From the UHGV virus genome UHGV-0038492: DNA of 64,000 bases; one strand, written 5' to 3'. Below the pieces are notes generated by a model. That model was not told where the DNA came from. It did no database searches and was given only the letters and a program-made list of their open reading frames with translations. Below are positions 1 to 64,000 of this stretch, piece after piece. This DNA is from a virus. The position numbers and the translations under genes are program-made. The first letter of the stretch is position 1, and the number at the start of each line of letters is the position of its first letter.

Positions 1-24
1 GTCGAACAGTTAGTAAGACTGGAA

Positions 25-291
25 GTGATGCGACGGAAGTTCCAAATCGATAAGCGGACAGTTCAAGAGTTGTTCTTAGATATAATGAAGCGGTATCCCA
101 TCGTCGAGTTGGAGAAACCGAACAGTTACTGCCTTAATCATGTTATTGAAACCGAGCTGTTAGCCTCTAAGTCGTTATGGGCACGCTTAGAGGAAGAAGT
201 CCCATTCTTACCGAAATCAGATTTTCTTCTGTTTCATGTAGGCGGTGGTGTGTGGCGAATGTATACTACAGGAGTGATTTATGGTGCGTGA
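25..291 (+). CDS. hypothetical protein; reading frame is open to position 1, so it may be 5'-partial
   Basis: ORF track; GTG at 25 and ATG at 28; stop overlaps the next start. Confidence 0.4.
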   Translation: MMRRKFQIDKRTVQELFLDIMKRYPIVELEKPNSYCLNHVIETELLASKSLWARLEEEVPFLPKSDFLLFHVGGGVWRMYTTGVIYGA

Positions 292-790
292 GAGCTACTT
301 TATTATCCCGGACTATCAATTCATTTGTGGTCCATTAACCGAATTCGATCCCAATTCGATATTGCGAGAAATTAATACCGATCTTAATGAAGTGCTAAAC
401 TATGCGATTCAGTATGGAATAACTGGAGAGTTCCCTAAGCTGGATCGTTTTGCGATACAGGGCACCATTGAGTTTATCTCTCGCGAGTTAAATGCCCAGG
501 GGTATATCATCGAAGGTGAGAGAGCGCTCACTTATGTGAAAGCGGTTCAGGATGTGGCCAAAGCGTACTTACTCGCGGTCTCTAGTCATCCGCACTGGTT
601 CACCCGTTTTGGTACGTGGGTGGGCGCACGTTATTGTGCTAATAAACCAGGTGCTGTGGAGTTCCTGGTTCGTTATGAACAAGTAAAATACCCCGAATTT
701 GAGAACCCTGAGGCTATTCAAACGATGTCGGTTGGACTTCTTAGTGTTGTTGAGTTATTGCTTGGTAACCTGGCAGGGAAGATGCTCTAA
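281..790 (+). CDS. hypothetical protein
   Basis: 169-aa ORF packed against neighbours; stop overlaps next start (ATGA at 790). Confidence 0.5.
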   Translation: MVRESYFIIPDYQFICGPLTEFDPNSILREINTDLNEVLNYAIQYGITGEFPKLDRFAIQGTIEFISRELNAQGYIIEGERALTYVKAVQDVAKAYLLAVSSHPHWFTRFGTWVGARYCANKPGAVEFLVRYEQVKYPEFENPEAIQTMSVGLLSVVELLLGNLAGKML

Positions 791-1296
791 TGAGATACTA
801 CTTTCACGTAGCACAGCATGTACTTGATTACGGCAGGTTGAAGTTCTACGACGCCGTGCGCGAAGTTTTAGTGCAAGTTCTCGAAACAAGCAGGTTGACC
901 GTATCGGAGTACGATATACGTCGACTCTATGAGGACTTTGCAACCGCGTACATTATCGGTGTGAAAAGTCGTAATCCTGAACTGTTTAAAGAAATGGTGA
1001 TGACCGTTGCGTACGATGAGAATACCATCCCAGGTACTACGGTAGAAAGTATTAGTTTCCTTTCCACGCAGGGTACTGAGGACCAACATATTCTCGCAAT
1101 CGGAACCGCTGCCGATATTCTCTGTCGTGAATTGGAATCACAAACAGGGTTAGCCGGACTTATTAACTCTATGTTCCCTGGCCAGTTAGAAAACTGGTCA
1201 GGTGAGTCTTTTAGCGAATTGGTGATTATCTGTTATGATACTCTATATGGAAGTTTCGGAAGTGTTCTTTCGGGACCAACTGCTTTCGCGAGTTAA
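790..1296 (+). CDS. hypothetical protein
   Basis: 168-aa ORF, start overlaps upstream stop. Confidence 0.5.
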   Translation: MRYYFHVAQHVLDYGRLKFYDAVREVLVQVLETSRLTVSEYDIRRLYEDFATAYIIGVKSRNPELFKEMVMTVAYDENTIPGTTVESISFLSTQGTEDQHILAIGTAADILCRELESQTGLAGLINSMFPGQLENWSGESFSELVIICYDTLYGSFGSVLSGPTAFAS

Positions 1297-1297
1297 A

Positions 1298-1666
1298 ATG
1301 GCGGATCAATGTAAGGTGAAACCTGATTTGGCGTATCTGTTTCTGGCGAAGTATGCTGAGGAATCGGTACGCTCTATCGTTAAACGTATGGGCGAGGGTG
1401 AAACGTTTTTGACGTTCATCCCGCCCAACCGCTATTTTATTCTCACCCAGTTGTCACAAATGTATCCTGAAGATGAGGTTATTATCTTTTCGCATTCTTT
1501 AATGTGGGAAGAGATTGATAAAGGTATCGACTACCATCGTATACGTCAGTTGGTGGAGAGTTTGTGGCGAGAAAGCGGCTATACCGCAGAGGAAGGATCA
1601 AAAAGGTCGAGAGTCTCTTTGTTTATGAAAGAGATGGGAAAAGGTTTTATTCGTGTAGAGGTTTGA
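1298..1666 (+). CDS. hypothetical protein (start uncertain; ORF track allows 1235)
   Basis: ATG directly after upstream TAA; alternative ATG at 1235 overlaps previous gene. Confidence 0.4.
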   Translation: MADQCKVKPDLAYLFLAKYAEESVRSIVKRMGEGETFLTFIPPNRYFILTQLSQMYPEDEVIIFSHSLMWEEIDKGIDYHRIRQLVESLWRESGYTAEEGSKRSRVSLFMKEMGKGFIRVEV

Positions 1667-2269
1667 ATGTATAAAGTGCGTGGCGATCACTTTGTTCAGC
1701 CGAATTTAGGTTTACTGGAATATGTTTCCGGCGGTGACTTCTATAAAGAGTTGCTGATAAAATCGATGAATTTGTTTGACCAGCTAACGATTTCATTACC
1801 TACGGATATTGAAAATCCCGATGACGTCACGCGCATTTTCAACAAATGCTTGAACGAGCGTTCCGGTACGATTAAGTTTCCTGGTAACAAGAATGAGTTA
1901 GCCAAACTCGATAAATACCTAAAAGGGTTGAATAAGGAATATCGACAGTGGAATTTCATGTCAATGATGGAGACCTGTTATACAGACGCAGTTCTCGATG
2001 ACATGAAGCCACTTTTGGAAATTTACGAGTTCTGTAAATTGCAAGGCGATTCCTCATGGGGTGTTCTTCGTGAGCACGCTGTTGAGACGTTTCGTGAGGA
2101 GCTGGTCAGAATGTTTGACGAGAAATGTCGACCTGCTTTAGAACTGTTTCGTACAGCGCATAAGGGAAAAGTCTCTGGACTGGAACTTGCTATTAAAGTC
2201 TATAATCCGGGTTATGGTCAGGGTAGTTTGTTCTTGTCATTTACATTCCTGATTAAAATGAAAGGGTGA
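1667..2269 (+). CDS. hypothetical protein
   Basis: 200-aa ORF; GAGGT shortly upstream of ATG. Confidence 0.5.
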   Translation: MYKVRGDHFVQPNLGLLEYVSGGDFYKELLIKSMNLFDQLTISLPTDIENPDDVTRIFNKCLNERSGTIKFPGNKNELAKLDKYLKGLNKEYRQWNFMSMMETCYTDAVLDDMKPLLEIYEFCKLQGDSSWGVLREHAVETFREELVRMFDEKCRPALELFRTAHKGKVSGLELAIKVYNPGYGQGSLFLSFTFLIKMKG

Positions 2270-2272
2270 AAA

Positions 2273-2686
2273 ATGTACGACTTCAGTAACATCGAACCGG
2301 GTTCAATTGTAAACATCGTTTACGATACCCCGTTACGTGGTAACGAAACGCGAGTCCGTGTACTCGCATCAAAAGTGGGTTATGAGCTCGCTAAAAACTC
2401 AGGTGAAGATTTAGCCGCTATCCAGAAAAACATTTACTCGTCTTTGGTTGGTCAGCCGGTTAACGATTTGACCGCGTACAACTACATGTTGTTTAAGGAC
2501 TCCAGTAACCGCATCGGTGTCACTGCTGATGCTTGGGTACGTGAAGTTCGTGTGGTGAAAAGTCTCACTGCACGGTTTGTGGTTCAGTTAGACAACAAAC
2601 AAGAAAAAGACGATCTGGTAGCAGCGCTCAACGCACGCGGATTCAATGACGTCGAAATTGAAATCATTGAAAACGAAGCCGGTTAA
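2273..2686 (+). CDS. hypothetical protein
   Basis: 137-aa ORF with AAGGGTGA upstream; followed by terminator. Confidence 0.5.
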   Translation: MYDFSNIEPGSIVNIVYDTPLRGNETRVRVLASKVGYELAKNSGEDLAAIQKNIYSSLVGQPVNDLTAYNYMLFKDSSNRIGVTADAWVREVRVVKSLTARFVVQLDNKQEKDDLVAALNARGFNDVEIEIIENEAG

Positions 2687-2691
2687 AGTCA

Positions 2692-2730
2692 AGACCCTCT
2701 CTTCGGAGAGGGTTTATTTTTTTCTTTTTT
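2692..2730 (+). terminator. rho-independent terminator
   Basis: hairpin 'accctctcttcggagagggt' followed by T-run. Confidence 0.7.
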
Positions 2731-2783
2731 CACGTTACCTGCCATCCTTATAGCCGAGTTAAACTGCCTTTTCGAGGACAGCC

Positions 2784-5081
2784 GTGGAATACAATTCTCC
2801 TTTTCGTTTATCGGTAGACGAGTATCATCGTGATATCGATATTAACGATGCTTATCGTGAGCAGGTTGCGCTATACATTCACAACGTAACCGCACAAAAA
2901 TACCCTTTGGAATTATGTCGTAAAGAAGTTGACGAGATGTTGGCACCTGGTGGTGAATTATCAACCGAATCACCGTTGTGTAAGATGTGGGTGCGTAATC
3001 AAAAAACAGGAGACCGTGAAGAGAAATACACCACCGTTGATAAACTGTTTAAAACCGTAATTGATAAACAGATTATCTCCGCACCGTCATTAACCTTTTA
3101 TATCCCAGAACACATCAAACGTTCCAAGCTATCAGAATTCACTGCCGCTAACGTAGCTAAACGTGCAGCGGTGAAAAAAGAGATGTTTGCTGCCGAAGCA
3201 GCAGGTAATAGAGTTTTACAGATTAACAAAAAGAACGAACAGAACGCAGTCAAGACACTGAACAACGGGATGTCAGGCGCATTCTCTTCTCCATACACGA
3301 TCATCTTTAACCAATCGTCTCACTCTGTATTAACGTCAACCTGCCGTACTGCAACCTCATTCGGTAACGCAGGTAACGAACGTTTATTAGGCGGTAATCG
3401 TCATTATGACACACCGTCACGTATCATCGATCATTTCTTGTCCATCGGTACGTTAACCGATTGGGATAGCTTCAAGAAATGTATGGATACGTACGAGCTT
3501 CATTACCCAACCGTAGAAGAAGTGATGGATGTGATTCATTACTCTGCGGACTTCTACTTCAAGAACGAAGAGGGGATGGAGTTTGTCGAACACTATGTAT
3601 CAAATGTTTCTCCGCTCACTCGCGCGGCATTTGTTTACATGGGTGATTTTTATCATCTTGCGAAGTACAACGATCAGTTCATGCGCGGTTTTATTACCGC
3701 GTTGATTTCTCGCGAGATGATTGATGAAGTCGAAGACTGGGATGCTGCGGAAAAAACCATCGATGGTGACATGCAGATCATCATCTCCCAGTTCCGTACT
3801 GACGTGGTACCGATGGGTAAAGCATTCAGCCACGTTAAGAAACTCGACGATAAGAAAAAGCCATTGCCGTGGGATCAGCAGGACGACTACAAGGAACTGA
3901 TTCGTTCCGCACTGTTCTTACAGAAAACCATCGGTAAGTACGCACTTTTAATTCGTAATATCCTGACCACTAAAAACTTACCGATTAACATCGCAAGAAT
4001 GCCGGATGTGGTTCGTCGGGTAGGTGTGGTTTCAGATACCGACTCTACAATGATGACTGCACAATGGTGGGCGGTTTGGTATACCGGTAAGCATTACGGC
4101 GACGAAGCAACCCGTGTATCCAACGCAATGATTTATATTGCAACGCAGCACCTTCGTCACCTGATGGCGAGTATGTCTGCGAATATCGGTGTAGCGAAAG
4201 AACGCCTGTTCTTGTACGCGATGAAGAACGAATTTAAGTTCGATTCGTTTGCATTAACAACCAAAGCAAAACACTACTTCTCACTGATTACCGGTCAGGA
4301 AGGTCAGCTGAAAAAAGATCCCGAGCTGGAAGTAAAAGGAGTGTCTTTACGTACTTCGAACATTCCACCGATTATCATGAAGGAGTTTAAGAATACCATT
4401 AAAGGACTGTGTGAAGTCGTCGCACGCGGAGACCAGATTGAAATTATTCCGTTACTGGAAAAGGTTGCGCAGATCGAACACACCATTATGGATTCTATTC
4501 GTTCGGGTAATCCGGGTTATCTGAAAACAACGAACATTAAGGAACGTAGCGCTTATAACGAGAAGGACGAGAAAAACTATCACTACCATCGAATGTACAA
4601 CGCCATCTTTGGTCCGAAGTTTGGTCATCTGGAAGAACCGCCTTACGACGCTGTAAAACTACCGGTGGTTTTAGAAAACAAAACCAAGATTAAAGAGTGG
4701 TTGGACAGCATCGAAGATCCGATTATCCGAAACGGTGCAACCGCGTGGTTTGAGGAGAACAATTTCCGTAAATACAAAACGTTGATTCTGCCAGAGCACT
4801 TAGTAGAGAACTACGGTATTCCTAAAGAATTGATCGATATTGCGGACATTCGTCGCACGGCGTTCTCCACCGTAGAACCGTACTATCACATCCTTGAATG
4901 CTTAGGTGTGTTCATGATGGATAAGAACCGTATGCGTTTACTGTCGGATTTCTACGATAAAACTGCTGAAGACGATGGGCTGTATAAAGAGCTTGCGGAA
5001 GTACAGTATGTTAAGAAATCAGAAAGGGCAGGTGAGGATGATGAGGACGAAGATGAAGAAGAAACATTCGATGAAGAGTAA
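2784..5081 (+). CDS. large hypothetical protein with acidic C-terminus; weak candidate for the C-terminal half of a split family-B DNA polymerase
   Basis: 765-aa ORF, GTG start with GAGGA 5 nt upstream; contains 'VVSDTDS' (motif-C-like), 'KTLNNGMSGAF' (motif-B-like) and 'KAKHYF' (KKRY-like), but spacing is atypical; tail 'EDDEDEDEEETFDEE'. Confidence 0.5.
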   Translation: MEYNSPFRLSVDEYHRDIDINDAYREQVALYIHNVTAQKYPLELCRKEVDEMLAPGGELSTESPLCKMWVRNQKTGDREEKYTTVDKLFKTVIDKQIISAPSLTFYIPEHIKRSKLSEFTAANVAKRAAVKKEMFAAEAAGNRVLQINKKNEQNAVKTLNNGMSGAFSSPYTIIFNQSSHSVLTSTCRTATSFGNAGNERLLGGNRHYDTPSRIIDHFLSIGTLTDWDSFKKCMDTYELHYPTVEEVMDVIHYSADFYFKNEEGMEFVEHYVSNVSPLTRAAFVYMGDFYHLAKYNDQFMRGFITALISREMIDEVEDWDAAEKTIDGDMQIIISQFRTDVVPMGKAFSHVKKLDDKKKPLPWDQQDDYKELIRSALFLQKTIGKYALLIRNILTTKNLPINIARMPDVVRRVGVVSDTDSTMMTAQWWAVWYTGKHYGDEATRVSNAMIYIATQHLRHLMASMSANIGVAKERLFLYAMKNEFKFDSFALTTKAKHYFSLITGQEGQLKKDPELEVKGVSLRTSNIPPIIMKEFKNTIKGLCEVVARGDQIEIIPLLEKVAQIEHTIMDSIRSGNPGYLKTTNIKERSAYNEKDEKNYHYHRMYNAIFGPKFGHLEEPPYDAVKLPVVLENKTKIKEWLDSIEDPIIRNGATAWFEENNFRKYKTLILPEHLVENYGIPKELIDIADIRRTAFSTVEPYYHILECLGVFMMDKNRMRLLSDFYDKTAEDDGLYKELAEVQYVKKSERAGEDDEDEDEEETFDEE

Positions 5082-5236
5082 CCGTTCAGCGTTAGCCCCT
5101 AACGAATTGTGGTTTCGGTTAAAACCTGTGATTACAATCGATAACCAACCAGCTGACTTTAGTCGCGGTTGGTTAAGTCATGTAACGGGTAATAACGTTT
5201 TTGTTGAAGGTTACGTTTTGCGATAAAATAAAGAGG

Positions 5237-5262
5237 TAACGTTGCACATTTGTGCAACGTTA
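5237..5262 (-). terminator. perfect palindrome/hairpin in convergent intergenic region, possible terminator for the minus-strand gene
   Basis: 'taacgttgcaca ttt gtgcaacgtta'; T-rich tract follows on the minus strand. Confidence 0.4.
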
Positions 5263-5314
5263 TTACTCTATTATATGAGGATTCGAAAGAGTCCTCAGCG
5301 GGGGAGAGTAAGTC

Positions 5315-6376
5315 TTATTTTTCGAGTGCACTGTATAATGGCAGAATTAACTCGTGTCGGTAGTAGTTTCTTGCCGAGCGTGTGAGTTTCTCCAGAATCT
5401 TTGCATCCTCGAAACGGGCAATCCTTACCATCAGATTAGATTTGTATTTACCCATGCTCGCGTTGTCGTATTGCAGGCAGAACAATGCCCAATACCAGTT
5501 GACGATATTTCGATGCCAACTGCCCTGAATCGTCGAACCGGGTTCTTTAAACAGAATTCGATCCAACGCCGTGGACGGTTTGTGCGGGTCTTCAAAAATC
5601 TGAGGTATGTGAGCCATGACAACCGCAGGTAGTGGTTTACCAGCACGTAACGATTTTGAAATCGCTTTCGCGTGACGGATTGCTAAATCGCGTAGAGGTG
5701 GAGTAGGAATAACTCGTAACGGGTTTTCTTCTTCTATCTCTTTACCGAAGGCAATCGCACGATGGATATTTAAGAAAGCGATATCCATGTAACTGGGTAA
5801 CATCCTGTAGATGATGTGTCGCTGCGCATATACCAAGCGCGTGATGGGTTCTGGTTGTGTTCGGTAGTATTGTTCGGCAAGAACGTATTGCCACAGTAGT
5901 GCAACCAGATTTATCTCGATAATGCTGATCCCTCGGGGTTTGCCGTTACCGAGCGTCCAGTTAAGATTCGTGTATTCGTGATAAAGGTAAACCACCGGTG
6001 TGTAGTCACGGAATGAAAGATTAGGATCGACAGGTCTCGCAACTAACGAGATGATTTCATCCTGACCTTCTATAAAAGCGCCGTTAAAAACTTGACCATA
6101 CTCCCCCACAGAAGTTAAGCGTAGAGCGTTGCCGATATCTGACAGCTTTCGACGACAAGCCCATTCGATTTCTTCGTACGTGGGTTCACCGGCATAGCCG
6201 ATAGCTGCTAAGATTTTTAGGACGAGATGACCAGAACCAACGCTGGTTTGAATCGATTCTAAATAGTTGCGAATGCGCTGGTTATTATTTTTTACGGCAT
6301 TGACCAATTGTATAGCAGAAGGGTCTTCGTAGCGCCCCTTTATGACTGCTTGGTTTAACTCGGCTTGACTGAACAT
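5315..6376 (-). CDS. hypothetical protein
   Basis: minus-strand ORF; start moved to the ATG (MFSQAEL...) that has AAGGAG 6 nt upstream, instead of the track's 6400. Confidence 0.6.
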   Translation of the reverse strand: MFSQAELNQAVIKGRYEDPSAIQLVNAVKNNNQRIRNYLESIQTSVGSGHLVLKILAAIGYAGEPTYEEIEWACRRKLSDIGNALRLTSVGEYGQVFNGAFIEGQDEIISLVARPVDPNLSFRDYTPVVYLYHEYTNLNWTLGNGKPRGISIIEINLVALLWQYVLAEQYYRTQPEPITRLVYAQRHIIYRMLPSYMDIAFLNIHRAIAFGKEIEEENPLRVIPTPPLRDLAIRHAKAISKSLRAGKPLPAVVMAHIPQIFEDPHKPSTALDRILFKEPGSTIQGSWHRNIVNWYWALFCLQYDNASMGKYKSNLMVRIARFEDAKILEKLTRSARNYYRHELILPLYSALEK

Positions 6377-6427
6377 GACTGACTCCTTGGGGTTACACAT
6401 AGGAAACGGTCACATTCTACTCACATT

Positions 6428-6461
6428 GAAAAATATCTGAGAAAGATATTATCTATGTGAT
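6428..6461 (+). promoter_or_regulatory. phage promoter-like motif, copy 1
   Basis: 'aaaatatctgagaaagatattatctatgtgatgg', member of a recurring motif family. Confidence 0.45.
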
Positions 6462-6507
6462 GGTTCGGTGGTTAACTATTTTGAGTTATGTGTGTTCTAG
6501 ACGCATT

Positions 6508-6540
6508 CTAAAATATCTCAGGTATATGTTATCTACGTGA
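6508..6540 (+). promoter_or_regulatory. phage promoter-like motif, copy 2
   Basis: 'ctaaaatatctcaggtatatgttatctacgtga', tandem with copy 1 upstream of a highly expressed gene. Confidence 0.45.
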
Positions 6541-6582
6541 ACCAACACTACAATTGTATTAAACCTTTAAAGGATAAATAAA

Positions 6583-8421
6583 ATGGCTAAAGAGTTTAAC
6601 GATATTCCTAACAACGTAAATGCTGGCGCTGCTGGTGTAGACCCGGCTCCGTCTTTTGGTGGTGTGGGTGCTGGTGCAAGCAGCGTGGATAACACCCACG
6701 CAGCAAATGCTTTCGGTGGTATGACTAAGAATATCTCCACCTTCGATAAAGCGTTCGGCTATATGTCCTACGTTTCTGCCGCTTCACATTTCACCGCACT
6801 GATTGCGAAGATGGTTGAACGTAACCCGTACCTGAGCAAATTCCGCTGCGGTGTTATCGACGGTGTGAATCCAGAAATGGGTTCTGCGGCATACGTTGCT
6901 GCGCCAGCAGATGAAAACGGCAGCCACTGGATGTACGGTATCCTGTTCTTCGAACACGGTCAGTCTGTACGCTTCCGTGAAATCAACGGTAAAGAAACTT
7001 ATTACACCCTGGCTTCTCTGTTTGGTCAGGATGGTGTAATGGATTCTATCACCAAACAAATCTGCGAACAGCAGAACCTGCCGTCTGTGCAATTCATGGT
7101 AATGAACTGCATTCCAGACCTGGGTAAAACGCTGACTGAAGAGTGGGCTATCCAGCTGATGGGTCAGCTGACTCTGGGTATCTTTGGCCGTATTCCGGGC
7201 TACCTGGGTCAGATGAAACTGACTCGTGGCGATCGCTTCGTTGCACAGGTAACTGCGGTAGACGAAGGTTCTCTGACTGACGTTAACGGTTCTGCACAAC
7301 GTGCTGACCTGATGGTTCAAGTTGAACACACTCAGACCGGTAGCTTCGATACCAACCCGACGCTGATGTCCTCTGAACGTGTTCAGGGTTATCCGAGCGT
7401 TGCGGGTGTGGGTTACATCAACCTGCGTTACACTGGTCGTCGTGCACCTGAAAATGGCGTACAGGATTACAAACAGCTGCAAGCAGAAGTTGTTGTTTCT
7501 CTGATGGACTCTCAGTCTTCCGGGGCTATGGTACCAATCGAACGTCAGCTGATTGAACTGGCTGCCTTCGCAGAAATCGCCGCTATCGGTGGCTGGCGTG
7601 AACGCTTCATGCACTCTCTCAACAAAACCGATCGTCGTTTCTCCCGCGTTATGGAATACGTAGAGTGGGGTGACAAACGTCCTGATCTGAGCAAAATCGA
7701 TGGCAACCGCGAAGCTATCGAAGAGTGCCTGAACATGTTCGCCTACCCAGAAGCTGCGCTGGTTGTGAACCATCGTGCTGGTAACGGCATCGGTGGTCTC
7801 TCCACGATGTTCAGTGAAGTTTCCCAGGGTAACACTGGTACACTGTCTAACATCCTGACCATCCTGGACAACATGGCTCCGAAAGGTGCTACGGTGTTCA
7901 CGCAGCGTTTCGCTGAAATGCTGAAAGTTAATACCATCACCTGCAACCACGTTGTTATCGCTGGCGTGCCGACTGTTTCCGGTCAGTATTTCAGCAACAG
8001 CCAGAAACGTAGCTTCCAGGATCAGGACCTGGTGTCTGTTCTGAGCAAAGTTGGTGATAACCAACACGATGCCTACACTTACCTGTACGCGCAATCTTAC
8101 TCACACCGTCAGTTCAACGCGACTGAACAGCGTCTGTACCTGCTGAAGCTGGCCGCTTCCCTGTTCGGCAGCAAACAGCCGGTCGTAACTGGCGAGTCCA
8201 CCGATTTGGCAATCAACCCGAAATTCGCCAAAGCGCTGCTGGACTACGTGCGTGATAACTGCATCTTCCAAGTGAATGGTGTTACCGCAGTCAATAGCCT
8301 GGCTAATACGTTGTTCTTCAACAACGGCGGTGAAAACTTCACTCTGTCTGGTAACGGCCCGAATTCCTTCGGCAGTGACTACAACATGTCATTCGCTTCC
8401 GGTAACTACAGCCCTATCTGA
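6583..8421 (+). CDS. abundant protein with Gly/Ala-rich N-terminal tail; candidate nuclear-shell (chimallin-like) or major virion protein
   Basis: 612 aa; strong RBS 'aaaggataaataaaATG'; strong host-like codon bias (CTG/CGT/GGT) giving a 436-aa stop-free antisense frame. Confidence 0.7.
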   Translation: MAKEFNDIPNNVNAGAAGVDPAPSFGGVGAGASSVDNTHAANAFGGMTKNISTFDKAFGYMSYVSAASHFTALIAKMVERNPYLSKFRCGVIDGVNPEMGSAAYVAAPADENGSHWMYGILFFEHGQSVRFREINGKETYYTLASLFGQDGVMDSITKQICEQQNLPSVQFMVMNCIPDLGKTLTEEWAIQLMGQLTLGIFGRIPGYLGQMKLTRGDRFVAQVTAVDEGSLTDVNGSAQRADLMVQVEHTQTGSFDTNPTLMSSERVQGYPSVAGVGYINLRYTGRRAPENGVQDYKQLQAEVVVSLMDSQSSGAMVPIERQLIELAAFAEIAAIGGWRERFMHSLNKTDRRFSRVMEYVEWGDKRPDLSKIDGNREAIEECLNMFAYPEAALVVNHRAGNGIGGLSTMFSEVSQGNTGTLSNILTILDNMAPKGATVFTQRFAEMLKVNTITCNHVVIAGVPTVSGQYFSNSQKRSFQDQDLVSVLSKVGDNQHDAYTYLYAQSYSHRQFNATEQRLYLLKLAASLFGSKQPVVTGESTDLAINPKFAKALLDYVRDNCIFQVNGVTAVNSLANTLFFNNGGENFTLSGNGPNSFGSDYNMSFASGNYSPI

Positions 8422-8451
8422 TAGATGTAGTAGTGCGTAATTGGTAGTAAT

Positions 8452-8497
8452 TAGGGACAGGGGAAAAACCCCCTGTCCCTTCCCTCTCTTTTTTTGT
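8452..8497 (+). terminator. rho-independent terminator
   Basis: hairpin 'gggacagggg aaaaa cccctgtccc' followed by T-rich run. Confidence 0.7.
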
Positions 8498-8509
8498 TGA
8501 GGATTTGGC

Positions 8510-9877
8510 GTGAAAGACAGATTACAATACTTCGGTGTATCAGGGCGATTAATCAGTCACGATAAAATGTTACGTGACGCTTTCAAAGAGGCGGAGGAAA
8601 AGGGCTATAAACCGCCGATGATTATCAATGATGTTGCGAAATATAAAGACACCATTGAGACGTCAGAGTTGATTAACCGAATCTTACAGAACCGGATAGT
8701 CGACGAGACGCTAAATTCGGCACCTATTTGTAGTATTGATTGTGAAGCACCTATCGTTCATCGATATAATCTCGGTATGCGATGTCCTACCTGCGGCTAT
8801 GTGGTGACAGAACATCGTATTGTTTCAGAAGTCTGGATTCGTGCCCCGGAGGAAATAGGCAACTTTATTAACCCACGATTCTGGTCGATGTTTAATGCTT
8901 TCTTCGGTTCTAAACTTAAGAAGTTTAACCGAAACAAAGTGACCGTAGAACGTGGTTCTGATTTATTGATGTGGATGTTAGATCCGTGTTATAAACCTGA
9001 TAAAGACGAAGGTACTCGATCCCGAATAATCAAACGTATCTTTAGCGAGTATCAAGTTCCACGTGGTATTAGGAATTTTATTGACCATCATCGAACAATA
9101 TTCAATATCTTAACTTCTCCTGAAGTCTGGAAAGAAATTTATCCACCGACGAAAAATAACCGATATGAGAGCGAACGTACTCGCTTAGAGTGGAAAAAGT
9201 TCTTCGAAGAACAATCACACACTTTCTTTCCGGTTCATCTTCCAATCATTTCACCCAAACTGATCGTTACGGAGGAACGACGTCAGGGTATCTTTATCGA
9301 TCCTGTTTATACCAGTGCAATAGACGCGGTTAAGAACATCGCGTTACTTTATACCAATGCACGACGTATCCCAACGCATTTCATTATTAGTCGCGCATTG
9401 AAAGCAAATCGTCAGTTAGCGTACTTCTATATTGACCATCGTCAGGAGGTGATGGAAGGTAAACCTGGATTCTATCGTGCCAAATTAGGTTCAACACACA
9501 TCCCGTGGGGCGGTCGTGTAACAATCTCTCCAATCTCAGAACCACATGACGCTATGAAGGTTATTGCACCTTGGCGTTGGTTAGTGACGTTAGAATCTGT
9601 AGCTATTGAAAACAAACTCGGTCGACGGAACTTCACACCACGGCAGTGTGAACGTGTTATTGCATTTGCATCAATGCAGTACGTACCGTTGGTTCATGAA
9701 ATTATCAACGAACTTATTAAGGAGTCTCGTGGCGGTTACGGCCTGATGATATCAGCGCTACGAAACCCGACGCTTGTACAGTTGTCTATTCAGACATTAT
9801 TTATCTCAGCTGTTAACCCTGATGTTACACAGTGTTCGTTACGTATCTCCGATCGCGTCATCAAAGCTCCGAATGCT
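8510..9877 (+). CDS. RNA polymerase beta-prime subunit, N-terminal part, exon 1
   Basis: GTG start with GAGGA upstream; 'CPTCGY' zinc-finger-like element; 'RNPTLVQLSIQTLF...VIKAPNA' aligns to bacterial beta-prime 'NRAPTLHRLGIQAF...CAAYNA' immediately before the catalytic NADFDGD; exon end approximate. Confidence 0.7.
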
Positions 9878-10227
9878 AAAATTTGGCCCACTAGACGGGA
9901 AACCTCTAGTGCGTATCCCTCGAATTGCTGGGAACTCCTAAAGCTTACGATCCCGATAGGGTGGCGAAAGCCAGAAACAATTCGTAAGATAGCCTATGCT
10001 AACCAATAATGCTAAGGGTTGTGATAATGGATAACCAGCAGCGATGAAAATCGTTCAACGACTATCGAAAGGGTAAAACCGAGTAGAGTAGCTGCTTAGT
10101 TTAGCGGCGAAGTGGGGGAGACCTACGGGTAGCAATACCTACGGTTATGATATAGTCTGTGCCCATGTGAAAGCATGGGAGGGTGTCATTGCACACCTGC
10201 TCCAAAAGGAATGGAGTGGACAAACAG
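9878..10227 (+). ncRNA. group I self-splicing intron (no internal endonuclease ORF); boundaries approximate
   Basis: core elements in order: P 'gaattgctgggaa' (9922..9934), Q 'accagcagcg' (~10034), R 'gttcaacgactat' (10053..10065), S 'gatatagtc' (~10149); exon 1 ends in U, intron ends in G; downstream hairpins. Confidence 0.65.
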
Positions 10228-10467
10228 GATTTCGACGGCGACCAGTTACAGGTTAGACGTTTAGTTGATACCACGGAGATGGATTTAGCGCTGGCTTATC
10301 GTCCTGACAACGGATTTATGTCCAGCACAAACGTAGACGAAGTGTCTAGCAGCATGGTGTTACACAATGAGCTTATCAGCATGGAAAACCGTTTCTTACG
10401 CGATACCGAAGAAGATCTGGAGGCGGGTATCGCTATCGACTCAGAATTAATCTTAATGGCGGGGTAG
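10228..10467 (+). CDS. RNA polymerase beta-prime N-terminal subunit, exon 2, beginning with catalytic DFDGDQ
   Basis: 'DFDGDQLQVRRLVDTTEMDLALAYRPDNGFMSSTNV' aligns to '[32 protein letters not shown]'; no usable RBS or start codon for independent translation. Confidence 0.65.
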   Translation, partial: DFDGDQLQVRRLVDTTEMDLALAYRPDNGFMSSTNVDEVSSSMVLHNELISMENRFLRDTEEDLEAGIAIDSELILMAG

Positions 10468-10473
10468 TAAAAC

Positions 10474-11061
10474 ATGGGCATGTGGAATCTAGGCGGGTCT
10501 ATTTGGCAGCGTCAAGACGAAAATAGCGGTATGTATCGTTATTTCAAAGAGAACTTTAACCTGTCTAGTTTCGCACCGGATATGGTTGAACGCGTGAAGC
10601 AGAAGTGTAATGAACTGATCTCATTGCAACGTTTCCGCGAAATGTACGCAGCTGCGCGTAAGGTTCAGAATAGCGATGCAACGAATGTAGTAAGACAACT
10701 TGAAACTATCGGGCAATTCCAGTTTGCGAATGAGGCGTTACAACCGTTCTTAGTTGCAATGCCGGAATACCGACAGCTTTACAACAATAACATGGCGACG
10801 GGCTTTGAGAACGGCTACTCTAAGGTAGACCGATTCCGAGGCTCGGCGTACATGCACACTGACGATAACTATCGTGAAGTTACGTCAGGTATGTCAACGG
10901 AGTACGACGAGGATCGTATCTGGAACTGGGTATCCAACGAAGATCGCTCCAATCGACTTACTCGCGTTCAGCAAGTTGACATGCAGATTAACTGGGCACG
11001 TATGCGAAGTTTTGACTGGGAAGATGAAGATCCCTGTTCAGAACTTGGTGCGTCCTGCTAA
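10474..11061 (+). CDS. hypothetical protein
   Basis: 195-aa ORF followed by terminator. Confidence 0.5.
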   Translation: MGMWNLGGSIWQRQDENSGMYRYFKENFNLSSFAPDMVERVKQKCNELISLQRFREMYAAARKVQNSDATNVVRQLETIGQFQFANEALQPFLVAMPEYRQLYNNNMATGFENGYSKVDRFRGSAYMHTDDNYREVTSGMSTEYDEDRIWNWVSNEDRSNRLTRVQQVDMQINWARMRSFDWEDEDPCSELGASC

Positions 11062-11062
11062 A

Positions 11063-11092
11063 GTGAGGGGCTTCGGCCCCTTATTTTTTCTT
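11063..11092 (+). terminator. rho-independent terminator
   Basis: 'gaggggcttcggcccctt' followed by T-run. Confidence 0.7.
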
Positions 11093-11130
11093 AATTACGG
11101 CTCGAGCTATCAATGTGATAGGAGAGTAAG

Positions 11131-11514
11131 ATGGCTATTGCAGTAGGAACAGTTTCTACTCGCGGTTGGGCCAGAACTCCCCGCGAACGTATTCGTGAGG
11201 CAATGAATCACTATACAGAAGCAGGGTATAGCCAATCGCAGATTTATCAAGGGAATGTGCGTTCATTAGCAAAAGCACAGCAAATGTATGCACAAGATCC
11301 CGACGGTCTTGCTTCCAAAGTCAAATCTGACCTGACTGCTATCTACGGGAATATCTTCCCTGAAGGCGTTGAGGTCGAAACGAAATGGGAGTATCTCCCC
11401 GATACTGATGTTCGTTATCGTATCATTATTCAAGCTCGTGCGAAATCGGGCGGGATTTGGTACGATGTTGAACGGTATGTCGAAACTGAAACTTCAAGTA
11501 TTGAGGACGAATAA
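11131..11514 (+). CDS. hypothetical protein
   Basis: 127-aa ORF, GGAGAG upstream of ATG. Confidence 0.55.
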   Translation: MAIAVGTVSTRGWARTPRERIREAMNHYTEAGYSQSQIYQGNVRSLAKAQQMYAQDPDGLASKVKSDLTAIYGNIFPEGVEVETKWEYLPDTDVRYRIIIQARAKSGGIWYDVERYVETETSSIEDE

Positions 11515-11516
11515 AG

Positions 11517-12179
11517 ATGAGTCAAGAACCAGGAAAATTTAATGGGGTTCCTATTAATGAACTTTCTGGCCGCGCTAAATTCGAATACGATAAACTTCTG
11601 GAAATGGAGAGCGTACTCCAGCAAGGCCAGAATGTGTGCAGTGTTTTTACAGAATCGATGTTCCGTCGTCAAGGCTTACCTTTGTTGTCGGGGATGTTAG
11701 ACGGTACGTTTAACGAAGACACTTGGGTAGATTACGTCGGTAGCGCGTTTGTTCCGTTACAGATTGTTTCGGATGCTGACCATTCTAAACTGTTATTCAC
11801 TATCCCACCGTTGCTGAATACCGGTCGCTCTCTTCAACACGTTGAAGGTCAGCCCTCATTAACGGAGGAGACGGAAGCTATTCGCCAGACGGCCGATATC
11901 ATCTCCGAAGTGGGTGAGCAGCAGTTGCACCAGATGATCGATTACACGTTAGACGGCATCGAGAGACTGTCGTACGAAGAAAATGCACTGCGGGCAAAAA
12001 GAGTCATCGATCTCTTAAACTGGATTTTCCGTCGTTACCAAGTTAACGGTCAACTTCCTTATCCAGAAGGGTTGGAAGAACTTTGCAATCAGATTGAAGG
12101 TAAAAGTAAACCTGCTCAGGTTGTAGAGAAGAAACCTGAACCCGTTAAAACAAGACGTTTCGATGATTACGATTACTAA
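11517..12179 (+). CDS. hypothetical protein
   Basis: 220-aa ORF with RBS. Confidence 0.55.
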   Translation: MSQEPGKFNGVPINELSGRAKFEYDKLLEMESVLQQGQNVCSVFTESMFRRQGLPLLSGMLDGTFNEDTWVDYVGSAFVPLQIVSDADHSKLLFTIPPLLNTGRSLQHVEGQPSLTEETEAIRQTADIISEVGEQQLHQMIDYTLDGIERLSYEENALRAKRVIDLLNWIFRRYQVNGQLPYPEGLEELCNQIEGKSKPAQVVEKKPEPVKTRRFDDYDY

Positions 12180-13311
12180 TCCTCCGCCGAAACCTGCGGG
12201 CGTTAAACGTATCTTTTCAACAGGCGATGTACATCTCTTGCATCGCCGTGTACCGACGTGGCACATTGTTAATGTGTTGAAAGAGACGTTGGTGAAGTTT
12301 GAAAACACGATTGACGCTATTTATATAGCTGGTGATCTATTTGATGATTCCCGGCACTTGCGGCAGGAAGATTCTCAAGAAGCCATAGGGTTTTTAACTT
12401 GGTTGTTGTTCTGGGCTAAAAGCACCAATACGGCAATCCGTGTCCTGGAGGGAACACCGTCCCACGATCATAAACAGTCAAAAATTGTCGAGGAGCTGAA
12501 TTCAGCCGTTGGCGCAGATTGTTTGTATCTGGATAAGATTGGTGTTTTCTACGACGAGGCACTTGATGCTACGATTGGCTGGGTTCAGGACGAGTATAAA
12601 GCCCTAGGGTCGGAGACAATTGACGCCGCCGCAACGGAAAAGGAAATGGCTGAGCTTTTAGCCACGCGCGGTATAGAGCAGATGGACTTCTGCTTTATGC
12701 ATGGCTGTTTTCAGTTTCAAGTTCCTGTTGAGTCTACCCGTTTTTTCCACACTGATTTTTGGGAACCGTTAGTCAAGCATTTGATTATCATTCACCACGA
12801 TCATCGTCGAAAACAGTTGGGTAAGATTCGTGTACCAGGCAGTCCCGATCGTCTGGTAATGGGTGAAGAAGAGGACAAAGGCTTTGCTATTGTCGATTTC
12901 ACTCCTGAGTTGGCCAGAGATTATTTTCTGGTTAACGAACGCGCTTGCCCGCAAATAAAAATTGCGGCAGAAGAAGACTACGAATCGCAGTATGCGAAGT
13001 GTCTCAAGGCGTTAGAGTATATTGATACTCATCCGTCCTACGAGATAGGGCGGTTGGAAATTGAATATTATCCTGATTCTCCATTGGCCGAGGCCATTAC
13101 TAAATGGAAGTCGCAATATTCTTTCCATATTTCAGGCACGCGTATTCGTACGCCTGAAGAAGAGCAAGTTCTCGCAGCGGGTTTCGCTCTCGACGCTGAA
13201 GTCGAAGAAACTATCTCTGAAGAGAATGTTGAGTCGATTATGTTAGAAGCATTAGTGCCGTTTAAATACGATACACAAATTGTTACTGACATTATCAGGA
13301 GTATTAAATGA
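12163..13311 (+). CDS. SbcD/Mre11-like calcineurin-type phosphoesterase (putative nuclease)
   Basis: ordered motifs 'STGDVHL' (GDxH), 'AGDLFDD' (GDxxD), 'EGTPSHDH', 'MHGCF', 'HHDH'. Confidence 0.55.
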   Translation: MITITNPPPKPAGVKRIFSTGDVHLLHRRVPTWHIVNVLKETLVKFENTIDAIYIAGDLFDDSRHLRQEDSQEAIGFLTWLLFWAKSTNTAIRVLEGTPSHDHKQSKIVEELNSAVGADCLYLDKIGVFYDEALDATIGWVQDEYKALGSETIDAAATEKEMAELLATRGIEQMDFCFMHGCFQFQVPVESTRFFHTDFWEPLVKHLIIIHHDHRRKQLGKIRVPGSPDRLVMGEEEDKGFAIVDFTPELARDYFLVNERACPQIKIAAEEDYESQYAKCLKALEYIDTHPSYEIGRLEIEYYPDSPLAEAITKWKSQYSFHISGTRIRTPEEEQVLAAGFALDAEVEETISEENVESIMLEALVPFKYDTQIVTDIIRSIK

Positions 13312-14144
13312 CCCCAATCAGTGTTGATCGCACGTTTGGGTTTTATCAGATGTCAATTGCCACATCGTTGGCTTTTGAAGGGCTCCTCCATGAAGGAGAG
13401 TATGCCGACTGGAAGGGACCGATCCCTATCCACAAGTATCAGGAAATTTACCTGAATGTACGGACGCTGTTCCGTAACGCGTTTTACGCGTTTGAGACAA
13501 ATCGTGAAAGATTAACGCCTGAAGTGATGCTGGCATCGATTGAAGAAGATATCAATACTATCTACGCTACCGCGAAAGCGGTAGCGCCTTCGGTGCTATG
13601 TGTCCCTTATCTCTGTACGTACAAAAGTGCGAACAGAATCTTTCCCGAAGCGTCGTTCCGTACTATCGCAGGTGGGCAGGAAAAGATGACGCCTAACCAG
13701 TTACACTATAACGCGTTAGAACACGACACGTTAAAGTTGTACGGTGAAAAATATGCTGAGAAGTTCAAAAGCTTTGATGTATACCCGAAAGGGCAGCACG
13801 ACACGCTGATTTTAACCCATTACCCTGCCGACTTATTGGCCTACAAAGATTTCCCGTTACTGAATCTCTTAGAGTCGCACACGGGTAAGATTAAAGGCCG
13901 ATTAGAATGGTACACGAAACTAAACGGTAAACCCGAACAGATCCCGTTTAACAAAGCGTTCCTGACGTTATTTGGTGACGGGTATATGTTCGCTCCCCTG
14001 GACAGAAAAGTTCGTAAGGTGGTGTTAAATACCGCTGAAAAATATCACTGGCGACAAGACACGACGATGGATCGTATCTACAGTTGCTTAAAGTTGGTAA
14101 ACGAACCTTTCGTAATTGAGTTCCTTCACAGACTGGCTCGCTAA
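13308..14144 (+). CDS. hypothetical protein
   Basis: 278-aa ORF, GGAG upstream, start overlaps upstream stop. Confidence 0.55.
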   Translation: MTPISVDRTFGFYQMSIATSLAFEGLLHEGEYADWKGPIPIHKYQEIYLNVRTLFRNAFYAFETNRERLTPEVMLASIEEDINTIYATAKAVAPSVLCVPYLCTYKSANRIFPEASFRTIAGGQEKMTPNQLHYNALEHDTLKLYGEKYAEKFKSFDVYPKGQHDTLILTHYPADLLAYKDFPLLNLLESHTGKIKGRLEWYTKLNGKPEQIPFNKAFLTLFGDGYMFAPLDRKVRKVVLNTAEKYHWRQDTTMDRIYSCLKLVNEPFVIEFLHRLAR

Positions 14145-14202
14145 TTTTACAGAACGTTTTGTTAGTTTGAGCACTCCGAAAATGTAGAATAGGATAAAGT
14201 AA

Positions 14203-14844
14203 ATGGTTAACAAAAATTTCTTTAAAGAAAAATATCTTTACCCGCAAACCGAACCGGACCAGCAGGGCCGTACCCGTAAACTGGGTATTGAGCTTAACGA
14301 ATTCAACGGTGACGTTGAGCTGATGAAGTTCAGCTATTCTTTCGGTAAAGGCGAAGGTTTGTATTTTACTGCTGGCTATACCGTTTGTGTGGACATTTTC
14401 GAAACGCTCCGCACCGTGATGGTGAAACCAGAGAAAATCGTTTATAAATGGGAAGATGCTAAAGGGAAGAAATCGCCAGTTAGCCTGCACGTAGGCCGCG
14501 ATGAAAACCTGACGCCGTTCATGGCTATTAGCGGTGAGATCCCAGGGGTTGGCGCACGCCAGAAGAAATTCTACTTCACCTATCCGAAAGGTTATCGCGT
14601 ATTCCGTAATGGCCAACAGGTTTCTGATTTAGAACTGGCAGAACGTACTCTGCGTGCGTTTATTAAGAATGCTGATGTCTTCCTGGAAGATTTCCGTGAC
14701 AACTATAAACCTCGTGAGTTCAACAACACTGGTGGCGGTAGCTACGGTCGTGGTGGCTATAATAGCAACAACAACGGCGGTGGTTACAACCAGCAGGCAG
14801 CAAAAGCACCCGCACCAGACAGCAGTTTTGACGACATTATTTAA
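14203..14844 (+). CDS. hypothetical protein with Gly/Tyr/Asn-rich linker and acidic C-terminal tip; possible SSB-like protein
   Basis: strong RBS 'aggataaagtaaATG'; optimised codons; tail 'GGGSYGRGGYNSNNNGGGYNQQ...DSSFDDII' resembles SSB linker plus acidic tip. Confidence 0.55.
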   Translation: MVNKNFFKEKYLYPQTEPDQQGRTRKLGIELNEFNGDVELMKFSYSFGKGEGLYFTAGYTVCVDIFETLRTVMVKPEKIVYKWEDAKGKKSPVSLHVGRDENLTPFMAISGEIPGVGARQKKFYFTYPKGYRVFRNGQQVSDLELAERTLRAFIKNADVFLEDFRDNYKPREFNNTGGGSYGRGGYNSNNNGGGYNQQAAKAPAPDSSFDDII

Positions 14845-14863
14845 TTAACGTAAAAACAATAAT

Positions 14864-14895
14864 TCAGCCCCAGGGAATCCTGGGGCTTCTTATCG
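14864..14895 (+). terminator. hairpin terminator (weak T-tract)
   Basis: 'cagccccagggaatcctggggct'. Confidence 0.5.
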
Positions 14896-14921
14896 TGTAT
14901 GTGTGCAGAACACAGTCGAAG

Positions 14922-14958
14922 TTATCTTAGATAGATTTTATCTTTGTGGTCGACTATG
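14922..14958 (+). promoter_or_regulatory. phage promoter-like motif, copy 3
   Basis: 'ttatcttagatagattttatctttgtgg'. Confidence 0.4.
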
Positions 14959-14978
14959 TTATCCCTGGAGATTTTAAA

Positions 14979-16607
14979 ATGCGTATTGAGAAAAATCGCG
15001 ACCGTCTCATTATTAGTTACGGTGATAAGGAAGTAGGGTTTAACGGATTCCGTAATGGACGCAAAGATGCGAATGTGCCAGACGTACGCGATAGCTCCGG
15101 CAAAGTGGTTACCCATGACAAAATTATGTTCATGGAAATCGAACGTTATTGGTCAACGTTAACGTCGGAGGAAAAGGAAGAGTTATTCTCGGCGTACGAA
15201 GAGTTAGAAATGCTGGGTAATGAAGAACCCGAAACGATTCGTAAACATGCGCCAGAGATTGTTGCACAAATTGCCAAATTCCACCACGCGGACAGATTCC
15301 GCCAACTCTATCCACAAAGTTCCGTGTGGATTCCTCAAAACGTCCACGAAACTTACGAAGAAATGTCATCTAACTATCCGAAAGAGATGACGTATATCGT
15401 ACAAGACTACTACGAACTGGTCATACTGTCGCTGATGGTAAAACCGTTCATTCCGGTATTCTTGGTCATGGATGCTTTCCCGACAACACGCGCCGCTGTG
15501 GACTCTAAGCGGAAAAGCGTTTATAACTTAACCCATTGCATGGAATTGCTTTACGACACCGAGATAGCACAACTACCTGCAATCAGTAAATTGCGGGACT
15601 TCTTAGTGTCGGTGATTTCGAAAGTACAGGACGGTGGTAATAAAGGACCGAACAGTGCGAACTTAACGGTGCTGGCCTCTATCTGTGGTTACGGTACGGA
15701 TATGGTGGAAGAGTATATCATGGCATTCGCGGTGATTCGCTTAATCGCCATGAAACTCATCGGCGCAGAGTTACCTCCAGGCACGATGGTGGAGAACAAC
15801 ATCGTTGCGGGGATGTACTTTAATATCAAGCAGGAAATCGAAACAGGATTTGCAGGAAAGATTTCGTCACAGAACGTCATCTTAAAAGCGCATCCTGAAA
15901 AGATTATGTTTAACGGTGAGAAAGGGAAAACCTGTGCGATAGACTTGGTTCAGGCGCGTTCTAAAGCGCCAATGAAAGAGTTTGTTCGTACTCAAGAGTT
16001 TTTCAACGATTACCGTCGTGTGGTGCGTTCTTTAGGGATCGATATCGCCCCTGCGGATGCTAAGGTACTGATTGATTCTATTCACCTGAATCATCAATAT
16101 CCGTTCTACGAACTGTACGAGTGGCTGGTTGCAGCTGCACTGCATCGCTTTGCTGACCGCAGAACCTATAAGGACATTGACGCTGCTGCGTTTAAGAATG
16201 CAATGGGGATCGCACAAGCGATTTATATCTACTACGGAATGCATGAGATAGCACAGTTGCTAAGCTGTGAAATGGTCTTAGATCCCAATAACGGGGGCTA
16301 TCCAATCGAACCTATTGATAATGAGATCAAAATAAAATCGGATAGATTTTATCCTCAGGCATACCGTACCAATCGCAATATCTACGAACAGTCAACACTG
16401 AAGACGTCTTTGACGTTGTTGGTACGTGAACATATTGCACCGTTTAACTTCAATCTCAGGGCAACACCTGAAGCAGCAAGAATGCTTCGGAGTGGAGAAG
16501 TGATGTTAGGCTACACACCACACCCACGACTTCAGAACATGTTAGCAGAATTCCTGTTAATTCAGAACAGGAAGAAATGTGAAGAAGTGGCGTGGTTTAA
16601 TCAGTAA
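14979..16607 (+). CDS. hypothetical protein
   Basis: start moved to ATG (MRIEKN...) with GGAG 8 nt upstream; track start is 14946. Confidence 0.55.
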   Translation: MRIEKNRDRLIISYGDKEVGFNGFRNGRKDANVPDVRDSSGKVVTHDKIMFMEIERYWSTLTSEEKEELFSAYEELEMLGNEEPETIRKHAPEIVAQIAKFHHADRFRQLYPQSSVWIPQNVHETYEEMSSNYPKEMTYIVQDYYELVILSLMVKPFIPVFLVMDAFPTTRAAVDSKRKSVYNLTHCMELLYDTEIAQLPAISKLRDFLVSVISKVQDGGNKGPNSANLTVLASICGYGTDMVEEYIMAFAVIRLIAMKLIGAELPPGTMVENNIVAGMYFNIKQEIETGFAGKISSQNVILKAHPEKIMFNGEKGKTCAIDLVQARSKAPMKEFVRTQEFFNDYRRVVRSLGIDIAPADAKVLIDSIHLNHQYPFYELYEWLVAAALHRFADRRTYKDIDAAAFKNAMGIAQAIYIYYGMHEIAQLLSCEMVLDPNNGGYPIEPIDNEIKIKSDRFYPQAYRTNRNIYEQSTLKTSLTLLVREHIAPFNFNLRATPEAARMLRSGEVMLGYTPHPRLQNMLAEFLLIQNRKKCEEVAWFNQ

Positions 16608-16640
16608 TTTATCGGCATAACCTAAAGGAGTATTTACAAA

Positions 16641-18344
16641 ATGGCAATGAAACTTCTAAAGCTTCAAATCAACCCAGTGTACGAAATCCCTAAACAGATT
16701 CGTCGTCGTATTGGGTTCTTTGAATCTAAGTACGCTTTAGATGAACTCGTAAACGTTGTGGCGCAACATGGCGAGAATGCGACCAAGACTCGAGATTATC
16801 AAGAAGCGTTAGGGCAGATTGTAGGGTTTGATAATACTCCGACCGGTGTTGAATCTCCGCTGATTAACGTAAGCGATGATGAATCCCGTCCGGTACAATT
16901 CCAGTATAATTCCCGTGACACTGGCGTGTATAACTTCGTTGCGATTATCGTAGGTAACGTGATTAACGAATGTCGTACGCAAGAAACCCGTTATGTTGTC
17001 TCGGGTTATACCTCCCAGGCAGAGCGCTCCGTATTTAACCACCTGCCAGATGACATGGTGTTATACATCAATGAAATCTACGGCTTGCAGTGTACGTACA
17101 TTACCGATGCGTTCGGGGGACGTCGTATCAACCCAGATTCATTCCGTCTGGTTGATAACTACGTGCTGTCTAAAACATTGACAGCGGATAGCTACAGTGA
17201 GCACACTATCGATGCGATCTCTACTGCAAAAGCAGCATCCACGATTCGTAATCTGATTAACGCAGGTGAGAAGTTCACTTACGATGACCAAACGGTTATC
17301 TCTGCGAACTGTCAATCCGCACCGCAGCTGATGTCTGGTCAACTGACTCGTCCTGAGTCTTTCGTCACAGCGATTGCTAACTCTTTCATCAACACGATGG
17401 GGATTGAAACAGAACTGAGCACGGTAGACAGCTTCTTTGCAGGTGACCATTCTCTCGGTGTAGAATCCGAGCTGAACCAAATCGGGGTAATGCGCAATTT
17501 CAATAACTACGAACTGATCCGTGCTTTCCGTGCCGCGTTAACGAACGCGACGTCGGATGTGACTGGTGGTTGGAACGCAGTCAACCGCGCAGCGTTTAAG
17601 TTAGCTGATTTGCGTAACGCAATCATGAACCCGCAAGATTTGGATATTGCGATTTCGCAATCTCTAGCGGTAGCTGACCGCCGTGGTTTCGGTGAGATTG
17701 AACGTACCGATGATTGGGTAGGACGTAATAACTATTCTACCCAAGGTTCTCTGGTTGCGTTTGATTTGGCGATGGTACTCGGTCCAATCGTGTCCCGTAA
17801 CTTGATTGGTGAGATTACTTTCTTCTACGATAACCGCATGGCGGATATTTCCACGCAACCGATGCTGCAAGTTGCTCACCACACAGTCGGCGCGTTAACT
17901 GATGAAGGTTTGCCAGATGTATTAGCACGTCGTTTCATGAGCGATCTCCAGGGTTTGATGCTACAAGTGACCAAACACAACCGTATTCGTTGCTGCATGA
18001 CAGTAACTTGTATCGTTGGTGTGGTAACGCGCATTGAGATTGAACTCGATGGTGAGATGCCTGAGTATTACACCTTTGCATCGTTCATGAAAGCGCGTAT
18101 CCATAGTGGGGTGACAACTGATCTTAACTACACCAATCAGTTGGCTGTCGAAACGGCACAGCTGATGAATAAAGTAGAAGAAGGTTATCAGGAATTCAAC
18201 CGTGGACAAAACCGGACTAATATCCTGTCCAACATTCCTACGGCAGCGGCTGCGCCTACCAATAGCTTCGGTTCTTTCGGTAGCTTTGGTGCTCCTGACA
18301 ATACTTCCACCACAGGCGGTCTATTCGGCGCTTTCGGCGAGTAA
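16641..18344 (+). CDS. hypothetical protein with FG-rich C-terminal tail
   Basis: 567 aa; RBS 'aaaggag'; tail '...APTNSFGSFGSFGAPDNTSTTGGLFGAFGE'. Confidence 0.6.
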   Translation: MAMKLLKLQINPVYEIPKQIRRRIGFFESKYALDELVNVVAQHGENATKTRDYQEALGQIVGFDNTPTGVESPLINVSDDESRPVQFQYNSRDTGVYNFVAIIVGNVINECRTQETRYVVSGYTSQAERSVFNHLPDDMVLYINEIYGLQCTYITDAFGGRRINPDSFRLVDNYVLSKTLTADSYSEHTIDAISTAKAASTIRNLINAGEKFTYDDQTVISANCQSAPQLMSGQLTRPESFVTAIANSFINTMGIETELSTVDSFFAGDHSLGVESELNQIGVMRNFNNYELIRAFRAALTNATSDVTGGWNAVNRAAFKLADLRNAIMNPQDLDIAISQSLAVADRRGFGEIERTDDWVGRNNYSTQGSLVAFDLAMVLGPIVSRNLIGEITFFYDNRMADISTQPMLQVAHHTVGALTDEGLPDVLARRFMSDLQGLMLQVTKHNRIRCCMTVTCIVGVVTRIEIELDGEMPEYYTFASFMKARIHSGVTTDLNYTNQLAVETAQLMNKVEEGYQEFNRGQNRTNILSNIPTAAAAPTNSFGSFGSFGAPDNTSTTGGLFGAFGE

Positions 18345-18364
18345 AAAATATCAAGGATTAATAA

Positions 18365-19744
18365 ATGAAAATTATTGAATTCTATAAATCGTTTCTTAAA
18401 TCACAAGGATTCGATTTCGAGAACGATTTGCTTACCCGTGATGACGGTGAGCCAGCAGAATTTACCTACAACAAAGTGAAGCGCCGCCTGGCGCTTCCAA
18501 CGTCAGCAATGATTAAGAAAGGAATGGAAGATGACGACGGACGTGAATGTCAGGCATTCCATCCTCTCTGTGAATCTGTGCTGGCCGGTGAATCGGGCAC
18601 TATCCGTTTCTTGAAGAAATCCATCAATGCGAATTTGTTCATTCGTTCCTTTGCGTTGATTGACGCTATTCTGGAAACGGCTGCCAGTGGTAAAGCAATT
18701 CGTTCTGCGGCGTACAAGAAGTTCTTAACGGAACAGATTTGTGAAGGGATGAAAGATCCGACGTTTGACGATCGTTTGGTGAAATCCTGGGAAGCAGTTA
18801 AACAATACGTTTATGGCTTATTGGAGCGCGATAAAAAGCACAAAGTTACCCAGCTCTTTATTGCATCTGATTTAGTTATCGACGGTGTGAAGTTTAACCG
18901 TGTGGCTAATTATCGCCATATGTTCGAAGAAGAATCCTTAGATGGTACTGCAATGTACTTCTCGGTGAAGCTTCAACGTAAACAGGATAAGGTGATTATT
19001 CATCGTCTGCTGACCACTGTGTTCGGTTGGTATCCAAGTGTCACCGGTTCTAACGATTCCCGTCCGTACTTCGGGTCGTTAGCACGCGGTTGGGCACAGT
19101 ACGTGGTAAACTACAATAACGTAGTGAAAGGGTTACGTGACCACACACCACTGCGTCCGTTGGACGATGAATGGATTTCACAGCTGGACAACATGGAGAT
19201 TTACGATAATGTCATTCAGACCTTGCCGTATAACACCGGTCCACGTTCAGACAATCCTGAGCGTGATACCAGTGCCCGCGAGTTCAGAATTGACAGATCG
19301 TCGGCAACGGAACAGATCCCGACGAAGAAGGCGTCTGATGCGGATAAACCGAACCTGGACGATCCGGTAGAGTTCTTCCGTGCGCGTAAGCAACGGATGA
19401 CGCCGACAAACAGCTTCGGTAATCTTTCTCCAGCAATGCAGCGTTTTGTGGAAGAGCACAACACAACTAACCTGGCTGGTACAGGAATGGTAGGACGGAT
19501 TTCTGTAGTAGATGCTTTCGGTGGCGAGCGTAAGAGTAGTGGTTTTGGTGACGTAGGTGGATTCGGTCAACCGAACTCGTTGTCGAATACGTTTGGTGGT
19601 GGGCACTCTTTTGGCGGGGGTTCATCATTCGGAGGCAGCTCTTTCGGCAGCCAGCCTCAGTTTGGTTCGTCTAGCGGATTTGGTAGTAGTACAGGCAACC
19701 CATTTACCAGTGCTTCTACGAGTCCGTTTAAGAGCTCGTACTAA
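18365..19744 (+). CDS. hypothetical protein with long FG/GF/Ser-rich low-complexity tail
   Basis: 459 aa; tail 'SGFGDVGGFGQPNSLSNTFGGGHSFGGGSSFGGSSFGSQPQFGSSSGFGSS'; shares 'PTNSFG' with the upstream protein. Confidence 0.6.
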   Translation: MKIIEFYKSFLKSQGFDFENDLLTRDDGEPAEFTYNKVKRRLALPTSAMIKKGMEDDDGRECQAFHPLCESVLAGESGTIRFLKKSINANLFIRSFALIDAILETAASGKAIRSAAYKKFLTEQICEGMKDPTFDDRLVKSWEAVKQYVYGLLERDKKHKVTQLFIASDLVIDGVKFNRVANYRHMFEEESLDGTAMYFSVKLQRKQDKVIIHRLLTTVFGWYPSVTGSNDSRPYFGSLARGWAQYVVNYNNVVKGLRDHTPLRPLDDEWISQLDNMEIYDNVIQTLPYNTGPRSDNPERDTSAREFRIDRSSATEQIPTKKASDADKPNLDDPVEFFRARKQRMTPTNSFGNLSPAMQRFVEEHNTTNLAGTGMVGRISVVDAFGGERKSSGFGDVGGFGQPNSLSNTFGGGHSFGGGSSFGGSSFGSQPQFGSSSGFGSSTGNPFTSASTSPFKSSY

Positions 19745-19751
19745 GGTAGTA

Positions 19752-19783
19752 AAAAGAAGGGACAGTGTCCCTTCTTTTTTTAA
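19752..19783. terminator. bidirectional terminator between convergent genes
   Basis: 'agaagggacagtgtcccttct' followed by T-run. Confidence 0.65.
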
Positions 19784-20103
19784 TCGTCTACGATGGTGCT
19801 AAGAATACTGGCGACGACCCCGGCATCTGGAACTATCAGCTCTGTAATCTCAGGGGTGAAGTTCATAGGGTCTTCCAAGTTATTGAGCAGCATCATTGGG
19901 TAGATGATGTTTTCGGCATAACCTTTCAGTTTGCAGTAAGCGTAGAAATTGTGAATCTCAGGATAACTGAATCGTGGGTCTACAGTTTCTACTTTAGTTT
20001 GTGGGTGTTTACGCAGAAAATCTGTGTAATCGTGCAGCACTTTCCAGGTGCTGGTATAGGGCGCAGGTATGATTTCTTTTAGGGTAATAAAATCTTCAAG
20101 CAT
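19780..20103 (-). CDS. hypothetical protein
   Basis: 107-aa minus-strand ORF with AGGAA upstream of ATG. Confidence 0.5.
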   Translation of the reverse strand: MLEDFITLKEIIPAPYTSTWKVLHDYTDFLRKHPQTKVETVDPRFSYPEIHNFYAYCKLKGYAENIIYPMMLLNNLEDPMNFTPEITELIVPDAGVVASILSTIVDD

Positions 20104-20114
20104 AGTTGTTCCTA

Positions 20115-20145
20115 AATTAAGTGAGATAGATATTATCCTACCGAA
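20115..20145 (+). promoter_or_regulatory. phage promoter-like motif, copy 4
   Basis: 'aagtgagatagatattatcctacc' in a divergent intergenic region. Confidence 0.4.
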
Positions 20146-20166
20146 TCAACCTAAAGGAGCATTAAA

Positions 20167-22407
20167 ATGAAAACGCCGGTTGAGCTATTGAGCAGCGTCG
20201 CTGACCGTGAAGTTAATATCGCACAGGTATCAGGTGCAAGGGCATCGATGGTAGGTAACCATATGAAATCCTCGGTGCCGATTGACCATCCTGAGCCGTC
20301 GCCTCACTTTACGGGCGCAGATACCAATTACCACGATTTTCTGTTTAACGATATTGTGGAAGACAGTGGGAGCATCTGTCATTACACAACTAAGGAAGGT
20401 AGACAACGTCGCGCAACGTTTACCCGTTATGGTCGTCGTGGGGATTCCCGTGCGCTGGAACACGCGATATTCTTCCGCCGTGCAGAATGCCGTATTCCGG
20501 GCAAAACAATGATAGACGTTATCGAGATTAACTTTTATACTAATCACGATAACGTGTTCTCTTCCGAGAAATGGGAATCACCAAAGCTGCGTAGTTTGTT
20601 ACGCGGTGAAACCGACCAGTTAGAAAAGGATGAAATCCTGACGACGATGCCGTGTATGGTGGATGGTGAATTCGCAGACAGTGTGGTGCTGCCAACGGTT
20701 ACCATTTCACACCCAGACATTATCGAGGATTCCTACACGATTTCCGAAGAAGCGGCACAGAAGCTTCACGGATACGGGTTGAAGGTTATCGAGAAAACCT
20801 TACGTGAAGATGAATTCTTGCTGGATACCTACGGCTATAACGATCCCGAGGGAAATCGTGTACCGCGCTATTTTCCAGACGTGGGTGAAGCGATTCGTGA
20901 TGACGGATTAGTTATCGCTTCTCGTCGTTTCGATGACCTGTACGCAGCGATTGATGCAACCTTAGGGGAAACTCAACACGTTTCTCCGTTCTTCGATAAC
21001 TGTGATTACGTGGATGCCGATCCGATACACTATAAAGCGCGTTTGGAAAACAATCACGAACTGATGGAACGTAGCGGAACTCGCATTGTTGATATTCAGG
21101 TTTGGCGTGATGAAACGTCATGCGGTAATGGAACGAATAACATTAACTGTACTGAAGAGAACAAACGTGAGCTTGACAAATACGCATTGGCGTTAAAGGA
21201 CTACTACAATGCGATTGTTCGCTTCTATTTCTCCGTGTCGAGAGATAAAAACATTATCTGGTCTCCCAAAGCGTGTGTGTTGCTGGAGAAAGCTTTTGCA
21301 TCCGAAACGTACGAAGTCTACGCAGAGTTTCGTGAAGAAATTCGCGGAGTGATTGAAGACGCAATTCGTCGCGGCGAATACGGTAAAGAGAACGTAAGTC
21401 AACAGATTATCTCCAAATTGACTTCACCTGTTCAGCGCGGATTAAGCGATCCCATCAATACGTGCACAATTCGTATCGCGGTACGTTATCCGATCCCGGT
21501 GACGGTGTCTTCTAAGATTACCGACCGCTCGGGTACGAAAGGGATTGTGGGTCGTGTACTGCCAGTTGAACAGATGCCAATTAACGAGTTCGGCGAACGT
21601 GTCCACGTACTACGTTCAATGAACGCCGTGATTCGTCGTTCTACCTACGCCGCGCTGTTCCACATGTATTGGTCAGCAGCATCTGAACAGCTGAAGATGC
21701 GTCTTAAACCGATGCTGGATGAAGGACGTATTGGTGAGTGTTGGGAAATCCTGATGGACTACCTTTCACGCTATAATCCAGAATGGGCGAACACGTTACA
21801 GGCTACGCATCCTACGGAGGATTTGCAGCGAGAACTCTTTAAAGAGATTTACGATTTCACCATCCGCATTTACTTACCTCACGAACTTGATGACACTCCG
21901 GTGGAAATCAGTGAACGTTTAGGTGAGTTTAAACCTCGTAAGTCGAAACTGCTTATTACCAATTACGATGGTAAACAGGAATGGACAAAAGACGAGTTTT
22001 ACGTGGGTGGTGTAGAAACATTACGGCTTGATAAGACGGGACGTGAATTCTCAAGTATTTCGTCGATGTACCTGAACTACCTGGGCACGATTGATGCGTC
22101 TAACCAAGGACGTGGTTCGTATCCGGTAAACTATAAAACGTTAAAATGGGCTGGTCCTTCGGAAGAACGACTATTAGCGGGTTATGGTCCAGGTAACTAC
22201 GAAGAGGTTCACGATAGGGCAAATAACCCTGCTGTACATCGAGAGATTTTAGTAGGGCTGTACCGATCTCAAACCCCTTCCAATCCGGGCGTACTGGTAG
22301 ACCGGAATAAACTCCCATTAGGAGATTCGCAGATTGACAGAATGATGAAAAACATTCATAGCTGCGAAGGGTTTGAATTGGTGAAAATGAAAAGGGGCGA
22401 AGAATAA
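20167..22407 (+). CDS. RNA polymerase beta subunit, C-terminal fragment
   Basis: 'DRSGTKGIVGRVLPVEQMPINEFGERVHVL' aligns to beta '[31 protein letters not shown]'; 'EERLLAGYG' aligns to 'GEMEVWALEAYG'. Confidence 0.7.
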   Translation: MKTPVELLSSVADREVNIAQVSGARASMVGNHMKSSVPIDHPEPSPHFTGADTNYHDFLFNDIVEDSGSICHYTTKEGRQRRATFTRYGRRGDSRALEHAIFFRRAECRIPGKTMIDVIEINFYTNHDNVFSSEKWESPKLRSLLRGETDQLEKDEILTTMPCMVDGEFADSVVLPTVTISHPDIIEDSYTISEEAAQKLHGYGLKVIEKTLREDEFLLDTYGYNDPEGNRVPRYFPDVGEAIRDDGLVIASRRFDDLYAAIDATLGETQHVSPFFDNCDYVDADPIHYKARLENNHELMERSGTRIVDIQVWRDETSCGNGTNNINCTEENKRELDKYALALKDYYNAIVRFYFSVSRDKNIIWSPKACVLLEKAFASETYEVYAEFREEIRGVIEDAIRRGEYGKENVSQQIISKLTSPVQRGLSDPINTCTIRIAVRYPIPVTVSSKITDRSGTKGIVGRVLPVEQMPINEFGERVHVLRSMNAVIRRSTYAALFHMYWSAASEQLKMRLKPMLDEGRIGECWEILMDYLSRYNPEWANTLQATHPTEDLQRELFKEIYDFTIRIYLPHELDDTPVEISERLGEFKPRKSKLLITNYDGKQEWTKDEFYVGGVETLRLDKTGREFSSISSMYLNYLGTIDASNQGRGSYPVNYKTLKWAGPSEERLLAGYGPGNYEEVHDRANNPAVHREILVGLYRSQTPSNPGVLVDRNKLPLGDSQIDRMMKNIHSCEGFELVKMKRGEE

Positions 22408-24506
22408 TGAAGGCGACTCCGGTTCACGTAAGAGACTTGTGCAAGTTGAATTCGGATCAGGTGTGGCTACTTCGGGGCGTTTACGACGTGTCCTTCGACG
22501 ATGGGGTCACGTTGAGAATGTCTGGTCGACACATTAAGTTGAGCTGGCCGTATTGGGGATTAACCCAGTTTTATCCCCAGGTGCCAATCTCGTCGAACAT
22601 GGCGTATAAGCATGGCGACACGGCAACTGACGATGCGCATCTGCGCTTTATGTCGTTGGCGGCTGTAGCGGCACGTAAGGCCGGAGTGGATCTGGCCGAT
22701 ACCCGTTACCTGTTATCACAACACGTTTATGCAAACGCGTTTAACCTGACGGTGAAAAACTTGTTGTCGTATTGTGTTACCATTGACTACGATACGATGA
22801 TGGAGATTTATCAGCATGAAAACTTCAAGCTGATTATTGAGTGGTCTAAGCACTATCCGACGGGTTACGATGAAGAGGGTAACGATAAGGTAGAAGAAGC
22901 CTATCAGCTCATTGAGAAAATCTTTAAAGATCCGAGACTCTCAAACAACCCGGTCGTCATGTCTGTGTTAGACCGCACACTGAAAATGGATCAGATTCTC
23001 CAGGCTTACATTCGTGGTAAGACTTCAGAGATTGATTCCCGTGTGTATTCTAACCAGGTATGGGAAGGTTTCTTCACCGGCCTGCATTCTGTTATCAGTC
23101 GACTGAAAGAAGCAGGTGCGACATCGCGTTCACACCTGTATAACACCGACAAGATTGCAGACGCAGAGTACGCATCACGTAAGTTGCAGTTAGCGGCTAA
23201 CGTGCTGATGTTCTTCGATTACGAAGACTGTGGTACACATCACGTACACAGACACACCTTTACGAATTCGCCGTTGGAAGAAGCGAAATTCAAAGCGATG
23301 AAAGGAATGCGTTATCGCTTCGAAGGTACTGGTGGTCCGTGGTTACGATTCGAAGACGGTGAGTTTGAGAAAGTCTTGAACAAACCTATCGAGTTCCGTA
23401 CCGCGATGTGTTGTAAAGGGATGTCACGGCAGACTATCTGTGCAACGTGTATGGGTGACTTGATTTATAACCTGTCACCTGGTACATCACCGGGTCACCT
23501 TGCGTCAACCGCAATCTCGGAAAAGGGTACTCAGGGTATTCTGTCGACGAAACACCTTGACTTCCTGCGTTATCTGCTGAACTTGGTTTTGTCGCCAAGA
23601 ATGCGTGATTATCTCACGGAGTATAAACACAACTCCGTTAAAGGGATTAGTTTACTGGAGAAGCCGCAATACGGTACTTGGGATGAATACCAACTGGTAA
23701 TTTCGGATGAAGTCTATTCAGAGATTAGCCAGATTGCGTATCATGAAGACCTGGACGATATTGATGAAACGGCACTCCCGGAAATTAACGACCTTACGTT
23801 TGTTCGTTTAGATGCAGAAGGGAATATCCTGGCAGAAGATCCGATTGACGTTCGAATGGGCGTCTGCGGTAACTTCTCTAAGTCATTCCTTCGCTTCTTC
23901 TTGAAGAATCGTGATAAGCTCGTATTCCCCAGCAAGAAAACGGTGCGTGTTCCGCTAAAAGGGTGGAAACCGTCCTGGCCGATCCTAATTTATACGAATC
24001 GGTCTGAATCTATGGCGGAGTTTGTAGCAGGGTTGGAATTGATTTTACGTTCGGTAGCATCGGACAAGTCAGATAACTTCGAACAGTTCTCGGACGAGTC
24101 AATGCGTTTGAGCAAGAAGAGTGGTAAGGTTAAACCGATTACCCTCGTTCAGATGCGTGGTGCCACGGAGAAACAATGTACTCATGCGTTGTTCTACGTG
24201 TTCAAATATATCCAACGTAAACTCAAAGGGATTCCGATGACGCACATCGCGATTATGTTGGCAATCTCTCGTGTTGAGTCACCTACTAACCCATTCCCGG
24301 CAGTAGGGTTTGACAGTGAGGATGCTGATGCCGCAGAAGGAAAACGTTTCGAAGATCACAATACGCTGATTGCGATGCGTTCTGCGATTCCGATGTTGCT
24401 GTTTGAGGGACAACAGAAGAACTTGGACAACGTACGTTTCTATACGTCACGTAAACGTCCTGCTTCGTTGTACGACAATTCTGTCGCGGCAACGATTATT
24501 GAGTAA
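22407..24506 (+). CDS. RNA polymerase beta-prime subunit, C-terminal fragment
   Basis: bridge-helix-like 'GATSRSHLYNTDKIADAEYASRKLQ...EDCGTH' and trigger-loop region 'CCKGMSRQTICATCMGD...AISEKGTQGILSTKH' align to beta-prime '[24 protein letters not shown]...DDCGTH' and 'CAHCYGRDL...SIGEPGTQLTMRTFH'. Confidence 0.7.
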   Translation: MKATPVHVRDLCKLNSDQVWLLRGVYDVSFDDGVTLRMSGRHIKLSWPYWGLTQFYPQVPISSNMAYKHGDTATDDAHLRFMSLAAVAARKAGVDLADTRYLLSQHVYANAFNLTVKNLLSYCVTIDYDTMMEIYQHENFKLIIEWSKHYPTGYDEEGNDKVEEAYQLIEKIFKDPRLSNNPVVMSVLDRTLKMDQILQAYIRGKTSEIDSRVYSNQVWEGFFTGLHSVISRLKEAGATSRSHLYNTDKIADAEYASRKLQLAANVLMFFDYEDCGTHHVHRHTFTNSPLEEAKFKAMKGMRYRFEGTGGPWLRFEDGEFEKVLNKPIEFRTAMCCKGMSRQTICATCMGDLIYNLSPGTSPGHLASTAISEKGTQGILSTKHLDFLRYLLNLVLSPRMRDYLTEYKHNSVKGISLLEKPQYGTWDEYQLVISDEVYSEISQIAYHEDLDDIDETALPEINDLTFVRLDAEGNILAEDPIDVRMGVCGNFSKSFLRFFLKNRDKLVFPSKKTVRVPLKGWKPSWPILIYTNRSESMAEFVAGLELILRSVASDKSDNFEQFSDESMRLSKKSGKVKPITLVQMRGATEKQCTHALFYVFKYIQRKLKGIPMTHIAIMLAISRVESPTNPFPAVGFDSEDADAAEGKRFEDHNTLIAMRSAIPMLLFEGQQKNLDNVRFYTSRKRPASLYDNSVAATIIE

Positions 24507-24507
24507 A

Positions 24508-24537
24508 CGAGAGGGGCCTGCGCCCCTCTTTTTTTGT
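24508..24537 (+). terminator. rho-independent terminator
   Basis: 'gaggggcctgcgcccctc' followed by T-run. Confidence 0.7.
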
Positions 24538-24548
24538 AAGAGGGGAGC

Positions 24549-26258
24549 ATGTACGAATTCCACATGACCTTTACCAGCATGGGGGTGAGGGTTGAAGTCC
24601 CGTGCCGACAGATAGAGTCGGCGATACTTAAGTGGGCAGAAGAACATATGCACGCTCCTAAGATGGGCAAGCAATACGGTCGTATATTCACTGAACGTGG
24701 CGATCCGTATTACGCGCATATACCTTCTCTCCGCTCGTTTATCTTCCACAGGAACTTTTCTGAGCGTTTACGCATTATTATTAATCGTACGGCAACCGAA
24801 TTTGGTATTGAGTATAAGCTCTACGAGCATTACTTAACGCAGGGAACACCTTATAGGTGTAAGTTTGAAAACTACGGCTTTAAGATGGTGGAGGACGATG
24901 AGAAATCACGTTTCTTTTACCAGAACGCTGTGGTTGAAACGGCTTGCGAACCAAATCGTTTTCAAACCATCTTTGAAATTGGTACAGGGATGGGTAAGTC
25001 GAAAACGAACATGAAAGTAATGGTACGTAAGGGTGTCAGGACGCTACTGATTCACCGTCCGACGTACATCTCAAAATGGTTGTTTGATTTAACTGAAGAC
25101 CCAACGGGCTTACGTGAGTCGAAAGACGACGTTTTGGTTATCCAAGGCGTTCAGGCTATCTACGAAGCGTTAGAAATGGGGGAATCAGGCGAATTAGACA
25201 AACGTGGGATTAAGGTTATCATTATCTCAACGGTAACGTTGCAACGATTCCTTAAAGAGTACATTAACACTGCCGCAACTAACCCAGTGAACATTGATGA
25301 TTTCTACAACACCTTAGGTGTTGGGTTTTTGTCAATGGATGAAGTGCACGAGCATTTCCATCTGGTGTACATGGCAGGGATAATGCTCAACCCGCCACCG
25401 TCTGTTGAGATGTCTGCGACGTTACAGCCGGGTGAATCAAAAGCGTTTTTAGCCGAACGGTATCGAGAGCGTTTTCCACAAGAGTCACGTATATTCATTC
25501 CGATTATTCCTGCTGTGCACGTTAAAGCGTTGTACTACAGCATTGAGAATAAACGGTTTGCGTGGTGGGCGAATAAGATGACGCCGTATAATCACAAACT
25601 ATTCGAAGGTAAGTTAATAAGTGAGAACATGCACTTATCTTACGCGGATATGGTGTGGGACGTCATCGAGCGAACGTATCTGGCGAGTTACCAGCCTGGT
25701 CAGAAAGTGTTGGCGCTGTTTGCAACCGTTGCGATGTGTGAGTTCTTTACAGAGTACGTGCGAGAGAAACTGGCACAGTCTGATAAGTTCCACGCCCTGA
25801 TGGTTGCGAAATACAACGCGGGGGATTCGTATGACGACTTTATTCAAGCGGATTTCTCGATTTCAACACCAGGGAAAGCAGGCACTGCGGTCGACAAACC
25901 GGGGTTGGTTCACATGTACATTACCACCCCTGTGGAAGACCAGCAGTTAAACCGTCAGATGGCCGGTCGTCCGCGTAAGATACTTCACAACGATTGGGGT
26001 GAACTCGATCCCGTTGTGTGGTTATTCCATTCACTCTCGATAGGGAAACACTGCAATTACTTGAACGCGCGTCAGAAGTCGCTGAGTGATTCCGTGTTGT
26101 CGTTTAAGATAGCCTCTTCACCGTATGTTGTAAGGAAAACCAATGTTACTACCGCCGCAGCCGACCGAGCCAACAGCACCGTATGCCGGGCTGAACTTAG
26201 CAAGTTTTCTCGAAAAGGTTTTAAAGGCATACCCAGACGTCGAAAACGTCGTCGATAA
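24549..26258 (+). CDS. superfamily-2 DExH-box helicase/ATPase
   Basis: motif I 'GTGMGKSKT'; motif II 'SMDEVHEH'. Confidence 0.6.
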   Translation: MYEFHMTFTSMGVRVEVPCRQIESAILKWAEEHMHAPKMGKQYGRIFTERGDPYYAHIPSLRSFIFHRNFSERLRIIINRTATEFGIEYKLYEHYLTQGTPYRCKFENYGFKMVEDDEKSRFFYQNAVVETACEPNRFQTIFEIGTGMGKSKTNMKVMVRKGVRTLLIHRPTYISKWLFDLTEDPTGLRESKDDVLVIQGVQAIYEALEMGESGELDKRGIKVIIISTVTLQRFLKEYINTAATNPVNIDDFYNTLGVGFLSMDEVHEHFHLVYMAGIMLNPPPSVEMSATLQPGESKAFLAERYRERFPQESRIFIPIIPAVHVKALYYSIENKRFAWWANKMTPYNHKLFEGKLISENMHLSYADMVWDVIERTYLASYQPGQKVLALFATVAMCEFFTEYVREKLAQSDKFHALMVAKYNAGDSYDDFIQADFSISTPGKAGTAVDKPGLVHMYITTPVEDQQLNRQMAGRPRKILHNDWGELDPVVWLFHSLSIGKHCNYLNARQKSLSDSVLSFKIASSPYVVRKTNVTTAAADRANSTVCRAELSKFSRKGFKGIPRRRKRRR

Positions 26259-26526
26259 ACTGTGTACCGACCCAACAATGTCCGTAGCGTTCCACTACTA
26301 TATGGTAACGGAGCACTTCGCCGGTATGCAGATTTTCCAACGTGGTAAATGTTATTACATTACGCGTAACTCCAGTATCCGCAATACCTCGTCTTACGAG
26401 CTTTACAGCTGGGTACTGTGGTCTGAAAACCCTGCGGGCAATATTGATGAAAACCCGAAGGTGGCTTATCGACTATACTCTGAGAAATGGCACAGTTGGG
26501 TAGCCGTTCCTCACGATAGCAATTAA
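26143..26526 (+). CDS. hypothetical protein (overlaps helicase 3' end by 116 nt)
   Basis: 127-aa ORF with AAGGAAAA upstream of ATG. Confidence 0.45.
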   Translation: MLLPPQPTEPTAPYAGLNLASFLEKVLKAYPDVENVVDKLCTDPTMSVAFHYYMVTEHFAGMQIFQRGKCYYITRNSSIRNTSSYELYSWVLWSENPAGNIDENPKVAYRLYSEKWHSWVAVPHDSN

Positions 26527-26536
26527 AAAGTACAGA

Positions 26537-26572
26537 ACGGGTGTATATTGTGTACACCCTTTCTTTTTTTGT
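26537..26572 (+). terminator. rho-independent terminator
   Basis: 'gggtgtatattgtgtacaccc' followed by T-run. Confidence 0.7.
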
Positions 26573-26587
26573 TAAAGGAATATTAAA

Positions 26588-27160
26588 ATGTCACGTCGTA
26601 AGAAGAAACCCGCTTATAACCCGCGTACTCTGGCGAAAAAAGAACTTCGCGATAGCGTGAAATCAGTGTATAAACTACTGGTTATCTTTGAAGAACAGAT
26701 GAAGATTCTGGCGGAGCGTATCGACAAAGAACGTGAAGTCCTGGAAGCTCTGGAGGAGCCAGAATACAAAGCCTTTGCTATTAAAGCGTTGGACGAAGCC
26801 AAAGCTGCGTTTGTTGGCCTGATGGCAGAAGGGAAAGAAAAACTGGGTGCAAAACTTATTGAGATCGATAAGGTTGCAACCAATGCAAAAACCATGCTGG
26901 AAAACAACAGCTGGGCGTCTGTGAAAGACGAGTTTAGCGTGGAAAGCATGAACGTAACCACGTTAGAGACCGAAGCTGTGTGGCTGGGTAAAGATATCCA
27001 GGGCGCTGCCATTGAAATCCTGTCGCTGTATAATGGCCGCGCTGATTTTGTAAAACGTGCTATGCACCAGGGTCACACCTTCGCAGAAGCCTACGAACTG
27101 CTTCAACAAGCTGAAGCCGCAGTAAAACAACCCGACACTGAAGTCGTTACCGAGGTATAA
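26588..27160 (+). CDS. hypothetical protein, coiled-coil-like
   Basis: 190 aa; strong RBS; optimised codons (132-aa antisense open frame). Confidence 0.6.
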   Translation: MSRRKKKPAYNPRTLAKKELRDSVKSVYKLLVIFEEQMKILAERIDKEREVLEALEEPEYKAFAIKALDEAKAAFVGLMAEGKEKLGAKLIEIDKVATNAKTMLENNSWASVKDEFSVESMNVTTLETEAVWLGKDIQGAAIEILSLYNGRADFVKRAMHQGHTFAEAYELLQQAEAAVKQPDTEVVTEV

Positions 27161-27162
27161 AG

Positions 27163-29121
27163 ATGTCTGATTCATTAGACCAACGTCCTGGCAACGGACG
27201 CCGTCGTCTACAGACGGAACCTGTACAGGTTCACATCCCTGAGCTCGACTACAGCACTATGTCAGCGGACGATGGGATTATGGCCATTAAACGTGCCAAC
27301 CCACAACTGTCCTTTGCAGAAGCTGAAGAAGCGTACAAAGGACTGAACGTGGTGAAAGAAGAACATATTCTTCAACCGCCTACGTTCGAAGAAGAACCCC
27401 TTCCTGAATCTCTACAGACCGAACTGACAGGACAACCCGTCATTGCTGAAGTTGTAGAGCGTAAAGAAGTGGTCGTTGAAGAACGTAAGCCGGAACGTGT
27501 CCTGGTAGCGGAGAAAACGCGGGAAGAATATGTTCCACCGGCTCCTGAGCCTCAGGCACCTGCGGCGGATCACGAACCAGAAGCCACTCCCGCAGTAAAA
27601 GAGAAAGCTTCTACCGATCGTATCAACTTCGGCGATCAGCCCGTTCACGAAGAGTTCTCGGAAATGGAAGAGGACTCAGAAGCGGCGATTATGGCCAGCT
27701 TCCGCACGCTTATCGGTCTTTGCCAGGACCCGAACCTGGTTGGAAACGATCTGAAGAAATTCTTCTCAAGTATCCCAACGAGCAAAGACGGACGTCTGTT
27801 GTTCAAGTCCGAAGAACAGCGTGATTTGTACGAACGTCTGCGTCGTGCTCTGAATATGACGCCACCGCGTTTGCAGAATAACCTGCAAGCGTTCGATGTG
27901 GCTCTGTCGCGTGACGACACAGCGTGGGAACAGCGAGTACAGTTGCCGGGGATGAATAAACCGGTAGGTCTGATCAGTACCCGTCTCAACCAGCAGACAG
28001 GTGCAATTGCAGCCCTGCGTCGTCGTCGTAAATCCGGTATTCCTAACTGGGTATGGCTACCTGCTACGGGTATCTTTGTCGGTTTCCGTGCACCGCTGGA
28101 GCGCGAGATTTGTGACTTCGATATTGAACTGGCGTTAGAAACCGCGAAGATTGGGATGCAGACTTACGGTCTGATGCTCTCTGCATCTTCTGGTGTGTAC
28201 TTAAGCCACATGATCGAATTCGCTTTACGGTTTGTTACCGATTGCAGCTTAGACTGCGAAGGTAACGACATGAAGACCGTACTGATGGATACCATCGACA
28301 TTGCTGACTACTGGTTACTGTTAATCGGTGTTATGCAGGCGAAGTTCCCAGGTGGTTTACCGTGGACGCTGATTTGTGGTCACGAAGGTTGTGGCCATCA
28401 GGAAGACGTTCGTCTGAACCTGGCACGCTGTATCCGTATGGGGACTTCTCTGTATACGGATATTCAACGTAACCTGTGGGCACTTCAACGCGGTAAAGAC
28501 GACGCGACGATCACCCGTGCCGACCAACGTAAGTTCGTTGAAGAACACATCAAAGACCCATCGGCGATTTTCGAACAAGACGGGATTATCGTTAAGTTCG
28601 GTCGTTCTACTCTGGGTAAATTCTTCGACAACACCGAACGTTGGATTGAAGAAACCAACGCGGCCACAACCTCTGCGTTGGCAGAAAAAGGTACAGAACG
28701 TGAGCGTGAAGACCATTTACGCTTAACCGCTGAGGCACGTCGTCTAACCCGTTATGCGCACATGGTTGAATCTATCACCGTTATGGAAGAAATCTACGAC
28801 GGTGAAGAATCCCACGAAGAACCTATCGTAGAGAAAGATTACGATAAGATCGTCCAGATGTTGGAAGAACTGTCGTCCGATCGTAAATACGTGGCTAACT
28901 TCGAAGGCGCTATTGCGACGTACAACGACCGCAGCCGTCTGGCGGTGTTCGGGTATATGGGGCAACGTTGCCCAGCATGTGGTAAAGCCGATGAAGGCGA
29001 GAAAGAAGGTGTGTATCGTGGTATCGTAACGATTTCCCCGGACCGCGTTTTTTTCGAGCTATCTCGAGTGGTGTTCGAGATTCAGCGGTTTATGAGGGAT
29101 CAATTCGGCGTTACTGGCTAG
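27163..29121 (+). CDS. hypothetical protein with disordered acidic/Pro-rich N-terminus; possible frameshift extension into 29235..29543
   Basis: 652-aa ORF; TTTTTTC slippery heptamer at 29049..29055, 22 codons before the stop. Confidence 0.55.
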   Translation: MSDSLDQRPGNGRRRLQTEPVQVHIPELDYSTMSADDGIMAIKRANPQLSFAEAEEAYKGLNVVKEEHILQPPTFEEEPLPESLQTELTGQPVIAEVVERKEVVVEERKPERVLVAEKTREEYVPPAPEPQAPAADHEPEATPAVKEKASTDRINFGDQPVHEEFSEMEEDSEAAIMASFRTLIGLCQDPNLVGNDLKKFFSSIPTSKDGRLLFKSEEQRDLYERLRRALNMTPPRLQNNLQAFDVALSRDDTAWEQRVQLPGMNKPVGLISTRLNQQTGAIAALRRRRKSGIPNWVWLPATGIFVGFRAPLEREICDFDIELALETAKIGMQTYGLMLSASSGVYLSHMIEFALRFVTDCSLDCEGNDMKTVLMDTIDIADYWLLLIGVMQAKFPGGLPWTLICGHEGCGHQEDVRLNLARCIRMGTSLYTDIQRNLWALQRGKDDATITRADQRKFVEEHIKDPSAIFEQDGIIVKFGRSTLGKFFDNTERWIEETNAATTSALAEKGTEREREDHLRLTAEARRLTRYAHMVESITVMEEIYDGEESHEEPIVEKDYDKIVQMLEELSSDRKYVANFEGAIATYNDRSRLAVFGYMGQRCPACGKADEGEKEGVYRGIVTISPDRVFFELSRVVFEIQRFMRDQFGVTG

Positions 29122-29234
29122 ACCCGAGAGAGATTCCTTCAGACCACGTCATTAACACGCTTAAGTTAGACACCACCTCTTTATTCAAGCAACGCAGTAC
29201 CCGCCCTATCACTTATCAGGAAGCGCATGACGAA

Positions 29235-29543
29235 TTGTTAGGTGCCTACGATTTGTCGATAGGGTTGGACACCGGTTCAAAGCACGTCGGCTTGTCAGAT
29301 TTCGAAAACCCGGAATACGGGAGCTTACACGAAATCTGGATGGAAGTTTATTTGCGTGAGCAGATAAATGAACATTATCGGCTCTCGTTTGACGAGTGGC
29401 TTAATCGCCCTCGTTGGGAGATTATGATGATGCTCCGTGTGCTTAATCGTCGTAAAGCGTCGATTAAGAAAATCATGAACGATGTTGCTGGCAGTGACCC
29501 AGAACTGCAAAATCTTGAAAAAGAGCTTAAGTTGAAAGGTTGA
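29235..29543 (+). CDS. ORF lacking a convincing start; likely the C-terminal extension of 27163..29121 reached by -1 frameshift or a homopolymer indel
   Basis: TTG start with no RBS; same frame is stop-free back to 28995; protein-like translation across 29122..29234. Confidence 0.35.
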   Translation: MLGAYDLSIGLDTGSKHVGLSDFENPEYGSLHEIWMEVYLREQINEHYRLSFDEWLNRPRWEIMMMLRVLNRRKASIKKIMNDVAGSDPELQNLEKELKLKG

Positions 29544-29545
29544 AT

Positions 29546-29590
29546 TTAAGGGAGTCTTAATAGACTCCCTTAGCTTTTTCTTTTTTTTGC
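29546..29590 (+). terminator. rho-independent terminator
   Basis: 'aagggagtcttaatagactccctt' followed by T-run. Confidence 0.7.
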
Positions 29591-29622
29591 TTTGGTATGA
29601 ACCCCTTGTATTGGAAAAGGCT

Positions 29623-30474
29623 ATGATTGACATTTATACAGATTACGCCGCCGTTCTTACCGTCAATCGTTCGGAGGAACGTGCTGCACCGTTTCTGGAT
29701 TTAGTCACGCTTTGCATGGACTACGGATACGACGTTGCGTTAAGTGATGTGTACTGGCAACCGTCTTCTGACCCGGCAGACGAAACGGTTCGATTAGAAG
29801 GCATTATCGTTAAGTGTGCGGTAGCGTTAGGTAACCGTCTAGGGATAGCGTTAAATCCCCAGGAAGTTTACCATAAACCCAAAGAGACCGTACGTATTCT
29901 GGACGGTATTACTTCCAAGTTTGAAGAGTTTGAAGACACCGATACGCTTTACGGTATCGTGATGTCAGGCGAGACGCCGGAATACATTCTGGAAAGTATC
30001 TGTCGTTATGTTTACGGTGACGACAATATTCATTTCGAAGATTTGGTTGTTCGGGTGTCTCCTCGTGTAATGACCGTGATGAGAAACTACCTGTCTTCTG
30101 TGACCGTGGATGAACAATTAGCGGCAGGTAACGACAGACGTTTGTCTCGTATTGCTGATTACCTTCGTTTATATCCTCAAAACCCATCAGCATTTGTATT
30201 CCTTAACTTACCAGACCTGCCTGATTTGACCGTGGTTCAGCAGTCGCTGGTCTTCGATGTTGAAGACTACTCGGAAGCCGAGCTGTTGGAAATGTATGCA
30301 GTGGGCTTAACGATTATCGATAACGAGGATTACGAAGATGCGTATGGTGCGTTATCAGAGAACCTGGAGAAGCTCAACAACGAAGGGTTAAAACCTATTC
30401 CTATCTTGCAACCTGCTCTGGAAAGCTTGAAGGAGATTTATAAGGTGGCGGAGGAAGACAATGACGAGATTTGA
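29623..30474 (+). CDS. hypothetical acidic protein (start uncertain; track start 29587 lies in the terminator T-run)
   Basis: ATG at 29623; 3' end overlaps next gene. Confidence 0.45.
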   Translation: MIDIYTDYAAVLTVNRSEERAAPFLDLVTLCMDYGYDVALSDVYWQPSSDPADETVRLEGIIVKCAVALGNRLGIALNPQEVYHKPKETVRILDGITSKFEEFEDTDTLYGIVMSGETPEYILESICRYVYGDDNIHFEDLVVRVSPRVMTVMRNYLSSVTVDEQLAAGNDRRLSRIADYLRLYPQNPSAFVFLNLPDLPDLTVVQQSLVFDVEDYSEAELLEMYAVGLTIIDNEDYEDAYGALSENLEKLNNEGLKPIPILQPALESLKEIYKVAEEDNDEI

Positions 30475-31762
30475 GTTTCTGGTGGCGGCGTGTAAAGCCG
30501 AAGCCTGGCGTCGTTTAGTGTGGCGTATTGCAATATTCAACATGTCAGTGTTCCCGTCGAATCGTGAAGAACCTGAAGCGTTCGATATTACGTATATTGA
30601 CGGAATGCCGCACTACTACGCGGTAGAAGATGGGAAAGGAGATTGGCAGCCCATTACTGATGGCGTGAAAGACCAAGAACTGTTTATTCCTGAAGAACAG
30701 TTTGAGTTGAAAGTCGACGACTACCCAGGATTAGAAGGACCGATTCCTACTACCGTAGGGCGTTATATCTTTAACTGGGTTGTTATCTGGTATGCGTTTG
30801 GTACACGCTTGCCGTATATGGGTATTTCACAAAACCCGTTAGAGTATCGTAAAGAGATGCACCGTCGTTGTTTGGATCACGAAACCGATGAACCTGAGAA
30901 CGAAGGTGCTATTCGTCCGAGCATGATAGAACGCTTTGTAAGCGGTTTACACGAGCTTGCACCGTTAACCGCTGGTATTGCACCAACAGGTACACTTAGA
31001 AGCCTTACAGTGCATCCTGATGCGTATAAAATACGTGATGCGTTGCTATTAAAGCATAAGGACGAGTTAGACGACCCAGCGGTGATTGTTAAGATAGAAA
31101 AAGCACTGGACGAACTGGATAAACAGTGGTTGTCGGGTGACCAATCTATCGAGTTCTATAACTCACCGAAATCACGAATGCGTCGACGTAAGTTGATGCT
31201 GATGTACGGGATTGAATCGTCTTTCCAGGAAGGGGGTAACTATACGTTAATTCCTAACGCATTGGTGGAAGTCGATAAAGCGGGAATGGATAATCTGGTC
31301 GCGAAGTTTAACTCTATTCGTGAAGGTTCGTTCTCGCGTGGTGCGGAAACCGCGAAAGGTGGGGAACAGGTACGTATCATTCAGATGATTTTCCAGAACC
31401 ACCGAATCGTTACAGGTGACTGCGGGACGAAACTCACGCACCCTGTGGTTATCACAAAAGACAACGTAAAACGTTACGTTGGGATGAACGCGATGGTTAA
31501 TGGGAAACTAACCTCCCTGACGGAAGAGTTTTTGAATAGTCAGCTAGGGAAAGTTGTGCGCCTACGCCGACCCATCTTATGTCAATACGGCCACATCGAC
31601 TGCTGTACTGCGTGCTCCTCCGAAGCGAAAGGTGAAGAACCTCGCGCTATCGCAGCGGATATTTCGTCAGCGTTTTCTAACGTTATGTCCGTGGCAATGG
31701 CCGCAATGCACGGTAAAGAAACCGTCGTTCACGAATACGATCCGTTGATCCATATCACCTAA
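30461..31762 (+). CDS. second RNA polymerase beta-prime C-terminal-like protein
   Basis: 'RGAETAKGGEQ...TGDCGT' and 'ILCQYGHIDCCTACSSEAKGE' parallel the bridge-helix and C..YG..C..C elements seen in 22407..24506; GGAGGAAG upstream of ATG. Confidence 0.5.
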   Translation: MTRFEFLVAACKAEAWRRLVWRIAIFNMSVFPSNREEPEAFDITYIDGMPHYYAVEDGKGDWQPITDGVKDQELFIPEEQFELKVDDYPGLEGPIPTTVGRYIFNWVVIWYAFGTRLPYMGISQNPLEYRKEMHRRCLDHETDEPENEGAIRPSMIERFVSGLHELAPLTAGIAPTGTLRSLTVHPDAYKIRDALLLKHKDELDDPAVIVKIEKALDELDKQWLSGDQSIEFYNSPKSRMRRRKLMLMYGIESSFQEGGNYTLIPNALVEVDKAGMDNLVAKFNSIREGSFSRGAETAKGGEQVRIIQMIFQNHRIVTGDCGTKLTHPVVITKDNVKRYVGMNAMVNGKLTSLTEEFLNSQLGKVVRLRRPILCQYGHIDCCTACSSEAKGEEPRAIAADISSAFSNVMSVAMAAMHGKETVVHEYDPLIHIT

Positions 31763-31774
31763 GGATTATTAGTA

Positions 31775-32284
31775 ATGGCAACCAAAGACATTTCTACCCA
31801 AGATGCTCGTCCTGCTGCTGTTAAGCGCTCCGCAGAAGCGGCAGTAGCTTATAGCCAAGATGACTCTTATCAGGTAAACCTTATTGCTGCGCAGTTAGAC
31901 GAAGCAGGGAATACCATCGGCACCAACAAACCGAAAAATACGTCGGAAGCAGATGACGCTTTCCGTAAACTGCATCAGTCTTTCCGTAGCCTGTTTGAAC
32001 TGCGCGGTCAAGCGTTTATCGACGCTTTTAACGTTTTCGTTGCTGCTGCGATTAAACACAAGCGTAGCATCTTCTATTACCCGAATGTGAACTACCACCT
32101 GGATTGGTTCCACGATTCTGCTGAACGTGAAACTTACGTGGTGTTTATCAACATGCTGGTACGTTTTGCTAACTCTCAAGATAAAGCAAACTTCGCACAG
32201 CGTGACAACGTTAACCGTCTGCTGCAACGCGTAACTGACCCAGAACTGCAACAGCTGCTGGCGTACTGCTTCAACGCGGCTTAA
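31775..32284 (+). CDS. hypothetical protein
   Basis: 169 aa; RBS 'aaggattattagtaATG'; optimised codons. Confidence 0.6.
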   Translation: MATKDISTQDARPAAVKRSAEAAVAYSQDDSYQVNLIAAQLDEAGNTIGTNKPKNTSEADDAFRKLHQSFRSLFELRGQAFIDAFNVFVAAAIKHKRSIFYYPNVNYHLDWFHDSAERETYVVFINMLVRFANSQDKANFAQRDNVNRLLQRVTDPELQQLLAYCFNAA

Positions 32285-32289
32285 TAAGC

Positions 32290-32332
32290 ATTACCCTACT
32301 CCTCTCGGGAGTAGGGTAGCTTTTATTTTTTC
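32290..32332. terminator. bidirectional terminator between convergent genes
   Basis: 'taccctactcctctcgggagtagggta' followed by T-run; near-duplicate of the hairpin at 37655. Confidence 0.7.
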
Positions 32333-34114
32333 TTAGTGAGTGGTTTTGATGTATTCAAACGGATCGGTAACGGTTTCTCCCTGACGACGTAAGAATGCTT
32401 CTAACACAACGTTCTTATCCGGCAGTAAGAAGAAGTCCGTTGCGATTTCCATTGCATTAACACGCCCTGCGGTAAGGTTAATCCCTACACGACGACGTAC
32501 TTCTTCAGGAACACCATGAATACTCAGCAACTCGATTAACGTTGTTTCACGAGACTGGTTCATCATGTTCGTTGCAGAAGGATACGCCTGGGTTAAGTCC
32601 GCATCTGCGGTTTGCCCACGGAAAGCAGTGTAGAAATCATCAAACTCTTTAATGATTCCTCGCAGACCGTTTTCTGCGTTCATACACGCAGTTAACGTAA
32701 CAATCCAACCGTCCGTACCGATAACTTCTTCATCGAAATCATTACGCATTGCACTACCTACACAACCGATAACCAATCCTTGTTCATAAAGGTAATAGGT
32801 GTAAGCAATACAAATACGTTTTGGTAACGAAGGGAAGATATCGTACATCGAATAACCTGCCAGTACGGAAATTGCCGAAGACAAGTCGTTCGTCTTTTTA
32901 TCCAACAACACAATCATCAGGTTATCGAAGATGTTATAAACGCAGTATTCGAGCGGGAACTCTTTCTGTGCTTTTAAGTGCCATTCCAGTTTCTCCTCGT
33001 AAGGCAACTCTGGCAAGTCTAACTTGTTTAAGCCCAGTTCGGTTTCCAGAATAGCGTTAAGTTTGTAAGAAGGACGTTGGCCTTCGTGAACACGCAGTGA
33101 ACGAAATAGACACATTGCATCCACACAGTAGAACGATGCGGTACAATAAAGTACGTGCCACTGTTGTGAAGGTGCTTTGGTCAGTGATTTCGATTCCGTT
33201 TTCTTCGATGCTTCGTCTTTCTTGAAGTAAACACGACGGTATTGTTTCGGTACATCAGGATGGCAAAAGACGTCTTCTGGTGGAATCCCTGCGGCTTCCA
33301 GTGCTTCTAACATGCGTGAAATATCGAACTCGTGGTTCCATGCAACTAATAAGTCAGGTAGACGAGGGTGAATCTCTTCAAACATGCGTTGAATACAGCA
33401 GCCAGAGTTTAAGCATTCGTAAACGAAGATTTTATATCCGTCGATAACGTCTTTGATTTCAGTCTTAGGATTGCCTTCTTTGTCTTTGCCACGAAAAGCA
33501 ATTTTAGAAAGTAACTCCTTCGCACGTTTAATTAGTCGCGCTTCGAAGTTCTCACGGCCACAACGCGCAACGTAGTCTTTCGTTGCGAAGAAATGAATTT
33601 CGTCATCCAAAACAAAACTCATAATCCAAGGGTCTCGAGATTTGTCTTCTTCTCGAGTTTCCACGTCGTATACACAAATACGGTTAGGTGAAACGGCGTT
33701 AGGCCATTTCTTTACATACCTTTCTTTAATCCAGCTGGTGATAGGTAAGTCAGCCCAGTATACGTACGGAGAGGTACAGACTTGGCGTAATGAACGTTTT
33801 TTGTCAGGAAATCTTGCCCCTAGACCCATCTGGATAGTTTGTGACATCATCACATCCGTGGTCATGTATTCCTGACACTTACTGCGTTCTTCGTATTCTT
33901 TCTTTTCTTGATGGTTACGGTGTTGTGGTAAAGTAATGTAGATAGGCCGTTTCAGATTTTCACGCATGACGATACGCGGGATGAATCTGCCATCTTTAGT
34001 ATGGACGACCTCCTTTATGAGCACGAAGTCGTTTTCTTTCTGCTGATCGGTTGCGTACGAAACAAATTTGCACTCTTTGGCAATAACGTCTTCCGGTGCG
34101 TAATAGTTATTCAT
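32333..34114 (-). CDS. family-B DNA polymerase, N-terminal fragment (3'-5' exonuclease domain plus motif A)
   Basis: Exo I 'YDVET', Exo II 'WNHEFD', Exo III 'YNIFD', motif A-like 'DADLTQAYPSA'; ORF ends ~70 aa after motif A with no motif B or C; start set at MNNYY (track start 34249). Confidence 0.55.
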   Translation of the reverse strand: MNNYYAPEDVIAKECKFVSYATDQQKENDFVLIKEVVHTKDGRFIPRIVMRENLKRPIYITLPQHRNHQEKKEYEERSKCQEYMTTDVMMSQTIQMGLGARFPDKKRSLRQVCTSPYVYWADLPITSWIKERYVKKWPNAVSPNRICVYDVETREEDKSRDPWIMSFVLDDEIHFFATKDYVARCGRENFEARLIKRAKELLSKIAFRGKDKEGNPKTEIKDVIDGYKIFVYECLNSGCCIQRMFEEIHPRLPDLLVAWNHEFDISRMLEALEAAGIPPEDVFCHPDVPKQYRRVYFKKDEASKKTESKSLTKAPSQQWHVLYCTASFYCVDAMCLFRSLRVHEGQRPSYKLNAILETELGLNKLDLPELPYEEKLEWHLKAQKEFPLEYCVYNIFDNLMIVLLDKKTNDLSSAISVLAGYSMYDIFPSLPKRICIAYTYYLYEQGLVIGCVGSAMRNDFDEEVIGTDGWIVTLTACMNAENGLRGIIKEFDDFYTAFRGQTADADLTQAYPSATNMMNQSRETTLIELLSIHGVPEEVRRRVGINLTAGRVNAMEIATDFFLLPDKNVVLEAFLRRQGETVTDPFEYIKTTH

Positions 34115-34185
34115 GTTTTCACTCTCAAATCTAGCGGCTGCTATACTGATTTGTGGGTAATGTAATTTCTCAAAAGGAAACACAA

Positions 34186-35520
34186 ATGGGATACTGGCAA
34201 AATCACATTGCATCAGTTGCGGATGCAAAGGTTGTAGCCGCAGAATCAATTAAATTCCAAGATAAAAAGAAACTCGCAGAACTGGCAGACATTATTGCTA
34301 AATTTCGTGCAGCCGGAGACTTCAGTCCGGCCGGTTACGAGAGTTCTGGCGTTTCTGATTGGGTATTTAAAACCAACGGCATTAGCATTAACTTTAAGAA
34401 CGGTAGCGAACTCGGATTATTCGACGTTGCCTTCGCAGGTGTAGAACCGCCTAAACTGGACGCGAACAGTCCGGTCATTGCGTCAATGGCGCGTGCACTG
34501 TACGCAGGCAATAAAGACCTGGATATGTACAGTAAGTTTATTAAAGAAAACGAACTGAACAGCACCATTGACGATTCCAGTGCGAAAATCAGCGGTGATT
34601 TAAGCAAAGTCGCTTCCCCGCTCTATCTGACTCCGGTGTTGTTAGAGAAGCTGGAGCTGACCGATTTGGAGGTTGCTGCGGTAATCCTTCACGAAGTCGG
34701 GCACGTTTATTATTACTTCCGTACGCTGATGCGAACCGTGGTAACGGATTTACTGGCAGACGCTGCGGCTAACCGTATCATGGAAAGCGAAGACCCAGCT
34801 GTTCGTTTACGTGTGGTTAAAGACGTTGAACGAATGCTGAACACGAAAGTGAATCAGCCTGAGACCATCTGCACTGAGTACAAGAAAGAAAACGTCTACA
34901 TGCATCTGGTAACAGATTTGCTGTTAGACCGTCCGTTCATTACCGGTAGTCAAGGCTTTGCAAACCGTACCTGGGAACGTGCTGCTGACGACTTCGCTGC
35001 CCGTTTTGGTGCGGCCCCGTACTTAGCTTCTGCGCTGTACAAAATGGAAACCAGCCCGTTCTATCTACTGCGTAACTCGTCGTATATGAACATGGGCGTC
35101 CACCTGACGATTGAGTTGTTCCGTGTGACTGCGCTGATTGCTCAAGCCGCCATTCCGATTCTTCCGGTTATCTCTGTTACGTTCGGGATGATTCTGAACG
35201 ACCCAGATAACACCATCTACGATCCGCCGCAGGAACGTTTTGAAGCGATGCGTCGTACGCTGGTAGAAGAACTGAATACCATCAAAGACAAAAACACGAA
35301 AGCGGCTAACGAGCAACGTAAACGTATTCTGGATGGTATCGCGGTAATTGACCGAATTCTCCTTACGGTTAAAGACAAAGATAACCTGTATCAGTTTATC
35401 TGGAAGACGCTGACACCGAAAGGGCGTCGTGACCGTGCTGCGGTGGATTATCAGCGCGCTATCGGGAAGTATATGTCGAATGACCTCCGTATCGCATCTG
35501 CCATGTTTAACGTCGATTAA
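34186..35520 (+). CDS. hypothetical protein
   Basis: start moved to ATG with AAAGGAAA upstream (track start 34153 is GTG). Confidence 0.55.
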   Translation: MGYWQNHIASVADAKVVAAESIKFQDKKKLAELADIIAKFRAAGDFSPAGYESSGVSDWVFKTNGISINFKNGSELGLFDVAFAGVEPPKLDANSPVIASMARALYAGNKDLDMYSKFIKENELNSTIDDSSAKISGDLSKVASPLYLTPVLLEKLELTDLEVAAVILHEVGHVYYYFRTLMRTVVTDLLADAAANRIMESEDPAVRLRVVKDVERMLNTKVNQPETICTEYKKENVYMHLVTDLLLDRPFITGSQGFANRTWERAADDFAARFGAAPYLASALYKMETSPFYLLRNSSYMNMGVHLTIELFRVTALIAQAAIPILPVISVTFGMILNDPDNTIYDPPQERFEAMRRTLVEELNTIKDKNTKAANEQRKRILDGIAVIDRILLTVKDKDNLYQFIWKTLTPKGRRDRAAVDYQRAIGKYMSNDLRIASAMFNVD

Positions 35521-35534
35521 GTAAAGGTAAAACC

Positions 35535-35978
35535 ATGACGCATAAAGTTTCTCTGAATTCGTTAGTTCTGGATTTTAAACGTGCTAACGAAGGTAAAGGT
35601 GTTCAGGCGCAGCGTGCCCTGACTGGCCTGGTTGCATTCTCGCTGGCGTATAATGCCGATATGCCAGACAACGGACCGTATGGTTCTAACGAAGTTTCAC
35701 AAATCAAACTTCGTCCACTGATGAAAAACGTGGTATCCGACGTTAACGAGCTTTACTGCGTTGACTTAGGCACTATTGAAGACCTGACCGTTGCGTTGTT
35801 CTGTAACCGTTACGACAGCGCCTGGGGTGGACGTCGTGCAATTGAAAACTTCTCCGTACGTGAGATTTTCAACGAAGCCTTAGGTGATGATGTTTGGAAC
35901 ACCGTCAACCTGTGGCTGGAACGTTTTGTCGACGCAGTGAAATTCTACATGGATGAAACGCGAGGCAAATTATCATGA
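35535..35978 (+). CDS. hypothetical protein
   Basis: 147-aa ORF with RBS 'aaaggtaaaaccATG'. Confidence 0.55.
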   Translation: MTHKVSLNSLVLDFKRANEGKGVQAQRALTGLVAFSLAYNADMPDNGPYGSNEVSQIKLRPLMKNVVSDVNELYCVDLGTIEDLTVALFCNRYDSAWGGRRAIENFSVREIFNEALGDDVWNTVNLWLERFVDAVKFYMDETRGKLS

Positions 35979-37648
35979 GCATGGAAATGACAGCAAACAT
36001 TGCACAACCGCAATGGAAACTCGACGAACTTCCAACCATTATCGAACAGCGAATGGAAGAACGTATCGATTCTGTCAGCCAGCTCAACCTCTACATGCAG
36101 CGTAACGAAGCCGATTTGATTTACGGTTCACGTATTATCGCGCAGATTGAAGCGATTCTTCGTGAAGTTCGTAAAGCGGGTCTAAATCGTGACGTTGCCG
36201 TAGCGACGGAATCTTTGCGTCCAGGTACCATTCCAAAAGCAGTGCAAAGCATCCTGACGTCGAATTACAGCCGTACCCATCAGAAAGAAACCGTCATCGC
36301 GTTAGAGTCTTACGCAAACTTCGGTAAGATCAGTCTTATCGTGATGGTAATGATGGGGATTATGAAAATCCTGAACTGGATTATCAGTAACGCTGTACCG
36401 TTTGCAGGGGCTGCTGACGTGGATGGGGACGAGTATCGTGACAAGCTCTTAGAGAAGATCGATGCGGTTCCTTTCTTTGAACGTCTGAAAATTACCGCGC
36501 TGAAAGAAGCGTATATGGACGCATCGAAGGGACTGAAAGACGGCGAACTGAATAACCTGGAATTGGCTATTCTGATGGCGGATGAAGTCCTGACGAACAT
36601 GAACGCGGAAGACCTGCTGAACAAGCTCAGTGCGGCACTGGGTCGTTCTCCGTTCGTAGGGATGTTTAAAGACTACACGAAACGCCGTCAGAACGAACAG
36701 CAGGTTATCCACGATATCCTCGATACGTTGCTGCGTACCAATATCGGTTGTGCAGTATTCAGTCAGCAGGTTTGTGACGAAGTGTACAAAGGTTTACCGG
36801 CGGACGTTCGTAAAGCAGGTGTCAACATTCCTAACGAAGCGTTCTACCGCCAGATGGGAAGAAACCTGGAGAACTTCTCCGCAGGGTTAAAACGTTTAGA
36901 ACAGTCGTTAAAAGACCTCAAGACCTATTACTTCTCGGGTGACCGTAGGCTGGGTACGGATCAAGAAAACCGTATTAGCGCAACGGGCATCGTTCAAGCA
37001 CTGGCGTTGCTTAACGGTGAAATTGAAATAGGGTTAACTGATTTTGCATCGTGCCGTGGCGCACCCTTACCGACGATAATGGTGAAATCCGATCGTGACT
37101 TAATCGGCTATTCATCTCGTGAGTTCGGTAATGGTTTCATTATCGCTTCTGCGGGCGTTAACTCGTATTTCGGTTCTGCGGCTAACATGGAAATTATGCG
37201 CCAGGAGCTGAGCTTTACCAGCGGTGATTCTCGTGAACTGTTAGCGTGTCTGATTACGTTAGCTCGTAGCGGTATTACCAAAGGGCCAGCCGATACGTCT
37301 CTTGACCGTTTCAAAGTGGTAGAGAAACAGATCGAGAAAGTGGTTAGCCAGTTGAAAGACATGTCTCGCCAATCTCGCTCTGGTATGAACAGCAAAGCTT
37401 GGCAGATGATGGAACAAGCGTTCCGTGACGAAGCACAACGTTCAGAACTGTACGAATTGGACATTGGTCGTGAACTGACGACGATGACCGTGATGGACCC
37501 AGACCGAAACGTGTGGGATTCTGTTGCGTTTACAACGGAACTGATTAAGTCCTGGACAACTGCCGCCGGTGCGCTGGCGACGATTCTGAAACGGGCTAAG
37601 AACAACCCGCTGGTAAAAGGTGGGAAGTTTAATAAACTCGTCGACTAA
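35975..37648 (+). CDS. hypothetical protein with hydrophobic segment
   Basis: 557-aa ORF, ATGA overlap with upstream stop. Confidence 0.55.
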   Translation: MSMEMTANIAQPQWKLDELPTIIEQRMEERIDSVSQLNLYMQRNEADLIYGSRIIAQIEAILREVRKAGLNRDVAVATESLRPGTIPKAVQSILTSNYSRTHQKETVIALESYANFGKISLIVMVMMGIMKILNWIISNAVPFAGAADVDGDEYRDKLLEKIDAVPFFERLKITALKEAYMDASKGLKDGELNNLELAILMADEVLTNMNAEDLLNKLSAALGRSPFVGMFKDYTKRRQNEQQVIHDILDTLLRTNIGCAVFSQQVCDEVYKGLPADVRKAGVNIPNEAFYRQMGRNLENFSAGLKRLEQSLKDLKTYYFSGDRRLGTDQENRISATGIVQALALLNGEIEIGLTDFASCRGAPLPTIMVKSDRDLIGYSSREFGNGFIIASAGVNSYFGSAANMEIMRQELSFTSGDSRELLACLITLARSGITKGPADTSLDRFKVVEKQIEKVVSQLKDMSRQSRSGMNSKAWQMMEQAFRDEAQRSELYELDIGRELTTMTVMDPDRNVWDSVAFTTELIKSWTTAAGALATILKRAKNNPLVKGGKFNKLVD

Positions 37649-37654
37649 AAAAGA

Positions 37655-37700
37655 AGTACCCTACTCCCGAAAAGGAGTAGGGTAGCTTTTTATTTTTTTA
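37655..37700. terminator. bidirectional terminator between convergent genes
   Basis: 'taccctactcccgaaaaggagtagggta' followed by T-run. Confidence 0.7.
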
Positions 37701-40652
37701 GTCTGCGGTGGTGTCGTGACGGTTGTAAACGATAACAACGTCGTCTTTCAGACCGATGTCACCACTGGCTTCAATATCCAGTTTCTTACCAATCGTTGCG
37801 CGTGCAGCTTCGGATACCACAGTAAACAGACGCATGTCTTTGTCTGGACCCATCGCATCCAACTCAACCCCGATGATCGACGTGTCAAGCGTTTCGCTGA
37901 GCTCATTACCAATCTCTGTTGCCGAGATAGTAAGATGTGAACCCAAGTAGTCGTTGATAACTTGAGACGTTTTCTTACGAATCTGCGTTAACAGATCGCT
38001 GTTGCTACGGTTAGCCGCTGTGAGGTAATAACGAACGGTAAACTGGTTTTCAGCCGGTTTCGGCGTCACCACCCCGTCTTCGGTACGTGCATCGATATAA
38101 CCCATCGTGGTGATAGGAACGAAATACCCTTCCGTACGCTCTAACAACATCGGTTTTAACGTCGGTAGAACCACGGTCACGTAGTTAACGATATTCTCAA
38201 TAACTGCGTTCAGATAGGATTTCGCAGACGCTGTGGTAGCGAATTTATAACGTGCGTCGAAGACCGCCATTTCACTACGGAACTTAATAGAACGAGATTT
38301 CGCAATCTTAGGATTACCGTACTCGTCTTTTACTAAGTCCCCTTCGTGGTGCAGGATAATCTGCTGGCCGGTTTCGTCAAGCTTAGGATCGCCTTTACGG
38401 TGTTCGTAAGTGATTTGTAGCGGTGGTGTACGGCCTGCGTCATACGTGTAAACCGGAACCCCATTCTCATCACGTTTCACCACGTCAATTTCCCACGTCG
38501 CTAACACGTCTTTGTCGTAATACTCGTAGTTGATGCTGTCAGTAACAGCACGCGCTTTACGCCAATAGTACGTCATCGCTTTACCCAGTTCGATTTTGAA
38601 TATCTCGTGGGTAATACCGATAGCGTCACGAGAAGGCGCTGTGATTAACGTATCCATCTCTACACGTTCGTAGTTCCCAGGGTAATAACCTGTGCAACCG
38701 TAGAACAGGTTAAAATCTGTCAGCAGTGGAACAGGTGTTTCCGTTGGGTTACTTCCGTTAATGCGGGTGTTGGTCAGTACCAGTTCGTCGTTACGGTCAA
38801 CGTCCAGGTTAGTTTCCAGCAAGAACTCCCAAACACGTTCACTGCCCTGCTTACCGACTAACGTACCGTTAATGTACGCCAAGGTGTTATCGGAATTACG
38901 AGGACGGAAAGACAGCTGTGCAAAGACTTGGTCATCAGTCAGTGCCTGGTAAGGTGCTTCTGACTTCGTAATCGTACGCAACACATAACCTGCTTCCGTT
39001 TTCTCGATAGTGTAGTCAGCAGTAACGACGCTGAGCTCCGTCGAGACGTTGGTCGCAATAAAGCGTTTGGAGTTTAATAGCGGTTTATCCAACTGGTAAA
39101 TACGCACGTCAATCGCTTTGTTGTTAATGTCAACAACGTAATGGAACGGTGTAAACAAATAACGGTTCGTGTTTGCTGCGTTAATCAAGTCTTCCTTACG
39201 CATGGTCTTCGCCAATACCGTCATCTCGGCATCTACAGTCAGACTGGTATCCGTAAAGCGATAGAGTGTGTCAGGAAGAATGGTCAGGCGATTACCGTTG
39301 ACTTTCACTGTCGGAAGATTAACCAGCTCGTTCCAGGAGAAATAGAACGGCGCAGTAATCGTACCAATCGGTGAGCTGACGTTAGCAATCGTCGATTCCA
39401 ACATCGGTGCTGTCATGAAGTACGTACGACTGGTCACATAGTCGTTAGGTTTAGACAGCGTAAGACCGTAATCGGAAACCGTAGCTTCAAGCTGCTTTTC
39501 CGTCACAGGTAATTTACGTGCACCCACAGCGTTATTAACAACGCGAGTACGTAAGTCACTGAACGAGAGCTGACTGCGACCACCCGACAGCATCTTCCCA
39601 GCTTTTGCTGCAAGCTGTTTAATAGAGAATGCTTTAATCGGGTTGATATAGTTCGCGTCATACTCTTCGTTTAAGTCACGTAGACTGAAGCTATACTCAT
39701 CAGACGGGTATGCAGAGATGTCTAACTCCAACGGCCCTAAGGTCGTATAGACGTCCATCCTGATAGTCCCACTGACGAGATTCTTCGCCATGTAAATAGA
39801 TGGAATCGTACAACGGATGTTGCCGTTACCCACCTGAATCAATGCTGTTGGCGTGTTCGGGTCGTAAACATCCCGACTGTGGGTGTGCTGTATCTCTACC
39901 CACTTGTTGCTGCCCGTTGCCTTCATCCAAACACGAACGTAGAAGAACTTGTTAGTGTAAGCACGGGTCATGACGAAAGTGTTGTTACCTTCGACAGTGT
40001 TACTTTCTTCTTTCACCGCATACTGCATAACCGGGATATGAATAGCCAGCAGCTGTGACGACGTTGTGTTAGTGGACGTTAGTTCCCATTCCAGGGCGTT
40101 CGTGGAAACTGGTGAAATCGGCGATTGTGTTTCAGTAATCCACAGTACCTGGAATGCCGGGTTCTCGTTCGTTCCGTATGGAAGTACACGGATTTCGATT
40201 GGGTACTGAATAGCAAACGTGTAACCAGAAACCGTAAAAACAGTGTCACGTGGGATAACGACTTTACGAACCCCCGCGATTTGCAACGGATACGCTTTCG
40301 AGATTAAGCTGTCAACGTCAATTAACAGTAACAGTTCTGTAGTAGCAGGCTGCGCAAAGACGTCAACGTAATCCACGTCTGACATGTGTCGGAACAGGTC
40401 ATCGTAGGTCTGTGCCATTGACGGGAACGTTTTAGGAATAGATTCCTGGAGCCCCATCAACGTCGCGTGTCCCATCATCGTTCCCATTTCTGCCAAATAA
40501 ACGACAGGGTCGGTAGGGTCACGGAGATAAATTTGACCATCGGCATCTTCAACATCTTGAAGCTGGTTTAGCAGCATTGTCTGCATCGCCGCAGGGTTGT
40601 GTGCGAACAGCAGAAGTTTCTTTGCCAAAGTATCGTAAGTTGTTGAACTCAT
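37698..40652 (-). CDS. large hypothetical protein (984 aa), plausibly structural
   Basis: long minus-strand ORF; start overlaps upstream stop (TGATG). Confidence 0.6.
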   Translation of the reverse strand: MSSTTYDTLAKKLLLFAHNPAAMQTMLLNQLQDVEDADGQIYLRDPTDPVVYLAEMGTMMGHATLMGLQESIPKTFPSMAQTYDDLFRHMSDVDYVDVFAQPATTELLLLIDVDSLISKAYPLQIAGVRKVVIPRDTVFTVSGYTFAIQYPIEIRVLPYGTNENPAFQVLWITETQSPISPVSTNALEWELTSTNTTSSQLLAIHIPVMQYAVKEESNTVEGNNTFVMTRAYTNKFFYVRVWMKATGSNKWVEIQHTHSRDVYDPNTPTALIQVGNGNIRCTIPSIYMAKNLVSGTIRMDVYTTLGPLELDISAYPSDEYSFSLRDLNEEYDANYINPIKAFSIKQLAAKAGKMLSGGRSQLSFSDLRTRVVNNAVGARKLPVTEKQLEATVSDYGLTLSKPNDYVTSRTYFMTAPMLESTIANVSSPIGTITAPFYFSWNELVNLPTVKVNGNRLTILPDTLYRFTDTSLTVDAEMTVLAKTMRKEDLINAANTNRYLFTPFHYVVDINNKAIDVRIYQLDKPLLNSKRFIATNVSTELSVVTADYTIEKTEAGYVLRTITKSEAPYQALTDDQVFAQLSFRPRNSDNTLAYINGTLVGKQGSERVWEFLLETNLDVDRNDELVLTNTRINGSNPTETPVPLLTDFNLFYGCTGYYPGNYERVEMDTLITAPSRDAIGITHEIFKIELGKAMTYYWRKARAVTDSINYEYYDKDVLATWEIDVVKRDENGVPVYTYDAGRTPPLQITYEHRKGDPKLDETGQQIILHHEGDLVKDEYGNPKIAKSRSIKFRSEMAVFDARYKFATTASAKSYLNAVIENIVNYVTVVLPTLKPMLLERTEGYFVPITTMGYIDARTEDGVVTPKPAENQFTVRYYLTAANRSNSDLLTQIRKKTSQVINDYLGSHLTISATEIGNELSETLDTSIIGVELDAMGPDKDMRLFTVVSEAARATIGKKLDIEASGDIGLKDDVVIVYNRHDTTAD

Positions 40653-41956
40653 CAGTTAGTACCTGCCTCTGTAACAAGACCATTGACGCTGTCAAGTAAT
40701 CCTGCTTTCTTGAGAATATATTGATAGTCTGCTTGGTAGACATACCAGGTAAGCTTGCGCCGTACGGAATCGATATGTGGATAGCCGTAATAGTTAAATA
40801 AAGGCAATAACTGTGGCGCGATAGGAACAAGTTGGCTGCTGGCCATCGGGATAAAATTCCCCGAAGCGACTGAGCCGGGTTGTGGGAGCATATCTGGGTT
40901 AAACATCCCAACGGTTTTATTGAACATCTCCATGTAAAGCGGATCGTTAAACCGTGCCCCGATTGCTTGCCAGTTGATGTTAATCGTTACATCGTCATTT
41001 AACTGTGGTTTTGAGTTATCGACGTTCGCCATTTGACCCGCGTTATCGTTCATCGGCCAGGCTACACAGATTGTCCAGAAACGGGTGATGTTCCCTAACG
41101 CATCGTAACGTAGACCGTAGATACGTGACTGGTAATCAATGCGTCGTTGGATGGAGTTGCGCATCTTCGGACGGAACTTACCCATCTTAACGCCCGCCAT
41201 ATACTCCAACCACACGCCCATCATTCGCATTAATGGGTCACCGTAAGGGTTGTTTAAGGACATTGACACAGAGAACGCGTTGTTGATTTCGTGCGTAGAA
41301 TCAACCATACCCCATTGTTCGCGCATCAACCCTTCACTGGCCATCCAGTTGTCGACGGACTGATCGGGTGTTCCGCTTAAACTGATCAGCTGTGTACTGA
41401 GTATTGGTATGAACGCTTGTAGATTATCGAATCTTACCTGCGGCATAAACGGAGTACCTAAGCGGTTTCTTCGTATCCCCGTTTTGCTCTCAACAGGTGA
41501 GTCCGAAAACCCTAATTCGAAATCAGGGTCGAGAGCAGCAAGTATCGAATAATCTAAAGAGTCCTTCGGCTGCAATGCCATGTTTGACATTTTACGCGAC
41601 TTGGCAATGTTGTCGTAGCACAGGTTGAAATCGGGCCGGGTAATAAATGTTAGACCGCCGTATTCTCGGTTGATTGGCGTGGGGTTAGACGCCATCATAT
41701 GGTTGAACCCCATGTAGGGGTTGGTCAAACGCTGCGCAGCAAGACCCAAACCTACAGTAAGGCGGATACGATCGTTCCATGCCGTAAGTTCGGTGTTTGC
41801 ATCGTAAGGTGTTGCCGGATTGTTGTTGCTGAGTCGGTTATTAAAATACCCGGCAACAGAAGGCACCGCGTCCGCGTTATTCGGATTGTGGAGAGAATCG
41901 TCGTAATCAGTATTCGGGTCATACCCCGGATCGTTCTTATCTGTCTCGTCACTCAT
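40652..41956 (-). CDS. hypothetical protein (434 aa)
   Basis: minus-strand ORF with GGAG 8 nt upstream of ATG. Confidence 0.6.
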   Translation of the reverse strand: MSDETDKNDPGYDPNTDYDDSLHNPNNADAVPSVAGYFNNRLSNNNPATPYDANTELTAWNDRIRLTVGLGLAAQRLTNPYMGFNHMMASNPTPINREYGGLTFITRPDFNLCYDNIAKSRKMSNMALQPKDSLDYSILAALDPDFELGFSDSPVESKTGIRRNRLGTPFMPQVRFDNLQAFIPILSTQLISLSGTPDQSVDNWMASEGLMREQWGMVDSTHEINNAFSVSMSLNNPYGDPLMRMMGVWLEYMAGVKMGKFRPKMRNSIQRRIDYQSRIYGLRYDALGNITRFWTICVAWPMNDNAGQMANVDNSKPQLNDDVTININWQAIGARFNDPLYMEMFNKTVGMFNPDMLPQPGSVASGNFIPMASSQLVPIAPQLLPLFNYYGYPHIDSVRRKLTWYVYQADYQYILKKAGLLDSVNGLVTEAGTN

Positions 41957-41982
41957 CTTTAACTCCGGAGTTCATTAGGAAA

Positions 41983-43089
41983 ATGTTAGAAAAAACGTTT
42001 GAGACAAGCGTTGTCTCTTTCCTCTCCAGACTTCCCATGCTATTTCGTTCGCGTGCGGAGTCGACGGAGGAATTTAACTCCGTGCTCTATAATGAGCACA
42101 TTACCTTAGTCGAACAAAGCCTGCTGGGTTTAGATTACCTTCCGGGAATTCTGGAGAAAATCCAAGTTTTGCTGGCAGGAAACCAACTTACTGCAATCTC
42201 ACTGTTAACGGGTGTGCCTGACGTTGATATTATCGGTACACTGGATCAAGTAAGTACCCGTCGTAGCGCACTCGATAACGCAGTGCGTAGCGGCTCACGC
42301 TTAGCAGCACTGGCAGTCGGCGAATCTTCCCGCCTAGGATTACCATCATACGATAAAATCGGCATTGCTGTGGGTGAATGCGCCCGCCGTGTCGCACAGG
42401 AATCCAAAGGTTCCGTTACCGGTGGTAAAGCAGACCCGATTAAACAACTGTTCGATCAGGAAGGGCTGTCTAACGGGAAAATGTTCTCTGTAACGTTTGA
42501 ACGTGACGGTAATAAAGTCGAACTTCCAATGCGTTTACGTTTGGACGTTAAGTCTCTTCCGACTGAGCAGATTGAAACCCTGATTGCATTCAGCGACCAG
42601 ACGAAAACGTTCTGGGAACGTTGGCTGCGTGCGCGTGTAGGTGCACTGAGCTATGTTAAAGACATTGCGTTCTGTAACGACCTGGTAGAAGAATACCGTA
42701 AGAACCGTTATCGCGATAAGTCAGGTTACTATCGTAAGATGATGGAGAAGAAAAACGGCAACTGGCTGTCTGGCTTGCTGACGCTGGCACCGTCTATTAA
42801 TAACGCTTCTTCTGTCATGGTGGTTTCTCAAGACACTATCGACGGTCTGACTGCCCAGCTAGGCGGTGAGTTTGACGATTTCAATATTCGTCAGCGTGTC
42901 TTCAAAGACACCTTAACCGTCTATTACGTGGTAGTGGACACCGCGTGGAACCGCGTTACTATTTATACTCGTGGTCAGAACGGTTCTCAGGAACTTGATA
43001 AATCCGATTTCAGCAAAGCGAAGTCCGGTAGCGCTGATGTGAACAAAATCATTGAAGCGTATCGCTCTGGCGCACAGCCAGTTCTTTAA
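41983..43089 (+). CDS. hypothetical protein
   Basis: 368-aa ORF with RBS; divergent from 40652..41956. Confidence 0.55.
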   Translation: MLEKTFETSVVSFLSRLPMLFRSRAESTEEFNSVLYNEHITLVEQSLLGLDYLPGILEKIQVLLAGNQLTAISLLTGVPDVDIIGTLDQVSTRRSALDNAVRSGSRLAALAVGESSRLGLPSYDKIGIAVGECARRVAQESKGSVTGGKADPIKQLFDQEGLSNGKMFSVTFERDGNKVELPMRLRLDVKSLPTEQIETLIAFSDQTKTFWERWLRARVGALSYVKDIAFCNDLVEEYRKNRYRDKSGYYRKMMEKKNGNWLSGLLTLAPSINNASSVMVVSQDTIDGLTAQLGGEFDDFNIRQRVFKDTLTVYYVVVDTAWNRVTIYTRGQNGSQELDKSDFSKAKSGSADVNKIIEAYRSGAQPVL

Positions 43090-43099
43090 GGGGTAAGGC

Positions 43100-44035
43100 A
43101 TGGCATTCCCGAATATGCTCGCTATGTTGTTGCCGAGCTTTGAAGCAACAAACTTGAAAAACCAGCTTTCGTCCAACTGCGATGCAATTGGCGAACAACT
43201 TTTACCACGTTTCCAGTCTTTACAAGAACTGGTAGCGTCGAAAGAAGGCAAACCGTTTAAATCGAAAACGGTACAAGAAATATCCGATGAAGTGGTTAAC
43301 TACCTGCGGACTTCCGGTCTGGAAGCCAAAGGTCTCCGCAATCCATCGATGTTAGAGTACATCGTTTCCTCGATGGAAAACGTGTTGCAGTTGCGTTCTT
43401 TCTTAGACCAATGTATTGCGCGTGACATTGGTAAATCGTTAGTCACGTCTTCAATGACGTTTAATAAATTAACGGTGCTCAGACTGCTTGACCTGATTGA
43501 TTTCTTCACAGGTTACAGTGCTACGTTACTTAACTACGTTACCGCAGAAGAGATTGCCGCTGTTGAAGGCTCGAATATTGAAGTGAAGGGCATCGGTCCG
43601 AATGACCTTCAATACCTCAATACTCGTTCGGTCTCTTACTGCATCGCCATCCGTGTTTTGGCAACGCCGGTAAATAAACTGAAAGCGGATTATGCCGAAA
43701 TCCCAGAAGCGATTTTCAACGACGAAACTTACGGTGAGTTGGTTCAGCAGTTCGGTTCGGGCTCGACTGACCCGCTGGGAATGAGCAGTGTACCGTTCCC
43801 GATCTCACTGATACTTCGCGTTCGTTTGAATATTGCTGAAAGGCAGATGGATAAATACGACGAGTGTGTAGAAGCAGCGAAAGCTGCGGAGTTGCGTATC
43901 CTGCTTTACAAAAAGCAAGTAGCGGAAGGTAAGGGAGATGCGCATATCGAAAAACTCATCGAGCTAAGTGAAAAGCATCTGTTGGAACTCAAGCATAAGC
44001 GTGAGCGTCTTGAGAAGAAATACGGTTTAGTGTAA
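43100..44035 (+). CDS. hypothetical protein
   Basis: 311-aa ORF with RBS. Confidence 0.55.
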   Translation: MAFPNMLAMLLPSFEATNLKNQLSSNCDAIGEQLLPRFQSLQELVASKEGKPFKSKTVQEISDEVVNYLRTSGLEAKGLRNPSMLEYIVSSMENVLQLRSFLDQCIARDIGKSLVTSSMTFNKLTVLRLLDLIDFFTGYSATLLNYVTAEEIAAVEGSNIEVKGIGPNDLQYLNTRSVSYCIAIRVLATPVNKLKADYAEIPEAIFNDETYGELVQQFGSGSTDPLGMSSVPFPISLILRVRLNIAERQMDKYDECVEAAKAAELRILLYKKQVAEGKGDAHIEKLIELSEKHLLELKHKRERLEKKYGLV

Positions 44036-44052
44036 ACCGTTAGGAGAGCCTC

Positions 44053-44613
44053 ATGTTTGAGCACGATAGTCCCGATTTTAATGTGGCCGTAGAGCGCATT
44101 AAAACCTATATGTCGATTTTATCAAAAAACCCAATCGACACACACGATGACGAGCTTATTCACAAAACGCTGGAAGCGTGTGCGGTTATATTGCCGTATT
44201 TTCGTCTGTTCGCTGCTGACTCTGTGCAGCAGGTATTATATGACGAATATCCGCAGGTCGGATTTACCTTTAATACGTTTTATAACGAAAGCGTAGCCTT
44301 CCTGCTTGATGGTAAACGACGCACCGTGACGTTAGGACAGTGGTCCGTATTGCTGTCGTCGTACATGAATGATGTTCGCAATACGAAGAACGTTGAACAG
44401 ACGGGCTCATTGGGTGCACGTCTTCTTGCTGCTGCGTTTGGTCGCCGGGGTACTGTACGTAATATGGGTTCCGCTCACCAGTCTGTTGAGTGTAGCAAAC
44501 GTCTTTTATCTTATGCAGACCATGAACTGCTGGCACGCTGGATGACACGCCCGAACGGGTTGTCCGACATGATCTCGTCGTTAGCAGTGTTTTTGAAAAT
44601 CGCACGTCCCTAA
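44053..44613 (+). CDS. hypothetical protein
   Basis: 186-aa ORF; RBS 'taggagagcctcATG'. Confidence 0.55.
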   Translation: MFEHDSPDFNVAVERIKTYMSILSKNPIDTHDDELIHKTLEACAVILPYFRLFAADSVQQVLYDEYPQVGFTFNTFYNESVAFLLDGKRRTVTLGQWSVLLSSYMNDVRNTKNVEQTGSLGARLLAAAFGRRGTVRNMGSAHQSVECSKRLLSYADHELLARWMTRPNGLSDMISSLAVFLKIARP

Positions 44614-44672
44614 GGGGGCCCCTCATTCTAGGGGCGTGTAATTGGGTTATATAACCAAAGGAAATAAACGAA

Positions 44673-45944
44673 ATGGCAAATTTCGCAAAAACTCGCGCCG
44701 CTCGTGAATCAATGGAAGCGGCCGATGAAGTAATCGACGGTATCAGCAACGTTGAACCGGCAGAAGAGAACCTGGACGTCCAGCTTGCAGAAGTAGCCTC
44801 TATGGATGGTGAACTGGATCAGCTGGAAACTGACGGTGAAACTTTGGCCGCCGATACTGAGCGTACTGAAGACGCTATCGATCAGGCGGAAGAAGCCGTT
44901 GCTAACGGTGAAGAAATGCCGGAAGAAGCGGTTGCCCTGCACGAAGTGGCCCAGGAATCCATCGCACGTCGTTGGTGCCTGGAACGTACCAAACTGGCTC
45001 GTGAATCCTATCGCCGTGGCCGTGGCATGACTGCTGCTGCGCAGGAAGGCTGGAAAGAAACCCTGAAAGATCTTTACGATCGTTTCATTCAGTTCTGTAA
45101 AGAAGTGATTGCGAAGATCAAAGACCTGAAACTGAAATATTTCAACGTCGGTAAGACCGCACAGAAACGTGCGAAGAAATATCAGGAAATGCTGCGTAAG
45201 CTGGGCAAACAGAAGAAAGATGAAATCTCTGGTGGCTTTATCACCAAGCTGTCGATCGAAGGTAAATTCGATGCTGCTGGCTCTATCGCTATTGCGAAAG
45301 AAGTTACCGCTGGCAAAGCTAAAGGTTCCATCAGTGTTCTGGAAAAACAAGCTGGTGAAGCTGTGACCGCTGTGAGCAAAGGTGACGACGACGCATTCAA
45401 AGCAATGCGTGGCGATCAGCCGGTAGAACTGTTTGGTAAAGCGGCTTCTAAACTGCACACTCTGCCGAACTTTGAAAAAGGTGATGCGTCCAAACTGCTG
45501 GCTCTGCCGGGCAACGCATACGTTCAGGCTGGTACTAAAGAACTGGCTGGCGGTCACAAGTTCACTGCAATTGCATTCATGAGCACCGGTGACGCGTCTG
45601 AAGATAAAGACGTGAAAACTCCGTCCGTTTCTGAAATGGCTGGCGCTGCTTCTGCTCTGGAAGCAATCGGTAAAGGCTTCGAAGCTGTACTGAAAGATTT
45701 CCGTGCTTATGACGCTGAAATCGTGAAGCTGCAACAGGCTGCTGAGAAAGCTGCTACCGCACTGAATACCGAAAAAGACCAGAGCAAGTGGGATGGCCTG
45801 CGTAATGCACGTCAAGCTGCTGATTGGTCTGTGAAGAACTACCAGACCCTGAACCGCGCCGTTAGCTATGTTGCTAACACCGTTATTAGCGGTCTGAACG
45901 GCTACCTGGGTGCTGGTATCGGTGCTTACGAAAAATCTAAATAA
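44673..45944 (+). CDS. abundant protein, paralog A (candidate major head/inner-body-type virion protein)
   Basis: 423 aa; strong RBS; heavy codon optimisation (368-aa antisense open frame); paralogous to 46027..47292. Confidence 0.7.
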   Translation: MANFAKTRAARESMEAADEVIDGISNVEPAEENLDVQLAEVASMDGELDQLETDGETLAADTERTEDAIDQAEEAVANGEEMPEEAVALHEVAQESIARRWCLERTKLARESYRRGRGMTAAAQEGWKETLKDLYDRFIQFCKEVIAKIKDLKLKYFNVGKTAQKRAKKYQEMLRKLGKQKKDEISGGFITKLSIEGKFDAAGSIAIAKEVTAGKAKGSISVLEKQAGEAVTAVSKGDDDAFKAMRGDQPVELFGKAASKLHTLPNFEKGDASKLLALPGNAYVQAGTKELAGGHKFTAIAFMSTGDASEDKDVKTPSVSEMAGAASALEAIGKGFEAVLKDFRAYDAEIVKLQQAAEKAATALNTEKDQSKWDGLRNARQAADWSVKNYQTLNRAVSYVANTVISGLNGYLGAGIGAYEKSK

Positions 45945-46026
45945 TCATTTAGATTCGTAGTTCCGTACAGTTCTTGAAATAAATCATCAGGGGAACAACG
46001 CGTTCCCCTTAGAGGAAAAGCTTAAA

Positions 46027-47292
46027 ATGGCGAATTTCTACAAAAACAAAATTGCTCGTGAGTCTATGGAGTCTACTTCTACTGTAGTTCCAGACGGCAT
46101 CGAACTGCCAGCAGAATCTGTAGAAGGTACTCTGGCCGATATCGAGCATGACACCAAACCGATCGAAGCAATGGACGCAGACGCAGAGCTGCTGGCCGAA
46201 GACGGCGACGAAACCGATGCTCAGCTGGAAGTCCTGGACGAAGCTCAGGCTGCTGCTGACGGTGAAGGCGCTGAAGACGGCGAAGAGCCGATGGACGCTG
46301 AAGAAGACATGCCGGACGACGCTGCTAAAGCGCTGGACGTTGCTCAGGAATCCATCCGTTCTCGCTGGAACTTCGAACACCGTTCTTCTGTTGCTCACGA
46401 ATCCTACGGTTCTCGTAACCGCCGTCAGGTTGCTCGTGAATCCCTGTGGGAAGACATTAAAGCCTTCATGAAACGTATCCTTGATTGGCTGAAAGAACAG
46501 GGTCGTAAGATCAAAGATCGTTGGCTGAAATTCCACAACCAGGGTAAATCTATCCAGGCGCGTGCGAAGAAAAACGACGCAATTATCCGTAAGCTGGGCA
46601 AACAGAAGAAAGATGAAATCTCTGGTGGTTTCATTAAATCTCTGTCCATCGACGGTAAGTTCGTTGGTGACGACTCCACGAAACTGAAAGGTATTCTGAC
46701 CCAGGTTTCCAGCTTCTATAGCTCTAAAATGCCTTCTATGGCTGCTAAAGCCTCTGCCATGGTTGAAGATGTTACTAAAGGTAACGGCGCTAAGATTGAA
46801 AACCTGAAAGCCGAGTTCGGTGAACTGGCTAAACAAGATAATCTTAAGAACTTCAAGCTCGGTAACATGGCTGTTAAGTCTGAGTACGATAACGAAGGCG
46901 GTTTCTCCACTACCTTCGTTGAGTCTGAAAACACCGTTGAAACCAGCGTGAAAACTCCGTCTGTTGGCGATCTGGCTAAACTCAATGCCTTCTTCAACGA
47001 AGTGGGTAAACAGATTGAGAAGAACGTTCAGGATTATCGTAAAGTTGAAAGCGCACGTAAGTCTTTCGAAGACAGCATCGATAAGCTGCTGAAAGAAATC
47101 GACAAAGTTAAGATCGATGAAAAACCGGAACTGACCGAAAACGTGCGTCGCGCTCGTCGTTACGTTACCAGTGTTAACCAGGCTCTGTCTCTGGGTGAGA
47201 AAGTTATTGCTTCTACTCAGAAACATCTGGCTAACGGTCTGAACGGTTATATCTCAGCAGGTATTGCCGCTTACGAAAAGACTAAAGCTTAA
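46027..47292 (+). CDS. abundant protein, paralog B
   Basis: 421 aa; shared blocks 'MANF..K..ARESME', 'IRKLGKQKKDEISGGFI', 'VKTPSV', 'LNGY..AGI.AYEK.K'; 405-aa antisense open frame. Confidence 0.7.
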   Translation: MANFYKNKIARESMESTSTVVPDGIELPAESVEGTLADIEHDTKPIEAMDADAELLAEDGDETDAQLEVLDEAQAAADGEGAEDGEEPMDAEEDMPDDAAKALDVAQESIRSRWNFEHRSSVAHESYGSRNRRQVARESLWEDIKAFMKRILDWLKEQGRKIKDRWLKFHNQGKSIQARAKKNDAIIRKLGKQKKDEISGGFIKSLSIDGKFVGDDSTKLKGILTQVSSFYSSKMPSMAAKASAMVEDVTKGNGAKIENLKAEFGELAKQDNLKNFKLGNMAVKSEYDNEGGFSTTFVESENTVETSVKTPSVGDLAKLNAFFNEVGKQIEKNVQDYRKVESARKSFEDSIDKLLKEIDKVKIDEKPELTENVRRARRYVTSVNQALSLGEKVIASTQKHLANGLNGYISAGIAAYEKTKA

Positions 47293-47306
47293 CTGAACAG
47301 TTAGGC

Positions 47307-47355
47307 AAGAGAACCACCCTGTAATGGGGTGGTTCTCCCTTTTCTTTTTTTTTCG
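47307..47355 (+). terminator. rho-independent terminator
   Basis: 'gagaaccaccctgtaatggggtggttctc' followed by long T-run. Confidence 0.75.
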
Positions 47356-47359
47356 ATTA

Positions 47360-47398
47360 AAAATAATCTCAGATAGATATTACCTTAGTGAGATTACG
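47360..47398 (+). promoter_or_regulatory. phage promoter-like motif, copy 5
   Basis: 'aaaataatctcagatagatattaccttagtgagattacg'. Confidence 0.5.
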
Positions 47399-47443
47399 CT
47401 GTAATCTTTTAACGACCTGTTTATTACGTTTAGGAGAATTATC

Positions 47444-47620
47444 ATGAACCGCTTCCAATCCAAGAAAGAATTCCAGACAACCGAAGACATGGTGGTCACT
47501 GTGGAAACACCAACCACTGATGTCGTTTGCTTAGTGACACCCATCATAGCGCACAAGAGAAAAGAAGTTTCTCAGTGCCCAGAGGTTCGGGCAGTAAAAC
47601 GTTTTATTAAAGCGCTATAA
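47444..47620 (+). CDS. small protein (58 aa), below ORF-track cutoff
   Basis: RBS 'taggagaattatcATG'; sits between promoter motif and terminator. Confidence 0.5.
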   Translation: MNRFQSKKEFQTTEDMVVTVETPTTDVVCLVTPIIAHKRKEVSQCPEVRAVKRFIKAL

Positions 47621-47624
47621 TTGC

Positions 47625-47654
47625 TAAGCCCTTCGTAGAGGGCATTATTTTTTC
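47625..47654 (+). terminator. hairpin terminator
   Basis: 'gcccttcgtagagggc' followed by T-run. Confidence 0.55.
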
Positions 47655-47673
47655 GACCTTTAGGAGAATAGAA

Positions 47674-48225
47674 ATGAACAAATTTAATATCTTAGACGCT
47701 AAAATCGTATCCGAGTCTTCTATTCAGCAAGAAATCTTTCGTGTTCAGTTCGGTGAGAAAGTTCTGAATATTCCGCGCCCAGTTATGATTGGCTTAGCGA
47801 TATTCGTTAACAACAGTCATTGCAACGGTTCGGCGTTGTCAGTTCTTGAGTACGGTAACTATCAGTTCTATATTCCAGAACACCTCGAGTATAACCGTTT
47901 TATTGAACTTAAACCGTTCTATAAGTTCATGCTTGATGCAGGGTATTCGATTCTAACCAAAACGTATATTCGTGACTACTCGAAGTTAGAATCTTTCTAT
48001 CGTGCCCGTGGTTTTCGTGTCCCACAACCGTTTGACGGATACCAGACACGTGTTGTGTTAACTGCACCGTTAACGAAAGAACTGGCTTCCTACAAACTGG
48101 ATATCGAGCAGAAACTGCTGCGTGACGACTTACTGAAAATCTATAACCAGTTGTCCGTGGTTCCTTCTTCAACTATCTCGAACATTGAACCAGAATACGG
48201 AATAAGACAATACATGGAAGGTTAA
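47674..48225 (+). CDS. hypothetical protein
   Basis: 183 aa; RBS 'taggagaatagaaATG'. Confidence 0.55.
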   Translation: MNKFNILDAKIVSESSIQQEIFRVQFGEKVLNIPRPVMIGLAIFVNNSHCNGSALSVLEYGNYQFYIPEHLEYNRFIELKPFYKFMLDAGYSILTKTYIRDYSKLESFYRARGFRVPQPFDGYQTRVVLTAPLTKELASYKLDIEQKLLRDDLLKIYNQLSVVPSSTISNIEPEYGIRQYMEG

Positions 48226-48226
48226 G

Positions 48227-48532
48227 ATGAATCCGAGAGCCGACAGAATAGACGTGATACGTTTTGAAGAGTGTGAAACCGAGTACCAGGTTAAACGTAT
48301 CGAATTACGTTTAGTTATCCCTAAGCTAAACGAGCCTGAGTGGAACGGTGAGCTGATGGTACCGCTCGCCGAACCAATTAAAACGGGGGCAGGTGAGATT
48401 AATTATCTTCATTTAGAGGCGGCGGGTCGAAAAGTAACCGTTTGGCATCTTGCCGACGGTTACAAAACCAGTCAGCTTACACGTAAAGCTTTTATTCGGA
48501 AATTAAGAGAGTCGATGGGAGTTGTGAAATGA
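48227..48532 (+). CDS. hypothetical protein
   Basis: 101-aa ORF with RBS. Confidence 0.5.
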   Translation: MNPRADRIDVIRFEECETEYQVKRIELRLVIPKLNEPEWNGELMVPLAEPIKTGAGEINYLHLEAAGRKVTVWHLADGYKTSQLTRKAFIRKLRESMGVVK

Positions 48533-49065
48533 CAGTTACTGTATCTTTGATTGCAGCAGCGGGACTTAATAATGAAATAGGGAAAGACAATAAACTCCCT
48601 TGGCATATTCCCGATGACTTGAAGAACTTCAAAGCACTTACGTCAGGTAGGGTCATCGTGATGGGACGCAAGACGTGGGAATCGTTGGGGTATAAGCCCT
48701 TACCGAACCGACACCATGTTATCTTAACACGAAAACAAGGCGGTGTTCCTGATATCGACGGTGTGTTGAACCTTAAAGGTGATATGGGGTCGGTTATCGA
48801 GTTTCTCAAGAAAGAAGTTGTGGAGAAAGATTACCCGAAAGAAATCTTTATTATTGGCGGTGCAGAGATTTACCAACAAGCGATGCCTTATGCGGATAAG
48901 ATTTACTTGTCTCGTGTTGAGGTTAAGGTAGAGGGTGCGGATGCGTTCTTCCCTGAAATCGATCGCGATGAGTTTAAATTGACTTATAACTTAACACACT
49001 GCTCGAAACCAGAAAGTGGTATTCCGCGTTGGCATTATCAGATTTGGAAAAGAGATGGAAACTGA
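48529..49065 (+). CDS. folA: dihydrofolate reductase
   Basis: 'VSLIAAAGLNNEIGKDNKLPWHIPDDLKNFKALTSGRVIVMGRKTWESLG' matches the DHFR N-terminal signature. Confidence 0.85.
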   Translation: MTVTVSLIAAAGLNNEIGKDNKLPWHIPDDLKNFKALTSGRVIVMGRKTWESLGYKPLPNRHHVILTRKQGGVPDIDGVLNLKGDMGSVIEFLKKEVVEKDYPKEIFIIGGAEIYQQAMPYADKIYLSRVEVKVEGADAFFPEIDRDEFKLTYNLTHCSKPESGIPRWHYQIWKRDGN

Positions 49066-49351
49066 GTTTGTAACCTTAGAAAAACTCTTTTTAGGCAGCG
49101 TCGCGAAAAGGAAGATAGTCAGTTTCACTTGGAGCCGCACTCCCGTAAAATACGCGTTTCTACGTCGTTTACACTACGAGAAAAGCATCAAGCTGGTCTT
49201 GGTCGTGTTGTTCGAAAACAAACGCGGATTGTTGATTAATAATCATCGTTTTGCGGCGGAGATCTGGGCGACCACATCTGGCGGTGAGGAAGCGTCTGTT
49301 GGCTTTGCTAACGATAAGGTTATCTTTGAGGATATACCTTATCTGTTATAG
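49052..49351 (+). CDS. hypothetical protein (start uncertain; track start 49016)
   Basis: ATG with AAAGAG upstream, overlapping DHFR end. Confidence 0.4.
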   Translation, partial: EMETEFVTLEKLFLGSVAKRKIVSFTWSRTPVKYAFLRRLHYEKSIKLVLVVLFENKRGLLINNHRFAAEIWATTSGGEEASVGFANDKVIFEDIPYLL

Positions 49352-49362
49352 CACAGATAAAC

Positions 49363-49400
49363 ATAAAAGGGGACTTCGGTTCCCTTTTATTTTTTTTTTC
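49363..49400 (+). terminator. rho-independent terminator
   Basis: 'aaaaggggacttcggttccctttt' followed by T-run. Confidence 0.75.
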
Positions 49401-49441
49401 ATTTCGCGCCTGTGATATGACTATAACGAAGGAACAAGCCA

Positions 49442-50950
49442 ATGCAACAGTATTTTGAAATTCCGTCGTTAGACGCGACCATTCGCAAACCAATAATCGA
49501 TGGCGTTATACAACGTGTACTTAATGAATCAGGTATTGATAAAGCAGCGGTTGTTTTCCTTGATGAATTCAATAGCGCGCATCAACCCGATTCCACGTTA
49601 GGCGACGGTACAGAAGTTGAGTACAGCTCGCCTGAAAAGGTGTATGTTGAAGTAGAAGAAGAACGCGATGAGTGGGCCAGAATCAATCGTCAGGTTGGTC
49701 AGCAAGCCGAACCGTACTTCTTTGAAAACTCCGTCGATCAGGTGCGTGCCTGGCCCGTTAGAACGATGTATAACGTAACGGTAACGTTACGACGTACCAG
49801 TGCTTCTCGTGATGAGTTATTGCGCTGGACAAACCGTTTGGACTCGTTAGTGGACATGGGTCGTTATTCGACAATGACCGAGTCAGAAGCGTTTTATTAT
49901 ATTCCGAAACCGGCACTGAAGTTATTGAATGCCTGTTATGTCGCCGCAGGGACTCGTGTACCGACGTTTGATGATTTTAAAGCCTATCTCAAAGCGTACT
50001 TTACACCCGACGTGTTCCGCGCTGCTAACGTTGCCGGTGGTCAGGAATCTATTGCGGTACGCTATGCACCTACTCGCTTAGAGACTGTATACGACGTTCA
50101 GACACCTGCCTGGGATAAAGACGAGAACCACTGGGAAGCCACATTCGTTGTGCGTTTCTCTTATCAACGTCCCGAAGAGATTGTGGTTTCGTATCCGTAT
50201 ATCATCAACCAGACACCGCTTCCTGATGAATACTGGCCAGAGATAGATCCACCGTGGGTGTCTAACGAAGAACTGGTGTATCGTCATCCGCAACAAAAGA
50301 ATCTCGATTCAACGTGGTGGATTAACGAAACCCGTCAGTATATTCGTTTACCGTATCTACTGTCGCCGACAGAACAGTTCCACCGTACACATTCCCCGTT
50401 AAAAGATAAACTCCTGCACGTCTTCGGTACAGACGTTGTATTCGATGAAGACAACATGAGTTCACCGAAAGTGTTATCTGTCGAGGATTTACCGTACGAG
50501 TGGAATCCAGATTTGTTGCCGTATATCGAACACTGTCGAGCAATAGACCCTACCGGGCAGACGGGTGTCTTCCGTGTAGAGCTGTTCGAAGAAGGACAAA
50601 TCATCGAACCCCGTTTCTATCATTGGGAAGACAATACCTTCTTTTTGAAAGGACGTGATTTAAAAGTTAACAAGAGTTACTACCTAACCGAATCGGTGAT
50701 GTTCGATTGGCGAGGGATGAACCTGTGGCCACTCCAGCTTTATCCTAAAGCCGCGAAAGTGTTGATAGAATGGTTGTTCCCGAAATGGGATGTACCGGAC
50801 TGGTGGTGGGATAAACCCGTATTACCGCCGAGTGTTATCGACGACATTAATAAACTGATTCCTAACGTAGAAGCCCGCGTCTTGCTGACGGTGCTGAACT
50901 CGACCGTGATTACCATGCGAGGGACAGAGAATGCTCAAAGCGAAGCGTGA
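49442..50950 (+). CDS. hypothetical protein
   Basis: 502-aa ORF with RBS. Confidence 0.55.
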   Translation: MQQYFEIPSLDATIRKPIIDGVIQRVLNESGIDKAAVVFLDEFNSAHQPDSTLGDGTEVEYSSPEKVYVEVEEERDEWARINRQVGQQAEPYFFENSVDQVRAWPVRTMYNVTVTLRRTSASRDELLRWTNRLDSLVDMGRYSTMTESEAFYYIPKPALKLLNACYVAAGTRVPTFDDFKAYLKAYFTPDVFRAANVAGGQESIAVRYAPTRLETVYDVQTPAWDKDENHWEATFVVRFSYQRPEEIVVSYPYIINQTPLPDEYWPEIDPPWVSNEELVYRHPQQKNLDSTWWINETRQYIRLPYLLSPTEQFHRTHSPLKDKLLHVFGTDVVFDEDNMSSPKVLSVEDLPYEWNPDLLPYIEHCRAIDPTGQTGVFRVELFEEGQIIEPRFYHWEDNTFFLKGRDLKVNKSYYLTESVMFDWRGMNLWPLQLYPKAAKVLIEWLFPKWDVPDWWWDKPVLPPSVIDDINKLIPNVEARVLLTVLNSTVITMRGTENAQSEA

Positions 50951-52301
50951 TAAGCCGTCAACATTTGAACCTGTAGACCGGCCTATCCCCGAATTAAACA
51001 AACCCCAGGACGGTGTAAAAGAAACCACCAACATCGTTACGCAACCCACACGTACAACCGTTACTGATTTAGACCGTATTCCAAAGCAATACCTAATGAA
51101 GTATCTGGAAGGGTCAGCATGGACGGTGGACTTCTTTAACTTCCTGAAAGGAAGAAACGACGCCAAGAAGTTTTTCGATTCGAAAGTGCTTACACCTGAC
51201 CAACAGGTAGAGAAAATCATCGGGTTGGAACTGCGTGTAACGACACCACTCGACCGTAGCCAAGACACCACGAACAAAACGTTCAGCATGTCAGGCGCTG
51301 CAACAATCGCAAACTCGATTATCCCTAACGAGGGTTGCTTTTTCATCGCCCCTATCGGTGACGGTCGTTTTGCGTTGTTTAACGTTACCAACGTTGTGCG
51401 TATGTCGAATAACAAAGTCGCGACGTACAACATCGAATACACGTTACTTTTCGAAGTTGACCCAGAAACCGCAGAAACGATTCGTCGTTGTACCGTACGT
51501 GAATACTACTACGTTGCAGAGCGTGCCTGGACAGGCGGTGATACACTTCTCACACCGAAAGAGTACCGCGCGTTCCTGGAAGTCGTTGACGCGATTGAAG
51601 ACATTGAGCAGACGTATGTAAAACGTTTCTACGACGGTGAAACGGCCACATTGTTGTTCCCACACGATCGGCACAGTGACGGTTTGCGTAGCCGTGCTTA
51701 CTACGATGTGTTCTTAGCGCTGTTTGTGCGCGCGCTGGGATTACGTACCGTAGGTAAGGATATTCAGATTTATCCGCACCCACCGATGAACGTGGAAGAC
51801 ATTGAAACGGTGTGGACAGCGCTGCTGCAACAGTCGCCAACGTTCTTAGCAGATTACAAACGTGACAGTTCGGTGTGGCAAACGAAAACTTTCCGTACGA
51901 TGCAACATCGTAATTCAGTAACGTGGTCGTTGATTTCTGACACCCGATTCTTTACGGAAGAGTTAAAGCCCGGTTACGGGATGGCACAACGTTTCCCCGG
52001 TCAGTGGCCAGAATGGAAACCGTTTGAACCGGTTGAAGTTGAAAACTATCGTGGGAACGAAGGAGAGTCTATTCCGGCCTTCCTACCGCTGTCCTTTAAA
52101 CCGTATTTGCTGAGCGAGACGTTCTACGACGGTTCTTACAGTTCGTTGTTGGAATACGGCTTGTACTTGTACCTGCATAAACGTCCGCTACCGTCGGTAA
52201 TTGCGTTAAAATTGTTTGAGGAGGTTTATAAACTTCCGAAAGACGCACAGTTCTATTACATTCCGATGGTGTATCTGCTTTTAAGATATTCGAGGGATTA
52301 A
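50931..52301 (+). CDS. hypothetical protein
   Basis: 456-aa ORF, overlaps upstream gene by 20 nt. Confidence 0.55.
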   Translation: MLKAKRDKPSTFEPVDRPIPELNKPQDGVKETTNIVTQPTRTTVTDLDRIPKQYLMKYLEGSAWTVDFFNFLKGRNDAKKFFDSKVLTPDQQVEKIIGLELRVTTPLDRSQDTTNKTFSMSGAATIANSIIPNEGCFFIAPIGDGRFALFNVTNVVRMSNNKVATYNIEYTLLFEVDPETAETIRRCTVREYYYVAERAWTGGDTLLTPKEYRAFLEVVDAIEDIEQTYVKRFYDGETATLLFPHDRHSDGLRSRAYYDVFLALFVRALGLRTVGKDIQIYPHPPMNVEDIETVWTALLQQSPTFLADYKRDSSVWQTKTFRTMQHRNSVTWSLISDTRFFTEELKPGYGMAQRFPGQWPEWKPFEPVEVENYRGNEGESIPAFLPLSFKPYLLSETFYDGSYSSLLEYGLYLYLHKRPLPSVIALKLFEEVYKLPKDAQFYYIPMVYLLLRYSRD

Positions 52302-52302
52302 T

Positions 52303-52842
52303 GTGTCAGTGAAACGTAGTGCAGCATTTATGCTGTTCCATAAGTGGGTAGCGTGGCGTGTTCCTGAATGGACAACCATCACCCAGTATATGTCGCAAGA
52401 ACACGGATTGTTCTTGCCGGATGACGAAAAGAAAGCACGAGCGATTTTGTTGAACAAGAAAACGGTGTATATGCGGCCATTTGAAGTGGCGGTGTATGCT
52501 GAGACCGGTGCTGCGTTAGATGTTCACGATCCGAATGACGGTATTATCGTTTACGGGTATATCATGGAACACCTGGCAGATTGGTTACATTACATGCAAG
52601 AACCTCATCTGACGACGCGCAAAGTGCCGATAGAAGGACTCCGGCAGTTCAACGCCTTAGCGTGTAAACTCTTTCCCGTTGCTAACCGATACGGTTACTT
52701 TAAGAAGCCGGAAGTGACGATGGCGACGTCGGTACAAGCGTTATTTGGAGAGGTGCGTTTAGAAGCGCAGCAACACCGTTTTAACGATACGATAATGCGA
52801 CGTATAGAAACGATTTATCGTAAAAGGGGAGGTATACTGTAA
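52303..52842 (+). CDS. hypothetical protein (GTG start)
   Basis: 179-aa ORF; GAGGGA upstream. Confidence 0.45.
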   Translation: MSVKRSAAFMLFHKWVAWRVPEWTTITQYMSQEHGLFLPDDEKKARAILLNKKTVYMRPFEVAVYAETGAALDVHDPNDGIIVYGYIMEHLADWLHYMQEPHLTTRKVPIEGLRQFNALACKLFPVANRYGYFKKPEVTMATSVQALFGEVRLEAQQHRFNDTIMRRIETIYRKRGGIL

Positions 52843-54161
52843 TGTCGTTTGGTCGGTTACAGAACATAGCAAACGTGCATATCGCACAAGCGGCGGGATT
52901 ACCGGCCATCGAATACGTACCTATCATTACGGTACGTGGCACAGTTATCAGCGTGTTTAAAACGTTGTCGATAATCCATGCCAGTAACTTCGCGCAGGAC
53001 TTAACGACCATCACCCATCTTACCGTGATGATACCGTTAAGCCAACAGCGTGTGTTAACGTCTTCCGCAGACGGGGATTTGTCCGTGAAAATTCTAATGC
53101 GGACAATGAACAAGAAAACCGTTGCGAAACTCGACTATCGGGGTATCGTCGTAAACAACCACGATCCCGACATGGAATCACCCACGATGTTCTTAGGTGA
53201 GTCTGACCAGAAAGCGTTAGCGGTCGTCACCCTGGAGCTGATGGACGAGTCAATGTGGTTCTTACGTTGCCGACAAGTCGGTGGGATTTATCACGAGACA
53301 GACGGTCTTAGTGTTGTTCGTGCACTGCTGTCAGATACGTTACCTACTGGTGATGCGCCAGAAGGTCAGTTGGTGGGCGTGGAATACGAGGAAGAGGAGC
53401 AACAACCGTATCGGGATATTTTGATTCCTGACTCGGAAAGTTTCTTGTCTGTGTTCGATTACCTTCAGAATCGTTACGGGGTTTATAGCCAAGGGCTGGG
53501 GGTGTTCCTTTACAAACACCGCTGGTATATTTTCCAACCTTGGGATTCTAAGAAGTTTTCATCAGCGAAGAATAAGCTGGTGATTATAAATCTACCGAAA
53601 GAGAAAGCAGCGTATCTGAATAAGACTTGCCACATTGACGGTGACGTGATTTACCTGATTTGTGGGGGTGATGTACACACCTTCGAAGATAAAGACTCCT
53701 TAGCACTAAACCAAGGTACCGGTTATCGTGTGGGGTCTATCCGTGCGTTGGATGGTCGTGCGTCCTCGTTCTCGTCAGGTGATGTTTCTGCTACAACGTC
53801 TGATTCGTTCGTGTCAGCGGCTGACCCGACGCAATATCCGGGTGGGGTAGTTAACGCACCAATTGACCCGAACCAACACTTCTCGGACACAGATAAACCG
53901 CAACGGTCTAAGTTAGCGGCGGCGAAAGGAACGCTAACCGCAACAACCTGGAACGCATCAACGTATGGCCTACTCCGTCCGGGGATGGCAGTAAAATACA
54001 TTTATGCGAATAACTATGGTGTATACACGCGTTACGGAACATTGGTTGCAGAAGTTTTCCAAGGTGCAATTGATGGCGGTTCAGCGGCTTCACCACGGTT
54101 TAATACCATTAGTCAGTTGACGTTGTGGCTGACTAATGAAAATTTTACATCCACAACGTAA
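52842..54161 (+). CDS. hypothetical protein
   Basis: 439-aa ORF, start overlaps upstream stop. Confidence 0.5.
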   Translation: MSFGRLQNIANVHIAQAAGLPAIEYVPIITVRGTVISVFKTLSIIHASNFAQDLTTITHLTVMIPLSQQRVLTSSADGDLSVKILMRTMNKKTVAKLDYRGIVVNNHDPDMESPTMFLGESDQKALAVVTLELMDESMWFLRCRQVGGIYHETDGLSVVRALLSDTLPTGDAPEGQLVGVEYEEEEQQPYRDILIPDSESFLSVFDYLQNRYGVYSQGLGVFLYKHRWYIFQPWDSKKFSSAKNKLVIINLPKEKAAYLNKTCHIDGDVIYLICGGDVHTFEDKDSLALNQGTGYRVGSIRALDGRASSFSSGDVSATTSDSFVSAADPTQYPGGVVNAPIDPNQHFSDTDKPQRSKLAAAKGTLTATTWNASTYGLLRPGMAVKYIYANNYGVYTRYGTLVAEVFQGAIDGGSAASPRFNTISQLTLWLTNENFTSTT

Positions 54162-54187
54162 GTTATGTCGACAGCAACCTAAAGGAT

Positions 54188-54994
54188 TTGTTAATGAGCA
54201 ATTTACTTACTTTCCGCATGTCTGGTCAAACGTTAATGCAGATTGACGAGTACGAAAAAGAACATTTCGCTAAACCGTCTAAACTGTTAGAACGTTGCTT
54301 AAAGGTTATTCCAGGCGGCGAGCATTGTCAGCTAGATTTCGTCATGGCGTCTTCTGCTGACAAAACGGTCTCTGTTATCTACACGGTTGACGGAGTACAG
54401 GGCCATCGCTTATTACCGATTGAAGAAAAAGGTTCTTTGGGTAATTTGTTGTTCTTGCACGCAATCACGACAGCGGTAGTGACGGGTGCACTGGAAGCAC
54501 AGTACGGTTTCGCGTATTGCTATTTCTACGCACAGAAGCTGGCGAATGCGGTAGTTCCAGGAGAGCCGGAAACGTATCCGAAGTATATCGAACGTTTGCT
54601 TCCGACACACTTTGCTGAGTCTGACGACTATGAGTTCAATGCTTTCCGTTTCACGATGATTGGCGAAGCGCGCGATCCTGAAAACACCATTGCGTTACGT
54701 GCCGTTGTTCGTTACGCGGTAATTTCGTCTGACAGCGGAATGGCAAGCAACTTCAACGAAGTGTTCCCGGTTATGCAACTCGGTCCGTATATCACGTTTA
54801 ACGCGTACGTACCGTTTACTTGTCAGTTAATCGGCCCGCAGGATAACGATTCTATCCTCCCGATTACTGAAGAGAAAGGTCTGCATATTCGTGACGCCGT
54901 AGAAGTCATCAACGATAAACGTTTTACGATCTCATCGAAAAGCGGCATTGCTGATGAAGAACTTGCGGTCGTGAACAAAATGCAAGTGATGTAA
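54188..54994 (+). CDS. hypothetical protein
   Basis: 268-aa ORF with RBS; followed by terminator. Confidence 0.55.
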   Translation: MLMSNLLTFRMSGQTLMQIDEYEKEHFAKPSKLLERCLKVIPGGEHCQLDFVMASSADKTVSVIYTVDGVQGHRLLPIEEKGSLGNLLFLHAITTAVVTGALEAQYGFAYCYFYAQKLANAVVPGEPETYPKYIERLLPTHFAESDDYEFNAFRFTMIGEARDPENTIALRAVVRYAVISSDSGMASNFNEVFPVMQLGPYITFNAYVPFTCQLIGPQDNDSILPITEEKGLHIRDAVEVINDKRFTISSKSGIADEELAVVNKMQVM

Positions 54995-54997
54995 AAT

Positions 54998-55040
54998 TAT
55001 CCCGTTACCTTTGTGGGTAACGGGATGTCCTTTTATTTAC
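54998..55040 (+). terminator. rho-independent terminator
   Basis: 'tcccgttacctttgtgggtaacggga' followed by T-rich tract. Confidence 0.65.
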
Positions 55041-55149
55041 TCGTAAATGCGTCTTAGACGCTGTTTTACACCTTAAGACGATTAATGGTGTTTAAAAAAT
55101 AAAAGGTCGTCAGAATGCGATACAGCGCGTTTTAGAGGGTGTTTTAATT

Positions 55150-55190
55150 AAAATATTTTCAGATATATATTACTTAGGTGAGAGAATTAC
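55150..55190 (+). promoter_or_regulatory. phage promoter-like motif, copy 6 (near-identical to copy 5)
   Basis: 'aaatattttcagatatatattacttaggtgagagaattacg'. Confidence 0.5.
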
Positions 55191-55230
55191 GTAATACTCA
55201 TTTATCGAATACCTAATTAGGAGCTATATC

Positions 55231-55374
55231 ATGATTTCTGTAAAACACAAAAAAGCTATCTTCGCTGTTGTTATCGCTGTTGTTCTGGGTTGCCTGTACC
55301 TGGATATCGACAAAGGCTACGACACTTGCATCGACAACGGTAATTCCGTTGCACAGTGCACTGGTCGTGGTTAA
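55231..55374 (+). CDS. small hydrophobic peptide (47 aa), below ORF-track cutoff
   Basis: RBS 'taggagctatatcATG'; 'MISVKHKKAIFAVVIAVVLGCLYLDIDKGYDTCIDNGNSVAQCTGRG'; optimised codons; own terminator. Confidence 0.6.
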   Translation: MISVKHKKAIFAVVIAVVLGCLYLDIDKGYDTCIDNGNSVAQCTGRG

Positions 55375-55378
55375 TGTA

Positions 55379-55410
55379 TAAGGCACCTTCGGGTGCCCTT
55401 AATTTTTTAT
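55379..55410 (+). terminator. rho-independent terminator
   Basis: 'ggcaccttcgggtgcc' followed by T-run. Confidence 0.7.
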
Positions 55411-55428
55411 CTATTGGAGTATTTTTAA

Positions 55429-56244
55429 ATGAAAACTATCAAAGACTATTTTCCGACTGGCATCAGTAGCGACCATTTCGTACCAGCGGATTCGATGGAA
55501 ATTATCAGCAAGTCCAGTAGCGGTGAGTTTGTTATTTACCTAACTAATGTAGGAGGTAGACCGAGTTTCATTCTCCTCGAGCCTAAAGAAATAAGTGTCT
55601 GTACGGTTGCTGTAAATGTTTCTTGCGGCCTTAGCTGGTTGAAGTCCAGGCTGTTACGCTTGCTCGTGGTTAATACTGACCCAGCAGTACGCTTAGAGCG
55701 ATTAAAAGCAATGAATGAAGTTATCCTGGGTTTTCTGCTACATCCTATTTACGGTAACCCTAAAGTCGCAGAAGCAATACAAAACGTACAGTTAGTAGAG
55801 TGGAGTGATATTAACTACGAGCGTGCCTCCGAATTTGTATTACAGGCAGACGACAACACCGGTGTGTTCTCACAAACGTTGGATAACGTAACGGTAACCG
55901 CGCGTGTGTTGTTTGGTTTACAACGCGTAGAGTTTGAATTGAAACACGTCTACGTGAGCAATGAGCCAGAGATGGTGGAAACGTTGATTCGTGCGTTCGC
56001 ATATCCGTTAGACGGTGAATGGGAACAGCAGATTAACGGAGCGTTGGAAGCCATGCATTTCCTGGCTCAAACGTTAAGGAAGGATGAGAAATTGAAAGGT
56101 CGTGTTTATCCAGAACACGATTTTGTTTGTGAAGAATGTGGGGCACAGTATCAAATCCGTGTTCCTTTAACCGGCCTAACATTCCCGCAAGCCAACGTGC
56201 AATGTAAGGAATGTGGCCATGTTCAATACGTAGCGATTAAATAA
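55429..56244 (+). CDS. hypothetical protein with C-terminal CxxC...CxxC zinc-ribbon-like motif
   Basis: 271 aa; 'CEECGAQYQ...CKECGH'. Confidence 0.55.
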   Translation: MKTIKDYFPTGISSDHFVPADSMEIISKSSSGEFVIYLTNVGGRPSFILLEPKEISVCTVAVNVSCGLSWLKSRLLRLLVVNTDPAVRLERLKAMNEVILGFLLHPIYGNPKVAEAIQNVQLVEWSDINYERASEFVLQADDNTGVFSQTLDNVTVTARVLFGLQRVEFELKHVYVSNEPEMVETLIRAFAYPLDGEWEQQINGALEAMHFLAQTLRKDEKLKGRVYPEHDFVCEECGAQYQIRVPLTGLTFPQANVQCKECGHVQYVAIK

Positions 56245-56248
56245 AAGC

Positions 56249-56296
56249 AACCCCTAATCCCGAAAAGGATTAGGGGTACACTTTATTTATTTTCGC
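56249..56296 (+). terminator. hairpin terminator
   Basis: 'cccctaatcccgaaaaggattagggg' followed by T-rich tract. Confidence 0.6.
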
Positions 56297-56320
56297 AATT
56301 TCAACATAGGAGAAAAGTTC

Positions 56321-56479
56321 ATGAAACATGAACAGTTGTTTCAAAGGTTAAACGAGTTGTCCGTAAAACAGCTCGAATTTCAACGAAGGGTTAGTGAAAT
56401 AGCGCAACCAACGTTAACTCAGCCCAAAGTTGCTTATCCAAGAAACACCCAGTTGATAGTTGAAAGGAGAAGTAACTGA
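56321..56479 (+). CDS. small protein (52 aa), below ORF-track cutoff
   Basis: RBS 'taggagaaaagttcATG'; followed by hairpin plus T-run. Confidence 0.45.
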   Translation: MKHEQLFQRLNELSVKQLEFQRRVSEIAQPTLTQPKVAYPRNTQLIVERRSN

Positions 56480-56486
56480 TAAAAAC

Positions 56487-56515
56487 AAGGGGGTGCTGCC
56501 ACACCCCTTTTTTAC
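56487..56515 (+). terminator. rho-independent terminator
   Basis: 'ggggtgctgccacacccc' followed by T6. Confidence 0.6.
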
Positions 56516-56601
56516 GCTTTAACTTTTCCAAAGAGAAGTTAAAGCAGTAGGGGATGACCGACATCCCCTACTGTACGGTGCCAACGCATAAAGACGTTGG
56601 C
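56516..56601 (+). other. three tandem perfect stem-loops (9-, 10- and 7-bp stems) in intergenic region; candidate structured RNA or regulatory element
   Basis: 'ctttaactt..aagttaaag', 'gtaggggatg..catcccctac', 'gccaacg..cgttggc'. Confidence 0.4.
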
Positions 56602-56633
56602 GTTTCTTACAACGTTACTAAAGGTAATGAAAA

Positions 56634-56804
56634 ATGAACGATTATCAATTACAGATGTTTAATGCGGCGATGCGTAACCGTGAAAAACAAATTCAGTTCA
56701 ACCAACGCATGGATGAATATGTTCGCCTCGGTCTTGTTGCGGCACCTAAAACATCTAATAACCAGAATATACAGCAACCCTATGTAAGGAGAACTGGCTA
56801 CTAA
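56634..56804 (+). CDS. small protein (56 aa), below ORF-track cutoff
   Basis: RBS 'aaaggtaatgaaaaATG'; followed by hairpin 'agggggtg..caccccct'. Confidence 0.45.
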   Translation: MNDYQLQMFNAAMRNREKQIQFNQRMDEYVRLGLVAAPKTSNNQNIQQPYVRRTGY

Positions 56805-56941
56805 TTAACTAATACAGGGGGTGCACTACCACCCCCTACTTGGTTCAGTAGTTGACTTTCGTTCATAATTATTAGATGTCTTGTTTTTTTTGCTTTTCAG
56901 GACGCATAAGGGGTCGTAGGGGGAGCCGAAGCTCCCCAGAC

Positions 56942-58504
56942 TCAAAAGAGTTCGTCACCCATACCGCCTGTAAAGACGTTAATCGACGATGCAGTCACTG
57001 TTTCTTCTTTATCGCAATCCCAAGGCAGAATGCCAACTTCACGGAAAGGTATTACTGTATAATGGTAAGCTTCTTTAGTATCGATAATTGTACGGTGTTT
57101 ACCACGTTGTACTTCTAAGTAACTATGTCCATTGACAACACGTTTGTTAAAATACATCTCACCGTCAGCTTCGTTATCCAAGCTGGAGCAGTTATCGTAA
57201 AGACCGCGACCTGGTAAGTTCTTACAGAAACTTGCTGGGTCTAACGCTTTTAATTTTTTGCCTTCTGGTGAGATTTGGTGTGGTGCTAACAAGAAACCAC
57301 GGTTACGTACTACCTGGATGTTTCGAGCGATACGATAAATTTCTTTAATGTCGCTACCGGCAATCCCGTTACCGTGACCTGCTTTACTGATAGTCCCGAA
57401 ATAGTCTCCGCGAATCCCAGCTACATGATAACCTCGACGCTTTAAGTCCAGTATTAAGTCGTTTAAGTAGTGTATTTTAAAATCTGAGTTTGTGTGTTTC
57501 TGAAAGATGTATTCCCAACCGTTAGCCCGCATTTTACTACAGAGGTAGTCCGACATTTTTGTGTTGTGTAAAGCTTTCTCTTCGTCGGTAGCGTTTTCAG
57601 AAGCAACCATAACCGGTGCTTCACCTTCAAAATGACCGTAGAGCGCTTGGTACGCATACGCCAAGTTAACGTCCAGTTCGTTCTCTAAACTTAAATCGAG
57701 AATAACCGGCTGCAAATCCCCTTTAACATTTTCCATTACTTTTTCGGGTGTATTGAATACCGGAATACTGATAGACAACAACAGACTAAAAAGTGATTTA
57801 CAGTTAAAAGGCAGTGCAGGCATTAACCAAAGCTCTTCGGTAATCCCTTTGTTACAACCCAGCATCTGGTTAATGGCTTTCCATCCGGTACGTAAACCGT
57901 TACCCGCTGCTTTCTTACTGATGGAGTCGAACACATGCACGAACGGTGCACGGTTATCCGTAATAAGCTCGCCTACGAGTGAGGGAATCTTATTATGAGA
58001 GCGTTCACTGAACGTAGAGAGACTATCTCTGAGGTCGTTGAGCGCCGTTTGTAAATCAACGCGCGTTTCGGTTCCGTTCAGTGCGCCTAACGTACGACCT
58101 AATTTTTGTTTCAGTTGTACGCCTTGAATAGCTTGACGTAATTGGAAGTAGTATTGTGCTACTTGACGGTTAAGATGCTCGATGCGTGCTTCTGGTTCTT
58201 CTGGAATATCATCTTCCAGGAATTTGGTAATCGTATCGTATAGAGGACGTATTTGCGTAGTGGCCAACTTCAAACGTTTCATGACGTTTGTGTGGTCGTA
58301 AGGCATACCGCCGTCTATGATGGATGTGATGATATCCTTGATTTCGACGAGGGCGGCACGTTCGTCACCTTCCTCTACGTAATCAGGAAGCTTAGCCTCT
58401 AACAGCACTTTTCTTATGACCTCATGATCCTTCTCAGGGTCGGTCAACAGACTTTCAGTGTATAGTGTGGCTAATGCGGTTATCAACATCATTTTGTTAT
58501 TCAT
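56942..58504 (-). CDS. hypothetical protein (520 aa), antisense to the surrounding plus-strand cluster
   Basis: minus-strand ORF; AAGGA upstream of ATG; hairpin 'ggggagccgaagctcccc' just beyond its stop. Confidence 0.6.
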   Translation of the reverse strand: MNNKMMLITALATLYTESLLTDPEKDHEVIRKVLLEAKLPDYVEEGDERAALVEIKDIITSIIDGGMPYDHTNVMKRLKLATTQIRPLYDTITKFLEDDIPEEPEARIEHLNRQVAQYYFQLRQAIQGVQLKQKLGRTLGALNGTETRVDLQTALNDLRDSLSTFSERSHNKIPSLVGELITDNRAPFVHVFDSISKKAAGNGLRTGWKAINQMLGCNKGITEELWLMPALPFNCKSLFSLLLSISIPVFNTPEKVMENVKGDLQPVILDLSLENELDVNLAYAYQALYGHFEGEAPVMVASENATDEEKALHNTKMSDYLCSKMRANGWEYIFQKHTNSDFKIHYLNDLILDLKRRGYHVAGIRGDYFGTISKAGHGNGIAGSDIKEIYRIARNIQVVRNRGFLLAPHQISPEGKKLKALDPASFCKNLPGRGLYDNCSSLDNEADGEMYFNKRVVNGHSYLEVQRGKHRTIIDTKEAYHYTVIPFREVGILPWDCDKEETVTASSINVFTGGMGDELF

Positions 58505-58517
58505 GGAGCATCCTTAA

Positions 58518-59042
58518 ATGCAAATTCGTTTTAGTCCACCGTGGGAAGTTCAGCCTAACATAGATAAAGGCGCTGCCGTTAAAAGTGTAGAATTGCTCCA
58601 GGCAGGGTTCTTTAACTGGTTATATGACTGTCCGAATGGTTTCAGTTCTATCATTATACCTGAAGTAAGTCGTTCTGCTATTTATAAAGCGTTAATGGCT
58701 CCGCCTGTACTTCCAGGTAAATATTATGATCAGGTGTTACGTCTGGTCGAATCAGGCGAAAAGGTTTCCCTTGACGATTTATATGGGGAAACAATTCCTT
58801 GTCGCTTACGCTGGGTCTTTACCCAACGTGGTGATACGATTGTGGCGTCATTTGCAGAAGCGAAGTCCGGTTCGGGTTTTTCTTCGGGTGAAGACCACGC
58901 TGCGAAAAAGATGTTCTGCGCAGAACTTTTTAAATATATGCGTACCAAGACTCGCGTCGTGGATGACTGCTTCAGTACCTCAACGCAGTTTGCCGCTAAC
59001 GAAGTGCTGACGCAATTATACGCATGTCATTTATCTCATTAA
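58518..59042 (+). CDS. hypothetical protein
   Basis: 174 aa; RBS 'ggagcatccttaaATG'; start 13 nt from divergent gene start. Confidence 0.55.
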   Translation: MQIRFSPPWEVQPNIDKGAAVKSVELLQAGFFNWLYDCPNGFSSIIIPEVSRSAIYKALMAPPVLPGKYYDQVLRLVESGEKVSLDDLYGETIPCRLRWVFTQRGDTIVASFAEAKSGSGFSSGEDHAAKKMFCAELFKYMRTKTRVVDDCFSTSTQFAANEVLTQLYACHLSH

Positions 59043-59054
59043 GGTATTAAACAA

Positions 59055-61340
59055 ATGAAAGATACCCGAATCTCTAATTTAGAGAAACTCGTAGAAGCCG
59101 GTACTAGTCTGGCCCAAAACGTCATCGGCAACAACACCGCCAGCGAAATGTGGAATACGATTGTTGCAGGCGAGTCCGTACGCAGCAACGCAAAAGTGTT
59201 TGGCGTTCTGCGTGACGAAGCATCACAGCACTATGCCAACGCTTTTGGTGGCAAGAAAATGTCTCATGCTGCGACTGTCGCCTCCGCAATGATTCTGGGT
59301 GCAGCTAACCACGGTAAAGACCTGCAAGAACGTGTTGCCCAGGAATACGCTAAGCCGGAATTCCACACCAAGTATAACCTGGATATTGGTATCCCTGGTG
59401 CGCAAGGTGGTGACTGGGGTCGTGAGCGCATGGTTGTTGCTCAGGAATATTACAGCAACAAAGACTACGACAAAAACCTGGGCCTGACCTGGACCCTGAA
59501 CGTACGTGCTCTGGAAACTCAGTCCAAGTTTGCTGAAACGCTGTTCCCGACCATTACCGTTGACACCAACGATGTTGGTATTACCGTACGTACTAAAGTG
59601 ACTACCGTTTCTCGCGGTATCATGAACGCGCTGCTGAGCAAAGACGTGGTTGAAGACCATCGTCGTCCGCTGCACAACGCACTGACTGACCACACCGTTC
59701 TCCAGGACGAAGCGATCAACATCGTTCCTTACGTAATGGAAACCGGTGAAAACCAGGAATACTTCGTAAGCGAAGAACTGGTTCCGAACGAAAAAGTTCG
59801 CCTGGGTCGTGTACCTCCGTACCCGACTAACTACCTGAGCTTTGCAAACGACACGCTGAACCTGTTCCAGCTGTCTGCGCATCCGGGTATCGTTCAGGAA
59901 GGTTACGATGAAACTGATGAAATCGCACCGGGTTGTGCTCTGGGCAGCCTGCTGATTTCTGTACGTAAACCTGCCGAAGAAGCGAAAGCAGGTAAATTCA
60001 TCAAACTACACGTTCGTGACATGCAGTTCGCAACCTTCCAGCGTCCTGCTGAAGGTGACGGCCGTGAACTGGTTCTGCAATTCCGTCGTACCGCGTTCTC
60101 TCTGAATGCGAAAACCACTGACTGGAAAGGCGACGCTATTCCGGCTCTGCAAGCACTGGGTCAGAACTCCTACACCCTGCGCTACGTTATCACCATCACC
60201 ATGTCCCTGTTCACCAGCGGCCAGTTCGGTGGTAAAGTAGACATTTCCGGCCACAAACTGGAAATCGAAGGTCTGTACGATGCAACTGGTAACAAAGTTG
60301 ATACCAAGTCTGGTACCGGTAAAGTTATCCTGGACGGCCTGAAACTCGAACTGATGGGCTGGCGCTTCGATGGTACTCGTACCAACGAAAACCGTCGTAC
60401 CCAGGGTCTGCTGCTTGACCCAATTTGGGAACAGGAAAACTACAAACTGCAATACGGTTCTCCGATTCTGACCAAGTCTCCGGTTGGTGTTGAATACGAC
60501 GACACTGAACGTCTGGACGACCTGATCTCTGCGGTGAACATCCGTAACGAACAGCTGGCTATTACTCAGACGCTGTCTTACACTGAAGCAGTACGTAACG
60601 CAGCCGCTGCGATGATCACTCCGTGGGACAAACCGGCTATCCGTGGTCTGGGCCGTCACTGGGTTGCTCCGTGGTTCAAAGAGTCTGACTACAAAGTCGA
60701 TGAAGTTGTTCAGTCTCTGGATACCAAAGAAGCGCTGATCAACGCTCGTCAGGGTCTGTTGCAGCGTATCGGTAGCCAGGTAACTCAGGCTATCCAGGAT
60801 TCTCGTTTCATTCCTGCACTGCGCCTGCTGACCGCTGATCCGGACATTCTGCCGAAAGTTATCATCGCAACTGACGAACCGACTGCATCTATGCTGCTGC
60901 TGGTTCAGGGCGACCAACGTCTGCTGGGCGACCGTTATGAATACGAAGTCGTTACCACCAACGATGACCGCTGGCGTATCTACAACGCAGCTGACGATTC
61001 CTGGACTCGTCGTCTGCAATGGTTCCTGAAAGTTCCGACTGCGGACGATGGTTCCTACTGCGTACTGAACTGGGGTAACCACTTCTGGTCTCCGATCATG
61101 GTTACCAACATCAACATCCAGCGTAACGGTTCTACTTCTAAAGAACTGGCTGTACAGCCGCGTAACGCGCATATCTGCCACTGCCCGATCACTGGTCTGA
61201 TTTGGGTTAAAGGCATCACCAAACTGGTTGAAGAAAAACTGGCTTACAACGTTTCTGTAGAACAGAACGGCCAGAAACAAACCGACGGTGGTGTAGCAGG
61301 TAATGTTGCTGGCGACGGTAAAGACAAAGCTGGTAAATAA
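59055..61340 (+). CDS. candidate major capsid protein (abundant structural protein)
   Basis: 761 aa; strong RBS; extreme codon optimisation (424-aa and 219-aa antisense open frames); size matches phiKZ-type major capsid proteins. Confidence 0.65.
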   Translation: MKDTRISNLEKLVEAGTSLAQNVIGNNTASEMWNTIVAGESVRSNAKVFGVLRDEASQHYANAFGGKKMSHAATVASAMILGAANHGKDLQERVAQEYAKPEFHTKYNLDIGIPGAQGGDWGRERMVVAQEYYSNKDYDKNLGLTWTLNVRALETQSKFAETLFPTITVDTNDVGITVRTKVTTVSRGIMNALLSKDVVEDHRRPLHNALTDHTVLQDEAINIVPYVMETGENQEYFVSEELVPNEKVRLGRVPPYPTNYLSFANDTLNLFQLSAHPGIVQEGYDETDEIAPGCALGSLLISVRKPAEEAKAGKFIKLHVRDMQFATFQRPAEGDGRELVLQFRRTAFSLNAKTTDWKGDAIPALQALGQNSYTLRYVITITMSLFTSGQFGGKVDISGHKLEIEGLYDATGNKVDTKSGTGKVILDGLKLELMGWRFDGTRTNENRRTQGLLLDPIWEQENYKLQYGSPILTKSPVGVEYDDTERLDDLISAVNIRNEQLAITQTLSYTEAVRNAAAAMITPWDKPAIRGLGRHWVAPWFKESDYKVDEVVQSLDTKEALINARQGLLQRIGSQVTQAIQDSRFIPALRLLTADPDILPKVIIATDEPTASMLLLVQGDQRLLGDRYEYEVVTTNDDRWRIYNAADDSWTRRLQWFLKVPTADDGSYCVLNWGNHFWSPIMVTNINIQRNGSTSKELAVQPRNAHICHCPITGLIWVKGITKLVEEKLAYNVSVEQNGQKQTDGGVAGNVAGDGKDKAGK

Positions 61341-61352
61341 TACCGAATAAAA

Positions 61353-61396
61353 AGTGTCTAAGCCCTTCGGGGCTTAGACCTTTTATTTTTTTCTTT
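61353..61396 (+). terminator. rho-independent terminator
   Basis: 'gtctaagcccttcggggcttagac' followed by long T-run. Confidence 0.8.
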
Positions 61397-61408
61397 CTAT
61401 TATTTTTT

Positions 61409-61437
61409 GGATAGATATTATCAAAGGGAGACTGTCA
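61409..61437 (+). promoter_or_regulatory. phage promoter-like motif, copy 7
   Basis: 'ggatagatattatcaaagggagactgtcag'. Confidence 0.45.
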
Positions 61438-61457
61438 GTTGGTTTAAAGGAGACTTT

Positions 61458-61508
61458 ATGGAAAAATTACAGTTAAAACTAAAGATATGTACCATTATTA
61501 AAACTTAA
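61458..61508 (+). other. 16-codon upstream mini-ORF with strong RBS, in frame with the downstream gene and separated from it by one TAA
   Basis: 'aaaggagactttATG'; MEKLQLKLKICTIIKT-stop, then 4 codons, then ATG at 61521. Confidence 0.35.
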
Positions 61509-61520
61509 TCTGGCCCCTAC

Positions 61521-62531
61521 ATGAACCGTCTTGATATTGATGTGGTGCCCAGTATTACTGACCGCTCGTTGTATCAAAAGTCAGGACTGCAAAAACTCAT
61601 CACTTTTGAGAATAATACTGGTGTGCCAATTTACGTCACTGAAACCAGTGGCGGTAGCTTTATTTTAACTCCGTCCAAAAGCCCGGCTGATGAGCATGGG
61701 GTTGTTGTTTATGTAACGTATCAATCGTTCGGAAATCTGGTTAACCTGAACGGGTTTGCAGAAGTCTTACCAGAAAAACAATTCACTAAATTCTGTGCAG
61801 ATTTAAAGGAGAAAGGAGAGGTCACACTCCGATACGTGGTTGACGATATCGGTGCTTTATTACGTGGGGACTTGGTTGTATTGAAGCAGCTAGGATTCGC
61901 ATTTTCAATCACACCAGTTCGATTAGAAAGTACGCCACCGAGCGTAAGACCAGGAGGCGAGAGAACTGAATTTACATTAGGTGTTATTGTTGTGCAGCGT
62001 TACGACGATCCCGAACTATATCGATGGATTAGATTCTACGGAACGCGCATGGAAGTACAACCGATTCTATCTCGATATTACGAACCGGGTGTGTACATGG
62101 TAATCGGAGGAGGAGACAAAGTAGAAGGGAGTAGGATGATTCACTTCGAGTTCGATGACTTACTGTCACCGTTCCGTGTTTTTAAAGATAAAGAAACAGC
62201 CACTGCGTTTCGATGGCAAGAAACGTTACCGGATATTCACGAGATAAAGGAAAAGCTGGAAAGTCAATACAGAGAAAAATTAGAAAGTTTGGATTCGGCA
62301 AAAGACAAACTGGAAATAGAACACAAAAAACAACTACAGAATTTGGCTTTGGAAAAGGAGCGTTTGACTCTAGCGTATAAACAACAAGAACTAGAAGCAA
62401 AGTCTCGGGCAGAGGCACGAAAAGAATTCTACGAGACTCGTTCTTACATTCGTAAAGATGGGTCAGACCTATTTAAATCAGTCCCTGCGTATCTGGCGGC
62501 GGGTGTCGCATTTATAGGGATGCTAAAGTAA
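61521..62531 (+). CDS. hypothetical protein with C-terminal coiled-coil and hydrophobic tail
   Basis: 336-aa ORF; no RBS of its own; tail 'AYLAAGVAFIGMLK'. Confidence 0.5.
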   Translation: MNRLDIDVVPSITDRSLYQKSGLQKLITFENNTGVPIYVTETSGGSFILTPSKSPADEHGVVVYVTYQSFGNLVNLNGFAEVLPEKQFTKFCADLKEKGEVTLRYVVDDIGALLRGDLVVLKQLGFAFSITPVRLESTPPSVRPGGERTEFTLGVIVVQRYDDPELYRWIRFYGTRMEVQPILSRYYEPGVYMVIGGGDKVEGSRMIHFEFDDLLSPFRVFKDKETATAFRWQETLPDIHEIKEKLESQYREKLESLDSAKDKLEIEHKKQLQNLALEKERLTLAYKQQELEAKSRAEARKEFYETRSYIRKDGSDLFKSVPAYLAAGVAFIGMLK

Positions 62532-62541
62532 GGAGCGTGGC

Positions 62542-64000
62542 GTGTTTAAAGATGCAATCAGAAAGCTTAAAGAGGATGGCAAAATAGTACCCTTTAACCG
62601 AGCGATTGCGGAAGGTGTCGGTTATACACAGGCCAAAGACGGTATACACGAGCGTGTTCAGATTATCTTGAAACGTGAGCTGGATTATCATCCTGTTGAT
62701 AATCCGCGTGTTCCTGAAGGGCTGGCTGTATTAGGCGTACGGTTAATGTCACCGTTTGAAACGTTCATCTATAAGCTGTCTCGTTCTGAGAGCAGCAGAA
62801 TGGATAGACGTCGTGGTGTGATGTCCATTGCGAATACTGATGCGTATATGGTCATGTCAACATTCCGTATTCCAGGAGATTCTCGACCGATCTCAAGACC
62901 GATTAACTTACCCTTTATCCGTCGTGGTGGTTTAATGAACTACTACGGTACGACGTATCACGTTGCACCGGTTATTCACCAGCCAGGTATCTGTCGCGAA
63001 CACGGTGGGGTATTTGTTAACTTTGACTTTAAACGTAAAGCCTCGTTGAAATTCTGTAAGCAACCTGTCCGTGTGTTAGTCAACGGCAAGAAAGAGGAGC
63101 TATTCTTACCAGGCACCAAAAACCTGTTCAAAGCGAAGAACGCAACACATCCTGATACTGACGAGAAACCGTTAATGTATTGGTTGTTCGGACGTTACGG
63201 ATTTAAAGAAGCGATTAAACGCTATACTGGTGTTGACGTAGAAATTTATCCGTCGTTTAAGATCCCAGAACTCGATCTCAACGAGAAAGTTGTAATCAGT
63301 TCCGGTGAATCGAAATATAACCGTTCGATAATGTACGCGGTTGTCGTGCCCGCGGAAGCATTGCCGAACGTGGATAAAGTCGGTTGGGATCAAAACGAGC
63401 ATTTGTTGCTGGCCGCAATTGCCGCGTTCTTCAAAGCCGCTCATTACTATTGCAGTAAACAATCCATTAAGAACGGTAACGTCACGCCGCTCCCGCCGCT
63501 GTTTACCGCAATTAACGAGTTAGCGATGGAAGACGATATTGCTAACCTGAACTCTGCTCCGATTTGGCGTGAGATTCTGGGAAGAAGTATCGTAGGACTA
63601 AAACCTTCCGATATTGAGTTAGCACACAGTATGGCGAAACACTATACTGAATGCGATCGCTATGTTAACTCAACGTTCCGTGCAGAACTGAAGATGACCG
63701 ATCCCGACATTCCAGACGACATGGATATGTTCGATTTCTTCTGGTATGCAACGAAGCTGATGGTACGTACCCGTTTAACCAAACAGGGTGACATTCCGTC
63801 AATGTACGGAAAACGTTTAACCGTAACTGACTACTTACTGTTAGGTGACCGTGGCTTTACACCAACGGTAGCGGCTATTCGTTTCCACCTGGGACAAACG
63901 GAGAATCGTTCGCCAGAATCCTGCGCGAATATGATTCGTAGCGCACTCAATAAAGAAATTGTCACGAGTCTGGTGTTGCGTAATATCACTGGTAACGGTG
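62542..64000 (+). CDS. hypothetical protein, 3'-partial (runs off the window end)
   Basis: GTG start with AGGAG 6 nt upstream; frame open to position 64000. Confidence 0.5.
   Translation, partial: MFKDAIRKLKEDGKIVPFNRAIAEGVGYTQAKDGIHERVQIILKRELDYHPVDNPRVPEGLAVLGVRLMSPFETFIYKLSRSESSRMDRRRGVMSIANTDAYMVMSTFRIPGDSRPISRPINLPFIRRGGLMNYYGTTYHVAPVIHQPGICREHGGVFVNFDFKRKASLKFCKQPVRVLVNGKKEELFLPGTKNLFKAKNATHPDTDEKPLMYWLFGRYGFKEAIKRYTGVDVEIYPSFKIPELDLNEKVVISSGESKYNRSIMYAVVVPAEALPNVDKVGWDQNEHLLLAAIAAFFKAAHYYCSKQSIKNGNVTPLPPLFTAINELAMEDDIANLNSAPIWREILGRSIVGLKPSDIELAHSMAKHYTECDRYVNSTFRAELKMTDPDIPDDMDMFDFFWYATKLMVRTRLTKQGDIPSMYGKRLTVTDYLLLGDRGFTPTVAAIRFHLGQTENRSPESCANMIRSALNKEIVTSLVLRNITGNG

What the first reader, a model, noticed from the sequence alone, without database searches (positions are those of the whole stretch)
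2784..5081. Possible partner fragment of the split DNA polymerase
This 765-aa protein carries 'VVSDTDS' (family-B motif C is YGDTDS), a motif-B-like 'KTLNNGMSGAF' and a KKRY-like 'KAKHYF'. The polymerase N-terminal fragment at 32333..34114 stops after motif A, so its missing half must be encoded elsewhere. The spacing between the motifs here is longer than usual, so this assignment is tentative.
Basis: inference. Interest (0 to 1): 0.45.

Follow-up and report, generated by a model that had tools for sequence, protein, structure and literature searches.

The report
C-terminal half of split phage polymerase

Summary
It matches Pfam PF20286 "Divergent Family B DNA polymerase" end to end (E 8.9e-285). 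It is 35% identical over its full length to PhiKZ gp50, the DNAP-C subunit of the split chimallivirus polymerase. Motif B (K157/N161), motif C (D418/D420) and KxY (K496/Y498) are invariant in 44 homologs reaching down to 34% identity. D420 aligns with PhiKZ D426, the motif C active-site Asp seen in the cryo-EM structure. The AlphaFold model (pLDDT 87) is most similar to the RB69, HSV-1 and Pol alpha polymerases.

The ORF at 32333..34114 (-) is the ortholog of PhiKZ gp82 (DNAP-N). It carries all four exonuclease acidic residues and the motif A Asp (D506, equivalent to PhiKZ D562). So the active site is built from two chains. The long gap between motifs B and C (261 aa, against 61 in RB69) is the family's "palm insertion" domain.

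The split has been known since 2012, and a 2026 preprint reports the PhiKZ structure and activity. Verdict: interpretation supported, already known, low interest. Minor open points are a clade-specific acidic C-terminal tail and the upstream SH3DP gene, whose role is unknown.

The parts
2784..5081 (+). Gene for the DNAP-C subunit (765 aa) of the split family-B DNA polymerase; ortholog of PhiKZ gp50, SPN3US gp18/gp44-type and Asesino gp35
   Evidence: PF20286 E 8.9e-285; phrog_2927; 35% identity to PhiKZ gp50 over residues 5-724 against 8-731, E 1e-153; 80% aa identity to Asesino gp35, annotated 'DNA polymerase'
2774..2778 (+). GAGGA ribosome-binding site, 5 nt before the GTG start
   Evidence: read directly from the sequence; the start agrees with the homolog N-termini
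2784..3065 (+). Residues 1-94: second of the three segments of the palm-insertion domain (equivalent to PhiKZ DNAP-C 1-98)
   Evidence: mapped through the PhiKZ alignment onto the domain limits in PMC13648687; helices and a hairpin in the AF2 model
3066..3389 (+). Residues 95-202: fingers domain, made of two long antiparallel helices (115-139 and 143-168)
   Evidence: AF2 secondary structure; PF00136 matches residues 89-189; equivalent to PhiKZ 99-220
3162..3176 (+). R127...K131 on the first finger helix; inferred counterpart of the RxxxK triphosphate-binding pair (RB69 R482/K486)
   Evidence: both residues invariant in 44 homologs; the correspondence to RB69 is my inference from the motif pattern
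3252..3278 (+). Motif B, K157-TLNNGMS-G165 (canonical form KxxxNSxYG, with Tyr replaced by Ser)
   Evidence: K157, N161, S164 and G165 invariant; inside the PF00136 match
3390..4022 (+). Residues 203-413: third and largest segment of the helical palm-insertion domain. It accounts for the long motif B to motif C spacing
   Evidence: aligned with PhiKZ 221-419 (PMC13648687); all-helical in the AF2 model with pLDDT mostly 84-98
4026..4046 (+). Motif C, VVSDTDS; D420 is equivalent to PhiKZ D426 and RB69 D623
   Evidence: S417-T422 invariant; aligned with PhiKZ VISDTDS; D426 is the active-site Asp in the cryo-EM structure
4263..4280 (+). KxY (KKRY-type) motif, KAKHYF; K496 and Y498 are equivalent to RB69 K706 and Y708
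   Evidence: invariant; hhalign and phmmer both align it to RB69 KKRY
4023..4955 (+). Residues 414-724: remainder of the palm plus the thumb domain, ending in the family's conserved ...LLSDFY
4956..5078 (+). Residues 725-765: clade-specific, disordered acidic tail (20 D/E, 5 K/R)
   Evidence: residues 751-765 have pLDDT below 50; absent from PhiKZ gp50
32333..34114 (-). Partner gene: DNAP-N subunit (593 aa from the ATG at 34114), holding the N-terminal domain, the 3'-5' exonuclease and the first part of the palm with motif A
   Evidence: phrog_3011 E 3e-252; 35% identity to PhiKZ gp82 in two blocks that skip the PhiKZ little-finger insert
32576..32605 (-). Motif A, DADLTQAYPS; D506 is equivalent to PhiKZ DNAP-N D562 and RB69 D411
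   Evidence: the D562A mutation abolishes polymerisation in PhiKZ
33659..33667 (-). Exo I, D150-V-E152 (equivalent to PhiKZ D151/E153)
33323..33337 (-). Exo II, NHEFD264 (equivalent to PhiKZ D251)
32924..32938 (-). Exo III, Y393-NIF-D397 (equivalent to PhiKZ D452)
2273..2686 (+). Upstream gene for a 137-aa SH3-fold protein (SH3DP), the conserved neighbour of this polymerase family (PhiKZ gp49 position)
   Evidence: PF20287 E 8.2e-29; weak similarity to PhiKZ gp49, E 9e-5; the neighbourhood is described in PMC7824862
2692..2715 (+). Terminator-like hairpin with a T-run, between the SH3DP gene and the polymerase gene
5235..5264 (.). 13-bp-stem hairpin between the polymerase gene and the convergent minus-strand gene 5315..6400 (terminator-like on both strands)

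Best explanation
ORF 2784..5081 encodes DNAP-C, the C-terminal subunit of the two-chain replicative family-B DNA polymerase of a chimallivirus (a PhiKZ-like, nucleus-forming jumbo phage, here of the SPN3US/Asesino lineage). It supplies the fingers (R127, K131, and motif B K157/N161, which bind the incoming dNTP), the motif C metal-binding aspartates (D418/D420), the KxY primer-binding motif (K496/Y498) and the thumb. It cannot catalyse polymerisation alone. The motif A aspartate (D506) and the whole 3'-5' proofreading exonuclease sit on DNAP-N, encoded about 29.5 kb away on the opposite strand (32333..34114). The break between the chains falls inside a lineage-specific helical 'palm insertion' domain. 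The C-terminal ~60 residues of DNAP-N and residues 1-94 and 203-413 of DNAP-C fold together into that domain and lock the chains into a 1:1 heterodimer. What is shown here: family membership, orthology of both chains, conservation of every catalytic residue, a B-family fold, and strict co-occurrence of the two genes. What is inferred by homology to PhiKZ: physical assembly, polymerase and exonuclease activity, and stimulation by an RNase H-clamp (Rhc) subunit.
Against: Nothing contradicts it. The caveats are as follows. Generic PF00136 is just below its gathering score (21.5 against 23 bits). Single-sequence comparisons with RB69 are not significant on their own (E 0.49; hhalign probability 27%). 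No solved structure of the family is in the local PDB copies. In the AF2 single-chain model the motif C hairpin is not drawn as strands and is locally less confident (pLDDT ~79-82), as might be expected if the partner strand from DNAP-N is missing. Complex formation and activity were not tested for this phage. No Rhc homolog lies within the 64-kb window.
Confidence: 0.97

Rival explanations
1. The ORF is a self-sufficient polymerase, and the 32333..34114 product is only a free-standing proofreading exonuclease that associates loosely. This is how the 2021 comparative-genomics paper described it.
For: [quoted passage not shown]
Against: No motif A pattern was found in this ORF by eye or by regex. 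The residues before the fingers (1-94) correspond to PhiKZ 1-98, which belong to the palm-insertion domain and not to the catalytic strand. The motif A sequence DADLTQAYPS lies on the other chain. In PhiKZ, D562A on DNAP-N kills polymerase activity, and the chains are 'extensively interdigitated'.
Confidence: 0.02
2. The ORF is a degenerate or catalytically dead polymerase paralog kept for a structural or regulatory role.
For: It diverges strongly from canonical PolB: PF00136 is sub-threshold, there are no PDB sequence hits, and the Tyr of motif B is replaced by Ser.
Against: Every catalytic or substrate-binding position tested is invariant across the family. It is the only PolB palm/thumb in the window. 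The orthologous PhiKZ enzyme is active in vitro. The S164 substitution is family-wide, not a local decay.
Confidence: 0.01

Closest known systems
PhiKZ gp50 (DNAP-C) with gp82 (DNAP-N): the chimallivirus split B-family DNA polymerase (Basu et al., bioRxiv 2026, PMC13648687; PDB 9N52 listed by the authors)
   Same: Both chains are colinear at 35% identity and share the same split point. The motif A Asp is on N and the motif C Asp is on C. The four exonuclease acidic residues are conserved, as are the three-segment palm-insertion domain and the neighbourhood of SH3DP, polymerase, gp52-like gene, shell-protein position and RNAP beta.
   Different: The window's DNAP-N lacks the 'little finger' insert (PhiKZ 350-415), which the preprint says is restricted to some Pseudomonas phages. 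The window's DNAP-C has an extra 41-aa acidic C-terminal tail. The Rhc partner is not in the window.
Erwinia phage Asesino gp35 and SPN3US-like Salmonella phages (SPN3US gp18/gp44 'split subunit DNA polymerase')
   Same: DNAP-C is about 80% identical in amino acids (75% in nucleotides to Asesino), and DNAP-N about 76-81%. They share the gene order, the ~30-kb separation on opposite strands and the acidic tail.
   Different: This is a different species-level genome: no phage record reaches 90% protein identity (best band 80-90%). The nearest protein cluster (93%) is known only from metagenome and run assemblies.
RB69/T4 gp43 (single-chain family-B replicase)
   Same: It is the best structural match. 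It shares motifs A, B, C and KKRY, the Exo I-III motifs and the normal motif C to KxY spacing.
   Different: It is one chain of 903 aa with no palm insertion and 61 aa between motifs B and C, against 261 aa here. It has longer fingers and uses a gp45 ring clamp. Sequence similarity to the window protein is undetectable in pairwise comparison.

Membership tests
Pfam PF20286 divDNApol / chimallivirus DNAP-C | Full-length match to the family profile above the curated threshold | tested here: met
   946.8 bits against a 25.7-bit cutoff; residues 11-724 match profile positions 3-705 of 705
Pfam PF20286 divDNApol / chimallivirus DNAP-C | Motif C DTD aspartates (PhiKZ D426) in the palm hairpin | tested here: met
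   S417-D418-T419-D420-S421-T422 are invariant; D420 aligns with PhiKZ D426
Pfam PF20286 divDNApol / chimallivirus DNAP-C | Fingers with RxxxK and motif B KxxxN, plus the KxY motif | tested here: met
   R127, K131, K157, N161, K496 and Y498 are invariant; PF00136 aligns residues 89-189; KHY aligns with RB69 KRY
Pfam PF20286 divDNApol / chimallivirus DNAP-C | Long helical palm insertion between the fingers and motif C | tested here: met
   Residues 203-413 are helical in the AF2 model and align with PhiKZ 221-419
Pfam PF20286 divDNApol / chimallivirus DNAP-C | No N-terminal domain, exonuclease or motif A in the same chain; a separate DNAP-N gene in the same genome carries them | tested here: met
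   ORF 32333..34114 has Exo I-III and motif A D506. The 150 best family representatives are about 700-780 aa (a few outliers of 545-967 aa), and none carries a DNAP-N-sized N-terminal extension
Pfam PF20286 divDNApol / chimallivirus DNAP-C | Stable 1:1 complex with DNAP-N, and polymerase plus exonuclease activity | not testable with these tools
   Shown only for PhiKZ. The structure tool takes a single chain of at most 1200 aa drawn from the window, so no co-fold was possible
Pfam PF20286 divDNApol / chimallivirus DNAP-C | Rhc (RNase H-clamp) accessory subunit encoded by the phage | tested here: inconclusive
   phmmer with PhiKZ gp155 found no hit at E<0.01 in the window. The window covers only about a quarter of a ~240-kb genome, so the gene may lie outside it
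Pfam PF20286 divDNApol / chimallivirus DNAP-C | Conserved upstream SH3DP gene | tested here: met
   PF20287 E 8.2e-29 for ORF 2273..2686
Family B DNA polymerases in general (PF00136 and the PolB fold) | Match to the general PolB profile | tested here: inconclusive
   21.5 bits against a 23-bit gathering score, E 1.1e-4, residues 89-189 only. Several close homologs do carry a precomputed PF00136 hit
Family B DNA polymerases in general (PF00136 and the PolB fold) | Fingers, palm and thumb fold like solved PolB enzymes | tested here: met
Family B DNA polymerases in general (PF00136 and the PolB fold) | Motifs A, B and C on one polypeptide | tested here: not met
   Motif A is on the separate DNAP-N chain. 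This is the known defining peculiarity of the split subfamily

The most novel reading that the evidence does not exclude
The SPN3US/Asesino-clade DNAP-C carries a 35-41-aa acidic, disordered C-terminal tail that PhiKZ lacks. It could be an extra interaction module, for example docking onto the basic DNA-binding face of the Rhc clamp domain, or onto an SSB or helicase, in the way the acidic tails of T7 and T4 replication proteins work. Together with the uncharacterised SH3DP neighbour, this would mean the replisome of this clade has contacts or subunits beyond the three-protein PhiKZ enzyme. Nothing here tests this idea; it is only not excluded.
Probability: 0.15. Interest if true: 0.35.

Novelty: already known. 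Interest (0 to 1): 0.1.

Why it matters
For annotation, this settles that 2784..5081 and 32333..34114 should be labelled DNA polymerase subunits C and N of one enzyme, not 'hypothetical protein' or 'polymerase' plus 'exonuclease'. It also identifies the window as a chimallivirus of the SPN3US/Asesino lineage. Scientifically it adds nothing new. The split was recognised in 2012, the family is in Pfam, and a 2026 preprint gives the cryo-EM structure, the composite active site and the Rhc processivity subunit for PhiKZ. The small remaining questions are what the clade-specific acidic tail does and what the conserved SH3DP neighbour does.

Tried and rejected
1. Sequence search of the ORF against PDB chains found no meaningful hit (best E 0.071, a lipoxygenase). 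The PhiKZ structures are not yet in the local copy.
2. phmmer of RB69 gp43 against all six-frame ORF pieces of the window ranked the two polymerase fragments first and second of 646. The E-values (0.49 and 1.2) are not significant, so this is used only as corroboration.
3. hhalign of the family alignment against RB69 gp43 aligned only the KxY and thumb-start region, at 27% probability.
4. phmmer with PhiKZ gp155 (Rhc), gp49 and gp54 against the window gave no hits at E<0.01. SH3DP was recovered only with the Pfam profile.
5. BLASTP of ORF 6583..8421 against PhiKZ chimallin gp54 was not significant, so calling it the shell protein rests on synteny and phrog_8316 only.
6. A co-fold of the two chains was not attempted.
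7. The sigma-70 promoter scan was at background (8 found, 7.9 expected), and these phages use their own RNA polymerases, so it carries no weight.
8. I considered the TTG at 34249 as the DNAP-N start and rejected it. It would overlap the divergent gene at 34153, and both the PHROG match and the PhiKZ alignment begin near the ATG at 34114.

Full report
**Observation.** The ORF at 2784..5081 on the + strand exists as described and encodes 765 aa. It starts at a GTG that lies 5 nt after a GAGGA ribosome-binding site. The start is supported by homologs that begin MEYNSPFRL. The three quoted strings are present: KTLNNGMSGAF from residue 157, VVSDTDS at 415-421 and KAKHYF at 494-499. They are not chance matches. 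In the six-frame ORF pieces of at least 40 aa, the only DTDS and the only motif-B-like pattern lie in this ORF. In a 44-sequence alignment reaching down to 34% identity, K157, N161, S164, G165, S417-T422, K496, H497 and Y498 are invariant, as are R127 and K131 on the preceding helix.

**What it is.** The protein matches Pfam PF20286 'Divergent Family B DNA polymerase' over its whole length (E 8.9e-285, 946.8 bits against a 25.7-bit cutoff). It also matches phrog_2927 'DNA polymerase'. The generic PolB profile PF00136 hits only residues 89-189 (fingers and motif B), just under its threshold. The nearest phage records are Erwinia phage Asesino (75% nucleotide identity, 80% protein identity; gp35, annotated 'DNA polymerase' in RefSeq) and SPN3US-like Salmonella phages. 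The protein is 35% identical, colinear from residue 5 to 724, with PhiKZ gp50 (E 1e-153). The surrounding genes follow the PhiKZ gp49-gp55 order:
- an SH3DP gene (PF20287, E 8e-29);
- the polymerase;
- a minus-strand gp52-like gene;
- a 612-aa protein in the nuclear-shell position;
- an RNA polymerase beta fragment.

The window therefore comes from a chimallivirus of the SPN3US/Asesino lineage.

**The partner.** The ORF at 32333..34114 (-) encodes 593 aa from the ATG. The upstream TTG listed by the ORF finder would overlap the divergent gene, so I do not favour it. It matches phrog_3011 'DNA polymerase' (E 3e-252) and is 35% identical to PhiKZ gp82 in two blocks. Its D150/E152, D264 and Y393...D397 align with the PhiKZ exonuclease residues D151/E153, D251 and D452. 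D506, in DADLTQAYPS, aligns with PhiKZ D562 (motif A; compare RB69 DLTSLYPS). The stretch skipped between the two blocks corresponds to PhiKZ residues 353-416, the 'little finger' insert. The preprint reports that insert only in some Pseudomonas phages.

The two genes also co-occur. tblastn finds the C chain in 304 phage records and the N chain in 302, with near-identical genus counts (Pseudomonas 81/81, Erwinia 62/62, Vibrio 23/23, and so on). Asesino has the same ~30-kb, opposite-strand arrangement. A profile search of 1.84 billion representative proteins found 698 clusters at E<=1e-30. The 150 best are mostly 700-780 aa and start at profile positions 2-19, with a few outliers of 545-967 aa. 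None is fused to an exonuclease half.

**Mechanism.** The literature settles how it works. The 'split subunit DNA polymerase' of PhiKZ-related phages was first recognised in phage OBP in 2012, and in SPN3US as gp18 plus gp44 (PMC5694885 and PMC5105663). Iyer et al. 2021 defined the divergent PolB clade, its long helical insert and the SH3 neighbour (PMC7824862). Basu et al. (bioRxiv 2026, PMC13648687) purified PhiKZ gp82 and gp50 as a stable 1:1 complex and solved it at 2.1 A. Their main findings are:
- The structure is most similar to RB69.
- The break between chains lies inside a 'palm insertion' domain built from DNAP-N 589-638 and DNAP-C 1-98 and 221-419.
- The polymerase site combines D562 (N chain, motif A) with D426 (C chain, motif C).
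- The D562A mutation abolishes synthesis.
- A third protein, Rhc (RNase H plus a clamp-like domain), binds the thumb and boosts activity.

Mapping through the alignments gives the following for the window protein: palm-insertion segments at residues 1-94 and 203-413, fingers at 95-202, palm and thumb at 414-724, and D420 equivalent to PhiKZ D426. Motif B to motif C is 261 aa here against 61 aa in RB69 because of the 211-aa insertion segment. Motif C to KxY is normal (76 aa against 83 aa).

For this phage, the analysis here shows orthology, residue conservation and fold. Heterodimer formation, activity and Rhc dependence are inferred from PhiKZ.

**Rivals.** One rival reading treats this ORF as a self-sufficient polymerase with a merely associated exonuclease. 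No motif A pattern was found in this chain, and the PhiKZ D562A result also argues against it. A dead-paralog reading is contradicted by family-wide invariance of all catalytic positions and by the activity of the PhiKZ ortholog.

**Caveats.**
- Pairwise similarity to canonical PolB is below significance.
- No family structure is yet in the local PDB copies.
- In the single-chain model the motif C hairpin is locally less confident (pLDDT ~79-82) and is not drawn as strands. This is plausible because its partner strand is on the other chain.
- No Rhc homolog lies in this 64-kb window.
- The co-fold could not be run with the available tool.

**Verdict.** This is an ordinary ortholog of a known, Pfam-listed and now structurally characterised split polymerase, so it is already known and of low interest (0.1).

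Small loose ends are a clade-specific acidic C-terminal tail, the unknown role of SH3DP, and one metagenomic homolog in which DNAP-C is fused to a FEN/T4-RNase-H-type 5'-3' exonuclease.

Noticed in passing
window 4956..5078: DNAP-C ends in a 41-aa acidic, predicted-disordered tail (20 D/E, 5 K/R; '...YVKKSERAGEDDEDEDEEETFDEE') after the family's conserved ...LLSDFY terminus. Similar 34-42-aa acidic tails occur in the SPN3US/Asesino-like relatives (P0001-P0015). They are absent from PhiKZ gp50 and from most distant members.
   Followed up: partly
window 2273..2686: The 137-aa upstream gene is PF20287 'SH3 fold domain associated with phage DNA polymerases' (E 8e-29). The 2026 PhiKZ structure preprint does not mention it, so whether it is a polymerase subunit remains open. 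A strong terminator-like hairpin (2692..2715) separates it from the polymerase gene.
   Followed up: partly
protein P0168 (metagenomic homolog, 967 aa; not in the window): One family representative has a 5'-3' exonuclease / T4 RNase H-type domain (PF02739 plus PF09293, residues 29-256) fused in front of the divDNApol domain (265-967). This is a possible 'Rosetta stone' link between this polymerase and primer or flap removal. Another (P0261) carries a C-terminal DUF4326. Neither contig was inspected, so gene-call artefacts are not excluded.
   Followed up: no
window 32333..34114 (-): The DNAP-N ortholog lacks the ~65-aa Y-family-like 'little finger' insertion of PhiKZ gp82 (residues 350-415). 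In tblastn, PhiKZ-type phages accordingly match in two pieces.
   Followed up: yes
window 6583..8421: This 612-aa ORF sits where PhiKZ has the nuclear-shell protein gp54 (chimallin) and where Asesino has gp39. It matches phrog_8316 (E 5e-243) but shows no significant pairwise similarity to PhiKZ gp54 (BLASTP E 0.075). The long antisense ORF at 6784..8094 (436 aa) is probably spurious.
   Followed up: partly
window 8510..10009 and 30461..31762: These are fragments of the multisubunit phage RNA polymerase beta subunit (phrog_2987 E 5e-137; phrog_2962 E 5e-169), as expected in a PhiKZ-like genome.
   Followed up: no
window 34153..35520: The gene divergent from DNAP-N (phrog_2767, E 2e-151) has a weak, sub-threshold Peptidase_M48 match around an HEVGH-type motif ('AAVILHEVGHVYYY'), which hints at a zinc metalloprotease.
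   Followed up: no
window 5235..5264: A perfect 13-bp-stem hairpin lies between the convergent polymerase gene and the minus-strand gene 5315..6400. It looks like a bidirectional terminator.
   Followed up: no

Follow-up and report, generated by a model that had tools for sequence, protein, structure and literature searches.

The stretch of DNA analysed here (the window) covers 64 kb of a viral genome that is likely larger than 220 kb. Positions 6428-6540 of the window raise the question of what kind of promoter is located there and which RNA polymerase reads it. The region reads ...cacatTGAAAAATATCTGAGAAAGATATTATCTATGTGAtgg..., and then, 80 nt further on, ...gcatTCTAAAATATCTCAGGTATATGTTATCTACGTGAacc.... 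A previous reading of the letters had recognized both as members of a motif with seven copies in the window, and had proposed that the motif is read by a phage-encoded RNA polymerase.

An alignment of the seven copies defines a conserved element of approximately 34 nt with the consensus T.nAAAATATCTCAGATAGATATTATCTTAGTGA. The 14-nt core of the element, AGATAGATATTATC, is found with at most three mismatches at start positions 6440, 6520, 14929, 20124, 47371, 55161, and 61409, and the 34-nt motif begins 13 nt 5' of the core. All seven copies listed previously are real, but the first six of the coordinates given for them are 7-12 nt upstream of the core (the seventh is exact), and an eighth copy with its core at 16340 had been missed. 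All eight copies in the 64-kb window are on the plus strand. The element is composed of three parts, namely an upstream T/A-rich block (T-N2-AAAA...), a central CAGATAG, and a −10-like ATATTAYC. On the 3' side, the core is followed by N3-4 and then GTGA, with an invariant G located 6 nt after the core. The string that was said to follow the motif often holds in this general form; in its literal form, TTAGTGAGA occurs at 47371 only, and the copy at 55161 has TAGGTGAGA.

A search for the AGATAGATATTATC pattern with at most three mismatches returns 16 matches, compared with 4.5 ± 2.1 expected, and none of 100 shuffled sequences reaches 16. Seven further matches within genes (2833, 4435, 9793, 20510, 42221, 55493, and 58715) have two or three mismatches and score below 8 bits, which is at chance level. 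We built a 34-nt-wide weight matrix from the seven seed copies and scanned both strands of the window. The seeds score 33-41 bits (21-35 bits when each is left out in turn), the non-seed site at 16340 scores 23.0 bits, and no other position on either strand exceeds 12.0 bits. We also simulated 200 sequences of 64 kb with a Markov model that keeps the dinucleotide statistics; the mean of their maximum scores is 12.0 bits, and 18.8 bits is never exceeded. Seven of the eight copies are in non-coding DNA, which makes up approximately 7% of the window according to a greedy ORF map (binomial probability ~7e-8). For these seven copies, the next start codon is 29-129 nt beyond the end of the core and has in every case a GGAG or AAGGA ribosome-binding site, in good agreement with the earlier statement that the copies lie 30-130 nt upstream of plus-strand genes with strong ribosome-binding sites.

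The genes of the window identify the type of phage. With megablast, similarity is confined to short stretches, which are 73-76% identical to Proteus phage 7, Salmonella phage SPN3US, and Erwinia phages Stratton, phiEaH2, and Asesino, and no record with more than 80% DNA identity to the window was found in the phage collection searched. The encoded proteins are collinear with those of SPN3US from approximately 8.7 to 75 kb, with 35-84% identity. The major capsid gene (59055-61340) belongs to Pfam PhiKZ_MCP, and a divergent family-B DNA polymerase and a divergent DnaB are also encoded. Split multisubunit β/β' RNA polymerases are encoded as well; the non-virion RNA polymerase (nvRNAP) is represented by homologues found directly, and the virion RNA polymerase (vRNAP) is assigned by transfer from SPN3US. 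Specifically, the nvRNAP β'-C subunit, a homologue of phiKZ gp55, is encoded on the plus strand at 8510..10467, and its piece 8510-10009 matches 7ogp_A in a PDB phmmer search (E 5e-30). A group I intron (9867-10179; Rfam RF00028, 60.7 bits) splits this gene into two pieces, which are contiguous in SPN3US by tblastn. The homologues of phiKZ gp71/73 (20167-22407, plus strand; 7ogp_C, E 2.4e-30) and gp74 (22407-24506, plus strand; 7ogp_D, E 1.2e-32) were also identified by PDB phmmer, and Pfam RNA_pol_Rpb2_6 is found in this subunit pair (20167..24506). A 433-aa protein encoded on the plus strand at 30461..31762 is a probable vRNAP β'-middle subunit, with 72% identity to the product of SPN3US 39365-40657, which is annotated as an RNA polymerase subunit. 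SPN3US gp42 is a 49.3-kDa virion protein that has been assigned as vRNAP β'M (PMC5694885), and the 433-aa protein is probably its counterpart, judging by size and gene order. Because a phiKZ-type capsid protein, nvRNAP homologues, and a probable vRNAP subunit are all present, the window belongs, as far as its gene content tells, to an SPN3US-like, nucleus-forming, two-polymerase jumbo phage (Chimalliviridae, phiKZ-like).

The first gene 3' of the two motif copies at 6428-6540 (6583..8421, plus strand) encodes a protein of 612 aa that has no match by sequence in PDB phmmer, Pfam, NCBIfam, or annotated PHROG searches. A BLASTP comparison with phiKZ gp54 has an E value of 0.075, and the probability from hhalign is 1.9%. 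An AlphaFold2 model made with 19 homologues (pLDDT 72, pTM 0.76) was compared with the PDB by Foldseek. The best nine matches are all chimallin (E 1e-20 to 1e-16, TM 0.57-0.71), the next match has an E value of 0.08, and the significant matches are the chimallins of 201phi2-1, Goslar, and phiPA3. Several homologues of the 612-aa protein carry a precomputed assignment to Pfam PF25677 (Chimallin_Phikzvirus), and a protein 99% identical to it is encoded on a contig of 222.7 kb. The gene is immediately 5' of the gp55 homologue, which is the same order as in phiKZ, where gp54 is chimallin. Because direct sequence searches failed, it is the structure and the PF25677 assignment of the homologues, and these only, that settle the protein as chimallin (ChmA/PhuN, the shell protein of the phage nucleus). 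The region in question is therefore a tandem pair of motifs before the gene for the nuclear shell and, as the second gene, the gene for an nvRNAP subunit.

We then applied the window matrix to stretches of approximately 37-44 kb from four other genera, represented by SPN3US (two stretches), Asesino, Huxley, and CR5. Across the five phages, 39 sites score at least 18 bits, and all 39 point towards a downstream gene. Seven positions are invariant among the 39 sites (A-9, A7, T8, T10, T11, A12, and G20, where the core is 1-14), while Y13 and C14 are nearly invariant, so that the core reads (G/T)ATATTAYC; the invariance of some columns is partly selected for, because it was the window-built matrix that picked out the sites of the other phages. 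No single column is decisive for a score above 18 bits, and the information content is zero outside −17 to +22. An independent matrix, made of 31 sites from the four other phages only and leaving out the window sites, finds exactly the same eight sites in the window at 30-40 bits, with all other positions on both strands below 8 bits. An exact 16-mer scan of IMG/VR gives 68 matches, about a dozen of them in jumbo-phage contigs of 220-250 kb; the others occur once per contig, and by a rough estimate of the size of the collection most of them could be due to chance. Literature searches with the literal motif strings returned primer sequences only.

The sites are conserved by position. All eight window sites have positional counterparts in SPN3US, and the four sites that fall in the stretch also taken from Asesino, Huxley, and CR5 have counterparts in all three. 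The tandem pair before the chimallin gene is composed of a distal copy (TGAAAAATATCTGAGAAAGATATTATCTATGTGA; 6427..6460, plus strand; 36.8 bits with the independent matrix) with a predicted start near G6459, and a proximal copy (6507..6540, plus strand; 35.8 bits with the independent matrix) with a predicted start near G6539, 44 nt before the AAAGGATAAATAAA-ATG of the chimallin gene. The pair is kept in all four relatives with a spacing of 77-93 nt (80 nt in the window). When the five chimallin upstream regions are aligned, conservation is limited to the blocks of the two motifs and to the ribosome-binding site, and the spacer shows many substitutions and indels.

The copy at 14916..14949 (plus strand; 33.2 bits, independent matrix) is 5' of a gene for a 542-aa protein (14979-16607; PHROG 3209, function unknown), and has counterparts at 23797 in SPN3US, 24543 in Asesino, 26754 in Huxley, and 22520 in CR5. 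The copy at 20111..20144 (plus strand; 30.3 bits) precedes the nvRNAP operon, with 24 nt from its predicted start to the operon, and has counterparts at 28956, 29782, 31904, and 27772 in the same four phages, respectively.

Three further plus-strand copies are directly 3' of strong terminator-like hairpins (47309-47337, 54998-55027, and 61356-61379) that end the preceding plus-strand operons, and two of these three operons end in head-protein genes. At the first place, a terminator-like stem-loop (47309..47337, plus strand; 13 bp, then a T run) closes the internal-head-protein operon and ends 21 nt before the best match of all (47358..47391, 40 bits). Downstream of this copy are a hairpin with its 5' end at the invariant G (GAGATTACgctGTAATCTT), a 58-aa ORF (47444-47620, plus strand), and a terminator (47628-47643). 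The SPN3US counterpart, at 56281, is also located after internal-head-protein genes. The second copy (55148..55181), approximately 120 nt after its terminator, is followed by a 47-aa membrane-like ORF (55231-55374, plus strand; PHROG 8574) and a terminator (55382-55397), and its SPN3US counterpart at 65400 is before a cluster of small ORFs. The likeness of these two copies over about 40 nt had been described fairly, as the copies with cores at 47371 and 55161 agree in register at 27 of 34 and 30 of 40 positions. The third copy (61396..61429), identified by its matrix scores, directly follows the major capsid terminator, and a 16-codon ORF and a gene at 61521-62531 (PHROG 7286) come next; SPN3US has two copies, at 72473 and 72671, in this place after its major capsid gene.

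In a subclass of copies, those with core TTACC or TTACT, a hairpin starts exactly at the invariant G, and the copies of this subclass sit just after a terminator or a T-rich run. A 5' hairpin was not found as a general feature of all 39 sites.

The motif thus heads operons in the same orientation, those for the nvRNAP included, and virion genes have no copy. Specifically, the matrix scan of the window finds no motif upstream of the putative vRNAP subunit gene, the capsid gene, or other virion genes. The idea that the motif marks the best-expressed genes is not supported, since the capsid and other virion genes are without a copy and the copy at 61409 is behind the capsid terminator.

The eighth copy (16327..16360, plus strand; 32.1 bits with the independent matrix and 23.0 bits with the window matrix) is intragenic. 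It is located 280 nt before the stop codon of the gene at 14979-16607, and 282 nt upstream of the gene at 16641-18344. A copy is present at the same place in all four relatives, 280-292 nt before the stop codon, where it overlaps a conserved peptide, D-R-(Y/F)-Y-P-Q. The codons within the motif are unusual. In each of the four phages with Arg at this place its codon is AGA, which accounts for only 6% of the Arg codons in the genes of the window, and the Ile is encoded by ATA, which accounts for 8% of the Ile codons. The motif uses TAT-TAT, while the next Tyr, just outside it, is TAC in four of the five phages. In CR5 the amino acids are changed (E-I), yet the DNA still matches the motif. The rare codons together with the change in CR5 point to selection on the DNA sequence itself, the intragenic copy being kept in all five phages by rare synonymous codons.

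The element resembles promoters that have been described for other jumbo phages. The predicted early promoters are TBYAWWWWWTTTCARRYAKATATTATYWAAGTGWA for N1M2 (PMC7058600, Table 2), BSHAWWWWWTTTYARRYAKATATTATYWWADTG, ending TTTYARRYAKATATTATYWWADTG, for OBP, and TTAWTAVAA_HYWTTTRARR_BTATATTACDWHDGTG for 201phi2-1, and the core of the phiKZ early promoter is TATATTAC (PMC7058600). The window consensus was compared position by position with the OBP, N1M2, and 201phi2-1 strings; it is a close match to those of OBP and N1M2, and contains the phiKZ core TATATTAC. The likeness to OBP and N1M2 spans all 34 nt and comprises the T-N2-A/T run, a TTTCAG-type centre, the AKATATTATY core, and a GTGA that follows at a distance of 4-7 nt. 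In these phages the element is present in tens of copies per genome and, as in the window, it heads operons, among them some with genes for RNA polymerase subunits. They differ in the centre, which is TCTCAGATAG in the window and TTTCARRYAK in theirs, and their promoters are bioinformatic predictions. In addition, the phage of the window belongs to another, SPN3US-like lineage, and its gp55 homologue is only approximately 22% identical to that of N1M2.

The promoters of phiKZ and 201phi2-1 provide the experimental anchor. Primer extension, dRNA-seq, and ONT-cappable-seq have been used to map them, and they are attributed to the vRNAP. As in the window, they have an AT-rich −10-like core and conserved blocks near −20 and −30; their nvRNAP genes are in the early class. 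Applied to phiKZ, the 39-site matrix finds TGAAAAAAATTTGAGATTTATATTACTAAATTGA, 65 nt upstream of the chimallin gene, at 28.5 bits, and a second site at 24.4 bits. For this gene (gene 54), dRNA-seq has located a primary start site that goes with the early motif, and in total it has one early and one middle start site (PMC8244752), whereas the window and the SPN3US-like genera have two early-type copies in tandem. The core is ATATTATC in most window copies as opposed to TATATTAC in phiKZ, with TTAC in two window copies. The 5' untranslated regions are comparable, typically 31-40 nt in phiKZ (PMC8244752) and 24-54 nt for the promoter-proximal genes of the window as judged from motif position, the start sites being experimental in phiKZ and predicted in the window.

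More generally, jumbo phages that encode such polymerases all have a conserved AT-rich motif near −10 upstream of their presumed early operons, and this motif is an early promoter wherever transcripts have been profiled (PMC7598289). Early transcription is independent of the host polymerase and of new protein synthesis (PMC7598289, PMC13282480), and because both are dispensable it is attributed to the injected vRNAP (PMC7598289). For phiKZ and AR9, transcripts are known to arise right after infection, also when rifampicin is present (PMC7598289, PMC13282480). The nvRNAP genes are early genes (PMC7598289). In all points open to sequence analysis, the window agrees with this picture. Phages of the AR9/PBS1 type likewise have an AT-rich motif near −10, early operons, and an injected multisubunit polymerase (PMC5312081, PMC7598289), but they differ in consensus, have a uracil-containing genome, and lack a phage nucleus, and nothing in the window indicates that group. 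According to the AR9 paper, no vRNAP had been purified at its time of writing. Phage N4 also injects a phage polymerase that uses phage-specific early promoters; its enzyme is single-subunit and its promoters are hairpins, whereas the polymerases of the window are multisubunit β/β' fragments. An N4-type hairpin promoter, with a stem of 5-7 bp and a 3-nt loop, was considered on inspection of the 7- and 39-site alignments and rejected, as the ATCT/AGAT symmetry is absent in three of the eight copies and there are no compensating changes. A phiKZ-type late promoter, in which TATG overlaps the start site and nothing further upstream is conserved, was also rejected, as only the copy at 6440 has TATG after the core and 34 nt are conserved instead.

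The main alternative, for some or for all of the copies, is a middle- or dual-class promoter, read by the newly made nvRNAP, possibly with an accessory factor. It draws on 201phi2-1, for which a middle promoter of the nvRNAP β and β' genes gp129 and gp130 has been reported (PMC11512511), and for this reason a position before nvRNAP genes is by itself no proof of the early class. It also draws on the pairing of one early with one middle start at phiKZ gene 54 (PMC8244752), set beside the two motif copies at the window chimallin gene, and on the phiKZ middle motif, TACT after an A-rich run, as two window copies read ATATTACT or ATATTACC. However, all eight copies, both chimallin ones included, fit one matrix equally well at 30-40 bits, and this matrix fits the published early consensus rather than the weak middle motif or the 4-nt late TATG, which is found in only one of the eight copies. 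Moreover, the genes of the nvRNAP cannot depend solely on the nvRNAP. We therefore regard this class as improbable.

Still less credit is due to host σ70 promoters of the extended −10 or −35-less kind, used at the start of infection, even though the core TATTAT has five of the six letters of TATAAT and lies at a plausible distance from genes. The sequence-only reading had stated that the motif does not resemble a σ70 promoter; this holds for the missing −35 element and the lack of enrichment, but it needs care, as the core does contain the −10-like TATTAT, of which σ70 could make weak use. Two consensus scans of the plus strand found no site that uses the TATTAT of the motif as −10 with a −35 partner, and σ70-type sites are not enriched in either (21 compared with 22.6 expected, and 17 compared with 23.4 expected). 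The TG 1 nt upstream of the hexamer is absent, the conservation over 34 nt with invariant A-9 and G+20 would be superfluous for σ70, and infection of the phiKZ type withstands rifampicin and does not need the host polymerase (PMC7598289, PMC13282480). About equally remote is the proposal that the motif is no promoter but the site of a regulator, namely an operator or the target of a nucleoid-associated protein, or what is left of a mobile module that has been repeated. In its favour, the core has partial palindromic symmetry (GATATTATC compared with GATAATATC), which explains the weak reverse-strand scores of 8-17 bits, and three copies head moron-like units of promoter, small ORF, and terminator. 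But a regulator site is at odds with the absolute orientation (8/8 in the window and 39/39 sites), the asymmetry of the conserved flanks, and the constrained distance to start codons, and a mobile repeat is at odds with the presence of the motif before chimallin and nvRNAP core genes at orthologous places in five genera and phiKZ.

The eight copies are thus very probably early promoters of a phiKZ-like, SPN3US-related jumbo phage, read by the injected vRNAP. The proposal that the reader is phage-encoded has gained support from the published early consensus, the score at phiKZ gene 54, and the nvRNAP homologues downstream, as far as sequence comparison goes. That the vRNAP is the specific reader, where exactly transcription starts, and that it occurs early are inferred by analogy with the mapped phages.

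The five-subunit vRNAP, ejected together with the DNA, would bind the 34-nt element. The ATATTAYC block would act as the −10 element, while CAGATAG and the A-rich block would take the positions near −20 and −30, where blocks have been described for phiKZ and 201phi2-1 (PMC11512511). Transcription probably starts at or beside the invariant G, 6 nt past the core; the invariance of this G and the hairpins of the subclass, which begin exactly there, are hints in this direction. The predicted starts are accordingly placed near 6459, 6539, 14948, 16359, 20143, 47390, 55180, and 61428. The vRNAP would transcribe these units before any phage protein exists. The two tandem promoters would drive early synthesis of chimallin and the nvRNAP β'-C subunit, and the early copy at 20111..20144 would drive that of two more nvRNAP subunits. 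A block of three large, conserved proteins of unknown function would also be transcribed early, aided by the promoter within the coding sequence, and three small early units would start just past the terminators of the preceding plus-strand operons. The new nvRNAP would then take over middle and late transcription.

The element itself represents a promoter class that has already been described and is experimentally anchored; what is new is its instance in an uncharacterised SPN3US-like phage, and as a motif it raises no new question. For SPN3US-like phages, we found no description of the tandem at the chimallin gene, of the intragenic copy kept by codon choice, or of the hairpin subclass. These features might represent additional layers of regulation, namely an ancient tandem for chimallin and the nvRNAP β'-C subunit, whose proximal copy has in three genera its own conserved variant of the upstream half, an intragenic promoter held by rare codons in five genera, and a subclass in which a perfect 5' hairpin would serve as built-in protection of the 5' end, although we consider this broader proposal rather doubtful. 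The 5' hairpin, if real, would protect the earliest messages of the infection vesicle. If the additional layers exist, the promoters of the injected polymerase would be graded, and the stability of early mRNA would be programmed close to the promoter.

The practical value of the motif is in annotation, as it marks the early regulon of an SPN3US-like nucleus-forming phage, and its matrix transfers cleanly between genera, even to phiKZ. With seven invariant positions in 34 nt, the element is a good substrate for the biochemistry of promoter recognition by the virion enzyme. For the biology of the family, chimallin and three subunits of the second polymerase would be under direct control of the injected polymerase, in line with the current model of the chimallivirus life cycle.

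The plus-strand gene at 6583-8421 encodes a 612-aa protein that belongs to PHROG 8316, a family without an assigned function, and its homologues are labelled hypothetical in all 62 of 62 phage records. Structure comparison identifies the product as the chimallin (nuclear shell protein) of SPN3US-like phages. This relationship is not detected by sequence methods, among them an hhalign comparison with phiKZ gp54.

Two copies of the 34-nt early-promoter motif, distal (6427-6460) and proximal (6507-6540), precede the chimallin gene, and both are canonical. The corresponding proximal copies lie at 15694 in SPN3US (stretch L001), 16416 in Asesino (L002) and 18684 in Huxley (L003). These three have lower scores (21-23 bits) and a common variant of the upstream half, CCCAYRAAATTnnCAG, which may reflect functional differentiation between the two chimallin promoters.

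The second gene after the tandem pair, encoding the non-virion RNA polymerase beta'-C subunit (homologous to phiKZ gp55), is split by a plus-strand group I intron at 9867-10179. The match to Rfam RF00028 scores 60.7 bits (E 6e-13; gathering score, 50) and is full-length, covering model positions 1-253. The exons, also on the plus strand, run from 8510 to ~9866 and from ~10180 to 10467, and both pieces are contiguous in the SPN3US counterpart. The intron contains no ORF. In phiKZ, an HNH endonuclease gene (gp56) sits between gp55 and gp56.1 of the homologous subunit.

One plus-strand promoter copy (16327-16360) lies within coding sequence, inside gene 14979-16607, and its location is the same in five genera. 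The motif is spelled by rare codons, namely AGA (6% of Arg codons) and ATA (8% of Ile codons). This copy could drive the next gene, 16641-18344, with a 282-nt leader, or could give rise to a short C-terminal product.

Two miniature units, at 47358-47643 and 55148-55397, are self-contained: in each, a promoter motif and a strong ribosome-binding site precede a small ORF, which is followed by a terminator-like hairpin. The arrangement resembles that of morons. The former encodes a 58-aa protein of no family and starts past the terminator ending the plus-strand operon of the internal head protein gene; the latter, whose 47-aa product (PHROG 8574) contains a hydrophobic segment, starts past the terminator ending the plus-strand operon of the 268-aa gene 54188-54994.

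Only a subclass of the 39 promoter sites compared across five phages, with a core ending in TTACC or TTACT and located past a terminator or T-rich run, has a predicted transcript that opens with a perfect 6-8 bp hairpin, e.g. GAGAUUACgcuGUAAUCUU. Such hairpins are found at 47390-47408 and 55180-55199 in the window, at 4446-4465 (L001) and at 18701-18720 and 27820-27837 (L005) in SPN3US, at 5046-5066 in Asesino (L002) and at 6809-6827 in Huxley (L003). The hairpin begins at the invariant G, 6 nt past the 14-nt core, or within 2 nt of it; its position is constant, while the stem sequence varies from site to site. The hairpin may serve as a 5'-terminal protective stem-loop of early mRNAs.

What the first reader, a model, noticed from the sequence alone, without database searches (positions are those of the whole stretch)
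8510..10467. Group I intron splitting the RNA polymerase beta-prime gene just before the catalytic DFDGD motif
The beta-prime reading frame stops being homologous at '...VIKAPNA' and resumes 350 nt later, in another frame, at 'DFDGDQ'. The intervening sequence carries the four group I core elements in the right order: P 'GAATTGCTGGGAA', Q 'ACCAGCAGCG', R 'GTTCAACGACTAT' and S 'GATATAGTC'. Exon 1 ends in U and the intron ends in G, and the downstream piece has no usable RBS. The intron has no internal endonuclease ORF. Introns in RNA polymerase genes are known in phiKZ-like phages, but this compact one sits exactly at the active site.
Basis: partly seen in the sequence, partly recalled or inferred. 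Interest (0 to 1): 0.85.

Follow-up and report, generated by a model that had tools for sequence, protein, structure and literature searches.

The report
Self-splicing intron in phage RNA polymerase
A 350-base self-splicing group I intron interrupts a giant phage's own RNA polymerase gene inside the codons for its catalytic NADFDGD motif; the call is correct, but such introns are already known at this spot in phiKZ-type phages, so it is a new example, not a new phenomenon.

Summary
The observation and the interpretation both hold. Window 9878-10227 is a 350-nt, ORF-less group I intron (Rfam RF00028, 60.7 bits against a cut-off of 50, E 6e-13). It splits the gene for the N-terminal beta-prime-like subunit of a jumbo-phage non-virion RNA polymerase, the phiKZ gp55 family. 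Joining 9877 to 10228 gives one 535-aa protein reading ...RVIKAPNA|DFDGDQL..., which aligns without a break to phiKZ gp55 (PDB 7OGP_A). A 98.6%-identical metagenomic phage genome lacks exactly these 350 nt. Eight homologous introns keep 98% of 85 base pairs, 34 of them through compensatory changes. One of those covarying pairs links the last exon codon to the internal guide sequence.

The novelty is modest. phiKZ gene 55 carries an HNH-bearing intron 3 nt upstream. The Goslar GenBank record annotates an intron at the orthologous locus. Several SPN3US-like phages carry a 70-73% identical intron at the same site.

Extra findings:
- The intron is 98% identical between two phage lineages whose flanking exons are about 75% identical, which points to recent lateral transfer.
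- The intron-less sister genome has 8 silent substitutions clustered around the empty site.
- At least four Rfam-supported insertion sites lie within the NADFDGD(Q) codons across related phages.

The parts
8499..8503 (+). Shine-Dalgarno-like GAGGA, 6 nt upstream of the GTG start of the split gene
   Evidence: Read from the sequence; not tested.
8510..9877 (+). Exon 1 of the nvRNAP beta-prime N-terminal subunit gene (456 codons, ends ...RVIKAPNA; last base U)
   Evidence: ORF list. The spliced protein hits phrog_2987 'RNA polymerase beta subunit' at E 2e-161 and phiKZ gp55, PDB 7OGP_A, at E 8e-37.
9878..10227 (+). Group I intron, 350 nt, no ORF, probably subgroup IA; ends in omega-G at 10227
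   Evidence: Rfam RF00028 hit at 9867-10179, 60.7 bits, E 6e-13. Exactly this stretch is absent from the 98.6%-identical contig L015. Covariation.
9875..9887 (+). P1: exon GCU (9875-9877) pairs with the internal guide sequence GGC (9885-9887), with U9877-G9885 at the 5' splice site. Inner pairs are A9878-U9884 and A9879-U9883.
   Evidence: The U.G pair is invariant in 8/8 homologs. The neighbouring pair is C-G in phages with an Ala GCU codon and G-C in phages with a Gly GGU codon.
9889..9911 (+). P2 hairpin (CACUAGACGG / CCUCUAGUG)
   Evidence: 9 pairs, 3 with compensatory changes.
9916..9921 (+). P3 5' strand; pairs with 10114-10120
   Evidence: 7 pairs, 4 with compensatory changes.
9926..10040 (+). 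P4 (9926-9931 / 10035-10040) and P5 (9936-9938 / 10029-10031) enclosing an extended P5 arm at 9944-10021. The arm includes a GAAA-capped hairpin at 9962-9973.
   Evidence: Rfam alignment. P5a has 6 of 7 pairs with compensatory changes. Coordinates.
10041..10054 (+). P6 hairpin GCGAU-GAAA-AUCGU
   Evidence: Base pairs GCG/CGU are invariant in all homologs; the distal part is replaced by longer hairpins in relatives.
10060..10064 (+). This is the guanosine-binding helix.
   Evidence: 5 pairs written as a pseudoknot with P3. One U-A to C-G compensatory change in Proteus phage 7.
10065..10108 (+). P7.1 / P7.2 hairpins between P7 and P3' (P7.2 is 10091-10096 / 10103-10108)
   Evidence: P7.2 has 5 of 6 pairs with compensatory changes. 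The P7.1 alignment is ambiguous. Extra helices at this position are the mark of subgroup IA (established knowledge, Michel and Westhof classification).
10114..10146 (+). P3 3' strand (10114-10120) and P8 (10121-10123 / 10143-10146, with a GCAA-capped distal hairpin)
10162..10217 (+). P9 (10162-10179), P9.1 (10180-10198) and P9.2 (10199-10217) hairpins
   Evidence: P9 has 5 of 7 pairs with compensatory changes and P9.2 has 2 of 5. P9.1 is nearly invariant.
10228..10467 (+). Exon 2 (DFDGDQLQVRR... 79 codons plus TAG at 10465-10467), carrying the catalytic Asp triad
   Evidence: It is contiguous with exon 1 in the intron-less alleles L015, L016, SPN3US and phiEaH2.

Best explanation
Window 8510-10467 is one gene for the N-terminal beta-prime-like subunit of a jumbo-phage non-virion RNA polymerase, the phiKZ gp55 family. 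It is interrupted by a 350-nt ORF-less group I intron at 9878-10227.

Inferred mechanism: in the primary transcript the intron folds into the P1-P9.2 ribozyme. Exon bases GCU(9875-9877) pair with the guide sequence GGC(9885-9887), placing U9877 opposite G9885. An external guanosine bound at P7 attacks after U9877. The freed exon then attacks after the terminal G10227. This joins ...AAU GCU to GAU UUC... and creates the codons for NADFDGD, the Mg2+-binding loop of the active site. Only spliced mRNA can give an active enzyme. Unspliced RNA would give a 499-aa product lacking the Asp triad.

Shown in silico: the ribozyme fold and its conservation, the exact boundaries, and the intact spliced reading frame.

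Inferred, not shown: catalysis itself. The intron is also inferred to be a derivative of an HNH-endonuclease-bearing mobile intron that lost its ORF, and to have been exchanged recently between related phages.
For: (1) Rfam RF00028 hit at 9867-10179: 60.7 bits against a gathering score of 50, E 6.3e-13, full model length. It is the only Rfam hit in the 64 kb.
(2) Splicing 9877|10228 gives an in-frame 535-aa protein. It aligns end to end across the junction with phiKZ gp55 (PDB 7OGP_A, E 8e-37, 'KAPNADFDGDQL' identical) and with phrog_2987 (E 2e-161).
(3) IMG/VR contig L015 is 98.6% identical over 7 kb and lacks exactly 9878-10227. L016, SPN3US and phiEaH2 are also uninterrupted at this point.
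(4) Eight homologous introns of five distinct sequence types share the fold. 98.4% of pair cells form standard pairs and 34 of 85 pairs show compensatory changes. With partners slid by 1-3 columns the figures are 36-45% and 2-6 pairs. 0 of 500 shuffles reach the observed values.
(5) The P1 U.G pair at the splice site is invariant. The adjacent pair covaries with the exon codon: GCU/GGC against GGU/GCC.
(6) All 7 differences from L014 and all 4 from L013 lie in loops or junctions or keep pairing through G.U.
(7) Homologs in Proteus phage 7 and phiKp_32 carry an HNH_3/NUMOD1 ORF in the P1 loop.
(8) The window and L014 introns are 98% identical while their exons are 72-76% identical.
Against: There are no RNA or protein data for this phage, so splicing is inferred. 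P10 is weak: GAUUU against UUUAAA allows only 2+2 pairs. A long-read transcriptome of phiKZ found no spliced reads for its predicted introns under the conditions used (PMC10914365), so in vivo evidence is thin even for the best-studied relative. However, the deposited phiKZ nvRNAP chain is the spliced sequence. The subgroup IA assignment rests on helix position only, and P7.1 is poorly aligned.
Confidence: 0.93

Rival explanations
1. A truly split gene: two polypeptides (456-499 aa and about 79-94 aa) are made separately and assemble, as other beta/beta-prime pieces of these phage polymerases do. The intervening RNA is not removed.
For: Jumbo-phage RNAP beta and beta-prime are already divided into several polypeptides (PMC7598289). 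GenBank records of relatives annotate the two pieces as separate CDSs.
Against: The spacer is a covariation-supported ribozyme. Near-identical and more distant relatives encode one continuous protein at exactly this point. The only upstream in-frame start (GTG 10183) has no spacing to its GGGAGG and is buried in P9/P9.1. The split would fall inside the NADFDGD loop.
Confidence: 0.02
2. A decayed, splicing-incompetent intron relic, so the gene is a pseudogene in this phage.
For: The endonuclease ORF has been lost. P10 is weak.
Against: Every core helix is intact. Substitutions among three near-identical copies avoid or preserve pairs. The gene encodes the catalytic loop of a polymerase that is needed for middle and late transcription in relatives (PMC8287921). 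Both exons remain open and conserved.
Confidence: 0.03
3. An assembly or chimera artefact that placed an unrelated intron-like sequence into the gene.
For: The window appears to be metagenome-derived: its closest matches are IMG/VR contigs, and no INPHARED phage matches at megablast level.
Against: The same insertion at the same base is seen in two further independent contigs (L013, L014) and in at least eight cultured phages, with a matching guide sequence.
Confidence: 0.01

Closest known systems
phiKZ gene 55 / gp56 / 56.1 group I intron (nvRNAP beta-prime N-terminal subunit)
   Same: Same host gene family (E 8e-37) and same NADFDGD motif. Same ribozyme family (RF00028, 75.6 bits), with similar P4, P7 and 3' P9.x architecture. 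Its P1 also has a U.G pair at the splice site (CCUAAU / GUUGGG, read). The PDB chain 7OGP_A is the spliced sequence.
   Different: Inserted 3 nt upstream (KAPN|ADFDGD against KAPNA|DFDGD). It carries a 334-aa HNH_3/NUMOD1 endonuclease, gp56, and is about 1.4 kb long, against 350 nt with no ORF here.
Introns at the identical site in SPN3US-like phages (SPLA3, EC001, Lh1B, JN03, 1252, SPLA5c; Proteus phage 7 / SaP7; Klebsiella phiKp_32; Raoultella VB_ZK_P1)
   Same: Same insertion point, after the codon preceding DFDGD. 70-73% identity over the full intron length. Same helices, with compensatory changes. SPLA3, EC001 and the Raoultella phage copies are also ORF-less at 356-365 nt.
   Different: Most of these hosts have NGDFDGD (Gly GGU) with guide GCC, instead of NADFDGD (Ala GCU) with guide GGC. 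Proteus phage 7 and phiKp_32 keep an HNH ORF in the P1 loop. None of these records annotates the intron.
PhiPA3 gp210 intron in the vRNAP beta subunit gene (Birkholz et al. 2024, PMC11620839)
   Same: A putative group I intron in a chimallivirus RNAP gene, placed right after conserved catalytic-region Asp codons. It has an HNH nicking homing endonuclease of the same general type as those in the homologs here.
   Different: It sits in a different gene (virion RNAP beta, not non-virion beta-prime) and contains the endonuclease. Competitive function was shown experimentally there; nothing comparable is shown here.
Phage T4 td / nrdB / sunY group IA introns
   Same: [quoted passage not shown] Basis: established knowledge.
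   Different: Different host genes. In T4, splicing is coupled to translation (Sandegren and Sjoberg 2007, cited in PMC10914365). phiKZ-like phages are reported to separate transcription from translation in a phage nucleus (PMC12908238). Whether this phage forms a nucleus was not shown.

Membership tests
Group I intron (Rfam RF00028) | Covariance-model score at or above the curated gathering score | tested here: met
   60.7 bits against 50, E 6.3e-13, model positions 1-253 of 253.
Group I intron (Rfam RF00028) | Conserved core helices P3-P8, including the P3/P7 pseudoknot, maintained in evolution | tested here: met
   85 pairs, 98.4% of cells paired, 34 pairs with compensatory changes. Slid controls give 36-45%.
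Group I intron (Rfam RF00028) | 5' splice site after a U that forms a U.G wobble with the internal guide sequence in P1 | tested here: met
   U9877-G9885 is invariant in 8/8 homologs. The adjacent pair covaries with the exon codon.
Group I intron (Rfam RF00028) | Terminal guanosine (omega-G) at the 3' splice site | tested here: met
   G10227. All eight homologs end in ...ACAAACAG or ...ACAATCAG.
Group I intron (Rfam RF00028) | Precise excision restores the host reading frame | tested here: met
   Removing 9878-10227 gives a 535-aa ORF. Its junction equals the intron-less alleles L015 and L016 base for base.
Group I intron (Rfam RF00028) | GTP-dependent self-splicing of the RNA | not testable with these tools
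   Needs an in vitro transcript and labelled GTP, or RT-PCR from infected cells.
Subgroup IA group I introns | Additional helices P7.1/P7.2 between P7 and P3' | tested here: inconclusive
   Two hairpins lie at 10065-10108. P7.2 is strongly supported (5 of 6 pairs compensatory). P7.1 is ambiguous in the alignment. No subgroup-specific model was available.
Mobile (homing) group I intron | Intron-encoded homing endonuclease | tested here: not met
   No ORF longer than about 45 codons in the intron. No tblastn similarity anywhere in the 64-kb window to the HNH ORFs of homologous introns. Homologs in Proteus phage 7 and phiKp_32 do carry HNH_3/NUMOD1 ORFs.
Mobile (homing) group I intron | Presence/absence polymorphism at one site among close relatives, and intron phylogeny discordant with the host gene | tested here: met
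   Window and L013 (intron present) against L015 (absent) at 98.6% identity. L014 (present) against L016 (absent). The intron is 98% identical between window and L014 while their exons are 72-76% identical.
Jumbo-phage nvRNAP beta-prime N-terminal subunit (phiKZ gp55 family) | Full-length homology to gp55, including the double-psi beta-barrel region and the NADFDGD Mg-binding loop | tested here: met
   PDB 7OGP_A at E 8e-37 over residues 68-505. AR9 beta-prime at E 5e-8. phrog_2987 at E 2e-161. NADFDGD appears only after splicing.
Intein | In-frame protein-coding insertion removed at protein level | tested here: not met
   The insert is 350 nt, not a multiple of 3, and has stop codons in all frames.

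The most novel reading that the evidence does not exclude
The 21 nt encoding NADFDGD in chimallivirus nvRNAP beta-prime genes may be an active homing battleground. At least four Rfam-supported group I introns occupy different positions in or at the edge of it: phiKZ N|A, this window A|D, Vibrio phage 2 TSL-2019 D|F, and PA7 DFDGD|Q. A fifth, unclassified insertion lies after DFDG in Raoultella and Klebsiella phages. The window's ORF-less intron moved very recently between phages whose exons differ by about 25%, presumably mobilised in trans or by recombination during co-infection. The block of 8 consecutive silent substitutions around the empty site in the intron-less sister genome would then be naturally selected resistance to the cognate HNH nickase. 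This would be the natural counterpart of the engineered silent-mutation gp178 allele in Birkholz et al. 2024.
Probability: 0.35. Interest if true: 0.55.

Novelty: new member of a known kind. Interest (0 to 1): 0.35.

Why it matters
For annotation, the two pieces should be joined into one CDS. Public records of related phages list them as separate 'beta subunit 1/2', 'hypothetical' or even 'alpha subunit' proteins and miss the intron, so the catalytic subunit looks truncated.

For biology, the phage's middle and late transcription enzyme cannot be made without RNA splicing. That places a ribozyme step at the heart of the infection programme of a phiKZ-like phage. If this phage forms a nucleus like its relatives, splicing would take place away from ribosomes.

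The natural trio is ready-made material for studying how endonuclease-less introns spread and how target genes become immune. The trio is an intron-containing genome, a near-identical intron-less genome with a silently recoded target, and a distant genome carrying the same intron. None of this changes the current picture of group I introns in phages.

Tried and rejected
- Megablast of the whole gene against 50,697 phage records found nothing. The phage itself is not in that collection; only blastn and tblastn found relatives.
- Pfam on the separate exon products gave no significant family. The Pfam RNAP models do not see these divergent subunits, whereas PHROGs and PDB searches of the spliced protein do.
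- An intein and a simple frameshift were rejected: the insert is 350 nt, has stops in all frames and is a ribozyme.
- I looked for an endonuclease that could mobilise the intron. tblastn of three HNH intron ORFs against the window gave nothing better than E 0.5. The rest of the roughly 225-kb genome was not available.
- RNAalifold alone missed P6 and P7, because of an alignment gap and the pseudoknot, and it proposed a GUCU/GGAC pairing of invariant bases. I replaced these by hand before counting pairs.
- I tried to classify the second insertion in the Raoultella phage: no Rfam match even at E<=1.
- I tried to show that the upstream 612-aa protein is chimallin: no PDB hit and no significant similarity to phiKZ gp54. 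Only synteny supports it.
- cmscan at the gathering threshold did not recover the intron annotated in the Goslar record, nor one in Aeromonas phage ACP1. Those two were therefore not counted as verified insertion sites.

Full report
**Observation.** The ORF that starts at GTG 8510, preceded by GAGGA at 8499-8503, reads ...CSLRISDRVIKAPNA up to base 9877. It then continues for 44 unrelated codons to a TAA at 10007-10009. 'DFDGDQLQVRR...' begins at 10228 in another frame and runs to TAG at 10465-10467. The intervening 350 nt (47% G+C, against 46% for the window) contain no ORF longer than about 45 codons in any frame. Every sequence statement in the finding is correct.

**Is it a group I intron?** A scan of the whole 64-kb window against Rfam 15 at gathering thresholds gives a single hit. 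It is RF00028 Intron_gpI at 9867-10179 on the + strand, with 60.7 bits against a cut-off of 50, E 6.3e-13, covering the full model. The 48 nt between the end of the Rfam match and 10227 form two further hairpins, P9.1 and P9.2. The RNA folds more stably than shuffled controls (-114 kcal/mol, z = -3.7).

**Boundaries.** Joining 9877 to 10228 gives an in-frame 535-aa protein with ...RVIKAPNA|DFDGDQL.... This protein matches PHROG 2987 'RNA polymerase beta subunit' at E 2e-161. It matches phiKZ gp55, the beta-prime-like N-terminal subunit of the non-virion RNA polymerase, at E 8e-37 (PDB 7OGP chain A). That alignment runs straight through the junction, where 'KAPNADFDGDQL' is identical.

Independent proof of the boundaries comes from IMG/VR. 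Contig UViG_3300045988_095954 (L015) is 98.6% identical to the window over 7 kb and lacks exactly 9878-10227, reading ...AACGCT|GACTTT.... A more distant relative (L016), Salmonella phage SPN3US and Erwinia phage phiEaH2 are also uninterrupted there. A one-base shift of both splice sites would encode the same protein. It is excluded by GCT in both intron-less alleles and by the U.G and omega-G rules.

**Conservation of the fold.** blastn finds 70-73% identical full-length copies of the intron at the same site in:
- Proteus phage 7 and Salmonella phage SaP7;
- Salmonella phages SPLA3, SPLA5c, JN03 and 1252;
- Escherichia phages EC001 and Lh1B;
- Klebsiella phage phiKp_32 and Raoultella phage VB_ZK_P1.

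All the fetched copies pass the Rfam threshold, at 52-69 bits. I aligned eight copies of five distinct sequence types, with the ORFs removed from two of them. I took the RNAalifold consensus, corrected P6, and added P7 as a pseudoknot. On this 85-pair structure:
- 98.4% of cells are standard pairs;
- 34 pairs show changes on both sides;
- sliding the 3' partners by 1-3 columns gives 36-45% paired and 2-6 such pairs;
- no shuffle of 500 reaches the observed values.

P1 is the most telling helix. U at the last exon position pairs with G of the guide sequence in all eight copies. The next pair is C-G in phages whose last exon codon is GCU (Ala) and G-C in those with GGU (Gly). The ribozyme therefore tracks its exon. 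The few differences among the three near-identical copies (window, L013, L014) lie in loops or junctions or convert pairs to G.U. Two hairpins between P7 and P3' (10065-10108) point to subgroup IA, the usual phage type. P7.2 is well supported, P7.1 is not, and no subgroup model was available.

**Mechanism.** Shown in silico are a conserved ribozyme fold, a guide sequence matched to the exon, a terminal G, and a reading frame restored by exact excision. By the established group I pathway I infer the following steps. External guanosine bound at P7 (10060-10064 / 10153-10157) attacks after U9877. The exon's 3' OH then attacks after G10227. The ligated mRNA encodes the NADFDGD loop, which holds the catalytic Mg2+ (DFDGD in gp55, PMC8287921). 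Unspliced RNA would yield a 499-aa protein without the Asp triad. Exon 2 has no credible start of its own, because GTG 10183 abuts its GGGAGG and lies inside P9/P9.1. P10 is weak.

**What kind of phage.** The window's own phage is absent from INPHARED at megablast level. Its polymerase subunit is 67-69% identical to those of phiEaH2 and SPN3US. Downstream gene order, including an SbcD-like nuclease, matches SPN3US-like genomes. In phiKZ, PA7 and Goslar the gene just upstream of this subunit is about 630 aa; it is annotated as the nuclear shell protein in phiKZ and PA7, while the Goslar record calls it hypothetical. The window has a 612-aa gene in that place, but I could not demonstrate homology.

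**Comparison with what is known.** Group I introns in phiKZ RNAP genes have been predicted since the genome paper, involving gp56, gp72 and gp179 (cited in PMC10914365 and PMC11512511).

- phiKZ gene 55 is interrupted by an intron carrying the HNH/NUMOD1 endonuclease gp56 (RF00028 at 75.6 bits). Its exons join as KAPN|ADFDGD, 3 nt upstream of the site used here. Its P1 is CCUAAU/GUUGGG.
- The deposited nvRNAP chain is the fusion 'PHIKZ055 ... PHIKZ056.1'.
- The Goslar GenBank record already annotates 'Intron_gpI' plus an HNH protein directly after the orthologous exon 1.
- PhiPA3 gp210 is a functional HNH nickase in a putative group I intron of a virion-RNAP beta gene (PMC11620839).

The window therefore holds a new, ORF-less member of a known class. 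It is not the first intron at this active site.

**Additional findings.**

1. Lateral transfer. The window and contig L014 have 72-76% identical exons but 98% identical introns (343 of 350). Identity switches within about 25 nt of each splice site.

2. Presence/absence polymorphism occurs in both lineages: window and L013 against L015, and L014 against L016.

3. Silent-site cluster. Between the window and intron-less L015 there are 99 differences in 7011 aligned bases. Eight of them are consecutive third-codon positions, at 9862, 9865, 9868, 9871, 9874, 10230, 10233 and 10236, and all are silent. No other difference lies within 258 nt upstream. The binomial P is about 4e-9 per 30-nt window, or about 9e-7 after correction for the number of windows. 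This looks like a co-conversion tract or a recoded, nuclease-resistant target, but polarity is mixed: L015 is the odd one out at four positions and the window at two or three. Position 9874 is T in both intron-containing lineages and C in both intron-less ones.

4. Endonuclease ORFs. Homologs in Proteus phage 7 and phiKp_32 keep a 286-339-aa HNH_3/NUMOD1 ORF in the P1 loop. No homolog exists in the window.

5. A hotspot of insertion sites. Four Rfam-supported introns use different sites in or at the edge of the same motif:
   - phiKZ N|A;
   - this family A(G)|D;
   - Vibrio phage 2 TSL-2019 NAD|FDGD;
   - PA7 DFDGD|Q.

   Each site follows a U. The Raoultella and Klebsiella phages have, after a 12-nt micro-exon (GATTTTGACGGT), a second insertion of about 330 nt. 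It has a P1-like U.G pair and a terminal G but no Rfam match.

**Verdict.** It is a good annotation catch and a clean example, with some population-genetic interest. It belongs to a class already described in phiKZ-like phages.

Noticed in passing
L015 (IMGVR_UViG_3300045988_095954) against window 9862-9874 and 10230-10236: A 98.6%-identical genome lacks the intron exactly. It differs from the window at 8 consecutive silent third-codon positions flanking the empty site (P about 4e-9). This could be a co-conversion tract or a nuclease-resistant recoded target.
   Followed up: yes
L014 (IMGVR_UViG_3300045988_113438) 4369-4718 against window 9878-10227: The intron is 98% identical although the flanking exons are only 72-76% identical. 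Identity switches within about 25 nt of each splice site, implying recent lateral transfer of an ORF-less intron.
   Followed up: yes
L007 (Raoultella phage VB_ZK_P1) about 2859-3201; L006 (Klebsiella phage phiKp_32) from 2860: After the homologous intron comes a 12-nt micro-exon, GATTTTGACGGT (DFDG). It is followed by a second insertion of about 330 nt with a P1-like GGU|AA...UUGCC and a terminal G. Joining gives DFDG|DTMYCYVL. There is no Rfam match even at E<=1.
   Followed up: partly
L004 (phiKZ), L021 (PA7), L018 (Vibrio phage 2 TSL-2019), L020 (Goslar): Group I introns use different positions in the same motif: phiKZ KAPN|ADFDGD, PA7 DFDGD|QLNL, and Vibrio NAD|FDGDQ. Goslar has an annotated Intron_gpI plus an HNH gene after ...YNAD(F), and possibly a DGD micro-exon at L020 5138. 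The Goslar junctions were not resolved.
   Followed up: partly
L001 (Proteus phage 7) 2138-2998; L006 (phiKp_32) 1471-2490: Homologous introns carry HNH_3/NUMOD1 (I-HmuI-like) endonuclease ORFs inserted in the P1 loop. The window's copy looks like the ORF-deleted form.
   Followed up: partly
GenBank records MT679221, OR413581, MN445185, LC768500, PV662128: The intron is not annotated in any of these records. The two exons are listed as separate proteins ('beta subunit 1/2', 'hypothetical protein', and in one case 'RNA polymerase alpha subunit').
   Followed up: no
L005 (SPN3US) 2851-2853 against L001-L003: Intron-less SPN3US uses GGA for the Gly codon before the site. All eight aligned intron-containing alleles end that codon in U, as the U.G splice-site pair requires.
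   Followed up: partly
window 6583-8421 (+): A 612-aa protein (phrog_8316, unknown function) occupies the position held by the nuclear shell protein (chimallin) upstream of this RNAP gene in phiKZ and PA7 (and by a hypothetical ~630-aa protein in Goslar). No PDB hit and no significant similarity to phiKZ gp54 were found.
   Followed up: partly
window 8454-8496 (+): A G+C-rich hairpin (GGGACAGGGG-AAAAA-CCCCCTGTCCC) followed by a T-run lies between the upstream gene and the RNAP gene. It looks like an intrinsic terminator.
   Followed up: no
window 1-64000: There are no tRNA genes and no other Rfam family at gathering threshold in the whole window.
   Followed up: yes

Follow-up and report, generated by a model that had tools for sequence, protein, structure and literature searches.

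The window, the whole 64,000-nucleotide stretch of the virus genome UHGV-0038492 that we analyzed, carries a plus-strand gene for a protein with a globular part and a low-complexity C-terminal tail (Table 1). Its immediate neighbors encode a PhiKZ gp66-like protein and a non-virion RNA polymerase (nvRNAP) subunit. An earlier note on this DNA had placed the gene beside nuclease and helicase genes; an SbcD-like nuclease (12163..13311) indeed lies two genes upstream, but the downstream helicase (24549..26258) is some 10 kb away and the adjacent genes are different ones. A divergent family-B DNA polymerase (PF20286), which is typical of chimalliviruses, is encoded upstream, and the window also encodes a PhiKZ-type major head protein as well as orthologs of chimallin (ChmA) and Imp1/PicA. 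The ChmA identity was reached via gp39 of phage Asesino, which forms a nuclear shell ring as the fusion GFP-gp039 (PMC11724907). Direct comparison of the ChmA ortholog with PhiKZ gp54 (by BLASTP and thin-profile hhalign) and with PDB sequences gave nothing significant.

Table 1. Coordinates of the gene, its parts and the neighboring genes that bear on its identity (positions in the window).
Feature	Coordinates	Strand	Basis
Chimallin (ChmA) ortholog, 612 aa	6583..8421	+	tblastn, 58% identical to Asesino gp39 (ASESINO_39)
Shine-Dalgarno core AGGA, 8 nt 5' of the ATG	14191..14194	+	sequence read directly
CDS, very probable ChmC/Imp6 ortholog (PHROG 3284), 213 aa, 24.2 kDa	14203..14844	+	
N-terminal segment, residues 1-25, clade-invariant motif L12, P14, T16-E17-P18-D19	14203..14277	+	alignment
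Whirly/PUR-like nucleic-acid-binding domain (predicted), residues ~26-167	14278..14703	+	
Disordered Gly/Asn/Tyr/Gln-rich linker, residues 173-204	14719..14814	+	pLDDT <50, composition
Acidic tip PDSSFDDII, residues 205-213	14815..14841	+	clade alignment
GC-rich hairpin, 9-bp stem (7 GC pairs), 21 nt past the stop codon	14866..14887	+	
Imp1/PicA ortholog (PhiKZ gp69), 567 aa	16641..18344	+	phrog_3141 for both

The start codon at M1 is backed by conservation across ten homologs. The ribosome-binding site had been called strong, and an AGGA core does precede the ATG (Table 1); however, the core is only 4 nt long, comparable to those of many other genes in the window and not exceptional among them, so that the description was overstated. 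The claim of optimized codons is fair in relative terms. With weights from E. coli highly expressed genes (the Sharp & Li 1987 table), the codon adaptation index (CAI) of the gene is 0.515 (z = +1.5), which ranks fifth among 47 ORFs, behind the major head protein (0.710), an internal head protein (0.688), the ChmA ortholog (0.654) and a 169-aa protein (0.579). The hairpin past the stop codon has a minimum free energy of -19.7 kcal/mol (z = -4.37), and none of 200 shuffles was equally stable; it is terminator-like, with a weak T tract on the plus strand. Two overlapping ORFs, one on the minus strand (13948..14616) and one in the +2 frame (14654..14848), gave no family match and were taken as shadow ORFs. 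An Rfam scan of 13500..15500 returned no match, a sigma-70 promoter scan around the gene stayed at chance level, and comparison of upstream regions by eye revealed no obvious common phage promoter motif.

A tblastn search of phage genomes returned 62 records, all of them jumbo phages of about 220-250 kb, with Erwinia, Salmonella, Escherichia, Cronobacter and Proteus as hosts. These records include phiEaH2, Stratton, Asesino, SPN3US and others, the top identity is 72.7%, and every match to the 213-aa protein is annotated as "hypothetical protein". Megablast with the 20 kb around the gene gave patchy matches only, at ~72% identity. Unrelated sequencing runs yielded 18 Logan-assembled contigs that encode the identical protein; the source phage is present in public reads and absent from the phage collection that was searched.

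The window protein matches phrog_3284 over its full length (E = 1.1e-50), and PhiKZ gp67 matches the same family (E = 6e-80). Pairwise BLASTP between the two proteins was not significant and profiles were required; identity to the characterized orthologs is only ~15% over the globular domain. We built tail-trimmed profiles from 18 sequences of the window clade and from 36 sequences recruited by the ChmC proteins of PhiKZ, PhiPA3 and Goslar, and hhalign aligned them end to end, residues 1-166 against 1-184 (99.3%, E = 2.7e-19). The window-clade alignment against PhiKZ gp67 alone gave 95.5%. Moreover, the gene order phrog_3229, 3284, 3209, 3141 and 3520 is common to the window and to PhiKZ gp66 to gp70, and the five-gene block is preceded by the SbcD-like gene (phrog_100), as by gp65 in PhiKZ. 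After phrog_3520 the window has a small reverse-strand gene and then RNA polymerase beta genes, which also come after the block in PhiKZ. The block layout is also found in PhiPA3 and Goslar, and imp1 was co-located and colinear with chmC in all genomes examined.

PHROG membership, the alignment of the tail-less profiles and the same slot in a colinear block thus identify the gene as an ortholog of ChmC/Imp6, and this family link, together with the ChmA and PF20286 polymerase context, points to a new chimallivirus. We consider it very probable that the gene product, with its Whirly fold, disordered tail and acidic tip, is the ChmC/Imp6 of a jumbo phage that forms a nucleus, and, as part of the same judgment, that the phage is a previously undeposited, Erskinevirus/Seoulvirus-like member of the Chimalliviridae. 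Named members of the ChmC family are PhiPA3 gp61, PhiKZ gp67, Goslar gp176 and 201phi2-1 gp123. With these proteins the window protein shares PHROG 3284, a Whirly-type fold and a disordered tail that is rich in N and G before it turns acidic at its end; the genes likewise lie between gp66-like and nvRNAP gp68-like genes, two genes upstream of imp1/picA, in a chimallin-encoding phage. The codon usage of the window gene points to high expression. The differences lie in the tail, which is ~41 aa in the window protein and 50-70 aa in characterized ChmC, and in the tip, which ends in FDDII here and in D-D-[D/E]-[I/L/M]-P-x-F in the PhiKZ type. Six basic residues have been mutated in PhiPA3 ChmC (K30, K48, K59, R35, R44 and R63), and K30 is the only one matched by a basic residue of the window protein (R25/K26), in a low-confidence stretch of the alignment.

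An AlphaFold2 model of the single 213-aa chain, with an alignment of ten homologs as input, had a mean pLDDT of 76.8, with values of at least 90 at 97 residues and below 50 across residues 173-213. In this model the globular part is predicted to have a Whirly/PUR-type fold of tandem beta-sheet plus helix repeats, the first with strands 28-34, 37-48 and 51-57 followed by helix 59-74, and the second with strands 79-85, 93-99, 105-113 and 117-124 followed by helix 142-167. The N-terminal segment, with pLDDT values of ~61 (residues 1-10) and ~89 (residues 11-20), may provide a tetramer or partner contact. Basic residues conserved in the clade (K42, K49, R99, K121 and K122) lie on or beside strands, and the globular part is basic (pI 9.0) while the tip is acidic.

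The top Foldseek matches of the model were WHY2, PURA and SsgB, and the best BFVD matches were uncharacterized jumbo-phage proteins, including those of Pseudomonas phage EL and Klebsiella phages Eowyn and Miami. A Pfam scan of the protein gave nothing at E values up to 10, and a profile search of PDB sequences gave nothing significant (RbmA was best, with E = 0.55, and TetR also appeared). The likeness to the Whirly/PUR/MRP proteins (StWhy2, 3N1H; PBF-2 p24, 1L3A; T. brucei MRP1/MRP2, 2GIA; Pur-alpha, 3K44) is structural only, with 6-9% identity. These proteins differ from the window protein in having four strands rather than three in the first repeat, in lacking an SSB-like Gly-rich tail and acidic tip, and in belonging to plant organelles and kinetoplastid RNA editing. 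The earlier note had read the gene product as possibly similar to single-stranded-DNA-binding proteins (SSB) and had proposed structure prediction for an OB fold as a check. The prediction gave a Whirly-type fold, with no OB-fold SSB among the Foldseek matches listed, and the OB-fold hypothesis therefore fails on the terms of that note.

The Gly/Tyr-rich linker and acidic tip on which that reading was based are real. The tail quoted at the time, '...GGGSYGRGGYNSNNNGGGYNQQAAKAPAPDSSFDDII', is present in the translated ORF, and both linker and tip are conserved across the clade. The 32 residues of the linker include 9 G (28%), 7 N (22%) and 3 Y, and it holds a conserved GGGxYG[RK]GGY element, RGG- and [G/S]Y[G/S]-like, with G177, G179, G184, G185 and Y186 as conserved residues. 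The tip contains three acidic and no basic residues. Among the 18 clade sequences, its last positions are occupied by [F/Y] (14/18), D (15/18; D210 here), D/E/S, F/M/I/L and I/F/L, and the last eight residues hold at least two acidic and no basic residues in all 18 representatives. Homologs with as little as 39% identity over the globular domain still keep the tail composition and the tip, which are therefore not chance low complexity. Among all ORFs of the window and SPN3US, a linker with at least 60% G/N/Q/S/Y followed by an acidic, hydrophobic-ended tip occurred only in this gene and its ortholog.

We compared the C-termini of 66 family members, comprising representatives of 50%-identity clusters and named phage proteins. 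Nearly all have a G/N/Q/S/Y-rich stretch (mean 74% at positions -50 to -10) and then an acidic end without basic residues. In the 48 sequences of the PhiKZ-like half, the six C-terminal positions are most often D (25/48), D (27), D (32), I/L/F (33), P (24) and F (25), and the pattern [ILFVM]-P-(x)-[FMWYL] stands at the C-terminus in 24 of these 48 representatives. The strict motif D[DE][DE][ILFV]P[FMWYL]$ matched 9 of 67 family sequences and none of the 795 ORFs of SPN3US and the window. The SSB-Ct hexapeptide of bacterial SSB has been defined previously (PMC5872125). The tip consensus of the ChmC family, DDD[IL]PF, is this bacterial SSB-Ct motif, whereas the window clade carries a proline-less variant, [F/Y]-D-x-[F/M/I]-[I/L/F], here FDDII. 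Two family sequences end in DFDDDIPF, like the final eight residues of E. coli SSB.

Smith-Waterman alignment of each tail with that of E. coli SSB, scored by shuffles, gave z = 1.5 for the window protein (not significant), 3.5 for SPN3US and 5.8 for P0033. The likeness of the window tail to E. coli SSB is compositional only. A tail-only PDB search with the window tail found no match, and one with a PhiKZ-type tail returned only the tail of a Coxiella SSB (E = 1.4) and an RPA70-BLM fusion (E = 2), neither of them evidence of homology. A phmmer search with E. coli SSB likewise gave nothing significant (E = 2.1).

The properties of the characterized orthologs are known in some detail. Enustun et al. 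2024 describe ChmC as a Whirly-fold protein whose disordered tail is N/G-rich and has an acidic end (PMC11077065). ChmA and ChmC are the most abundant non-structural proteins (PMC11077065), and the CAI rank of the window gene, near ChmA and the head proteins, agrees as a proxy with this abundance. PhiPA3 ChmC is a stable homotetramer by SEC-MALS and binds ssRNA with a Kd of 58 nM and ssDNA with a Kd of 184 nM, and nucleic-acid binding runs through basic residues on the sheet (PMC11077065). ChmC forms RNA-stimulated condensates that need the C-terminal tail, and deletion of this tail abolishes nuclear-shell localization of the PhiPA3 protein (PMC11077065). eCLIP assays revealed that ChmC crosslinks to phage mRNAs, and upon its knock-down mRNAs build up in the nucleus while phage protein levels and plaquing drop (PMC11077065). 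PhiKZ gp67 was described as Imp6, a direct binder of Imp1/PicA (gp69) at a ratio of ~2:1 (bioRxiv 10.1101/2024.03.27.586873), and reviews name ChmC/Imp6 for mRNA export as well as for cargo-dependent import. Published evidence links the family to the handling and export of mRNA and to the import of proteins at the shell of the phage nucleus, not to replication (PMC11077065; bioRxiv 10.1101/2024.03.27.586873). What stands of the SSB-like proposal is the tail architecture and the single-stranded binding of the PhiPA3 ortholog; the OB fold does not.

E. coli SSB forms tetramers, with a disordered linker rich in Gly and a conserved tip that binds partner proteins as well as SSB's own OB fold; its condensation depends on the linker and is enhanced by the tip (PMC7584906; PMC10018359). 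The ChmC family resembles bacterial SSB in being a tetrameric single-strand binder (as judged from the ChmC orthologs), in its variable Gly-rich disordered linker and its acidic, hydrophobic-ended tip, and in linker-dependent condensates, which SSB shares with characterized ChmC. The two differ in fold, OB against Whirly, and their globular parts have no sequence homology; moreover, the ChmC orthologs prefer RNA, and the window tip lacks Pro-Phe. T4 gp32 and T7 gp2.5 are abundant early SSBs with an acidic C-terminal tail that ends hydrophobic, autoinhibits DNA binding and recruits replication proteins. They differ in having OB folds, no long Gly/Asn-rich linker, and roles in replication and recombination. 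The ChmC paper never mentions SSB and, for the C-terminus, speaks only of a region rich in N and G and of an "electronegative cluster" (PMC11077065), and our literature search found no paper that pairs ChmC with SSB in the sense of tip or design.

This resemblance raises the question of function. A Whirly tetramer could coat phage ssDNA in the nucleus, with proteins of replication and repair gathering on its SSB-type tail; this role would be compatible with those of ChmC/Imp6, and we regard it as possible, if rather unlikely. In its full and equally tentative form, ChmC/Imp6 would be a convergent SSB analog with a Whirly fold, the missing SSB and hub of the nucleus, whose tip may recruit phage proteins of replication or recombination or import cargo, or capture host SSB-interacting proteins, and the window clade would have evolved the proline-less tip FDDII to suit partners of its own. 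PhiPA3 ChmC binds ssDNA (Kd 184 nM) with a Hill coefficient of 2.4, more cooperatively than RNA, and was picked up by proximity labeling with the nuclear recombinase UvsX as bait; the Goslar protein forms puncta inside the nucleus (PMC11077065). However, the orthologs prefer RNA, crosslink to phage mRNAs and sit largely at the shell or in the cytoplasm, and their knock-down leaves mRNA trapped in the nucleus (PMC11077065). The combination of a tetramer, a disordered Gly-rich linker, an acidic tip and condensates parallels E. coli SSB (PMC7584906), and plant Whirly proteins, the closest structural relatives, bind ssDNA (PMC11077065), but PhiKZ gp67 binds the import factor Imp1 (bioRxiv 10.1101/2024.03.27.586873).

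The sequence of the tip bears on the same question. The family consensus DDD[IL]PF and the two cluster representatives ending in DFDDDIPF favor an SSB analog, whereas the FDDII of the window protein is not a canonical SSB-Ct, and its tail scored only z = 1.5 against E. coli SSB. To our knowledge, the SSBs of the Enterobacterales and Pseudomonas hosts all end in DDDIPF. The tips differ by clade nevertheless, a pattern better explained by a tip that co-evolves with a partner from the phage, or that acts within the molecule, than by simple mimicry of host SSB. As for an SSB of another kind, the SPN3US RefSeq record contains no product named SSB among its 266 features, phmmer of E. coli SSB against the SPN3US ORFs was not significant and had the ChmC ortholog on top, via its tail, and a classic OB-fold SSB is listed for group 2 jumbo phages and not for the PhiKZ group (PMC7824862); this absence is, however, one of annotation and of a low-sensitivity search.

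Alternatively, the protein may be mainly a protein-import adaptor (Imp6) at the shell, its nucleic-acid binding incidental and its tip and tail serving only to dock Imp1/PicA or chimallin. The stable ~2:1 complex of PhiKZ gp67 and Imp1 (bioRxiv 10.1101/2024.03.27.586873), the dependence of PhiPA3 shell localization on the C-terminal tail (PMC11077065) and the constant company of a colinear imp1 agree with this function, and clade-specific tips would be expected under co-evolution with a phage partner. Nevertheless, RNA-binding mutants alter localization, eCLIP shows mRNA binding and knock-down mislocalizes mRNA (PMC11077065), basic residues are conserved on the beta-strands, and Imp6 came from a pull-down and not from genetic import selections (bioRxiv 10.1101/2024.03.27.586873). 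We consider an import adaptor with incidental nucleic-acid binding improbable. A canonical OB-fold SSB of the bacterial, T4 gp32 or T7 gp2.5 type, for which the architecture of the tail and the signs of high expression are the sole support, is rejected as exceedingly improbable, given a predicted Whirly-type fold and the lack of an SSB family match, of any Pfam match at E values up to 10 and of a significant PDB sequence match.

ChmC/Imp6 is the identity that we favor, and its orthologs suggest how the window protein may work. Window ChmC would be made early and in large amounts, would assemble as a homotetramer, and would bind single-stranded nucleic acid non-specifically on its basic beta-sheet face, RNA better than DNA. 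Its multivalent low-complexity tail would then lead to condensates and to concentration at the chimallin shell, where the protein would bind the Imp1/PicA ortholog encoded two genes downstream and help mRNA to leave the phage nucleus and proteins to enter it. By analogy with SSB, the tip most likely either folds onto the basic nucleic-acid-binding face, an autoinhibition that would promote condensates, or docks on a partner.

Identification of the gene is in itself routine annotation, since it is an ortholog of an already characterized core protein, and it gives a name to a "hypothetical protein" of the SPN3US, phiEaH2 and Asesino clade. The one element for which we found no earlier report is that the ChmC family has a tip of the SSB-Ct type and, overall, an SSB-like design. 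A tail of this type bears on how ChmC/Imp6 ties RNA binding, shell localization and protein import together. It also raises the possibility that ChmC is used on ssDNA in phages without a recognized SSB, and that its tip may hijack partners of the host SSB.

The C-terminal consensus of the PhiKZ-like ChmC proteins, DDD[I/L]PF, is identical to the C-terminal motif of bacterial single-stranded-DNA-binding proteins (SSB-Ct). This consensus was found in family representatives P0013-P0069 and at loci L002-L004, all outside the window, and representatives P0029 and P0033 end in DFDDDIPF. The ChmC paper (PMC11077065) makes no mention of an SSB-Ct-type tip.

Within the Whirly-type domain of the ChmC orthologue, F47-x-K49-G50-E51-G52 is invariant in the clade and lies at the turn joining strands 2 and 3. 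In sequence searches it was echoed only by Vibrio RbmA, with a non-significant E value of 0.55. It bears a loose resemblance to KGKAAL, a motif found in the Whirly proteins of plants.

Coordinates of features in and around the ChmC locus
Feature	Position	Strand	Remark
ChmC orthologue, residues 48-55	14344..14367		within SFGKGEGLYF
nvRNAP gp68-like gene, mechanically called ORF	14946..16607		starts at GTG 14946
FG/GF-repeat tail, Imp1/PicA (PhiKZ gp69) orthologue	18185..18341		C-terminus of ORF 16641..18344
FG/GF-repeat tail, PhiKZ gp70 orthologue	19540..19741		C-terminus of ORF 18365..19744
Conserved small gene, phrog_3455	19780..20103	-	107 aa; between gp70-like and RNA polymerase beta genes
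Protein with acidic C-terminus '...PDTEVVTEV'	26588..27160		190 aa; CAI 0.472, unusually high
phrog_7825 protein	31775..32284		169 aa; CAI 0.579, unusually high

Downstream of ChmC, the nvRNAP gp68-like gene probably begins at the ATG at 14979, which is preceded by GGAG; gene callers start the 542-aa product at 14979, in four independent contigs. The products of the next two genes carry low-complexity FG/GF-repeat C-termini, 'NSFGSFGSFGAP...GGLFGAFGE' in the gp69 orthologue and 'GFGDVGGFGQ...SFGGGSSFGGSSFGSQPQFGSSSGFGSS' in the gp70 orthologue, which recall the FG repeats of nucleoporins. Our literature search found no paper that brings nucleoporins, the phage nucleus and PicA together. SPN3US has LG repeats at the equivalent position, and the tails of PhiKZ gp70 and PhiPA3 gp64 are rich in Met/Gln/Pro. 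Therefore, what is conserved is the type of tail, of low complexity and hydrophobic-Gly or hydrophobic-Gln in composition, rather than its sequence. Goslar gp172 occupies the same place and orientation as the phrog_3455 gene.

Judged by their codon adaptation scores (CAI, against highly expressed genes of E. coli), the 169-aa and 190-aa proteins may be further abundant proteins, either non-structural or of the virion.

The chimallin orthologue (6583..8421) shares 58% identity with the ChmA of Asesino, which has been confirmed by experiment. No similarity to PhiKZ gp54 was detectable, either pairwise or with a thin profile. The PhiKZ "nuclear shell protein" belongs to PHROG 4795, whereas the orthologue in the window matches the separate phrog_8316, which is labelled "unknown function". 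These comparisons illustrate how strongly ChmA has diverged, and how it escapes automated annotation in this Erskinevirus/Seoulvirus-like clade.
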